Positions 1-24,000 of a stretch of 24,000 nt of DNA are shown here, in pieces (position 1 is the first letter of the stretch; each line of letters starts with the position of its first letter). A program made the position numbers and the translations under genes. The notes below the pieces were generated by a model, which worked only from the letters and a program-made list of their open reading frames with translations, ran no database searches and had not been told where the DNA came from. Source of the DNA: Aliidiomarina minuta (GTDB lineage Bacteria > Pseudomonadota > Gammaproteobacteria > Enterobacterales > Alteromonadaceae); the NCBI RefSeq assembly GCF_003987145.1, contig NZ_PIPL01000004.1, positions 120,503-144,502 on the forward strand, written 5' to 3'.

Positions 1-174
1 AGCTTTGCTGGCACATACCGTGCCGACGATAGATAAAGCAATACCATAAAGTAAACCAAGAAGGCCAAAACCTGCGGCGGCTTCAAGGTCTATCTCAATA
101 GTTGCTAAAAGGGCTAGAAGCAGGAGAGAAAATAGAACAATACCGATAATGGACATTATTTTAATAGTTTTCAT
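1..174 (-). CDS. Small hydrophobic protein, N-terminal fragment. The gene runs off the left edge of the window.
   Basis: ATG at 174 (complement of CAT 172..174). The frame is open for all 58 codons to position 1: MKTIKIMSIIGIVLFSLLLLALLATIEIDLEAAAGFGLLGLLYGIALSIVGTVCASKA. It lies 3 nt downstream of the DUF805 stop on the same strand. No family recognised. Confidence 0.4.
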   Translation of the reverse strand, partial: MKTIKIMSIIGIVLFSLLLLALLATIEIDLEAAAGFGLLGLLYGIALSIVGTVCASKA

Positions 175-177
175 TGC

Positions 178-549
178 CTATTCACTCGCTAACTTAGGAT
201 CAGAACCATAGTCATTCTCACCTTGAGTGCCGTCTAGCAGCATGAAGATGAAAATTATGATTGAGCCTATTAAAGGGATCAGCATAAGCAAAGCCATCCA
301 GCCACTGCGATTGGTATCATGTAAGCGACGTACCAAAACAGCTAGTGATGGGATAAGTAATGCCAGGAGATAGATAGTGGTAATAAGTCCAATACCTGTT
401 TCAGCATGCAATGTGCCTAACACACCATCAAGAACAATGGCCAATACATAGAAAATTGCGTAAAACAGCGCAAACATCCAATATTCCTTGCGACGAGCGC
501 GGCCTTGGAAGACAGCGTAATTCTGAACCACTTTTAAAAACCACTTCAT
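178..549 (-). CDS. DUF805 family inner-membrane protein (YhaH/YhaI-like)
   Basis: 123 aa. N-terminal FQGRARRKEYWMF signature typical of DUF805, followed by hydrophobic helices. AAGGA Shine-Dalgarno sequence upstream of the ATG at 549. Confidence 0.8.
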   Translation of the reverse strand: MKWFLKVVQNYAVFQGRARRKEYWMFALFYAIFYVLAIVLDGVLGTLHAETGIGLITTIYLLALLIPSLAVLVRRLHDTNRSGWMALLMLIPLIGSIIIFIFMLLDGTQGENDYGSDPKLASE

Positions 550-706
550 ATTATTTCCTTTCTGTTTTTTATAAAATTAACATGAAGCCGGATGAGGCCA
601 TTTGATGGAATTGTCACAGCGCAGCATCCTTGCTTCATTGCCTATCATTTACGATTTCTTTACAAACTGCAACTCATTCGTAAGGAGTTTGTTTGTGGGG
701 GGCTTT

Positions 707-1321
707 TTATTGCGGAAAATTTTGTAGTGTCAGCTCTGCAACTTCTTTTAACTGTTCCGAAGAAGCGCCGTTGGTGGCTTGAATAGCCATTCCCTGAACC
801 ACAGTACCGAGGTAGCGGGATAATACTTTGGCATCCACATCGGCTGGCAGGTCACCTTCTTTTTGAGCTTGAAGAAAACGATTATGCAGGGCTTCCCCGC
901 CTTCACAACGCAGTTCAATCAATGCTTTTTTAACTGAGTCGGACTCTTCGCTACAGGAAAGGGCGCCCTGAACGATGACACAGCCCTGAGGGTGGTCGCT
1001 ATCAGCCATGCTGCAGGCGGCACCATATAATATACGTTCTGCAACTTCATAAGCTGTGGGCTGTTTCAGGGCTGAGTAGAAAAAGGCTCCAGGACGTTCT
1101 TCATAGAGTTTTATAGCTTTTAGAAAAAGCGCTTCTTTGTTACCAAAAGTGGCATATAAGCTGGGTTTATTGATGCCCATCGCCTGGGTCAAATCAGCCA
1201 TAGAGGTGCCTTCGTAACCTTTACGCCAAAAGACATCCAATGCCTGCTCCAATGCGTTATCCACATCAAAAGCGCGGGGGCGGCCGACAGAAATACGACA
1301 CTTCTTTTTGCAAACCGACAT
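707..1321 (-). CDS. TetR/AcrR family transcriptional repressor, divergent from the RND efflux operon
   Basis: 204 aa. N-terminal helix-turn-helix region GRPRAFDVDNALEQALDVFWRKGYEGTSMADLTQAMGINKPSLYATFGNKEALF is a classic TetR_N signature. Position is divergent to an efflux operon. Confidence 0.9.
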   Translation of the reverse strand: MSVCKKKCRISVGRPRAFDVDNALEQALDVFWRKGYEGTSMADLTQAMGINKPSLYATFGNKEALFLKAIKLYEERPGAFFYSALKQPTAYEVAERILYGAACSMADSDHPQGCVIVQGALSCSEESDSVKKALIELRCEGGEALHNRFLQAQKEGDLPADVDAKVLSRYLGTVVQGMAIQATNGASSEQLKEVAELTLQNFPQ

Positions 1322-1389
1322 ATAAATGCTCCTGGAAAATACTCTGTTACATTTTAAGGAGTCGATGGTGGTTTGTCCATCAAAGTTGC

Positions 1390-1410
1390 TTACCGACTAG
1401 TACATAATGC
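1390..1410. promoter_or_regulatory. Operator-like repeat, copy 3 (TTACCGACTAGTACATAATGC), proximal to the TetR gene
   Basis: Shares TTACCG-N3-(A/G)GTACA-AAT with the two copies at 1501 and 1551. Its TACC-N5-GTA inverted core is imperfect. Confidence 0.35.
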
Positions 1411-1500
1411 TTACTTATAGCCTGTTCCTGGAGTGTTTGCACGACTTCGCGGATAGTTGATTTGCTTTTGTGTATCGGCTTACTGCATCATAGACATTAA

Positions 1501-1522
1501 TTACCACTTGGTACAAAATTAT
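1501..1522. promoter_or_regulatory. Operator-like repeat, copy 1 (TTACCACTTGGTACAAAATTAT), abutting the -35 element
   Basis: Near-identical to 1551..1572, exactly 50 nt away. Contains the inverted core TACC-N4-GGTA. Confidence 0.45.
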
Positions 1523-1523
1523 C

Positions 1524-1551
1524 TTGACAGTCTCTTTGTGTCGTATATATT
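1524..1551 (+). promoter_or_regulatory. Putative sigma70 promoter of the RND efflux operon
   Basis: TTGACA at 1524..1529, a 16-nt spacer, then TATATT at 1546..1551. It lies about 70 nt upstream of the adaptor gene's ATG (1621), which has a TAAGGA Shine-Dalgarno sequence at 1609..1614. Confidence 0.4.
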
Positions 1552-1572
1552 TACCGTTTGGTACAAAATTAA
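1551..1572. promoter_or_regulatory. Operator-like repeat, copy 2 (TTACCGTTTGGTACAAAATTAA), abutting the -10 element
   Basis: Direct repeat of 1501..1522 with the inverted core TACC-N4-GGTA. Its position immediately downstream of the -10 fits repression by steric blockade. Confidence 0.45.
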
Positions 1573-1620
1573 TCGGCAGGTGTTCACGTTAAAACGGTGG
1601 GCACACATTAAGGACTTGTC

Positions 1621-2877
1621 ATGGGTAAACACAATTTGGTTATAAAATTTTTAACTGCGGGCGTCGCTGCGCTGATAATGACGGCATGTGGCAGTCCACA
1701 GATGGAGGCGTCAACAGAGCAACCGCTGCCTCAGGTTAAGGTTGCTTCAGTGATTCATGAGCGGGTGACCGAGTGGGATGAATTCACTGGGCGCTTGCAG
1801 GCTCCTGAGACGGTAACTCTGGTACCACGGGTTTCTGGTTATATTCAACGGCGGCATTTTGTGGAAGGTGCGCTAGTCAGTAAAGGCGATTTACTTCTGG
1901 AGATTGACGCAGCGCCTTTTGCAGCAGAAGTCGCCCGCATCAGCGCTGAACTGGAAAGCGCGCAAAGTGCCAGCAAACTTGCGCAGAATGAATACCAAAG
2001 AGCGGAAAGCCTGCGTGCGCAACGAGCGGTGTCTGATGAAATTCTGGAAACTCGTCTGGCACAAAAACAACAGGCTCAGGCCAGGGTTGCTGCTACGCAA
2101 GCGGCCTTGCAACGAGCTGAGCTGGATCTGAGTTATACCCGAATTAAGGCTCCTATGGATGGCCGCATATCCTATGCACAGGTGACCGCTGGCAACTACG
2201 TAACGGCGGGACAGACACTGCTTACCAGCCTGGTTTCCACGCAAAAAATGCATGCCTACTTTGATATTGATGAACACAGCTACCTGAAATACGCTCAGCT
2301 TGCCTCGCAAGGCAAACGCGCTGATACCCGCAGTGAGCAGCAGCATAGCAATCCCGTGTTTATGGCGTTGATGACGGATACTGATTATCACCATCTGGGG
2401 CGTATCGACTTTGTTGATAACAGAGTCAACCAACAAACCGGCACCATACGCCTGCGTGCGGTTTTTGAAAATGATGACGATCTGCTGTTACCTGGGCTTT
2501 TTGCCCGCATTAAGCTGGCTGGCAGTGCTTCCCGTGAGGCGATATTAATTGATGATAAAGCGATAGGCACCGATCTCAGCAATAAATTTGTATTCGTGTT
2601 GAATGGCGACAATGAACTGGAATACCGCAGGGTGACTTTGGGCAATAAAGTCGGTGGGCTGCGCATTATTGATGAGGGATTGGAGGCAGGCGATGCCATT
2701 GTGGTCAATGGCCTGCAACGGGTTCAGCCAAATATGATGGTGCAGCCGGACTGGAACGAGATGGCCACTGAGCAACAGTTAGATGGTCTGCGCATGACGC
2801 AGGAATTATTAGACACTGGCAGCCGCAGACTTACTGCCCGGATTGAATATGACAACGCATATTCAGCAGATCGTTAA
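1621..2877 (+). CDS. RND efflux periplasmic adaptor subunit (membrane fusion protein, lipoprotein)
   Basis: 418 aa. Lipobox LIMTAC|G near the N-terminus. Coiled-coil hairpin region (AELESAQSA...QAALQRAELDLSYTRIKAPMDGRI) and a beta-barrel/MP domain typical of the AcrA/MexA family. Confidence 0.9.
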   Translation: MGKHNLVIKFLTAGVAALIMTACGSPQMEASTEQPLPQVKVASVIHERVTEWDEFTGRLQAPETVTLVPRVSGYIQRRHFVEGALVSKGDLLLEIDAAPFAAEVARISAELESAQSASKLAQNEYQRAESLRAQRAVSDEILETRLAQKQQAQARVAATQAALQRAELDLSYTRIKAPMDGRISYAQVTAGNYVTAGQTLLTSLVSTQKMHAYFDIDEHSYLKYAQLASQGKRADTRSEQQHSNPVFMALMTDTDYHHLGRIDFVDNRVNQQTGTIRLRAVFENDDDLLLPGLFARIKLAGSASREAILIDDKAIGTDLSNKFVFVLNGDNELEYRRVTLGNKVGGLRIIDEGLEAGDAIVVNGLQRVQPNMMVQPDWNEMATEQQLDGLRMTQELLDTGSRRLTARIEYDNAYSADR

Positions 2878-2889
2878 TAGGGGCCTTGT

Positions 2890-5800
2890 ATGTTTTCTCA
2901 GTTTTTCATTACCCGGCCTATTTTCGCTGCGGTTATCTCACTTATTTTCTTTATAACGGGCGCTATCGCAGTCTGGCAGTTGCCTATTACCGAATATCCG
3001 GATGTAGTGCCACCCACGGTGGTGGTGACCGCAAATTATCCTGGGGCTAACCCTCGGGTCATTGCAGAAACAGTAGCTTCTCCGTTGGAGCAGGCTATTA
3101 ACGGTGTGGAAGACATGTTGTACATGTCTTCTCAGGCGACTTCAGATGGGCGCATGACGTTAACGGTTACTTTTGCCATAGGCACTGATGTGGATCGTGC
3201 GCAGAATGAGGTGCAAAGCCGGGTCGACAGGGCAACACCCCGTCTGCCGGAAGAAGTGCAGCGGCTGGGTATTATTACGCAAAAGTCGTCACCGGATTTG
3301 ACGATGGTGGTGCATTTAACATCGCCCGATGATCGCTATGACATGCTCTACCTGTCGAATTATGCTGCTTTGAATGTGAAAGATGAATTGTCCCGTATTG
3401 AGGGCGTGGGCAATGTTGAGCTCTTTGGTGCAGGTGAATACAGCTTACGTGTGTGGCTTGATCCTAATCGTATGGCGGCTTTAAATTTGTCGACCCAGCA
3501 GGTGATTGCCGCCATTCGTGAGCAAAACCAACAGGCCGCGGCCGGCAGTTTAGGTGCGCAGCCGAGTGGCTCTGCAGACTTTCAGCTGCTGATTAATGTC
3601 AAAGGTCGCCTGGAGACAGTAGAAGAGTTTGAAGACATTATTATTGATGTTGGCCCGGCAGGTGAAATCAGCCGCCTGAAAGATGTTGCCCGCATTGAAC
3701 TGGGCGCTTCTACCTATGCTTTACGCTCTTTGCTGGATAATAAAGAAGCCGTGGCCATGCCGATTTTCCAAGCTTCAGGTTCTAACGCTATTCAGATTTC
3801 TAATGATGTGCGTGCACGGATGGGTGAGTTGTCAGAAGATTTTCCGGCGGGGCTGGATTACTCCATTGTATATGACCCTACGGTCTTTGTGCGGGGGTCG
3901 ATAGAAGCGGTTATTAAAACCTTGTTGGAAGCCGTCCTACTGGTAGTGCTGGTTGTGGTGTTATTTCTGCAGACCTGGCGTGCTTCTATTATTCCTCTGG
4001 TTGCGGTGCCCGTTTCTCTGGTTGGCACTTTCGCCATCATGCACTTACTGGGTTTTTCGTTAAACGCGCTATCGTTATTTGGTTTGGTGCTCGCTATTGG
4101 TATCGTGGTGGATGATGCCATTGTGGTGGTTGAAAACGTGGAGCGTAATATTCGGGAAGGGCTGGCGCCCGTTGCGGCCACTCGTAAAGCCATGAAAGAA
4201 GTAACAGGCCCTATAGTGGCGACTACCTTAGTGCTGGCCGCGGTGTTTATTCCAACCGCTTTTATGAGTGGGTTAACCGGCCAGTTTTATAAACAGTTTG
4301 CATTGACTATCACTATCGCCACCTTCATTTCAGCCATCAATTCTTTGACCTTAAGTCCGGCGTTGTCGGCATTGTTACTGAAAAGCCCTGATGCGAAAAA
4401 AGACTGGCTGACACGAGCTCTCGACCGGGTATTCGGCCGCTGGTTGTTTGCGCCTTTTAATCGCTTTTTTAGTAGTTTATCAAATGGCTATGGCTGGCTG
4501 GTGAAAAAAGTCATTCGTTTTGGTGTTGTGGTGGGTGTGCTTTATGTGGCGCTGGTGGGTGTAGCCGGGCTGCAGTTAATATCAACACCGACCGGTTATG
4601 TGCCAGAACAGGATAAGCAGTACCTGATAGCTTTTGCACAGTTGCCGGATGCTTCTTCACTGGAGCGCACCGATGCTGTAATCCGGGAAATGTCAGAAAT
4701 TGCCCTGCAGCATCCTAGCGTTGAGACTTCTGTTGCTTTTCCAGGTTTGAGTATTAATGGCTTTACTAATAGCCCCAGCAGCGGCATTGTTTTTGTTGGT
4801 TTAAGTGACTTTGATCAGCGCACTGCGCCTGAATTGTCAGCCGCAGCCATTGCCGGTGAACTGAATGCTGCTTTTAGTGGCATTGATTCGGCATTTGTAG
4901 CTATTTTCCCACCGCCACCGGTGATGGGATTGGGCACCATTGGTGGATTCCGGCTGCAGTTGCAGGATCGCGCGAATCTCGGTTACGAAGAACTCTACCG
5001 GGTGACCTCTGAAGTGATACAAAAAGCCTGGGCAACTCCAGAGCTGGCAGGTGTTTTTTCCAGTTATCAGGTGAACGTGCCTCAGTTGGATCTGAATATT
5101 GACCGCACCAAAGCCAAACAGCAGGGAGTATCGCTGAACGAGATCTTTCAGACACTGCAGGCTTATATGGGCTCTGTGTATGTGAATGATTTTAATCAGT
5201 TTGGTCGTACCTATCAGGTCAATATCCAGGCGGACGAGCCCTTTAGGCAGGATCTGAATCAGATACGTCAGATGAGAGTGCAAAACCAATGGGGAGATAT
5301 GGTGCCGCTGGGGTCTTTTATTGATATTCAGCACAGCACAGGCCCTGATCGGGTGATGCGTTATAACGGTTTCACCACCGCAGAGATTAACGGTGGGCCT
5401 GCACCAGGATTCAGTAGTGGTCAGGCGGAAGCGGCCATAGAGCGCATTTTGCTGGAGACGCTACCAAATGGTGTGACTTATGAGTGGACAGAACTGAGTT
5501 ATCAGCAAATTCTGGCAGGTAACGCTGGGCTACTTATTTACCCGCTGGTTATTTTGCTGGTCTTCATGGTACTGGCGGCTCAGTATGAGAGCCTTAGTTT
5601 GCCCCTGGCGATTATTCTGATTATTCCGATGACTTTATTGTCGGCGATGAGCGGCGTGCTCCTCTATGGCGGAGATAATAATATCTTCACTCAGATAGGC
5701 TTGATAGTGCTTGTTGGTTTAGCCACTAAGAACGCTATTTTGATCGTTGAATTTGCTAAAAGCCTGCAGGATCAGGGCATGCAGGTTATGGATGCGATTT

Positions 5801-6063
5801 TGCAGGCGACCCGGCTTCGTTTGCGGCCCATACTGATGACCTCCTTTGCCTTCATTATGGGGGTAGTGCCTATGGTGTTCTCCACAGGGGCAGGTGCAGA
5901 AATGCGCCAGGCCATTGGTGTGGCTGTGTTCTCGGGCATGATCGGGGTTACTGTTTTTGGCTTAATACTGACGCCATTGTTCTATTACATGCTGGCAGTC
6001 CGGGCGGATAAAAAGCCTGAAGCTGAGCAGGGTACTTTGTTACAGGAGAAGCCGCATGCGTAA
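2890..6063 (+). CDS. RND multidrug efflux permease (HAE1 family, AcrB/MexB-like)
   Basis: 1057 aa. Starts MFSQFFITRPIFAAVISL...ITEYPDVVPPTVVVTANYPGA. Has 12-TM architecture with two large periplasmic loops and the conserved GIVVDDAIVVVENVER segment. Confidence 0.95.
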   Translation: MFSQFFITRPIFAAVISLIFFITGAIAVWQLPITEYPDVVPPTVVVTANYPGANPRVIAETVASPLEQAINGVEDMLYMSSQATSDGRMTLTVTFAIGTDVDRAQNEVQSRVDRATPRLPEEVQRLGIITQKSSPDLTMVVHLTSPDDRYDMLYLSNYAALNVKDELSRIEGVGNVELFGAGEYSLRVWLDPNRMAALNLSTQQVIAAIREQNQQAAAGSLGAQPSGSADFQLLINVKGRLETVEEFEDIIIDVGPAGEISRLKDVARIELGASTYALRSLLDNKEAVAMPIFQASGSNAIQISNDVRARMGELSEDFPAGLDYSIVYDPTVFVRGSIEAVIKTLLEAVLLVVLVVVLFLQTWRASIIPLVAVPVSLVGTFAIMHLLGFSLNALSLFGLVLAIGIVVDDAIVVVENVERNIREGLAPVAATRKAMKEVTGPIVATTLVLAAVFIPTAFMSGLTGQFYKQFALTITIATFISAINSLTLSPALSALLLKSPDAKKDWLTRALDRVFGRWLFAPFNRFFSSLSNGYGWLVKKVIRFGVVVGVLYVALVGVAGLQLISTPTGYVPEQDKQYLIAFAQLPDASSLERTDAVIREMSEIALQHPSVETSVAFPGLSINGFTNSPSSGIVFVGLSDFDQRTAPELSAAAIAGELNAAFSGIDSAFVAIFPPPPVMGLGTIGGFRLQLQDRANLGYEELYRVTSEVIQKAWATPELAGVFSSYQVNVPQLDLNIDRTKAKQQGVSLNEIFQTLQAYMGSVYVNDFNQFGRTYQVNIQADEPFRQDLNQIRQMRVQNQWGDMVPLGSFIDIQHSTGPDRVMRYNGFTTAEINGGPAPGFSSGQAEAAIERILLETLPNGVTYEWTELSYQQILAGNAGLLIYPLVILLVFMVLAAQYESLSLPLAIILIIPMTLLSAMSGVLLYGGDNNIFTQIGLIVLVGLATKNAILIVEFAKSLQDQGMQVMDAILQATRLRLRPILMTSFAFIMGVVPMVFSTGAGAEMRQAIGVAVFSGMIGVTVFGLILTPLFYYMLAVRADKKPEAEQGTLLQEKPHA

Positions 6064-7432
6064 TTTTAAAGCCGCAGGGCTGCTATTTTCACTGCTGTCT
6101 TTAACTGCCTGTGCGACGGTTGGGCCTGACTATGCACAACCAGAGCAGGTTGCTGATATTGATTTCAGCAGTCCTTATGAACAGCCGCAGGACGTTTTAA
6201 AGTGGTGGCAGGCGTTTGCAGATCCCCACCTTGATGCATTAATAGATATCACCTTGCAGAACAATCGCACATTGGCCAGTGCAAGCGCCAATGTAGAGCG
6301 TGCCTATGCGGTTTTCACTGATGTGGATAACGACTTCATGCCCGATCTGGGTCTGGAAACCGGTTATCAGGCAAACCGTAATGCTCTTTTTGCAGGCGGA
6401 GATCAGGTACTACGCGGTTACCAGAGTGGGGCGCGTTTGAGCTGGGACCTGGATCTGACTGGCAAATTACGACGGGCAAGTGAAGCGGCGGCTGCACAGG
6501 CTGACTATGCAGAAATTCTGTGGCACGACGCGCAACTGCAACTAGTCAGTCAGGTAGCCACCAGTTACGGTGAATACCGCGGTGCCCAACTGCGCTTACT
6601 GGTAGCACAGGAGAACCTGCAAAACCTGCGTCAGAGTCAGGACATTATTATTGCCCGTTATGAAGCGGGCATGGCTTCTGAACTGGAAAAAGCTCGTTTT
6701 GCAGCCCAGGTACATGAAGTCGAAGCGCTGGTGCCTGATTTTGAACTGGCCTTGCTGACGGCTGAGCTCACCTTATCGGCACTGTCCGGTCAACGCCCTG
6801 AGCAACTTGAACTGGGTGAAGTTGCCATGCTTCCGGGGCTACAGGGGCCCGTGGCCATCGCAAATGGTGAGAACTATTTGCGCTATCGTGCGGATGTGGC
6901 CAGTGCCGAACGTTTGCTAGCGGCGCGTACCGCAGAAATTGGTGTTGTCACTGCAGACTTATACCCCAATTTATCGCTGAATGGTTTTCTGGGGTTTGCC
7001 TCCACTCCGGGCCTGTCTTTGGGCTCGGAGCAGCGCAGTTGGGCGGTAGCTCCTACGCTCAGCTGGCAGGTTGCGGAACTGAGTTCGGTGCGCAGCCGCA
7101 TACAGGCCGCTAATGCCAGTCAGCGCATGGCATTGGCTGAATTTGAGCAAAGTGTATTTGATGCGATTGCGGATATGCAGTTGTCGTTGCACAGTTATAA
7201 TCTCAGTCGCCAGCAACAGTTAGCTCTGGAACAGCAATGGAGTGCAGGCAATAATGCAGTGTCTCTGGCGCGAGCCCGTTATCAGGCAGGAGGTGCTGAG
7301 TTTCTGGAATTACTGGAGTCAGAACGGGAGCTGTTACGCAGCAGCGATCGCCTGGCTCAGGTGGAGCAGCAAAACTTCGCTCGCTTGATTGATATATATA
7401 GAAGCTTTGGTGGGGGCATCAAATTACTATGA
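6056..7432 (+). CDS. Efflux outer-membrane factor lipoprotein (NodT/OprM family)
   Basis: 458 aa. Lipobox LSLTAC|A followed by VGPDY. Duplicated OEP repeats. Its start overlaps the pump gene by 8 nt. Confidence 0.9.
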   Translation: MRNFKAAGLLFSLLSLTACATVGPDYAQPEQVADIDFSSPYEQPQDVLKWWQAFADPHLDALIDITLQNNRTLASASANVERAYAVFTDVDNDFMPDLGLETGYQANRNALFAGGDQVLRGYQSGARLSWDLDLTGKLRRASEAAAAQADYAEILWHDAQLQLVSQVATSYGEYRGAQLRLLVAQENLQNLRQSQDIIIARYEAGMASELEKARFAAQVHEVEALVPDFELALLTAELTLSALSGQRPEQLELGEVAMLPGLQGPVAIANGENYLRYRADVASAERLLAARTAEIGVVTADLYPNLSLNGFLGFASTPGLSLGSEQRSWAVAPTLSWQVAELSSVRSRIQAANASQRMALAEFEQSVFDAIADMQLSLHSYNLSRQQQLALEQQWSAGNNAVSLARARYQAGGAEFLELLESERELLRSSDRLAQVEQQNFARLIDIYRSFGGGIKLL

Positions 7433-7456
7433 ATATTCGGTATATCTAGGTACGTG

Positions 7457-8119
7457 CTATTGAATGTCAGCTTCGCGAGCATGCACCCGAATCGAACGAT
7501 AGGCGGCGGTAGCGGATGAGTTGCTGTTGTCGCAGTCGGTCATGATGGCGATGGCGTTTATTTTATCCGGGGCTTCGCCGTGAAAGTTGATGAAGTCTTC
7601 TTTCATGTCCCGGGTTTCGGTGTGCCATTCACCGTCTTCGGGAACTCCCTGACGTTGCGCTATCATGTGTGCCTGGCTGGCGAAGGGGTTGGGCCAGTCC
7701 TGGCCAACTGGGGTATGTTGGGTCCAGACGTAGTTCAGCGCGCGGGTGCGCCAGCGTAATATAGAGTGTTCGCGCAGCACATAAATACGGGCGGCGAAGT
7801 CGTCGCCGCGTTTTTGTTGTTCATCATCAGTGTCCGGAAATTGAGTGATGCGCCACTCCCAGCTGATCATGGGGGTCTCGTCTAAATCAATGTCACCACG
7901 GTAAAATAACCCTGAGGCCTGTCCGTCCTGGCACTGGGCTAGCACATGGGCTGGCTCGCGGTCACCGAACTGCTCATCAACCAATAGATATTGAGTGTGA
8001 CCTTCAAAAGAATGGGAGTCCCATTTTATGATGTCTTCGGCCTGCCAGTTCAGGCTGGCCTGCGCACTGCCAACAGCAGCAGCCATTGACAGTAATATCC
8101 AGTGATACGATTTTTTCAT
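7457..8119 (-). CDS. Secreted DUF3047 domain protein
   Basis: 220 aa with a signal peptide (MKKSYHWILLSMAAAVGSAQA). GDDFAARIYV, LNYVWT...PNPF and AIAIMTDCDNSNS blocks match my recollection of the DUF3047 consensus. Confidence 0.65.
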   Translation of the reverse strand: MKKSYHWILLSMAAAVGSAQASLNWQAEDIIKWDSHSFEGHTQYLLVDEQFGDREPAHVLAQCQDGQASGLFYRGDIDLDETPMISWEWRITQFPDTDDEQQKRGDDFAARIYVLREHSILRWRTRALNYVWTQHTPVGQDWPNPFASQAHMIAQRQGVPEDGEWHTETRDMKEDFINFHGEAPDKINAIAIMTDCDNSNSSATAAYRSIRVHAREADIQ

Positions 8120-8147
8120 TCGGCTGTGCCCTTTATATGTATGGCTG

Positions 8148-8190
8148 CTGGCATTCCTATCGCTCTTGACCAGAGCAACTGGAATGCCAG
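8148..8190 (-). terminator. Long hairpin downstream of the six-gene operon; possible terminator lacking a U-tract
   Basis: CTGGCATTCC (8148..8157) pairs perfectly with GGAATGCCAG (8181..8190). An inner GCTCT/AGAGC stem lies between them. There is no clear T-run on the minus strand, so the terminator call is weak. Confidence 0.3.
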
Positions 8191-8220
8191 TTTAGTCAGA
8201 GTTCAGAATAAAGCATGCGC

Positions 8221-8763
8221 TTATTTGAACTGCTCGTCGACAGGCGTTTGCGCCATGTAATTAGTGTAATTGCTCAGGGTTTTCTGGCCTATGACTAAAA
8301 TCACTTCGAGCACTTGCTGCTGCTTGTAGCCGGCGTCATAGAATTGTTTTACTGCGGACTCATCAACTTTGCCCTGTTGTTTAATCATGGCCTTGGTAAA
8401 CTGACGTAAGCCCTCGAGTTTGTCGTCCTCAAGTTTCTTATCATTCAGAATAGCCTGATTAAGCTCATCAGATACGCCCATTTGCTTGGCAATGGCGCTA
8501 TGCGCTGGCTGGCAATAATGACAGTTATTTACAACATTCACGGTTTGCCAGACCACGGTCAGTTCTTCTTTGTTGAGGCTGGTTTTATTGGCCAGATTAT
8601 CCAGCGTAAGATAAGCCTCGAGTAGCTGAGGCGCTTCGGCCATGACGCCATATAAATTAGGAATGAAGCCAGCGGCCTGTTCCGCTTTTTCCAGTAAGCC
8701 CTTGCTGCCTTGTGGGGCACTGTCTTTTGTGTGGATATTAAAATCAGTCATATTGTACTCCAT
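8221..8763 (-). CDS. Carboxymuconolactone decarboxylase (CMD)/AhpD-like family protein with a CxxC motif
   Basis: 180 aa. NCHYCQPAHS is the AhpD-like CxxC...H signature. An alternative start at 8751 (MTDFNIH) has a better GGAG Shine-Dalgarno sequence. The listed start is 2 nt after the upstream stop. Confidence 0.8.
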   Translation of the reverse strand: MEYNMTDFNIHTKDSAPQGSKGLLEKAEQAAGFIPNLYGVMAEAPQLLEAYLTLDNLANKTSLNKEELTVVWQTVNVVNNCHYCQPAHSAIAKQMGVSDELNQAILNDKKLEDDKLEGLRQFTKAMIKQQGKVDESAVKQFYDAGYKQQQVLEVILVIGQKTLSNYTNYMAQTPVDEQFK

Positions 8764-8765
8764 CG

Positions 8766-9653
8766 TTAAGTTAACTTTTGACGTAGTTGAGGGTTTATCT
8801 TGGCTACCGGCACGATAATGCTAAGTTCGTAAGCGTCGGCAAAGTCATCGTCCAACGCGGCATCGCCGAACCAGATATGTGACCCCAGCGATAAATACGA
8901 TTGTAAAATCCTGGGTATCTGGTTGCCGGTAGCGGCTAATTGCTGCTGCAAGTATTGAATACGGGGCCTGTCGTTAAGAGATGTGGCCGCTGTAAAATCA
9001 AGTCTTGCCTGGGTTTGATAGTTGAGACCGGGTTTGGCTGTCATCAACGGCTCAGGTGGTGCATACAGCTGCTGACAGAAGGTGATGATAATATCCAGGG
9101 CTTCTGGCCCGAGGCTTTTATATAAAGAAACATTACCGAAAAAGTAGTTGACCTCTTTTCGTTGTGCAAGCAAAGCATTTAACCCAGCCCAGAGTGCAAA
9201 AAATCCAAACCGGGCGGCACCTGCCTCATGGTTGACTACTGAGCGACCCAGCTCAATCGACTGTTTCAAAACACGACTACTAAAAAAGTCACTGTAGTCG
9301 AACAGCTGCGCCGTGCGTAACACCTCAATATTTGCCATCGCATCTCTGCCGGGCTTAAAACGATAGAGCGCAACTATCTGCAAACGATTAGGATCCCAGA
9401 CCACGAGCTGAAGATAACTGGCGGGACCAAAATCACGGGCATCGGTATCCCGGGTTAAATTTCGCCCCGCTCCGGCCTGGCGAAAAGTAGCCTCACGAAT
9501 GCGGCCCACTTCATTCATGGTTATGGGTGCCTCGTCGGCCTGCAGCACGTAGACCCGCAGGCCACGAAACTCAGTCAGCGCGCTGAACGAATCCAGTTCA
9601 CGCTGAAGGTCTTGGCTTTGCTCGGCGTGAGCAAGGGGGACGTCGAAAGTCAT
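8766..9653 (-). CDS. GNAT-fold N-acyltransferase of the OlsB/GlsB/OlsF-C-terminal type (aminolipid N-acyltransferase-like)
   Basis: 295 aa. The block IREATFRQAGAGRNLTRDTDARDFGPASYLQLVVWDPNRLQIVALYRF matches the remembered consensus of the Acetyltransf_5 aminolipid N-acyltransferase family. GAGG Shine-Dalgarno sequence 7 nt before the ATG at 9653. Confidence 0.7.
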   Translation of the reverse strand: MTFDVPLAHAEQSQDLQRELDSFSALTEFRGLRVYVLQADEAPITMNEVGRIREATFRQAGAGRNLTRDTDARDFGPASYLQLVVWDPNRLQIVALYRFKPGRDAMANIEVLRTAQLFDYSDFFSSRVLKQSIELGRSVVNHEAGAARFGFFALWAGLNALLAQRKEVNYFFGNVSLYKSLGPEALDIIITFCQQLYAPPEPLMTAKPGLNYQTQARLDFTAATSLNDRPRIQYLQQQLAATGNQIPRILQSYLSLGSHIWFGDAALDDDFADAYELSIIVPVAKINPQLRQKLT

Positions 9654-11217
9654 GGTTTACCTCGTTAAAATGTCGGGGCAAGGCGTAACTGCGTGCTTTG
9701 CACCATTGCATACGCTGTTGGTCGTTAACGCCACAGGCCTGCAGCTCAATGGGCTGCATCGGCACATCAATAAAAAACTGCGGTCGCCGGATATATGGTT
9801 TAAGGGTTTCGCGGGGCAACAGCAGCATTTCCAGGTTAAGCCTGATTCCCAGCAAATTACGCACTTTATGAATGCAGTAGAACAAAGATGAATTACGTGA
9901 CTGTATAAACATAGGCACTAACGAGCGTCGATAGCGTAGTGACAAGGTGGCTATGCTTTTTGCCCAGGCACCATCATCTAACTCTCCATGCACAGAATAG
10001 CGCGCGGTTTTACCCGCTGGAAAAACCAGTAAGGGAGCTTTACCGGCAAATGCCTGAGTAACGGCGGCTGTGGATGCTTTGCGCGCTTCAAATACAGAAA
10101 CAGGAACAATCAAGTCTTGTAAGTGACTTAAAGTCAGCAAAGCGTCATTGGCGATGACCCTGAGGTTAGGGTAGCGTTTTTGCAGCGCTGCGATTGCTAT
10201 TAAACCGTCCACGCCCCCGGTGGGGTGATTGCATACAAATACGAGGCGGGCATTAGCATCAGGCCATCTCATCGCTTGTAACTCAGGTTCCACGCCGAGC
10301 AATTGCAATGCCTTGTCTGCCACACGATCCGGCGGCACCGAATCCAGTTTTTGCAGTAATTTATTCAGCCTTTTTTCCGCAATCAACCAGCGTAAGGTCG
10401 CCCATTTTATAGGGCCGAAAGACTGAGCAAGCTGGGGCTGGTATGTGTCCAGAAGGGTCTTGCTGCTGACCCGAGAAACCCTGCTTACAGGTTGGCTGGA
10501 TGAGGCCAGTTTAACCATCAGATCTTCACCGGTTTCCCTGCTTAAGGCTTCAGGGTAGCCGGGCCAGTAGCACATGCTGCCAAAATGCTGGCCTATGGTT
10601 ATATGGGTCACACTGATCGTCTGAGTGGTTGCACGCCGCATGGCGATTCCAAACGCTGAGCCTAAAATGCCTCGGGAAGCGTGTAATTTTTTGAGAGCCT
10701 CAAGACCAGCATGAGCTGGTAATTTTAACCGTGCCCAGGTGCGTCGAAGCCAGGGCGTCCAGCGCGGAGCCAGGCTTGAACTTGAAACAGGAGAGCGGGG
10801 CGCCAGAATATGACGCAGTTGCTTCCCGTCCCAGTTGAACTGTACAGGCTCATGAAAACGGTCAAAAATAAGCAGGATAAAAGGGCGATATGTTGTCAGT
10901 GCCCTGGGTTCAAGACGAAGATTAATGGCGTCCCAGTTCGCACAGTGGGCAAGGTTTTTGATTAGCAGTCCCCGGCTTGTGCTAGCCGTCTGAGTCTGGG
11001 CCTGATGCTGGTAATTATTCAGCAGGCAAAATACAAATCCTTTATCATTAAAAGCGGTCCAGCTACCACCTCCCTGGGGATCAATCGGCATAGCGGCGCT
11101 TATACCCTGAGCTTTAAAAAGTTCTGGTCCGCTCGCCGATGCACGGCTGTTCTGCTCGTCGCGGTTGATCAGGACGTGCAGTTTATGAGCTTCAAAACAC
11201 CAGCTTATGGTGCACAT
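9598..11217 (-). CDS. Fusion protein: N-terminal NRDE/TANGO2-like domain plus C-terminal PlsC-like lysolipid O-acyltransferase domain
   Basis: 539 aa. The N-terminus MCTISW...VLINRDEQNSR...DPQGGGSW carries the eponymous NRDE motif and Cys2. The C-terminal half has VFVCNHPTGGVDG (acyltransferase block I variant) and LLVFPAGKTAR (block III-like). Confidence 0.75.
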   Translation of the reverse strand: MCTISWCFEAHKLHVLINRDEQNSRASASGPELFKAQGISAAMPIDPQGGGSWTAFNDKGFVFCLLNNYQHQAQTQTASTSRGLLIKNLAHCANWDAINLRLEPRALTTYRPFILLIFDRFHEPVQFNWDGKQLRHILAPRSPVSSSSLAPRWTPWLRRTWARLKLPAHAGLEALKKLHASRGILGSAFGIAMRRATTQTISVTHITIGQHFGSMCYWPGYPEALSRETGEDLMVKLASSSQPVSRVSRVSSKTLLDTYQPQLAQSFGPIKWATLRWLIAEKRLNKLLQKLDSVPPDRVADKALQLLGVEPELQAMRWPDANARLVFVCNHPTGGVDGLIAIAALQKRYPNLRVIANDALLTLSHLQDLIVPVSVFEARKASTAAVTQAFAGKAPLLVFPAGKTARYSVHGELDDGAWAKSIATLSLRYRRSLVPMFIQSRNSSLFYCIHKVRNLLGIRLNLEMLLLPRETLKPYIRRPQFFIDVPMQPIELQACGVNDQQRMQWCKARSYALPRHFNEVNHDFRRPPCSRRAKPRPSA

Positions 11218-11693
11218 TTTTGCTGGTACTCCAAAGTGGATGCATGCACACCGATGGAGGGCTCTGCCTCAACACCAAAGTCAGTCATGATGATGCGAAT
11301 GAGTGCCAGGTGGTGGATGGTATGACTGCATACAAAATCCAGTTCCCGGGCCAGGTTGGTGGCTAACCTTGTTGTTCCTGATTGATAGATCAAAGGGTGA
11401 GCATAGGGAGAATCAATGGCACCTAGTGTCTCTTGAATTTCATCAATCCGTGTTAATGCCGCCTGAGGCTGTGTTTCCAGAATGGGATCTCTTCTGCGTT
11501 CTGAATAATCAAGCAGTCCATTTTTAAGCGCCAATATGAGCTGAGAATAGTGTTCCAAAACATGTCGGCTGTGGCGGCCGATGCTTGCCTCCTGTGGTAG
11601 CTTTGAGGCGGCTGCATATTGACGGTCACCGAGCTCGGCAATCACATCTTTTAGTGCATTTAACTGAGCCAGATTGGTAGTTATTAGTTCCAT
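11205..11693 (-). CDS. DinB superfamily (DinB_2-like) metal-binding protein
   Basis: I chose the ATG at 11693 (MELITTNL), 1 nt after the upstream stop; the track ORF extends to 11744. The histidines in HSRHVLEHY and CSHTIHHL fit the DinB His triad on a four-helix-bundle-sized protein (162 aa). Confidence 0.7.
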   Translation of the reverse strand: MELITTNLAQLNALKDVIAELGDRQYAAASKLPQEASIGRHSRHVLEHYSQLILALKNGLLDYSERRRDPILETQPQAALTRIDEIQETLGAIDSPYAHPLIYQSGTTRLATNLARELDFVCSHTIHHLALIRIIMTDFGVEAEPSIGVHASTLEYQQKCAP

Positions 11694-11694
11694 G

Positions 11695-11946
11695 TTATTC
11701 AGGCTCCTGTGCTGATTGGTCTCCAAAATTCTGAGCAGCGGCACTGAAAGAAGATACGCAGAAAGGTACCAGGAAGTTCAGGTACAGATTGATCCAGTCA
11801 ATGGGGGCCTGTTGAAAAATGCTGTCAGACTGGTTAATCAGGTTCAGTAAACTACCGACTACCAGAGATACCAGGGCAGCTCTTCGCAAAATAGAAAAAG
11901 AAAAAAGTACGCGCAAGAACGGTCGAATCTGGTATCTCATCATCAT
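11695..11946 (-). CDS. Small two-TM membrane protein, NrtS-like
   Basis: 83 aa. The core RRAALVSLVVGSLLNLINQSDSIF...LNFLVPFCVSSFSAA resembles the remembered consensus of the small NrtS nitrate/nitrite-transporter family (LNLINQGD, VP-x-VS). The assignment is from memory only. Confidence 0.45.
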   Translation of the reverse strand: MMMRYQIRPFLRVLFSFSILRRAALVSLVVGSLLNLINQSDSIFQQAPIDWINLYLNFLVPFCVSSFSAAAQNFGDQSAQEPE

Positions 11947-11948
11947 TA

Positions 11949-12338
11949 TTATTTCATTATATTGCGTAGCGCACGGGTTAGTTTTTGCTGTCCTTCAGGG
12001 GTATCGAGATCGGTTTTTGAAAAATACAGGTAATTATTGTCGGCATCAGGCAAGAGTCTTCGAATTTGCGACTTTGCCTGGTCGTGGGTCAGCAGGCTGG
12101 CGAATACAAGGGGTAAATCAGGCGACGCTGCTCGCAGTTTATCAACGACTTCTTTTGCTGATAGTGGCAGTGCGGACTGCAAGGCTAACGAAACGACTGC
12201 GGCCCTGGCTGTTTTACCCAGGCGCTTAAGGTCGTCTTCATTTTCTGCCGCGGCATAGGTGAGCTGCGCGGCGGATAAAAAAGGTTTTACCTGGCTAACA
12301 ATGAAGGGATGCGGACGAGCTAAGAGTATATCTGGCAT
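11949..12338 (-). CDS. Hypothetical protein, first gene of the operon
   Basis: I chose the ATG at 12338 (MPDILLARPHPF), which has an AAGGA Shine-Dalgarno sequence 7 nt upstream; the track ORF starts at 12371. 129 aa with an alternating beta/alpha-looking pattern. No family recognised. Confidence 0.55.
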   Translation of the reverse strand: MPDILLARPHPFIVSQVKPFLSAAQLTYAAAENEDDLKRLGKTARAAVVSLALQSALPLSAKEVVDKLRAASPDLPLVFASLLTHDQAKSQIRRLLPDADNNYLYFSKTDLDTPEGQQKLTRALRNIMK

Positions 12339-12420
12339 TACTTTTTCCTTGTTAATGTATAGACTAGCCATATTCGTTAATAACTATCCGTTATCTTAGA
12401 TACTCGGAGTACTGATAACC

Positions 12421-13341
12421 ATGACCGAAACAACGGTGCAATCAACCAAAACAACGGAAGCTGTTGATAAGCTACTTGGCGAACTGGCATTTGGCTCGAG
12501 TTTGTATTTTGAATCGGGTTTCTGTAATAGCTGGAATATGCTTACTGAAAAGTCCGATAAGGCAGGGCTGCATCTGATCACTCAGGGCCATATCTGGTTT
12601 GCCATGCCGGGTCAGCTGGAAACTCAATTTAAAATGGAGGCGGGCGATGCGTTGTTCTTAAGCCATGGTTTCCGGCACTGGCTAAGCGATGAACGGGTGC
12701 AGGCTGAGCAGGCAGGAAGCGACATGACGCAGGTTTGTATTCCAGAGCACCTGGAGCAGGGGCTGGTTTGTTATGACGTAGATGTCAGGTCATCCTTAAC
12801 TAAAACTTTGTTTGAATTGATGCCGGATTATATTCATTTGCCGGCTAGTAAGCAGAGTGATCAGTTGGCGCAACTTATCGCCATAGTTCAGGATGAGGCG
12901 GCAAGGCAGCAGCCAGGTTACTCGGTAGCAGTCAGTCGGCTAAGTGATGTTATTGTGCTGCATTTAATTCGCCAGGTATTAACAGACGAGAGCATTGCCA
13001 GTGGTCTGCTTAATGCGTTGCGGGACGATGTGCTGAGGAAGGTATTGGTTGCCATGATGGGTGACCTGACTCAGGAATGGACGGTGGATGCCATGGCGGC
13101 AACCGCCTTTTTGTCACGAAGTGCCTTTGCCGAGCGCTGTCACAAAGTGCTAGGGATGTCACCGAAACATGTGATTGATACGCTGCGCCTGCAGCACGCC
13201 CGCCATTTACTGATTCATACCCAGGACACTATTGACAAGATAGCTGAGTCGGTCGGCTACCAGTCCGCAACAGCATTTATTCGCTTTTTTAAACAGCGCG
13301 CAGGATGCGCCCCGGGTGAGTATCGACAACTGCAGGCATAA
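12421..13341 (+). CDS. AraC family transcriptional regulator with an N-terminal cupin-type sensor domain
   Basis: 306 aa. The C-terminal double helix-turn-helix (WTVDAMAATAFLSRSAFAERCHKVLGMSPKHV...IDKIAESVGYQSATAFIRFFKQRAGCAPGEYR) is the AraC signature. The gene is divergent from the six-gene operon. Confidence 0.9.
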   Translation: MTETTVQSTKTTEAVDKLLGELAFGSSLYFESGFCNSWNMLTEKSDKAGLHLITQGHIWFAMPGQLETQFKMEAGDALFLSHGFRHWLSDERVQAEQAGSDMTQVCIPEHLEQGLVCYDVDVRSSLTKTLFELMPDYIHLPASKQSDQLAQLIAIVQDEAARQQPGYSVAVSRLSDVIVLHLIRQVLTDESIASGLLNALRDDVLRKVLVAMMGDLTQEWTVDAMAATAFLSRSAFAERCHKVLGMSPKHVIDTLRLQHARHLLIHTQDTIDKIAESVGYQSATAFIRFFKQRAGCAPGEYRQLQA

Positions 13342-13436
13342 ATGTGAGTTTGGTTGATCCTGCAGGCGTTTTGGTCAATGCTAATTATTGGCCCGCCCCA
13401 TAGACTTCAAAGGTCTTTAATCTTTGGAGTCTTATT

Positions 13437-13865
13437 ATGAAATATATTCTAAGTGCAATCGTTGGATTCTGTGTTGTTGCGGCAAGCGCAATTTGGTTTA
13501 GCACGGCATCTGCTTCTGATACCTACCTGAAAAACTTTAAGCATAGTTTTACCGAGAGCGCCTATGAACAGGCAAAAGAGGACAATAAGTTAGTACTTAT
13601 TGACGTCTATGCCACCTGGTGTCCTACCTGCCGTCGTCAGCAAGATGTGCTGAATGACTACTTTGCAGAGAACCCGGATAGTGAAGTGGTGGTGTTTGAG
13701 GTCGACTACGATGATCAGAAAGAGTGGGTCAGTTACTTTCAGGCACCGCGCCAGTCAACTCTGGCGTTGTATCGTGGTGACGAGCGACTTTGGTTTAGTG
13801 TGGCACAAACCAATAAAAGCGCTATTTTTGAGGCGTTAAACGAGCATGACGCAGGGGGTCAGTAA
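13437..13865 (+). CDS. Exported thioredoxin-fold protein (WCPTC active site)
   Basis: 142 aa. Signal peptide MKYILSAIVGFCVVAASAIWFSTASA. Active-site motif ATWCPTCRRQ. GGAG Shine-Dalgarno sequence upstream. Confidence 0.85.
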   Translation: MKYILSAIVGFCVVAASAIWFSTASASDTYLKNFKHSFTESAYEQAKEDNKLVLIDVYATWCPTCRRQQDVLNDYFAENPDSEVVVFEVDYDDQKEWVSYFQAPRQSTLALYRGDERLWFSVAQTNKSAIFEALNEHDAGGQ

Positions 13866-13867
13866 GC

Positions 13868-14569
13868 ATGGAGCTTACAGCTATTCCGCTGGCGCTCGTC
13901 GCGGGCGTGCTTAGCCTGCTGTCACCCTGTGTACTACCCATGGTGCCGGCAGTCACGGCTTCAGCCATGCGCGCATCACGTTCGGGGATATGGTTCTTAG
14001 GCTTAGGGCTGGCGCTTACTTTTGCTTTGGGCGGCTCGGTTTTAACTTATCTCTTTATGAGCATGGGAACGACCCCTGATGTGCTGCGTCATTTCGCTGC
14101 GGGGCTTATGCTGGTGATGGGCTTTGCCTTAGTGAACAGCCGTTTGAACATGTTGGTTTCTACTGGTTTGTCGCGCATGATTAGCTACTTGCCCAATGGC
14201 GGTAATATTCAGGCGGATTCGTCCCATCCGGCGTTTCAGTTTGTGATTGGCGGGTCGTTGGGTTTAATCTGGTTACCCTGTGTGGGTCCAACCTTAGGGG
14301 CTGCCATTGCGCTGGCATCGACCGGTGAGCATCTGACCATGTCTTTCTTAGTGATGCTTGCTTTTGGTATAGGTACGGCGGCACCTCTGATTGCTATTGG
14401 TTATTTTGCAGGGACTAAAATTCAGGCGTTGAGAAGCTCGGCCAAAGTGGGTCGCCTGGTATTAGGGTATGCTTTGCTGGTCATCGCTTTGATGATATTC
14501 ACAGGCTTTGACAAAGTACTTGAAACCATTGCTATCGAATATCTGCCGGACTGGGTTACCCGCATCTGA
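13868..14569 (+). CDS. CcdA/DsbD-type transmembrane thiol-disulfide electron transporter
   Basis: 233 aa polytopic membrane protein. Has LSPCVLPMVP and a second LPCVGP cysteine motif typical of CcdA. Starts 2 nt after the thioredoxin stop. Confidence 0.85.
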   Translation: MELTAIPLALVAGVLSLLSPCVLPMVPAVTASAMRASRSGIWFLGLGLALTFALGGSVLTYLFMSMGTTPDVLRHFAAGLMLVMGFALVNSRLNMLVSTGLSRMISYLPNGGNIQADSSHPAFQFVIGGSLGLIWLPCVGPTLGAAIALASTGEHLTMSFLVMLAFGIGTAAPLIAIGYFAGTKIQALRSSAKVGRLVLGYALLVIALMIFTGFDKVLETIAIEYLPDWVTRI

Positions 14570-14579
14570 GCAGGTTAAG

Positions 14580-15596
14580 CTATTCCGGGGCCGCGACCTG
14601 CGTGGTTGCTCGGCCCTGGCCTTTGGCCTGGTACATGGCTTTGTCAGCGGCTAGCAACAGGTTGTCATCCAGGTTTGCCGACTTTACCTGAATACCAATG
14701 CTTAACGAGCATTCAGTCGCTATCGGCTGGGAGAGTTTCTTAAACTGTTCACGCAGGCGTTTGGCAGCCTGTTGTGCGTTTGCAACAGTAGCGTTACTAA
14801 GAATCCAGAAAAACTCATCGCCTCCCATACGTGCACAAATGTCGGTATCCCGGCTGCACTGTATCAATGCCTGGCCGAATGCGGTTAATAGATCGTCGCC
14901 GACAGCGTGACCATGTTTGTCATTAAGTTCTTTGAAGTTATCCAGATCAATAGCTATTACAGCAACTGAGCTTGATTCATGTTGCTGCTTTAATTCTGTC
15001 CAGCGGCTTTCAAAACCACGACGGTTCAGCAGTCCGGTGAGACTGTCGGTATTGGCCTTTTGAGACAACTCTTCGGAGTGTAATTTAACTTTGCGTAAAC
15101 GTTTTCGGGTGCGTTCATAGCGTTGCGATAAGCGCGAGATGTTATGCCACTGATCAAGTTGCAGGCTGATAGCTTCTGCCAGTAACTCAAGCTGCTGTGT
15201 AGCCTCAGGAGATAAGCTGTGTTGCCTGGAGCTGGTCGCACACAGGCTGCCAATGACCTGTTCTGAGTTACGCACTGGCAACACCACAAAGGTTTGCATG
15301 CCTAAGGAAGCCCCTGTGCTATGCGGATACTCGTCTTTTACCCGGGTACTGATAATTGAATCGTTGTTAAAGAGTAAGCGACACATAGAGTCCGACCAGT
15401 CGAGTTCAGTACCGGAGTCGATCTGGATGTCTTCGCTGCCTTCAACCCAGATAACCTGCTGACGTTGTTGCACGGCATCTATGTAAGTGACAAAAATAGT
15501 CTCCAGGCCGGTTATCAGGCTGGCTAATTTTAGTAAGGGTTGTATCGACTTTTCTAACTGTAAGAAAGAGCCGGAAAACTTATCAGTTCGGCGCAT
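14580..15596 (-). CDS. GAF-GGDEF diguanylate cyclase
   Basis: 338 aa. N-terminal GAF-like region, a coiled linker, then SLTGLLNRRGF...AIDLDNFKELNDKHGH...RDTDICARMGGDEFF. The GGDEF motif is intact and an RxxD I-site (RDTD) sits 5 residues upstream. Confidence 0.9.
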   Translation of the reverse strand: MRRTDKFSGSFLQLEKSIQPLLKLASLITGLETIFVTYIDAVQQRQQVIWVEGSEDIQIDSGTELDWSDSMCRLLFNNDSIISTRVKDEYPHSTGASLGMQTFVVLPVRNSEQVIGSLCATSSRQHSLSPEATQQLELLAEAISLQLDQWHNISRLSQRYERTRKRLRKVKLHSEELSQKANTDSLTGLLNRRGFESRWTELKQQHESSSVAVIAIDLDNFKELNDKHGHAVGDDLLTAFGQALIQCSRDTDICARMGGDEFFWILSNATVANAQQAAKRLREQFKKLSQPIATECSLSIGIQVKSANLDDNLLLAADKAMYQAKGQGRATTQVAAPE

Positions 15597-15733
15597 GAGT
15601 CTATATGTACCCTAATGCTACTTCGTGGTTAATCTTCTATCGTTAGCATATCCTTTTGTAAAGATAAATGAATAATTAATTGATTTGCCTGTAAAAGCTT
15701 GAAATATCTTTTAAAGAGACTCATCTTCATAGC

Positions 15734-16762
15734 ATGGACACAATAAAAAATCTGGCTGACTACAGCGCCGCTTTGAAACTGCAGCAACAATCTCCGCTTA
15801 AACGGCGGAGACGTTGGGGTGTGCTTGCCGGTGGTGCTGTGATTGGTGGCCTGGGAGCTGCTTTGATGGCGCCGACAGCTGCTGCAGCAGTGGCTGCCGG
15901 AGGCGCGGCTAAGATTGGCTTTGGGGCGGGCTTATTTAAAACCGCCGGGGTTATCTTAGGCTCCAAAAGTCTGACGGCCGCGATGGGCGGTTATAAGGGC
16001 ATGAGCCTGGCGCATAGTTATTTTCGGGACGTGCAGAACTTCGACTTTATACCTTTGACGGAAATAGATGAAAGTCAGCCGCACCAACTGATAGTGATTA
16101 ATGGTTTTCTCAGTGAAGATGATCGTGAGTACGCCGACTGGCGCGATGCGTTGCAAGCTTCAAACGTGACCCAGCCGACCTGGTTGTTGAGCTGGGAATC
16201 GAAACGTTTGCGCGAGCTGAGCGGCACTTTTACCGGGCTTGGTGTGCAGAGTCTGATGAGGGGCAGTATACGTAGTTTGCCTATAGGTCTGGCGTCTCAT
16301 GTGGCGGATAATGCCTGGCATGGTGCGCAAATGAATGCCCGTAAAGCCGGGCTTTTGTTAGCAGAGGCTATTCGACAGACCCCCGACACTCGTTACAGCA
16401 TTATCGGCCACTCCTTAGGCGCCCGTGTGGCTTTTTATGCCTTGCAGTCGCTGGCTGGTACGGCTGAGCCAGGCGCTGTGCCGCGGGTTGAGAATACTAT
16501 TTTACTGGGCGCCGCTCAGGGTCGTAGAAATCACCTTAAATGGCAAAAAGCGGCGGCGGCCTGCAGTGGTCAGCTTATTAACTGTTACTCCGACCGGGAT
16601 ACTGTGCTGCGCTGGATGTACCAGGGCATTAATGCAGGCATGTCGCGTCCGGCGGGTCTGGGCACAGCACCTTCGCCAGTAGTTAATCTGGATTGTTCAG
16701 ACCTGGTTGCAGCTCATACCGACTGGAAGCGACACTTACCTGAAGTGCTTAAGCGCTGTTAA
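15734..16762 (+). CDS. DUF726 family alpha/beta-hydrolase-like membrane protein (TMCO4-like)
   Basis: 342 aa. Gly/Ala-rich hydrophobic N-terminal region and a nucleophile elbow GHSLGARV. A late D...H (SDRDTV ... AAHTDW) is compatible with a catalytic triad. Confidence 0.65.
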   Translation: MDTIKNLADYSAALKLQQQSPLKRRRRWGVLAGGAVIGGLGAALMAPTAAAAVAAGGAAKIGFGAGLFKTAGVILGSKSLTAAMGGYKGMSLAHSYFRDVQNFDFIPLTEIDESQPHQLIVINGFLSEDDREYADWRDALQASNVTQPTWLLSWESKRLRELSGTFTGLGVQSLMRGSIRSLPIGLASHVADNAWHGAQMNARKAGLLLAEAIRQTPDTRYSIIGHSLGARVAFYALQSLAGTAEPGAVPRVENTILLGAAQGRRNHLKWQKAAAACSGQLINCYSDRDTVLRWMYQGINAGMSRPAGLGTAPSPVVNLDCSDLVAAHTDWKRHLPEVLKRC

Positions 16763-16795
16763 TCATCCCACACGGGCGCGAAGTCGGGATCAATA
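16736..16795. repeat. Direct repeat copy A: real 3' end of the DUF726 gene plus a relic of the aldo/keto reductase 3' end
   Basis: Matches 18437..18496 at 53 of 60 positions at a constant offset of 1701 nt. The reverse complement of 16763..16795 reads IDPDFAPVWDD-stop, identical to the C-terminus of the reductase encoded at 18460. Confidence 0.85.
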
Positions 16796-16808
16796 GGAGG
16801 CTGTACAA

Positions 16809-18335
16809 TTAACGGCGGAAACCGATACGAAAGCCGCCCCAGTGTTTGCCCCTGATGAAAATTGGAACCGACAGGTCATGCAAAATTTCCCCTGTGTCGC
16901 GCTTATAGGTCTGCAGTAACATAGGTTGCGTATTGCTGCCACAGCGACTGCCCGTGCGGTCGCTGAAAATACGCTTGCTGCGGTTATGAATCAGATCCTG
17001 TTCGTAGTTGCCGGTAAGCGGCTGACTGAATTTTTTATTGTGGGTGGGGAAGTACCCTTTACGATCGACGGCCCCTGCATACATAATATTTGCGTGGTGC
17101 TGCAAAACAGGCTCCTGAATATCTGCAAAGTGGTCATCGCTGAAGCTGTCATAATCGGTGTGATATTTTTGCGGGTTGGTGCCTTTAATAGGGCGATAGT
17201 TCTGACTGAAAACAGCAGACTCGCTTAGCTCCCCGGTTGCAATTGCGTCTTCAAATAAATCGCTTATGGCCTTGGCGGCGCGCTTTGCTTCTTCTAAAAC
17301 AGGTGCATAAAAGCTATTGTCACTGACTTGACTTAACTCCAGATATATAGTTTCAGTTTCTTCGGATAAGCTTACCGCCTGATCCGCGATTGTCTGTCCT
17401 TTGTTTTCTATGTCGTCAAGTGTCTTCGTAAGGTTGACGACTGACTGGTTCATCTGACCGCTGGTTTCATATAAACCGACCGAGACCTGCTCTATTTGTT
17501 CAAGCGTTGTAGAAGCCGAACTGATTTGTTGATTGATTTTATTAAAGCCACTGGCTGTCTGCTGCAACTCTTGCTGTACCTGATCACTGTTAACTTTGAG
17601 TTGTTGCATGAGTTCCGCGCTTTGCTGACTTTGATCACGGATATCGCTGAGCATCGAAGTGATTTCCTGTGTTGCCCCGGACGTTTTAGCTGCCAGGTTG
17701 CGGACTTCGTCGGCGACGACCGCAAAACCACGCCCCTGTTCTCCTGCCCTTGCTGCTTCAATAGCGGCATTTAACGCGAGCAGGTTGGTCTGTTCAGCTA
17801 CCTGCGTAATGACTTCCGTGATTTTCTGAATATTATCGGCGCTGCTGCGTAGTTGATCGAGTTTTTCAGCAGTGTGGGTAATGAAATCCGCCAGTTCGTT
17901 AATACGGCTAACCCCTTTCTGTAAACGCTCATCGGCTTCTGCGGTAGAGGACGCGGTATGTTGCAGCGTGTCCGTAATGCTCTGCATGCTATGACTGAGC
18001 TGATTGCTGGTGCTGGCTAGTTGCTCGCTGGCGCCGCCAAGTTCGGTACTCGCCTGACTACTATGCTGGATTTCATTGATTAGCCCGTCGATATAAAATG
18101 AAACTTCGGCGGCGCCGATGGCCAGTTTAGAAGTGGCTTCATTGATGCTTTTAATATCAGGCTCGGGCGCAACGTCAATCTGAGTCTCTGTTTTACCAGG
18201 GCTGAACTGAGAGGGCAGAAAAATAGCAACACCTGCCACAATAGTCACCAGCACGACAGAAAGCCAGGCGGGGACATTAAGCCAAAGCAGAACGATCTGC
18301 GACAGCACCACAAGCAAAACACCCAGATACTTCAT
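16809..18335 (-). CDS. Methyl-accepting chemotaxis protein with a C-terminal extra domain
   Basis: 508 aa. Two N-terminal TM helices with almost no loop between them. Highly conserved signalling hairpin [38 protein letters not shown]. This is followed by a roughly 170 aa C-terminal domain ending [12 protein letters not shown]. Confidence 0.9.
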
Positions 18336-18436
18336 AAGTCAGCTCCAGCCAGAACAGAATGATCATCTTTTGTAGCACAACCAGTCTGAATAGGCTGTCT
18401 TCTACGACTAAAGTCTGTGCCCAGACTGGCCGTAGT

Positions 18437-18496
18437 TAACCTGGAGTGTTTAAGCGCCGTTAATCATCCCACACGGGTGCGAAGTCCGGGTCAATA
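18437..18496. repeat. Direct repeat copy B: relic of the DUF726 3' end plus the real 3' end of the aldo/keto reductase
   Basis: Partner of 16736..16795. 18446..18462 reads VFKRR-stop in the frame where copy A encodes the real DUF726 end VLKRC-stop. Confidence 0.85.
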
Positions 18497-19260
18497 ATAC
18501 GCTCGCCTCTGTCGAGTGAATTTATCTGGTGCATCTGATTCTGAGTCAGGTGCAAATGCTGGGCATCAAAATTACTGCGCAGGTGTTCTGGTTTAATGGT
18601 TGAAGGAATCACCGCGCGTTTGTTCTGTAACAGCCAGGCCAGCGTAATAGCCGCTGGTGAGGTGTCATGCTCTTCGGCTATTTGTTGCAACGTGGGCTCC
18701 TGCATGACTTTACCCACAGCGAGCGGCATATAAGCGGTGACGCGAATGCCCAGCTCATCACAGCGGTTGGCAACGGCGCGATTCTGCATAAAAGGGTGCA
18801 TTTCGATCTGGTTGGTCAGGATGTTTTCTGCACCTACATGGCCGGTAGCCTGGCGTAATAAATCCAGGGTGAAGTTAGACACGCCAAAGTTACGGATCAG
18901 ACCGTCCTGGCGCGCTTTCATTAAAGCATCCAGGGTTTCTTTTAAGGGCACTTCGTTATTGGGGGAAGGCCAGTGGATCAATGCCAGATCCAACTGTTCT
19001 TTTTGCAGTTGATCAGCGCTGCGGCGCAGGCTGTCCAGCAGCGCGTAATGCTCAAGATCTTCATACCATACTTTGGTGGTGACAAAGACTTTGTCTTTCG
19101 CCACTTTGGACTGATTCAGGGCCTTGCCAACGGCGTCTTCGTTGCCGTACATGGTGGCGGTGTCGATGTGCCGATAACCGATGTCCAGTGCTTGTAATAC
19201 CAGGTCAGTCAGTTGTTTGCCCTGAATACGAAAAGTGCCAAAGCCTACGGGTTCAAACAT
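18460..19260 (-). CDS. Aldo/keto reductase (2,5-diketo-D-gluconate reductase-like)
   Basis: 266 aa. GYRHIDTATMYGNE, LALIHWP and IPSTIKPEHLRSNF blocks are typical of short-form AKRs. GGAGGA Shine-Dalgarno sequence upstream. Confidence 0.9.
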   Translation of the reverse strand: MFEPVGFGTFRIQGKQLTDLVLQALDIGYRHIDTATMYGNEDAVGKALNQSKVAKDKVFVTTKVWYEDLEHYALLDSLRRSADQLQKEQLDLALIHWPSPNNEVPLKETLDALMKARQDGLIRNFGVSNFTLDLLRQATGHVGAENILTNQIEMHPFMQNRAVANRCDELGIRVTAYMPLAVGKVMQEPTLQQIAEEHDTSPAAITLAWLLQNKRAVIPSTIKPEHLRSNFDAQHLHLTQNQMHQINSLDRGERIIDPDFAPVWDD

Positions 19261-19342
19261 AGTTCCTCCACAAAAAATATGAATAAACTAAATATAGAAA
19301 CCGCGCAGGACTTTGTACAACCTGGCAGGTATTTTTACCCGT

Positions 19343-20074
19343 TTAGTCGGCTAGTGTAGTTTCCAGCTGTTTGCTGAAAGCGCGGATACGGGCTGCGTTG
19401 GCGCCCACATCACTGCGGCCGATACGCGATTTGCTGCGTATATCCAGCAGGCTTTGTTCACCATCTGCAACTACACGAATGACCACGTCATCTTTAAAAC
19501 CAAACCAGAAGGTGGTGGCGGTGGCTTCGATACGGCCTTCATTCGCATTGGCATCGACCAGTTCCCAGCCCGAGCGGTTAACTACTTCCAGAGCGGCTTC
19601 AAATACCTGCTGGGGTGGTTGGTTAAAACGCAGTGTCTGAACTTCAGGGTAGTGCTCGCGTTGTTGTTCAGCGGTTTCTTCGCCGGCATATTCAACCGGA
19701 TTCGGAGCATCTGCGCGTAAGGGCGCAATCTCAACAAATTCAGGCGGGTTGCTGGTGTCGGTTGAAATATCATGAATAGGGGGTACCGAACGCGCGGTTT
19801 GCAACTGACTATACGGCAGATAAAAAGCAATAAAGGCAGCAATGAAGGAAATCGCCAGCGTTGCTCTGCGCCCGGTAGTGCCTGGACGGGCTACAAAGAA
19901 GGCAATGATGACCAGCACCATGGCTGCGATGCCCAGATAGGCGGCCCAGCGCATAATAGCAAAAGAGGTGCTGAAGTGAATAATATCAATACGGTACAGA
20001 GGGCCTGCAACCAGTAGCATGATCAGTGCCAGCAAACCCGCCGCAGACGCCAGATAGTAGAATATGTTACGCAT
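19343..20074 (-). CDS. DUF1499 domain membrane protein
   Basis: 243 aa with N-terminal TM helices. PPIHDISTDTSNPPEF and IEATATTFWFGFKDDVVIRV...DIRSKSRIGRSDVGANAARIRAF match the remembered DUF1499 consensus. Confidence 0.75.
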   Translation of the reverse strand: MRNIFYYLASAAGLLALIMLLVAGPLYRIDIIHFSTSFAIMRWAAYLGIAAMVLVIIAFFVARPGTTGRRATLAISFIAAFIAFYLPYSQLQTARSVPPIHDISTDTSNPPEFVEIAPLRADAPNPVEYAGEETAEQQREHYPEVQTLRFNQPPQQVFEAALEVVNRSGWELVDANANEGRIEATATTFWFGFKDDVVIRVVADGEQSLLDIRSKSRIGRSDVGANAARIRAFSKQLETTLAD

Positions 20075-20158
20075 AATAAACCTCGGTTATTGTTCTTTTA
20101 TAGTCAGTCTTTACGTATAGATGTACCATCATAGTTCATTTTGGGAAACGAAATAATT

Positions 20159-20995
20159 ATGCAGTGGCTGCTGGATTACGAATTATGGTTCAGGCTGAGC
20201 TTTTTTATCGGGCTGCTGGCGCTTTTTATTGGTCTGGAACAAGCCAGACCAAAAAGGGCGCTAAGCCGCAAGTTAAGTTCACGCTGGCTGAGCAACGGCC
20301 TGGTTATCAGTATTGATACTATTATTCTGCGCCTGCTGTTTCCGACAGCGGCGGTAGGCGTTGCGCTGTGGGCGCAACAATACGGGCATGGGCTGTTGAA
20401 CTGGTTAACAGTGCCTGGCTGGTTGGCTATCCTGCTCGCCTTTGTCATTCTGGATTTTGCGATATGGGCCCAACACCTGGTGTTTCACCGTATTCCCTGG
20501 TTGTGGCGTGTGCATCGCATGCACCATACGGATATCGATGTGGATGTGACAACTGCACTGCGTTTCCATCCTATAGAAATGGTGTTGTCGCTGCTGATAA
20601 AAATGGCGGTGATAGTGCTTATCGGAGCACCCGTAGTGGCGGTGGTGCTGTTTGAGGTGGTCTTAAATGGCGTCGCCATGTTTAACCACAGCAATATTCG
20701 TTTGGGTGCTAAAACAGACCGGGTGCTGCGCTATTTCATTGTCACGCCGGACATGCACCGGGTGCATCATTCCTGGCATAAACATGAAACCAACAGTAAT
20801 TATGGTTTTAATCTACCCTGGTGGGATCGTTTATTTGCGACCTACCGGGATCAGCCCGAAGATGGCCATGACAGCATGACCTTAGGTATTAATCAGTTCC
20901 GTGAACCTGAGGATAATCGAATTCATTATATTTTATGGCAACCTTTTCGTGGTTCTGCACGTAGTGCTTCAACCAGACCCTCTAAACCTGATTAA
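20159..20995 (+). CDS. Fatty acid hydroxylase / sterol desaturase superfamily membrane di-iron enzyme
   Basis: I chose the ATG at 20159; the track begins at TTG 20141. Histidine boxes HLVFHR, HRMHH and HRVHH lie within a polytopic membrane protein. Confidence 0.85.
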   Translation: MQWLLDYELWFRLSFFIGLLALFIGLEQARPKRALSRKLSSRWLSNGLVISIDTIILRLLFPTAAVGVALWAQQYGHGLLNWLTVPGWLAILLAFVILDFAIWAQHLVFHRIPWLWRVHRMHHTDIDVDVTTALRFHPIEMVLSLLIKMAVIVLIGAPVVAVVLFEVVLNGVAMFNHSNIRLGAKTDRVLRYFIVTPDMHRVHHSWHKHETNSNYGFNLPWWDRLFATYRDQPEDGHDSMTLGINQFREPEDNRIHYILWQPFRGSARSASTRPSKPD

Positions 20996-21004
20996 GGAAA
21001 CCCG

Positions 21005-23161
21005 ATGCGCATAACCCGAGTCCTGTTGTTACTGGTGGTAGCGATATTAATTGGCGGATTTTTTGCTTTTGATCTGCAGCACTACCTGGCACTGGACGAA
21101 TTACAGCGTCATCAGTCTGAATTGACCCGTTTACGTGACCAGTATCTGTTGCAGTCCTTAGTCGTTGCTTTTGTGATTTATGTGCTGGTGACCGCATTTT
21201 CGCTGCCTGGGGCCGCCATTATGACGCTGGCGATGGGCGCGATTTTTGGTTTTGGCTGGGGTTTATTGCTGGTGTCTTTTGCTTCGGCAATGGGCGCAAC
21301 GCTGGCCTTTTTAATTTCACGTTTTCTTTTGCGCGACTGGGTACAGAACAAATTCAGCCGTCGCCTGCATACGGTGGATAAACGGTTTTCGGAAGACGGC
21401 GCTTTTTACCTGTTAAGCCTGCGGCTGGTACCGGTGTTTCCGTTCTTTTTGATTAACCTGGTGATGGGCCTGACGCGCATAAAAACCTGGACCTTCTACT
21501 GGGTCAGTCAGGTGGGCATGCTGGCGGGAACTGCGGTTTATGTGAATGCGGGTACGCAGTTGGCGGCTATTGAAAGCACGGCAGATATTTTCTCCGGGCG
21601 TTTGCTTTTGTCGTTTACGCTGCTGGGTACTTTCCCGCTCATTGCTAAGGCTTTATTAAGTATTATTAAGCGCCGCCGTGAGTTAGCCAAGTGGAAAAAA
21701 CCACGTTCTTTTGACCGTAACCTGATTGTGATTGGCGGTGGTTCGGCGGGACTAGTGTCGGCTTATATAGGAGCCGCGGTAAAAGCGAAAGTCACTTTAG
21801 TGGAAGGTCATAAACTGGGTGGCGATTGTTTGAACACCGGCTGTGTGCCTTCTAAAACATTGATTAATGTGGCTCGCCAGGCGAAAGCCCGTCGACAGGC
21901 GGGTATGGGATTGCCGGCAGCTGAAACAAAAGTGAATTTCGGTGAGTTAATGACCCATGTTCAGCAGGTGATAAAACGCATTGAACCCCATGATTCAGTG
22001 GAACGCTACAGTGCACTGGGCGTGGATGTGGTGCTCGGAAAGGCGACTATTAAGTCGCCGTGGGAAGTGGTCATTAATACCGGTGAAGAAGAAAAACGCC
22101 TGACCACGCGCAATATTATTGTAGCCACCGGCGGCAAACCTGCGGTGCCTGATATTGAAGGCCTGCGGGAGCTGGACTATGTGACCAGCGATACCGTATG
22201 GCAGTTGACCGAACTTCCGCCGCGTCTGTTGGTGCTGGGTGGTGGCCCTATTGGTTGCGAACTGGCGCAGGCGTTTTCTGGTCTGGGGTCTGCGGTGACT
22301 CAACTGGAAATGGGCGATCGTTTGCTGGCGCGTGAAGATGACGACATCAGTGCTCTGGTGTTAGAACGCTTCAAGGCTGAAGACATAGATGTGCGCCTGA
22401 GTCAGCGTGCGGCTAAATTCAGTCAGACAGAGCAGGGGGCTGAGGTTACAGTCGAACATCTGAATGCCAGTGGCGAAGTCACAGAAACTGAAGTGATTGC
22501 TTTTGATAGGGTGCTGGTCGCAACCGGGCGTAAAGCTAACCTGGAGGGGTTTGGATTGCAGGAACTGGGCGTTAAAACCTCATCGGTTGTCGATAGCGAC
22601 GAGTTTATGCAAACCAGCATACCGACGATTTATGCAGCGGGTGATGTCACCGGGCCTTATCAGTTCACCCATACGGCTTCGCATCAGGCCTGGTATGCCA
22701 GTGTGAATGCCTTATTCTCACCTTTTAAGCGTTTTAAAGCCGATTATCGGGTAATCCCCTGGGCAACCTTCACTGATCCTGAAGTGGCCACTGTCGGGCT
22801 GAATGAACGTTTAGCCAAAGAGCAGGGCGTAGACTATGAAGTCACCCGTTATGAATTAGATGATTTGGACAGAGCCATTGCTGATAACAAAGCTTATGGT
22901 TTTATTAAGGTGCTGACAGTGCCTGGTAAAGATAAGATCTTAGGGGTGACTATGGCCGGTCCTGGCACTTCGGAGCTGATTGCAGAGTTTGTGCTGGCGA
23001 TGAAACATAACCTGGGGCTGAAAAAAATATTAGGCACCATTCATATTTACCCGACTATGAACGAAGCCAATAAATTTGCCGCAGGCGATTGGGCGCGCCA
23101 GCACGCGCCGCAAAAAGTACTGGCCTGGGTTGAGAAGTTTCACGGCTGGCGGCGCAGCTAA
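21005..23161 (+). CDS. Fusion protein: TVP38/TMEM64 (DedA-related, SNARE-associated) membrane domain plus class I pyridine nucleotide-disulfide oxidoreductase
   Basis: 718 aa. The first roughly 225 aa are a polytopic TVP38-like domain (LPGAAIMTLAMGAIFG, LRLVPVFPFFLINL). Then come VIGGGSAGL (FAD), the redox-active GGDCLNTGCVPSK, LVLGGGPIGCE (NAD(P)H) and a C-terminal HIYPTMNE dimerisation/His-Glu motif. Confidence 0.9.
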   Translation: MRITRVLLLLVVAILIGGFFAFDLQHYLALDELQRHQSELTRLRDQYLLQSLVVAFVIYVLVTAFSLPGAAIMTLAMGAIFGFGWGLLLVSFASAMGATLAFLISRFLLRDWVQNKFSRRLHTVDKRFSEDGAFYLLSLRLVPVFPFFLINLVMGLTRIKTWTFYWVSQVGMLAGTAVYVNAGTQLAAIESTADIFSGRLLLSFTLLGTFPLIAKALLSIIKRRRELAKWKKPRSFDRNLIVIGGGSAGLVSAYIGAAVKAKVTLVEGHKLGGDCLNTGCVPSKTLINVARQAKARRQAGMGLPAAETKVNFGELMTHVQQVIKRIEPHDSVERYSALGVDVVLGKATIKSPWEVVINTGEEEKRLTTRNIIVATGGKPAVPDIEGLRELDYVTSDTVWQLTELPPRLLVLGGGPIGCELAQAFSGLGSAVTQLEMGDRLLAREDDDISALVLERFKAEDIDVRLSQRAAKFSQTEQGAEVTVEHLNASGEVTETEVIAFDRVLVATGRKANLEGFGLQELGVKTSSVVDSDEFMQTSIPTIYAAGDVTGPYQFTHTASHQAWYASVNALFSPFKRFKADYRVIPWATFTDPEVATVGLNERLAKEQGVDYEVTRYELDDLDRAIADNKAYGFIKVLTVPGKDKILGVTMAGPGTSELIAEFVLAMKHNLGLKKILGTIHIYPTMNEANKFAAGDWARQHAPQKVLAWVEKFHGWRRS

Positions 23162-23162
23162 G

Positions 23163-24000
23163 TCAGTGCGCCTCTATCCAGTCTGAAACCCGGCGTTCGA
23201 GCAGGGGCAGGGGCAAAGCGCCTCCGCCCAGCACAGCGTCATGGAATTCACGGATATCAAAGCGGTCGCCTAAGGCTTGTTCGGCTTCGTTACGTAAATC
23301 CTGGATTCGCTGCATGCCTATTTTAAAGGATGTCGCCTGGCCTGGAATGGTCATGTAGCGATGCACTTCAGTGCGTACAGCACCCTCTGCAATGGGCGTT
23401 TTTTGCATGAAGTAGTCGATGGCATCCTCTTTCGTCCATTCTTTAGCGTGCAGCCCAGTGTCTACGACCAGCCTTACCGCCCGCCACAGCTCGGTGACTA
23501 CCTGACCAAACTCGGAATAAGGGTCTTCATAGGCCCCCATTTCCCGAGCCAGCCATTCGGCGTACAACGCCCAGCCTTCAGAATATACGGTGAAACGTGC
23601 CTGAGTTCGGAAATCCGGTGTGTTCTGCAACTGCTGCGCTATGGATATCTGCAAATGATGACCGGGCACGCCTTCATGGTAGGCAATGGCTTCGAGTTCG
23701 TTTTTGGGCATGGATTGCATATCGGAGAGGTGGGCATAAAACACCCCCGGCCGTGACCCGTCTGCCGCGCCCGACATATAGTGCTGGGGTGCGCCGTCCT
23801 GTTCACGATAAGCCTCTACCCGGCGCACTTCCAGTGGAATGTCGGGCAGGTTCTTAAAGTAGTCAGGCAATCGTTCCTGCATGGTGCCCAGGTAATCTCT
23901 TGCCTGTTGCAGATAGGCTTCGCGTCCTTCATTGGTGTTTGGGTAAAAGAAGCGCTCGTCGTTGCGTATATAACTGAAAAAGTCCTGCAGATCGCCGTCA
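23163..24000 (-). CDS. DUF885 family protein, C-terminal part. The gene continues beyond the right edge of the window.
   Basis: The frame stays open upstream of the listed Met at 23882 through 23999 (DGDLQDFFSYIRNDERFFYPNTNEGREAYLQQARDYLGTM...). The HEGVPGHHLQ motif and the typical roughly 600 aa family size imply truncation by the window. Confidence 0.75.
   Translation of the reverse strand, partial: DGDLQDFFSYIRNDERFFYPNTNEGREAYLQQARDYLGTMQERLPDYFKNLPDIPLEVRRVEAYREQDGAPQHYMSGAADGSRPGVFYAHLSDMQSMPKNELEAIAYHEGVPGHHLQISIAQQLQNTPDFRTQARFTVYSEGWALYAEWLAREMGAYEDPYSEFGQVVTELWRAVRLVVDTGLHAKEWTKEDAIDYFMQKTPIAEGAVRTEVHRYMTIPGQATSFKIGMQRIQDLRNEAEQALGDRFDIREFHDAVLGGGALPLPLLERRVSDWIEAH

Follow-up and report, generated by a model that had tools for sequence, protein, structure and literature searches.

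The analysed window is a 24,000-nt stretch of the genome of Aliidiomarina minuta, which we take to be a soda-lake bacterium. It carries a block of six tightly packed minus-strand ORFs (CWE09_13860-13880 and a CMD gene) and, divergent from it, a regulator gene (Table 1). All ORFs and every junction claimed in the initial annotation were present. The stop codon of the first gene (11949-11951) is followed after 2 nt by the ATG of the second at 11946, whose own stop (11695-11697) lies 1 nt from the DinB ATG at 11693. The DinB stop (11205-11207) falls inside the start of the NRDE-PlsC gene (ATG 11215-11217), giving an overlap of 13 nt, AATGTGCACCATAA. A 56-nt overlap joins the PlsC stop at 9598 to the GNAT ATG at 9653, which has its own Shine-Dalgarno sequence, GAGG, 7 nt upstream, and the GNAT stop (8766-8768) is separated by 2 nt from a CMD ATG at 8763.

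Table 1. Features of the aminolipid-synthase-like locus and its flanks
Feature	Coordinates	Strand	Remarks
DUF3047 protein, signal-peptide-like N-terminus	7457..8119	-	Pfam DUF3047 166 bits; downstream of hairpin
Hairpin	8148..8190	-	within 101-nt spacer after CMD gene
AhpD-like CMD protein, C81-H-Y-C84 and H88	8221..8763 (start possibly 8751)	-	Pfam
OlsB/GlsB-type N-acyltransferase (GNAT), 295 aa, CWE09_13860	8766..9653	-	Pfam and NCBIfam
PlsC/Acyltransf_2 O-acyltransferase domain	9598..10455	-	residues 255-516 of CWE09_13865; 23-aa tail overlaps next gene
NRDE/TANGO2 (Cys-Ntn hydrolase fold) domain	10510..11217	-	residues 1-236 of 539-aa fusion CWE09_13865
DinB/YfiT-fold metalloprotein, 162 aa, CWE09_13870	11205..11693	-	orthologues and AF2 model
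NrtS-like protein, 83 aa	11695..11946	-	two hydrophobic segments (by eye)
First gene, 129 aa, CWE09_13880	11949..12338	-	family without assignment
Cupin_6 + HTH_18 (AraC-family) regulator	12421..13341	+	divergent from operon
Thioredoxin, signal-peptide-like N-terminus	13437..13865	+	Pfam; co-directional with regulator
DsbD_TM/CcdA-like membrane reductase	13868..14569	+	Pfam; co-directional with regulator

Three start sites deserve comment. The first gene had been given a start at 12371, which found no support; the ATG at 12338 is the most likely start, because it is preceded by an AAGGA Shine-Dalgarno sequence, is the annotated start of CWE09_13880 and is where the orthologues begin. The longest DinB ORF begins with a GTG at 11744, and the annotated and orthologous start is 11693. 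The CMD gene more likely starts at 8751, behind a GGAG, since the 180-aa form is absent from the records. The tight packing is more than chance, as gene order and the 13-nt DinB/NRDE overlap are conserved elsewhere, and the block is presumably transcribed as a single operon. The hairpin reported downstream exists (18-bp interrupted stem, centroid -29.5 kcal/mol) and is unusually stable (z = -3.4; 0 of 200 shuffled sequences reached its stability). It lacks a U-tract and was not called a terminator by the pattern scan. No promoter could be assigned to the operon.

Domain assignments

Both acyltransferases were placed where the initial annotation had put them. The O-acyltransferase domain (hit region: residues 258-516 of CWE09_13865) scored 130 bits with Acyltransf_2 (Pfam), 150 bits with GlsA (NCBIfam, cutoff 260) and 113 bits with positions 10-268, the N-terminal half, of OlsF (NCBIfam). 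Its NHPTGGxDG and FPAGxTAR motifs are invariant in the fusion-protein alignment, the NHPxGxxDG motif being common to GlsA-like and OlsF-like proteins, and in a Foldseek search this domain matched squash GPAT (1k30). The GNAT scored 39.6 bits with Acetyltransf_5 (Pfam, cutoff 22.4), 170 bits with GlsB (NCBIfam, cutoff 300) and 161 bits with positions 278-567, the C-terminal half, of OlsF (NCBIfam). OlsF holds both halves in one protein, whereas here they follow in the same order, PlsC then GNAT, as separate genes. Scores with GlsA, GlsB and OlsF all fell well short of the equivalog cutoffs, so the sequence does not allow the amino-acid head group to be named, and membership of the membrane-lipid class is itself provisional.

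The NRDE/TANGO2 domain was confirmed by Pfam (TANGO2, 38.3 bits vs a cutoff of 22.6). Its model (pLDDT 89) had human TANGO2 crystal structures as best PDB matches, and the best Foldseek matches comprised human TANGO2, CV2077, isopenicillin-N acyltransferase, bile-salt hydrolase, acid ceramidase and NAAA. A profile comparison with human TANGO2 (8sv7/9bwa; E = 3e-5) aligned NRDE, GGTW and N75. In an alignment of 28 members, Met-Cys2 occurs in all that are full-length, the NRDE motif in all but P0034 (NRDA), and N67 in 28/28. Some fused lineages have lost both Cys2 and the NRDE motif (P0185, P0033, P0197, P0201), and two loci (L036 and L037) lack the whole domain; since such lineages exist, the NRDE domain is not essential for the acyltransferases.

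The DinB assignment also held. The protein itself scored only 16.9 bits with Pfam DinB_2 (cutoff 24.8), but its orthologues pass, and its AF2 model (pLDDT 95.7) matched, by Foldseek, the DinB/YfiT structures 2f22, 1rxq and 6iz2 at TM 0.6-0.77. The residues conserved throughout 23 orthologues are H41, R43, H44, Y63, R66, R68, R116, E117, H124, H127, H128 and T153. To judge from the overlap, the DinB gene is translationally coupled to the NRDE-PlsC gene. Most DinB-like relatives have other neighbours, namely a TTL/ATP-grasp-PqqD protein plus a cytochrome c, and DinB chemistry is therefore not lipid-specific.

Among the remaining products, the AhpD-like protein with its C81-x-x-C84 passed the Pfam CMD cutoff (29.4 vs 23 bits) and matched the peroxidase-related TIGR01926 at 59 bits, under cutoff. 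The NrtS call proved marginal (NCBIfam NF038050, 25.5 vs 25 bits), and Pfam and NCBIfam searches with the 129-aa CWE09_13880 product gave zero matches. The divergent gene is, as described before, a cupin-AraC gene (Pfam Cupin_6 103 bits, HTH_18 86.6 bits). It has the domain architecture of RclR but scored 108 bits with NCBIfam RclR, far under the 400-bit cutoff. All 20 orthologues compared share C35, C106, C117, H51, H82, H86 and H110.

Conservation and architectural variants

The genes are kept together in about 30 other genomes, as a conserved unit smaller than the six genes first proposed: DinB, NRDE-PlsC and GNAT, in this order, recur in Pseudomonadota, Balneolota and Myxococcota, whereas the AhpD-like, small-membrane-protein and 129-aa genes are lineage-restricted. 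Most of the named taxa with the trio presumably come from soda lakes or alkaline habitats. Both gammaproteobacterial genera and a MAG of the Polyangiaceae keep the 13-nt DinB/NRDE overlap; Balneolota have the same gene order, but DinB and NRDE abut with a gap of 4 nt. Wherever the flanking sequence of a related locus is long enough, the PlsC gene is followed by a GNAT gene. A set of 1.84 billion representatives contained about 35 clusters of the NRDE-PlsC fusion. NRDE is fused in most lineages and is a separate adjoining gene in a few: one locus (L150) has an unfused four-gene version, DinB, NRDE, PlsC, GNAT, and two more (L153, L154) follow this order as far as PlsC, where they end. DinB-PlsC fusion proteins formed two clusters (L037/P0193; P0192), and stand-alone DinB-like/NRDE gene pairs occur in genomes without acyltransferases. 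At L135 a DinB-like gene directly adjoins an OlsB-type acyltransferase gene, a further form of the association between these modules and the acyltransferases. Among 28 Bacteroidia GlsA/GlsB-type loci, 26 have PlsC followed by GNAT and the other two PlsC alone, and DinB or NRDE was found in none, so these add-ons define a separate lineage. Our literature search found no paper on the DinB/NRDE-PlsC/GNAT architecture and no lipid report for A. minuta or its relatives.

The accessory genes, namely those for the AraC regulator, thioredoxin/DsbD, the AhpD-like protein, the small membrane protein and the 129-aa protein, are by genome comparison lineage-specific. Orthologues of CWE09_13880 were found only in Alkalimonas, Arsukibacterium, Alishewanella and a 91% relative, invariably upstream of DinB. 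In Alkalimonas and Arsukibacterium the NrtS-like gene runs about 13 nt into the DinB gene, and in some loci this gene is paired with an HD_5 gene. The regulator likely controls the operon and is encoded divergently in 20 of 38 related loci; the thioredoxin/DsbD pair adjoins the regulator gene in 16-17 of the 38. Thiol-redox genes recur as neighbours in separate lineages, with a Trx-fold gene 5' of DinB in Cyclonatronaceae and an AhpC/TSA gene in the same place in a Wenzhouxiangella MAG. Besides the window, only the 91% relative, Alishewanella and Natronospira have the CMD gene 3' of GNAT; of 80 metagenome loci, 11 carry a CMD gene close to a DinB-like gene. The DUF3047 gene is missing from the other fusion loci and lies about 1 kb or nearer to DinB-like genes in 9 of the 80; it is possibly linked to the operon, though outside the conserved unit.

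Proposed function and alternatives

HMM placement and synteny support the aminolipid reading of the initial annotation, with the lipid product as its predicted outcome. We regard it as moderately probable that the operon encodes a split OlsF/GlsBA-like two-step aminolipid synthase with added NRDE and DinB modules. The GNAT would N-acylate an amino acid with a 3-hydroxy-fatty acyl thioester to give a lyso-aminolipid, and the PlsC domain of the 539-aa protein would then O-acylate its 3-hydroxyl, yielding an OlsF/GlsBA-type N-(3-acyloxyacyl) amino-acid lipid. The His-triad DinB metalloenzyme, probably complexed with the NRDE-PlsC protein, may act on the head group or the acyl chain, either supplying or altering it in a step that depends on a metal or a thiol. 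The regulator, with its three invariant cysteines, probably sets expression upon envelope oxidant or redox stress, and the thioredoxin/DsbD pair and AhpD-like protein might serve as redox helpers in particular lineages.

The NRDE/TANGO2 domain may bind and present the fatty-acyl thioester or lyso-lipid, possibly via an acyl-Cys2 intermediate, or alternatively take part in amide editing. PlsC-type enzymes do not require a covalent acyl carrier, so the hand-off role is without precedent. TANGO2 was reported to bind acyl-CoA via the NRDE motif, and its loss leads to lysophospholipid accumulation; lysophospholipid acyltransferase activity was absent from the purified human protein (PMC11867700). 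The crystal structure points to a Cys-Ntn hydrolase with a cavity fitting fatty-acid derivatives (PMC13044924). The natural NRDE-PlsC fusion bears on the disputed function of this human disease protein, and a TANGO2 relative fused to an acyltransferase and coupled to DinB offers a simple bacterial test system for TANGO2-type lipid function.

An unlikely but serious alternative is that the operon remodels or repairs lipids instead of making them de novo. Here, under oxidant stress, damaged aminolipids or N-acyl lipids would have their amide or ester bond opened by the Cys-Ntn domain and be re-acylated by the PlsC domain and GNAT in a Lands-like cycle, and DinB and the AhpD-like protein would treat oxidised chains or peroxides. 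To our knowledge, hydrolase activity has been demonstrated for no TANGO2-family protein. The closest structural relatives of NRDE are lipid-amide hydrolases or transferases such as bile-salt hydrolase, acid ceramidase, NAAA and isopenicillin-N acyltransferase (PMC13044924), and genes for AhpD-like, AhpC/TSA, thioredoxin and RclR-architecture proteins recur beside the core. However, some loci lack the AhpD-like and peroxiredoxin genes, lineages without Cys2 or without NRDE retain the other genes of the cluster, and a full N- and O-acyltransferase pair is what de novo synthesis requires.

We give less credence to a released N-acyl amino acid of the commendamide/N-acyl amino acid synthase type, a surfactant or signal tailored by DinB and NRDE. 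Acetyltransf_5/FeeM-type enzymes do include N-acyl amino acid synthases, and relatives bear database names such as 'putative hemolysin'. In one locus (L135) a DinB-like gene is directly followed by an OlsB-type (Acetyltransf_5-type) gene, with no PlsC match in the short contig end beyond it. An RND efflux operon lies 0.8 kb from the cluster in the window, but it is not kept there in other genomes, and the O-acyltransferase partner present in almost all loci is the signature of a diacylated membrane aminolipid (PMC12971839).

It would be quite surprising if NRDE and the DinB-like protein served haem or metal handling, with the acyltransferase link secondary. The Shewanella TANGO2 homologue HtpA, for which such a role was proposed, reportedly binds haem and promotes the maturation of cytochrome c (PMC10470608), and a membrane-anchored cytochrome c gene lies 3' of the DinB-like gene in 60 of the 80 metagenome loci, with a stand-alone NRDE gene between the two in 9 of those 60. 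Against this, the lipid-acyltransferase fusion kept in three phyla is hardly explained by haem trafficking, no haem or Ccm genes were found in the window, the crystal study of human TANGO2 found haem binding only non-specific (PMC13044924), and the haem role of TANGO2 is contested (PMC12782551).

A mercapturate-like route, in which a DinB thiol S-transferase, an Ntn conjugate amidase and an N-acylating GNAT would together yield a lipidated cysteine conjugate, appears very improbable. Such a trio parallels mycothiol and bacillithiol detoxification, S-transferases of both thiols (DinB/YfiT fold) were lower-ranked structural matches, and thioredoxin, AhpD-like, EgtB-like and EgtD-like genes lie near the core in some lineages. 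Analogy is, however, the sole basis of this route, no thiol-biosynthesis gene is consistently linked, and the N-acyltransferase is of the long-chain OlsB/GlsB class, partnered by a lyso-lipid O-acyltransferase.

Finally, an OlsF gene broken by a frameshift beside unrelated genes can hardly be entertained: the 56-nt overlap does lie exactly at the joint of the OlsF halves (OlsF positions 268 and 278), but the GNAT gene carries an ATG and a Shine-Dalgarno sequence of its own, and conservation contradicts such an event, the catalytic motifs being invariant, the same split (overlaps of 4 to 56 nt) occurring in 6/6 gene-called loci and across about 30 genomes, and the fusions and the overlapping DinB/NRDE junction being kept across phyla.

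Operon layout and conservation of a three-gene core

As initially annotated, six closely packed minus-strand genes lie between window positions 8221 and 12371, with all of the junctions described (see the table). Database look-up showed that the DinB-like, fusion, GNAT, 129-aa, 83-aa and AraC proteins are identical to CWE09_13860-13885. Three starts, those of the 129-aa, DinB and AhpD-like genes, call for correction. The first gene, coding for the 129-aa protein, begins at the annotated ATG at 12338, which has a good Shine-Dalgarno sequence and is also where its orthologues begin; the DinB gene starts at 11693, with GTG 11744 being only the start of the longest ORF; and for the AhpD-like gene a start at 8751 is more likely. 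The long hairpin at 8148-8190 reappeared upon RNA folding (z = -3.4) and is without a U-tract. Neither Rfam families nor tRNAs were detected in scans of the window, pattern scans for promoters and terminators yielded nothing informative, and its base composition was unremarkable, with no anomaly hinting at recent transfer. In alignments A1 and A2, DinB ends in a conserved ...C-A-P and the gammaproteobacterial fusion proteins end in a conserved ...(P/S)-S-C-S-R-R; both tails arise as by-products of frame overlap at the DinB/NRDE and PlsC/GNAT junctions.

Coordinates of junctions, fusions and neighbouring genes in the window and in related loci (L-numbers; P-numbers denote protein sequences or clusters)
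Feature	Location	Strand	Remark
Junction first gene/83-aa gene	window 11949 to 11946	minus	spacer 2 nt
Junction 83-aa gene/DinB	window 11695 to 11693	minus	spacer 1 nt
Junction DinB/NRDE	window 11205-11217	minus	overlap 13 nt; DinB stop inside ATG-TGC-ACC start of NRDE gene
Junction PlsC/GNAT	window 9598-9653	minus	overlap 56 nt
Junction GNAT/CMD	window 8766 to 8763	minus	spacer 2 nt
TetR regulator and RND efflux operon	window 707-7432
DUF3047 gene	window 7457-8119
GAF-GGDEF diguanylate cyclase	window 14580-15596
Methyl-accepting chemotaxis protein	window 16809-18335
Fatty-acid-hydroxylase-family gene	window 20141-20995
VTT/DedA-flavoprotein disulfide reductase fusion	window 21005-23161
DinB-PlsC fusion	L037:6446-7906 (Natronospirillum operosum); P0192		486 and 493 aa
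PlsC fusion P0201	L038:6479-7912		Cys2 and NRDE motif lost
DinB-like/TANGO2 gene pair	L073:6001-7246 (Psychromonas); L075:6001-7133		overlap ~13 nt in L075
DinB-like/cytochrome c context, examples	L107:4962-6253; L108:4962-6267; L121:993-4283; L122:4953-6218
Ergothioneine-type, disulfide reductase and thioredoxin genes	L003:447-4000 and 6822-7289 (Cyclonatronaceae MAG)
Bufferin-type RiPP operon	L002:2306-4863 (Alkalimonas amylolytica)
NrtS-like/HD_5 gene pair	L002:6367-7535; L006:6367-7535; L001:15550-16709; L024; L025

Across genomes, the proposal of a six-gene unit held for the DinB-fold gene, the NRDE-PlsC fusion and GNAT, and failed for the remaining genes, which are accessory. The fusion family is small: clustering at 90% identity gives 34 clusters, and of 1.84 billion clusters at 50% identity, about 35 have a full-length fusion as their representative. 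In a taxon scan with one genome per species, the fusion was found in Gammaproteobacteria (Alkalimonas, Arsukibacterium, Alishewanella, Rheinheimera, Aliidiomarina, Idiomarina, Bacterioplanes, Salinispirillum, Saccharospirillum, Natronospirillum), Balneolota (Cyclonatronaceae and Balneolales MAGs) and Myxococcota (one Polyangiaceae MAG), which we take to be mostly organisms of soda lakes or alkaline habitats. The order DinB, NRDE-PlsC, GNAT was kept in nearly every tblastn-resolvable locus with enough flank; two Balneolales MAGs gave no DinB match in tblastn of the loci. The 13-nt overlap of DinB and NRDE, with DinB ending in Cys-Ala-Pro, extends from Alkalimonas through to the Polyangiaceae MAG.

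The same domains are also arranged in other ways. On the metagenome contigs L150, L153 and L154, DinB, NRDE and PlsC are separate consecutive genes; GNAT follows PlsC in L150, and the other two contigs stop within or just after PlsC. In two independent clusters (L037/P0193 and P0192), DinB-PlsC fusions replace NRDE-PlsC upstream of GNAT, and NRDE is absent. Wenzhouxiangella carries DinB, then PlsC alone, then GNAT, and on one contig an OlsB/FeeM-type acyltransferase directly follows a DinB-like gene. Two different fusions and a conserved adjacency thus link DinB, NRDE and PlsC, which is strong comparative evidence for a shared function; judging by gene arrangement, the three probably form a physical complex as well.

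The acyltransferase pair

The ORF at 8766-9653, proposed as an aminolipid N-acyltransferase, was placed by profile HMM in the OlsB/GlsB class (Acetyltransf_5, PF13444, 39.6 bits against a cutoff of 22.4). Among NCBIfam models it matched GlsB at 170 bits and positions 278-567 of OlsF at 161 bits, with 262-288 residues aligned. The C-terminal half of the 539-aa fusion protein (residues 258-516) was likewise recovered as an Acyltransf_2/PlsC domain (PF19576, 130 bits), with NCBIfam matches to GlsA at 150 bits and to OlsF positions 10-268 at 113 bits, and Foldseek of the AlphaFold2 model matched this domain to a plant glycerol-3-phosphate acyltransferase. The PlsC motifs NHPTGGVDG (NHPTGGxDG) and FPAGKTAR (FPAGxTAR) were invariant in 28 homologues, and NHPxGxxDG is common to GlsA-like and OlsF-like proteins. 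Since the two adjoining, overlapping ORFs match the two halves of OlsF, they reproduce this enzyme, split at the domain boundary. A sequencing or mutational frameshift of OlsF as the origin of the split was ruled out: GNAT is equipped with a GAGG Shine-Dalgarno sequence and an ATG of its own, and all six gene-called loci show this split, their overlaps ranging from 4 to 56 nt.

OlsF is a bifunctional ornithine/lysine lipid synthase (Serratia proteamaculans, Flavobacterium johnsoniae, Vibrio cholerae), in which an N-terminal Acyltransf_2 O-acyltransferase is followed by a C-terminal OlsB-type N-acyltransferase. The window halves align in the same order and share with it the NHPxGxxDG and FPxG motifs. 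In contrast to OlsF, they are encoded by two separate ORFs, the O-acyltransferase bears an extra NRDE/TANGO2 domain of 240 residues, and a DinB-fold gene is translationally coupled upstream. GlsA and GlsB, the glycine lipid (and flavolipin precursor) synthases of Bacteroides, are like the window pair two separate genes, O-acyltransferase then N-acyltransferase, and are its best NCBIfam matches; PlsC preceded GNAT in 26 of 28 Bacteroidia loci of the GlsA/GlsB type. However, identity to them is about 30%, compared with 38-55% among the DinB-linked GNATs, and the 28 Bacteroidia loci, which come from the same scan, are without NRDE domain, DinB gene, AraC regulator and thioredoxin neighbours. All equivalog cutoffs were missed by a wide margin (GlsA 150 against 260 bits, GlsB 170 against 300, OlsF 113 and 161 against 620, OlsB 34 against 320), which makes the pair a separate lineage, to which a head group is not transferable from the characterised enzymes. 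From its sequences, the cluster is predicted to work like OlsF/GlsBA and is the orthologue of neither. Nothing usable on the lipids of Aliidiomarina, soda-lake taxa or Cyclonatronum was found in the literature searched.

A TANGO2-family domain fused to the O-acyltransferase

The NRDE/TANGO2 call for the N-terminal half of the fusion was confirmed by PF05742 (38.3 bits against 22.6), with residues 1-125 on model positions 1-133 of 257; the domain itself runs past residue 125. The window protein has C2, N18-R19-D20-E21 and N67, which are conserved in nearly all full-length members and align to the human residues; in the main family, every full-length member has Cys2, and only one lacks the NRDE motif. 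When 15 NRDE domains were combined into a profile, it reached human TANGO2 at E = 3e-5, in an alignment that matched up NRDE, GGTW and Asn75. Such an NRDE-domain-only profile was required to reach TANGO2 in the PDB by sequence, as the profile of the full-length fusion gave only a chance match to acetyl-CoA carboxylase among PDB sequences. The AlphaFold2 model of the fusion was confident throughout (pLDDT 89.3, pTM 0.89) and predicted an alpha-beta-beta-alpha Ntn fold, for which the top Foldseek matches were human TANGO2 (9bwa, 8sv7; E = 1e-9), followed by 3gvz (CV2077) and then by isopenicillin-N acyltransferase, penicillin V acylase, acid ceramidase, bile-salt hydrolases and NAAA.

The NRDE domain truly belongs to the TANGO2 family, if only as a distant member. 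It has in common with human TANGO2 (8sv7/9bwa), Shewanella HtpA and Chromobacterium CV2077 (3gvz) the Met-Cys N-terminus, the NRDE, GGxW and LxN motifs and the Ntn fold. Unlike these, it is joined to an acyltransferase in one protein and has DinB as its partner; identity is 15%, and in Pfam only the first half of the model is matched. Papers on TANGO2 structure, acyl-CoA and bacterial homologues do not mention an acyltransferase fusion or a DinB partner, and no paper on TANGO2 together with DinB was found in the literature searched. TANGO2 function is disputed between haem trafficking, acyl-CoA binding and a Cys-Ntn hydrolase (PMC10470608, PMC12782551, PMC11867700, PMC13044924). Acyl-CoA binding that depends on the NRDE motif has been reported for human TANGO2 only, and lysophospholipids build up on TANGO2 loss, TANGO2 itself being without acyltransferase activity (PMC11867700). 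The crystal structure shows a large amphipathic cavity at the Cys-Ntn active site, and roles have been described for residues including N75 (PMC13044924).

Four PlsC fusions (P0185, P0033, P0197 and P0201) have kept an NRDE-like N-terminal domain and lost Cys2 together with the NRDE motif; their N-termini read MDALTW, MPSLSW, MKTLTW and MSASTE. Sequence in these Cys2-less lineages suggests a structural or binding role for the domain.

The DinB-like protein and its wider family

The DinB assignment stood as regards fold, whereas the Pfam DinB_2 and DinB scores (16.9 and 16.4 bits) fell under their cutoffs (24.8 and 23). Orthologues above a Pfam cutoff were found in Alkalimonas, Arsukibacterium, the Polyangiaceae MAG (29.6 bits) and P0192 (24.6 bits). 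The model (pLDDT 95.7) matched the DinB/YfiT bundles 2f22, 1rxq, 3dka and 6iz2 in Foldseek, with TM up to 0.77, and the protein belongs to an uncharacterised subfamily of the DinB/YfiT fold. Twelve residues are invariant (H41, R43, H44, Y63, R66, R68, R116, E117, H124, H127, H128, T153), with H44, H124 and H128 as the candidate metal-binding triad. This dense invariant set, together with the DinB/YfiT-fold model, makes the protein very probably an active metalloenzyme, as predicted from sequence and model. Characterised DinB/YfiT enzymes include B. subtilis YfiT (bacillithiol transferase), M. tuberculosis mycothiol S-transferase and the DinB domains of EgtB and OvsA. The window protein is like them in its four-helix bundle, with His on the first long helix and HxxxH on the last (TM 0.6-0.77); it differs in its identity of 10-16% and in the additional invariant H41, R43, Y63, R66, R68, R116, E117 and H127, and its best structural matches are uncharacterised structural-genomics proteins. 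We know of no characterised DinB enzyme with NRDE, PlsC or cytochrome c as a partner.

For this DinB subfamily as a whole, a profile search returned more than 115 clusters. Among 80 metagenome loci, 60 had a membrane-anchored cytochrome c of the SoxA/TsdA type 3' of the DinB-like gene, and most of these 60 also had a large TTL/ATP-grasp-PqqD protein upstream of DinB; in 9 of the 60, DinB and the cytochrome are separated by a stand-alone NRDE gene. With DinB/NRDE pairs also found in two genomes with no acyltransferase match within 6 kb (L073 and L075, below), DinB-like plus NRDE is a module in its own right. A role for DinB as a lipid-specific partner was rejected, since its main context elsewhere is the TTL/ATP-grasp-PqqD protein and cytochrome c; by gene context, DinB chemistry is not restricted to lipids. 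The cytochrome context leaves room for the contested haem hypothesis (PMC10470608 versus PMC12782551), and is relevant to the haem-versus-lipid debate on TANGO2.

The TTL/ATP-grasp protein is 800-1100 aa long with a PqqD-like domain, and this is the commonest DinB-like context in L076-L155. In L112 and L122, DinB and the cytochrome form one ORF of 421 aa. In L073 and L075, a stand-alone TANGO2-family gene immediately follows a stand-alone DinB-like gene, and no acyltransferase match was found in their 6-kb flanks.

Accessory genes and the redox theme

The divergent Cupin_6-AraC gene was present in 20 of 38 loci, the thioredoxin/DsbD_TM pair in 16-17, the small membrane protein in 13 and the 129-aa protein, which belongs to no known family, in 10. 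Other than in the window and its 91% relative, a CMD gene 3' of GNAT was found in Alishewanella and Natronospira alone. In the window it encodes, as annotated, an AhpD-like protein (CMD, PF02627, 29.4 bits against 23) with C81-H-Y-C84 (CxxC), which matched TIGR01926 and AhpD-core models under their cutoffs. The 83-aa protein barely reached the cutoff of the NrtS model (NF038050; 25.5 bits against 25), over 43 residues, and its gene context gives no pointer to nitrate.

RclR is the regulator of the reactive-chlorine regulon of E. coli. The window regulator resembles it in combining Cupin_6 with an AraC helix-turn-helix, in its conserved sensor-domain cysteines (three Cys and four His are kept among the AraC orthologues) and in its divergent position next to redox genes. 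It is not an RclR orthologue, however, with a score of 108 bits against a cutoff of 400, and the target genes differ. A thiol-redox theme recurs independently among the neighbours of the trio. In Cyclonatronaceae, a thioredoxin gene precedes DinB, and EgtB-like, EgtD-like and flavoprotein disulfide reductase genes are adjacent; in a Wenzhouxiangella MAG, an AhpC/TSA gene precedes DinB.

In one Cyclonatronaceae MAG (L003), the trio is immediately preceded by ergothioneine-type genes (a Methyltransf_33 resembling EgtD and an FGE-sulfatase resembling EgtB) together with genes for thioredoxin and a flavoprotein disulfide reductase. In Alkalimonas amylolytica, the AraC regulator of the cluster is separated from the thioredoxin/DsbD pair by an inserted bufferin-type RiPP operon (BufA1, MbnB/TglH, HvfC_N, DoxX). 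Several loci pair the NrtS-like small membrane protein with an HD_5 gene, and in Salinispirillum and Saccharospirillum the small protein is part of ORFs of ~600 aa.

A possible pathway and its significance

By analogy with the two-step logic of OlsBA, OlsF and GlsBA, GNAT would make an N-(3-hydroxyacyl) amino acid, the hydroxyl of which would then be esterified by the PlsC domain. This logic is established (review PMC12971839); the same review gives the acyl donors of OlsF as unknown to date. The fused NRDE domain would most likely bind an acyl thioester or lyso-lipid and present it to the acyltransferase, or edit the amide; an acyl-handling role fits the acyl-CoA binding and lysophospholipid build-up (PMC11867700) and the amphipathic cavity (PMC13044924) of TANGO2. 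Against such a role, NRDE is dispensable or degenerate in some lineages. A PlsC enzyme also needs no acyl carrier, which counts against a hand-off by NRDE. The DinB enzyme, produced by coupled translation, would act on the head group or the chain in a metal- or thiol-dependent step. Induction by oxidant stress of the envelope is suggested by the regulator of RclR architecture and by the thioredoxin, DsbD and AhpD-like genes; a redox trigger is probable.

Three routes of bacterial aminolipid synthesis are known, OlsBA, OlsF/GlsBA and OlsHI, to which this cluster would add a fourth architecture. A 2026 aminolipid review does not mention DinB, NRDE or TANGO2 components, and from the cluster a lipid, or a lipid modification, that has not been described so far is predicted. 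What makes the cluster interesting is above all the natural fusion, with its bearing on the open question of TANGO2, a human disease protein, and to a lesser degree the lipid pathway. The natural fusion of NRDE to a lyso-lipid acyltransferase, the unfused four-gene versions and the widespread DinB partner are independent comparative evidence pointing to a lipid-acyl role. A broader reading, which we regard as rather unlikely in its entirety, is that DinB-like plus NRDE/TANGO2 is a conserved bacterial two-protein module acting on fatty-acyl thioesters or N-acyl lipids; that its repeated fusion or coupling to a lyso-lipid O-acyltransferase is a natural functional clue, with TANGO2-family proteins working directly with LPLAT/PlsC-type acyltransferases in acyl delivery or proof-reading; and that the product is a previously undescribed redox-responsive aminolipid of haloalkaliphiles. 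If true, this cooperation would explain lysolipid accumulation in human TANGO2 deficiency. The operon is small and expressible in E. coli, so that the contribution of NRDE is measurable by point mutants and lipidomics.

Other genes of the window

CMD, DUF3047 and VTT-domain/flavoprotein-reductase genes recur in metagenome DinB-like loci, and the same families flank the window operon. The DUF3047 protein, with a signal-peptide-like N-terminus, is encoded just past the operon hairpin; 9 of the 80 metagenome loci likewise have a DUF3047 gene no more than ~1 kb from the DinB-like gene, an association not seen in the other fusion-family genomes. The best NCBIfam match of the fatty-acid-hydroxylase-family gene is the ornithine-lipid hydroxylase OlsE (86 bits, far under the cutoff). 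The next gene encodes the VTT/DedA-reductase fusion; several metagenome loci have close orthologues of this fusion (E about 1e-260) at a distance of 1.7-4 kb from DinB-like genes. Adjoining the cluster are a TetR regulator and a full RND efflux operon (membrane-fusion protein, AcrB-type pump, outer-membrane factor), neither of which is conserved at this position in other genomes. The diguanylate cyclase and the methyl-accepting chemotaxis protein flank the thioredoxin/DsbD pair. GGDEF or EAL genes also turn up repeatedly in the vicinity of metagenome DinB-like genes, with similarity to the GGDEF protein of the window picking them out in 15 of 80 loci.

Follow-up and report, generated by a model that had tools for sequence, protein, structure and literature searches.

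Architecture of the fused gene and its operon

The window, a 24,000-nucleotide stretch of the Aliidiomarina minuta genome, contains on its minus strand, which the first-pass annotation left unstated, an uninterrupted reading frame of 539 codons (Table 1), as that annotation had proposed and the list of open reading frames bore out. The translation begins MCTISWCFEAHKLHVLINRDE, which places a cysteine at residue 2 and the NRDE tetrapeptide at residues 18–21, and the Ser/Arg-rich linker and the downstream acyltransferase motifs NHPTGGVDG and FPAGKTAR described in that annotation were likewise all present. Pfam searches identified PF05742, PF19576 and PF01553 in the protein, with both halves exceeding the curated cut-offs, and the AF2 model of the fused protein had a pLDDT of 89.9. 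The linker between the domains was variable and gapped in the alignment of fusion proteins (alignment A1).

Table 1. Features of the fused gene and its neighbors in the window.
Feature	Position	Strand	Details and basis
Whole fused ORF: NRDE/TANGO2 domain, linker and Acyltransf_2 domain	9598..11217	-	539 aa, ATG start; ORF list, Pfam
N-terminal NRDE/TANGO2-type Cys-Ntn domain, residues 1–236	10510..11217	-	Pfam, Foldseek, phmmer
Cys2 codon (TGC), presumed N-terminal nucleophile after Met1 removal	11212..11214	-	Sequence
NRDE motif, residues 18–21	11155..11166	-	Sequence, alignment
Ser/Arg-rich inter-domain linker, residues 237–251 (ASSSQPVSRVSRVSSK, about 237–252)	10465..10509	-	Sequence; pLDDT locally down to 76
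Predicted C-terminal lyso-aminolipid O-acyltransferase domain (Acyltransf_2, GlsA/OlsF-N type), residues 252–523	9649..10464	-	Pfam, NCBIfam, Foldseek
Predicted catalytic H-x5-D motif, H331...D337 in NHPTGGVDG (330–338)	10207..10227	-	Alignment
FPAGKTAR, second acyltransferase signature, residues 399–406	10000..10023	-	Alignment
Disordered C-terminal tail, residues 524–539 and stop	9598..9648	-	pLDDT <50 for residues 523–539
GlsB/OlsB-type amino-acid N-acyltransferase (predicted step one of aminolipid synthesis)	8766..9653	-	295 aa; Pfam, NCBIfam
CMD/AhpD-like gene (related to alkylhydroperoxidases), at the end of the tightly packed part of the operon	8221..8763	-	PF02627, TIGR01926
DinB/YfiT-like four-helix-bundle metalloprotein	11205..11693	-	162 aa from Met18 of the listed ORF; AF2, Foldseek, weak Pfam
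NrtS-like membrane protein, same transcription unit upstream	11695..11946	-	83 aa; NrtS 25.5 bits
Protein without family match, same transcription unit upstream	11949..12371	-	140 aa; ORFs abut or overlap
AraC-type regulator (Cupin_6 and HTH_18), divergent; candidate operon regulator	12421..13341	+	Pfam

A frame of this length could be an artefact in which a frameshift or misassembly had united two genes. Nothing was found in favor of this explanation; some database entries (P0003, P0016 and P0017) seem to be without the N-terminus, but these apparent truncations are start-calling errors, because the DNA of locus L004 encodes MCTISW. Independent isolates, together with MAGs of two phyla, carried the frame without interruption at 28 distinct loci, and AF2 gave a single well-packed two-domain protein (pTM 0.89). 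Since 34 protein clusters shared this architecture, and the 28 loci include type-strain isolates, the frame is not a chance ORF or a frameshift. We therefore rejected the artefact explanation, which is virtually excluded, and the ORF is a genuine, conserved two-domain gene.

The operon is tightly overlapping, with the DinB/YfiT-like gene followed by the fusion and then the GlsB/OlsB-like N-acyltransferase gene. The final 13 nt of the DinB-like gene overlap the start of the fusion, and the C-terminal tail of the fusion falls inside a 56-nt overlap (9598–9653) with the start of the downstream gene; overlaps of a comparable kind were also seen in relatives. The CMD gene is an occasional partner, adjoining the module in Alishewanella (L014, L016), L009, the spirochaete locus L033 and L171. 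Further upstream, the genes for the 140-residue and NrtS-like proteins were both syntenic in 8–11 gammaproteobacterial fusion loci, and that of the AraC-type regulator was syntenic in 17 fusion loci and in Alkalimonas L001.

The DinB-like protein of the window matched the Pfam DinB/DinB_2 families only weakly (16.9 versus a cut-off of 24.8), and its relatives passed PF12867. Its AF2 model (pLDDT 91.1) was matched by Foldseek to DR0053, BH3987 and YfiT (6iz2, 2f22 and 1rxq; TM 0.6–0.77). Residues H44, H124, H127 and H128 were invariant, and H44, H124 and H128 occupy the usual metal-site positions of the DinB/YfiT superfamily (YfiT/BstA bacillithiol S-transferase, mycothiol S-transferase, DR0053 and ClbS), with which the protein has the four-helix-bundle fold in common. 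It differs from these proteins in its low identity to them (12–16%) and its own conserved DYxxRxRD and RE...SHTxHH motifs, and no thiol cofactor or substrate is known for it. The DinB-like gene was found upstream of the fusion in about 24 loci, and our literature search found no report of a DinB-like/NRDE gene pairing. The first-pass annotation had inferred a three-activity machine for acylation and amide processing; that description was incomplete, as it overlooked this fourth conserved partner, translationally coupled upstream, and an activity of the NRDE domain has not been shown.

The N-terminal half is an NRDE/TANGO2 domain

The TANGO2 family (PF05742) matched residues 1–125 at 38.3 bits (cut-off 22.6; E 2.2e-9), with only positions 1–133 of the 257 in the profile aligned. 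A profile of close stand-alone relatives matched human TANGO2 with an E of 3e-7, and that alignment ended at about residue 124. By phmmer, residues 1 to about 225 aligned end to end with stand-alone NRDE proteins of 235–265 aa, and AF2 modeled the N-terminal half with high confidence as an alpha-beta-beta-alpha domain having its strands and helices in the expected order. The top Foldseek matches of this domain were human TANGO2 structures (9bwa and 8sv7; E 5e-10, TM (target) 0.56–0.60), with CV2077 (3gvz) at TM 0.68, and then the Cys-Ntn hydrolases IAT, PVA, acid ceramidase, BSH and NAAA. The family assignment made earlier thus held for both the Pfam score and the best structural matches, and residues 1–236 make up a complete NRDE/TANGO2 domain, with the conserved family residues Cys2, Arg19-Asp20-Glu21, Arg25, Asn67 and Arg82 all in place.

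Cys2 was present in all full-length members of alignment A1 except the degenerate P0033 and was invariant in 30 stand-alone relatives; at the level of loci, Met-Cys and [N/S]RDE were retained in 26 of the 28 distinct fused loci. None of the refuting conditions named in the first-pass annotation was thus fulfilled, whether a split ORF, an N-terminal half that fails to score as TANGO2, or a Cys2 that is not conserved. R19, D20 and E21 were at least 90% conserved in the fusions and invariant in the stand-alone relatives. In the profile alignment, the NRDE motif of the window corresponds to human NRDE 25–28 (R19 and D20 to R26 and D27), R25 to R32, N67 to N75 and R82 to R88. A Ser-rich SSS stretch (about residues 145–147) and R158 were also conserved and are candidates, by position only, for the counterparts of the oxyanion-hole N157 and K166 of human TANGO2.

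A cysteine as the second residue fits the specificity of methionine aminopeptidase. The cysteine directly follows the methionine, as it does in BSH and PVA, and the NRDE domain of the window would consequently need no propeptide or autoproteolysis. No Met1 is seen in the human TANGO2 crystal, where Cys2 forms the N-terminus (PMC13044924).

Like human TANGO2 and bacterial CV2077, the window domain begins with Met-Cys, contains the NRDE motif and has the alpha-beta-beta-alpha Ntn fold. However, its identity to human TANGO2 is about 15%, the Pfam and profile alignments reach only the first half of the domain, and the motifs of the C-terminal half differ, the window domain having the SSS stretch and AMxR...TVS. 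In addition, it has an acyltransferase as its covalent partner and a DinB-like protein as a second partner, an arrangement that has not been described for eukaryotic TANGO2. With the Cys-Ntn amide enzymes (BSH/PVA, acid ceramidase, NAAA and acyl-CoA:isopenicillin N acyltransferase) the domain shares its fold and the position of the N-terminal Cys nucleophile. The substrates of those enzymes, N-acyl amides of glycine or taurine, sphingosine and ethanolamine, contain the same bond as N-acyl amino-acid lipids, and IAT and BSH can also pass acyl groups to amines (PMC13044924). Identity to them is only about 10–13%, however, with equivalence seen only for the Cys, Arg and Asp, and no activity is known for the window domain. 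Fatty-acid derivatives have been proposed as substrates (PMC13044924); in the literature we searched, no activity had been shown and no substrate was known for any NRDE/TANGO2 protein.

The only bacterial member of the family with experimental work is HtpA (SO0126) of Shewanella oneidensis, which differs from the window protein in being a stand-alone protein and was assigned to heme trafficking (PMC10470608). By analogy, the NRDE domain could be a heme-binding or trafficking module whose fusion to a lipid enzyme is incidental. HtpA and human TANGO2 both bind heme in vitro, overproduction of HtpA raises the cytochrome c content (PMC10470608), and about 1 kb from the operon lie genes for a thioredoxin and for a membrane protein of the CcdA/DsbD type ("cytochrome c biogenesis"). 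However, crystallography found the interaction of heme with TANGO2 to be nonspecific (PMC13044924), no genes for heme synthesis, heme transport or Ccm were among the recurrent neighbors, and the CcdA synteny was limited to one gammaproteobacterial clade. We consider a heme function very improbable. The text of the HtpA report uses "lipid" once and "genomic context" nowhere (PMC10470608).

The acyltransferase half and the aminolipid genes

The C-terminal half matched Acyltransf_2 (PF19576) over residues 260–511 at 130.1 bits against a cut-off of 27, and Acyltransferase (PF01553) at 30 bits against 23, and Foldseek matched it to the glycerol-3-phosphate acyltransferase structure 1k30. Across 31 fusion proteins, H331, P332, G334, G335, D337 and G338 were invariant, as were G402, T404 and R406 of the second signature, in which F399, P400 and A401 were at least 90% conserved. 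Based on these matches, the C-terminal half is a predicted O-acyltransferase of the PlsC superfamily and the GlsA/OlsF-N type.

The downstream gene encodes a GNAT protein (PF13444, 39.6 bits) whose best NCBIfam matches were GlsB (169.8 bits, below the cut-off of 300) and the C-terminal half of OlsF, and the N-acyl amino-acid lipid operon inferred in the first-pass annotation is therefore real as a context. A GlsB-like gene followed the fusion in nearly all loci, and the pair of PF13444 N-acyltransferase and O-acyltransferase was kept in about 38 loci, including ones without NRDE. In L171, an OlsC-like hydroxylase gene adjoins the aminolipid pair. By homology, the acyltransferase domain and the downstream N-acyltransferase are predicted to make an acyloxyacyl aminolipid, both its production and the chemistry being inferred.

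The expected reactions are the two known from GlsA/GlsB (glycine lipids of Bacteroidota), OlsF and OlsB/OlsA, namely N-acylation by a PF13444 GNAT, followed by O-acylation through an enzyme of the PlsC superfamily; the two genes lie side by side here too, and GlsA, GlsB and OlsF were the best NCBIfam matches. The arrangement differs from that of OlsF, a bifunctional protein in which the acyltransferase is fused to the N-acyltransferase, whereas in the window the acyltransferase is fused to NRDE and the N-acyltransferase is encoded by a separate, overlapping gene. None of the equivalog cut-offs was met: the fusion scored 149.8 bits for GlsA (NF053697; cut-off 260), and for OlsF (NF052615; cut-off 620) the fusion, as the N-terminal half, scored 113.5 and the downstream gene, as the C-terminal half, 161.2. 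With scores so far under the cut-offs, the head-group amino acid cannot be assigned, and the acyltransferase domain, although predicted to be GlsA-like in action, should not bear the GlsA name. The aminolipid reviews from 2024 and 2026 that we searched made no mention of NRDE, Ntn or DinB partners, and our literature search returned no polar-lipid data for the fusion-bearing genera.

Distribution of the fusion and of stand-alone NRDE genes

Gammaproteobacteria and Balneolales, nearly all of them haloalkaliphiles, supplied the 28 fused loci, some as isolates and others as MAGs; the isolates included four Alkalimonas species, Arsukibacterium ikkense, three Alishewanella species, Salinispirillum marinum and Aliidiomarina sp. 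B3213. Mean pairwise identity among the fusions was 38% for the N-terminal domain, compared with 43% for the acyltransferase domain, a roughly equal degree of conservation. The NRDE domain was N-terminal in every fusion, as an Ntn mechanism requires. The order of DinB-like gene, fusion and GlsB-like gene was kept across the two phyla and was also found in a high-GC lineage with an OlsC-like hydroxylase gene next door; two Balneolales loci had the fusion without an adjacent DinB-like or GlsB-like gene.

Several lineages have dispensed with the NRDE domain. In Natronospirillum L029 the N-terminal domain has decayed, with Cys2 and NRDE gone, and in Natronospirillum L032 it is absent and DinB is joined directly to the acyltransferase. 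Wenzhouxiangella L030 and soda-lake spirochaetes have the acyltransferase and GlsB-like pair without NRDE. As loss or decay of the domain in some lineages has left the other components in place, we infer that it is accessory and dispensable rather than essential to lipid synthesis.

We also studied stand-alone bacterial NRDE genes in a sample of 120 diverse metagenome loci (83 clusters at 70% identity; GC 35–74%). A DinB-like gene lay directly upstream in 74 of the 93 loci in which this could be tested. Aminolipid synthase genes were alongside in 41 of the 120 loci, and in 14 of the 21 where both flanks were present; by Pfam and NCBIfam they had three architectures (OlsF-like, OlsB plus OlsA-like, and Acyltransf_2). 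One locus, L114, has the unfused order of NRDE followed by Acyltransf_2, with stop and start overlapping. The recurrent neighbors of stand-alone NRDE genes were the DinB-like gene, the aminolipid synthases, an alpha/beta-hydrolase-VTT-ATP-grasp protein and DoxX. The fusion is thus a covalent version of a widespread neighborhood in which DinB-like and NRDE genes lie beside OlsF-like, OlsB plus OlsA-like or Acyltransf_2 genes, and these neighbors strengthen the earlier proposal that the genomic context speaks for a lipid or acyl function. The association of NRDE genes with DinB-like and aminolipid synthase genes in metagenome loci is new here; none of the TANGO2 papers found in our literature search also bore an aminolipid term or DinB.

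The same neighborhoods raise the possibility that the DinB-like and NRDE proteins together form a system linked to thiols or redox chemistry, and located near membrane-lipid genes for this reason, rather than a remodeling amidase. Such a system might detoxify or repair oxidized or electrophile-modified lipids, or might carry out chemistry dependent on low-molecular-weight thiols. The DinB/YfiT fold covers bacillithiol and mycothiol S-transferases, a mycothiol-dependent isomerase, EgtB and OvsA, and AhpD/CMD-like genes recur beside the module (in the window, L014, L016, L033, L171 and six metagenome loci). Thioredoxin and CcdA/DsbD-like genes were syntenic in 13 and 10 fusion loci, respectively, a thioredoxin gene was found upstream in Cyclonatronaceae, and DoxX genes occurred in 13 of the 120 stand-alone loci. 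However, stand-alone NRDE genes seldom had thioredoxin or CcdA nearby (1/120), and the synteny of these genes with the fusion is therefore lineage-specific. No thiol-biosynthesis genes were seen among the neighbors, and the chemistry of the Ntn superfamily is acyl transfer or hydrolysis, not redox. Based on these observations, we regard a thiol or redox role as improbable.

Proposed function of the NRDE domain

We lean, by a narrow measure, towards the acyltransferase half making an acyloxyacyl aminolipid and the NRDE half being an active acyl-amide or thioester transacylase or hydrolase on the same lipids; this activity is inferred, and the chemistry is untested. In the proposed scheme, the acyltransferase domain would esterify a hydroxyl with a second fatty acid through the His331/Asp337 dyad. 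Removal of Met1 would leave Cys2, with its free alpha-amine, as the nucleophile, which may take a fatty-acyl group from the amide, or possibly an ester or thioester, of a lipid of the same family to form an S-acyl enzyme. On that premise, the NRDE domain would edit or remodel the aminolipid, either through deacylation or by exchanging the head group or an acyl group, and its tether to the acyltransferase may allow a lyso-lipid or acyl group to be passed on for re-acylation. The lipid could form without the NRDE domain, which would be accessory. The DinB-like protein would be its obligate partner, probably in a 1:1 ratio, contributing a metal site; its role is unknown. The fatty-acid derivatives proposed as substrates (PMC13044924) and the need for the NRDE motif in acyl-CoA binding (PMC11867700) favor this proposal. 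Several points count against it: no family member has a demonstrated activity, human TANGO2 showed no lysophospholipid acyltransferase activity (PMC11867700), the NRDE domain is dispensable, and two Balneolales loci have the fusion without its usual neighbors. Moreover, joining a synthase to an enzyme that hydrolyzes its product seems futile unless the role of the latter is remodeling or editing.

It is also possible, though we think it unlikely, that the NRDE domain is not an enzyme and instead binds acyl-CoA or acyl chains, acting as a built-in donor chaperone for the fused O-acyltransferase, as has been modeled for human TANGO2. Purified human TANGO2 binds C16:0- and C18:1-CoA, and the binding requires the NRDE motif, being absent from an NRDE-to-AGAA mutant (PMC11867700). 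Lysophospholipids accumulate when TANGO2 is lost, as would be expected if LPLAT-type acyltransferases were starved of donor (PMC11867700). A chaperone would predict fusion to an acyltransferase of the same superfamily, as seen, and the conserved Arg25 and Arg82 correspond to R32 and R88 of human TANGO2, a pair that binds a sulfate or phosphate in the crystal structure. However, the strict N-terminal Met-Cys of fused and stand-alone proteins and the fixed N-terminal position of the domain suit a nucleophile and are not needed by a binding pocket. Moreover, a chaperone leaves the conserved DinB-like metalloprotein unexplained, the OlsBA, OlsF and GlsAB systems operate without such a module, and several lineages have dropped NRDE.

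Implications for the TANGO2 family

Extending the enzymatic proposal beyond this operon, we speculate that bacterial NRDE/TANGO2 proteins and their DinB-like partners are an unrecognized two-component enzyme system for acyloxyacyl aminolipids. The amide-linked head group, or an acyl chain, would be cleaved or exchanged via S-acyl-Cys2, in a remodeling similar to the Lands cycle and coupled to re-acylation. Eukaryotic TANGO2 would have kept this chemistry, its substrates being N-acyl lipid amides or acyl thioesters that supply PlsC-type lysolipid acyltransferases. This broader hypothesis is tentative, and we think it has a minority chance of being correct. If true, it would account for the accumulation of lysolipids in TANGO2 deficiency.

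TANGO2 is a human disease protein whose biochemical function is disputed, and the bacterial gene described here ties a relative of it to an enzyme predicted to build aminolipids. A partnership that is fused in one gene, and that recurs as separate neighbors in many bacteria, points to a testable lipid role. The finding is of high interest because the function of TANGO2 becomes testable in bacteria.

The fused gene and its homologues

The fusion is encoded by an uninterrupted, ATG-initiated ORF of 539 codons on the minus strand, whose product begins MCTISWCFEAHKLHVLINRDE, with Cys as residue 2 and NRDE as residues 18–21. A Ser/Arg-rich stretch (approximately residues 237–251) follows the first domain, and the second half contains the acyltransferase motifs NHPTGGVDG (330–338) and FPAGKTAR (399–406). 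Each of these features had been described in the first-pass annotation, which omitted only the strand. Pfam analyses identified TANGO2 (PF05742) on residues 1–125 with 38.3 bits (cut-off 22.6), Acyltransf_2 (PF19576) on residues 260–511 with 130.1 bits, and a match of 30 bits to PF01553. The best NCBIfam matches of the second half were to GlsA, the lyso-glycine-lipid O-acyltransferase (149.8 bits), and to the N-terminal half of OlsF (113.5 bits), both well under the equivalog cut-offs.

In a homolog search the two-domain architecture was shared by 34 protein clusters, 28–91% identical over ~95–100% of their length, which carry the NCBI name "NRDE family protein". A survey of one genome per species located the fusion in isolates of Alkalimonas amylolytica, A. 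delamerensis, A. mucilaginosa, A. collagenimarina, Arsukibacterium ikkense, Alishewanella agri, A. tabrizica, A. longhuensis, Salinispirillum marinum and Aliidiomarina sp. B3213, and in MAGs of Idiomarina, Bacterioplanes, Rheinheimera, Saccharospirillum, Natronospirillum, Cyclonatronaceae, Balneolaceae and Balneolales. The earlier proposal of a covalent fusion is thus borne out, as an architecture shared by 34 clusters and present in both isolates and MAGs belongs to a real gene that is neither split nor mis-joined; that the ORF is an artefact can for practical purposes be dismissed. The families themselves are known; what is new is the architecture in which the fusion combines them.

Both halves of the protein are conserved to a like degree, based on mean pairwise identities of 38% for the N-domain (the NRDE domain) and 43% for the acyltransferase domain. 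Acyltransferase residues H331, D337, G402, T404 and R406 were invariant in 31 aligned fusion proteins, and R19, D20, E21, R25, N67 and S81-R82-G83 were at least 90% conserved. The Met-Cys-Thr-x-x-Trp start and [N/S]RDE were kept in 26 of 28 distinct fused loci. Several database entries (P0003, P0016, P0017 and P0020) begin at an internal Met and so are without Cys2. We rejected the view that these represent real truncations and attribute them to start-calling errors, as the DNA of one such locus (L004) encodes MCTISW upstream; automatic start calling in these entries conceals the key residue of the NRDE family.

Structure and relationship to TANGO2

AlphaFold2, supplied with the fusion alignment, produced a confident two-domain model (pLDDT 89.9, pTM 0.89) in which the sole disordered segment was residues 523–539. 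The best matches of this model by Foldseek against the PDB were human TANGO2 structures (9bwa and 8sv7, E 5e-10 to 2e-9), followed in order of E-value by the bacterial NRDE protein CV2077 (3gvz), acyl-CoA:isopenicillin N acyltransferase and penicillin V acylase, and then by acid ceramidase, bile-salt hydrolases and NAAA. The acyltransferase domain matched glycerol-3-phosphate acyltransferase (1k30). Together with the above-threshold Pfam match, these data upheld the initial identification of the N-terminal half as an NRDE/TANGO2 domain.

An exhaustive phmmer search with residues 1–240 matched 3131 representative proteins, most of them stand-alone proteins of 235–265 residues aligned from residue 1 to ~225. 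As these align end to end, the N-terminal half of the fusion is a complete NRDE protein and not a fragment. When PDB sequences were searched with the N-domain sequence alone, nothing relevant was returned, and the profile of the fusion proteins (A1) produced only spurious matches; human TANGO2 was reached solely by the profile of 30 stand-alone NRDE relatives (A2), at E 3e-7. In that profile the bacterial NRDE...R, LLN and SRG motifs align with human N25–E28, R32, N75 and R88. Of these, R26, D27 and N75 are proposed catalytic residues, and R32 and R88 bind sulfate in the crystal (PMC13044924). Crystal structures of TANGO2 have confirmed the fold and the N-terminal Cys2, and palmitoyl-CoA, palmitoylethanolamide and ceramide have been docked into it, with no substrate reported (PMC12359130, PMC13044924).

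The function of TANGO2 is disputed, with a heme chaperone, an acyl-CoA binder and a Cys-Ntn hydrolase all having been proposed (PMC10470608, PMC11867700, PMC13044924, PMC12359130). Heme trafficking was assigned to Shewanella HtpA by Han et al. (PMC10470608); as the role of the NRDE domain studied here, which is fused to a lipid acyltransferase, we consider it very improbable.

Operon organization

The fusion gene lies in a group of minus-strand genes that abut or overlap from the 140-residue protein through the CMD/AhpD-like protein, with overlaps of 13 nt between the DinB-like gene and the fusion start and 56 nt between the fusion and the GNAT start. An AraC-type regulator is transcribed divergently. 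The scan for promoters and terminators was uninformative, since promoter-like sites were fewer than in shuffled sequences and terminator-like matches fell inside genes. GC content was uniform (0.44–0.54), giving no compositional sign of recent transfer.

Features of the window and of related loci (positions for L118, L157 and L121 are oriented coordinates)
Sequence	Feature	Coordinates	Strand	Remarks
Window	140-aa protein, no family match	11949–12371	-	First of the tightly packed operon genes
Window	NrtS-like membrane protein, 83 aa	11695–11946	-	Second operon gene
Window	DinB-like protein	11205–11693	-	From Met18 of the listed ORF; directly upstream of fusion
Window	Fusion	9598–11217	-	Between DinB-like and GNAT genes
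Window	PF13444 GNAT (GlsB-like), 295 aa	8766–9653	-	GlsB 169.8 bits; OlsF C-terminal half 161.2 bits
Window	CMD/AhpD-like peroxidase-related protein	8221–8763	-	Packed 2 nt after GlsB-like gene
Window	DUF3047 protein	7457–8119		100-nt gap after CMD gene
Window	TetR regulator and RND efflux system	707–7432		Flanks operon region
Window	Thioredoxin and CcdA/DsbD-type membrane protein	13437–14569		Just past divergent AraC regulator
Window	Fatty-acid-hydroxylase-family protein	20141–20995		Weak OlsE-like match, 86 bits (cut-off 475)
Window	VTT/DedA–oxidoreductase fusion, 718 aa	21005–23161		After fatty-acid-hydroxylase-family gene
L004	ORF with MCTISW encoded upstream	3845–5602
L029	Fusion with decayed N-domain (Natronospirillum MAG)	3992–5482
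L032	DinB-acyltransferase (N. operosum), 496 aa	3416–4903
L030	DinB and acyltransferase without NRDE (Wenzhouxiangella)	1688–3219
L171	OlsC-like hydroxylase	2210–2974		282 bits (cut-off 450)
L001	Bufferin-type RiPP cluster (Alkalimonas amylolytica)	306–2863
L118	~900-aa protein	7169–9872
L157	~900-aa protein	2775–5475
L121	~900-aa protein	1389–4437
L046	Small repeat-tailed protein	1188–1508
L047	Small repeat-tailed protein	3409–3696
L048	Small repeat-tailed protein	4053–4367

The GNAT scored below the NCBIfam cut-offs for both GlsB and the C-terminal half of OlsF. By homology, it would N-acylate an amino acid and the fused acyltransferase would O-acylate the resulting lyso-lipid, which together would constitute acyloxyacyl aminolipid synthesis; the amino acid is unassigned. 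A word-indexed homolog search with the DinB-like protein found only five relatives. Its structure, predicted from a five-sequence alignment, is a DinB/YfiT four-helix bundle (pLDDT 91) matching 6iz2, 2f22 and 1rxq (TM 0.6–0.77), and H44, H124, H127 and H128 are invariant.

Elsewhere in the window, the DUF3047 gene has no counterpart in related loci, and the TetR gene with its complete RND system (membrane-fusion protein, AcrB-type pump and outer-membrane factor) has no evident link to the fusion. The 718-residue protein joins VTT/DedA to a pyridine-nucleotide-disulfide oxidoreductase, an architecture also observed near an NRDE gene in L110.

Conservation and loss of the module

HMMs built from our own alignments were scanned over the fetched loci. 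The order DinB-like, fusion, GlsB-like was found in ~24 gammaproteobacterial loci, in Cyclonatronaceae and in a high-GC metagenome lineage (L171), while two Balneolales loci had the fusion without the rest of the module. In a Natronospirillum MAG the N-domain is decayed (VDALTW..., SSRD), with Cys2 and NRDE gone. N. operosum has lost it altogether, and there an in-frame fusion joins the DinB-like protein and the acyltransferase, a second, independent fusion. In Wenzhouxiangella, DinB, acyltransferase and GlsB-like genes are present without NRDE, and soda-lake spirochaetes have only the acyltransferase and GlsB-like pair. As loci without NRDE keep the lipid genes, the NRDE domain is accessory to a lipid pathway that is able to operate in its absence, and the link of the DinB-like protein to the acyltransferase is no looser than that of NRDE. 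A neighbour-joining tree of N-domains placed the fusions in nine separate pure clades but was unresolved, leaving a single or multiple origin undecided.

Most DinB-like proteins (L001–L170) end in Cys-Ala-(Pro/Arg/Gln) because the overlap (11205–11217 in the window) reads the ATG-TGC-ACN start of the NRDE gene in an alternative frame. That very distantly related bacteria keep this overlap of ~13 nt between DinB stop and NRDE start implies that translation of the two genes is tightly coupled and, judging from gene arrangement alone, that the two proteins probably form a complex.

Thioredoxin and CcdA/DsbD-type genes were syntenic in 13 and 10 fusion loci, respectively, and in 1 of 120 loci around stand-alone NRDE genes. 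We rejected thioredoxin/CcdA/AraC synteny as a functional link because it is confined to one clade and rare elsewhere; a thiol or redox role for NRDE and DinB together is accordingly left without this support, and we regard it as improbable.

Other genes were observed near the module. Cyclonatronaceae carry a thioredoxin gene ahead of DinB. In L171 the module has as immediate divergent neighbours a CMD gene and a gene for an OlsC-like ornithine-lipid acyl 2-hydroxylase, and CMD genes recur near the module in other lineages. Two loci have copper-related genes close to NRDE genes: in L001 a bufferin-type RiPP cluster (BufA1, MbnB/TglH, HvfC, DoxX) follows just after the operon AraC regulator, and in L049 the stand-alone NRDE gene comes after an MbnP and MauG-like pair.

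Nearly every genome with the fusion or the closely related acyltransferase and GlsB-like pair (L004–L043) belongs to a haloalkaliphile or soda-lake organism, namely Alkalimonas, Arsukibacterium, Alishewanella, Natronospirillum, Salinispirillum, Cyclonatronaceae, Balneolales, Wenzhouxiangella and Alkalispirochaeta. The names of MAGs among these loci indicate soda-lake sediments and mats. This distribution, with habitats inferred from the taxa, suggests that spread between phyla was linked to habitat and that the genes help to adapt membranes to alkaline or saline conditions. No polar-lipid data for the host genera were found in the literature searched.

Neighbourhood of stand-alone NRDE genes

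The closest stand-alone NRDE proteins (P0047–P0049) are each encoded directly downstream of a DinB-like gene. Metagenomes were scanned with a DNA pattern intended to be unbiased towards neighbours (M-C-T-[LIV]-[ST]-W, eleven codons, N-R-D-E), and 120 loci were analysed. This hand-made degenerate pattern catches the MCTxSW-x11-NRDE subfamily only, and the neighbourhood counts apply to that subfamily and not to all NRDE proteins. The loci formed 83 clusters at 70% identity, spanned 35–74% GC and, with one exception, encoded a stand-alone NRDE protein of ~245 residues. Of the 93 loci with at least 600 nt upstream, 74 had a co-oriented DinB-like ORF directly ahead of the NRDE gene, typically overlapping its start.

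Aminolipid synthase genes were present in the retrieved stretch of 41 of the 120 loci, and in 14 of the 21 that had 1.5 kb or more of flanking sequence on each side. Assuming one to two PF13444 genes per genome, we estimate, without having measured it, that ~0.3 of 120 stretches would contain PF13444 by chance. Pfam and NCBIfam searches confirmed three architectures: a bifunctional gene of OlsF type (437 bits), either convergent or co-directional and overlapping, the latter as OlsF-like, DinB, NRDE in L075, L096 and L142; OlsB-like (145 bits), OlsA-like (121 bits), DinB, NRDE; and NRDE followed by Acyltransf_2, the stop of the one overlapping the start of the other (L114), which is the window gene in unfused form. 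The first-pass annotation had viewed the fusion as genomic-context evidence for a lipid or acyl role, and these loci both support and extend that inference. The DinB-like/NRDE/aminolipid neighbourhood of stand-alone NRDE genes is new; no description of it or of the fusion was found in the literature searched, nor any paper linking TANGO2 with aminolipids or with DinB, and aminolipid reviews from 2024 and 2026 contained nothing relevant on Ntn or DinB.

Directly downstream of NRDE in 39 of the 120 loci was a protein of ~850–1000 residues in which Abhydrolase_1 (alpha/beta-hydrolase) is combined with a membrane domain of the VTT/DedA type and with an ATP-grasp-like C-terminus, the latter weakly matching cyanophycin synthetase, Ddl, RimK and glutathione synthase. 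The window operon has no such gene. Just upstream of the DinB-NRDE pairs in L046–L048 are small proteins with a single hydrophobic segment and a long Glu-Ala/Glu-Gly repeat tail; large genes of the TTL type (tubulin-tyrosine-ligase-like ATP-grasp) and DoxX genes lie close by. We considered whether the small ORF that precedes DinB in stand-alone loci corresponds to the window NrtS-like gene, but the two are not homologous.

Possible role of the NRDE domain

We read the NRDE domain as catalytic because Met-Cys is strictly retained, because the domain occurs only at the N-terminus, where a nucleophile of this type has to be, and because the proposed active-site lining residues that align with human TANGO2 are conserved. 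Catalytic competence is predicted from these sequence features, and catalysis itself is inferred. The main rival is that the domain is a non-catalytic module presenting acyl-CoA, which the fusion to an acyltransferase fits too; Lujan et al. reported NRDE-dependent acyl-CoA binding by TANGO2 and no LPLAT activity (PMC11867700). Given the retention of the putative nucleophile, we consider a purely presenting module unlikely, though not to be discounted.

The reading we favour, with modest confidence, is that the domain edits or remodels the aminolipid, because its nearest structural relatives all cleave or transfer lipid N-acyl amides, the bond that defines an aminolipid. Cys2 would form an S-acyl intermediate through which the aminolipid is edited or remodelled, the tether to the acyltransferase domain would permit re-acylation, and the DinB-like metalloprotein would be a stoichiometric partner of NRDE.

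In humans, deficiency of TANGO2 causes severe disease; the conserved fusion and its recurrent neighbourhood provide independent evolutionary evidence on this family. They tie it to membrane lipids with an N-acyl amide bond, as cleaved by the structurally closest enzymes, and to a PlsC-type lysolipid acyltransferase, apparently the limiting step in TANGO2-deficient cells, and they name concrete candidate substrates for human TANGO2. Two accessory proteins of aminolipid loci, NRDE and DinB-like, had gone unrecognised, as possibly had a third, the alpha/beta-hydrolase-VTT-ATP-grasp protein, and the fusion form appears linked to alkaline, saline habitats. Culturable bacteria (Alkalimonas, Alishewanella and Arsukibacterium) and a small operon make Cys2, NRDE and His331 accessible to lipidomics, which brings the open biochemistry of TANGO2 within reach of a few experiments in bacterial genetics and lipidomics.
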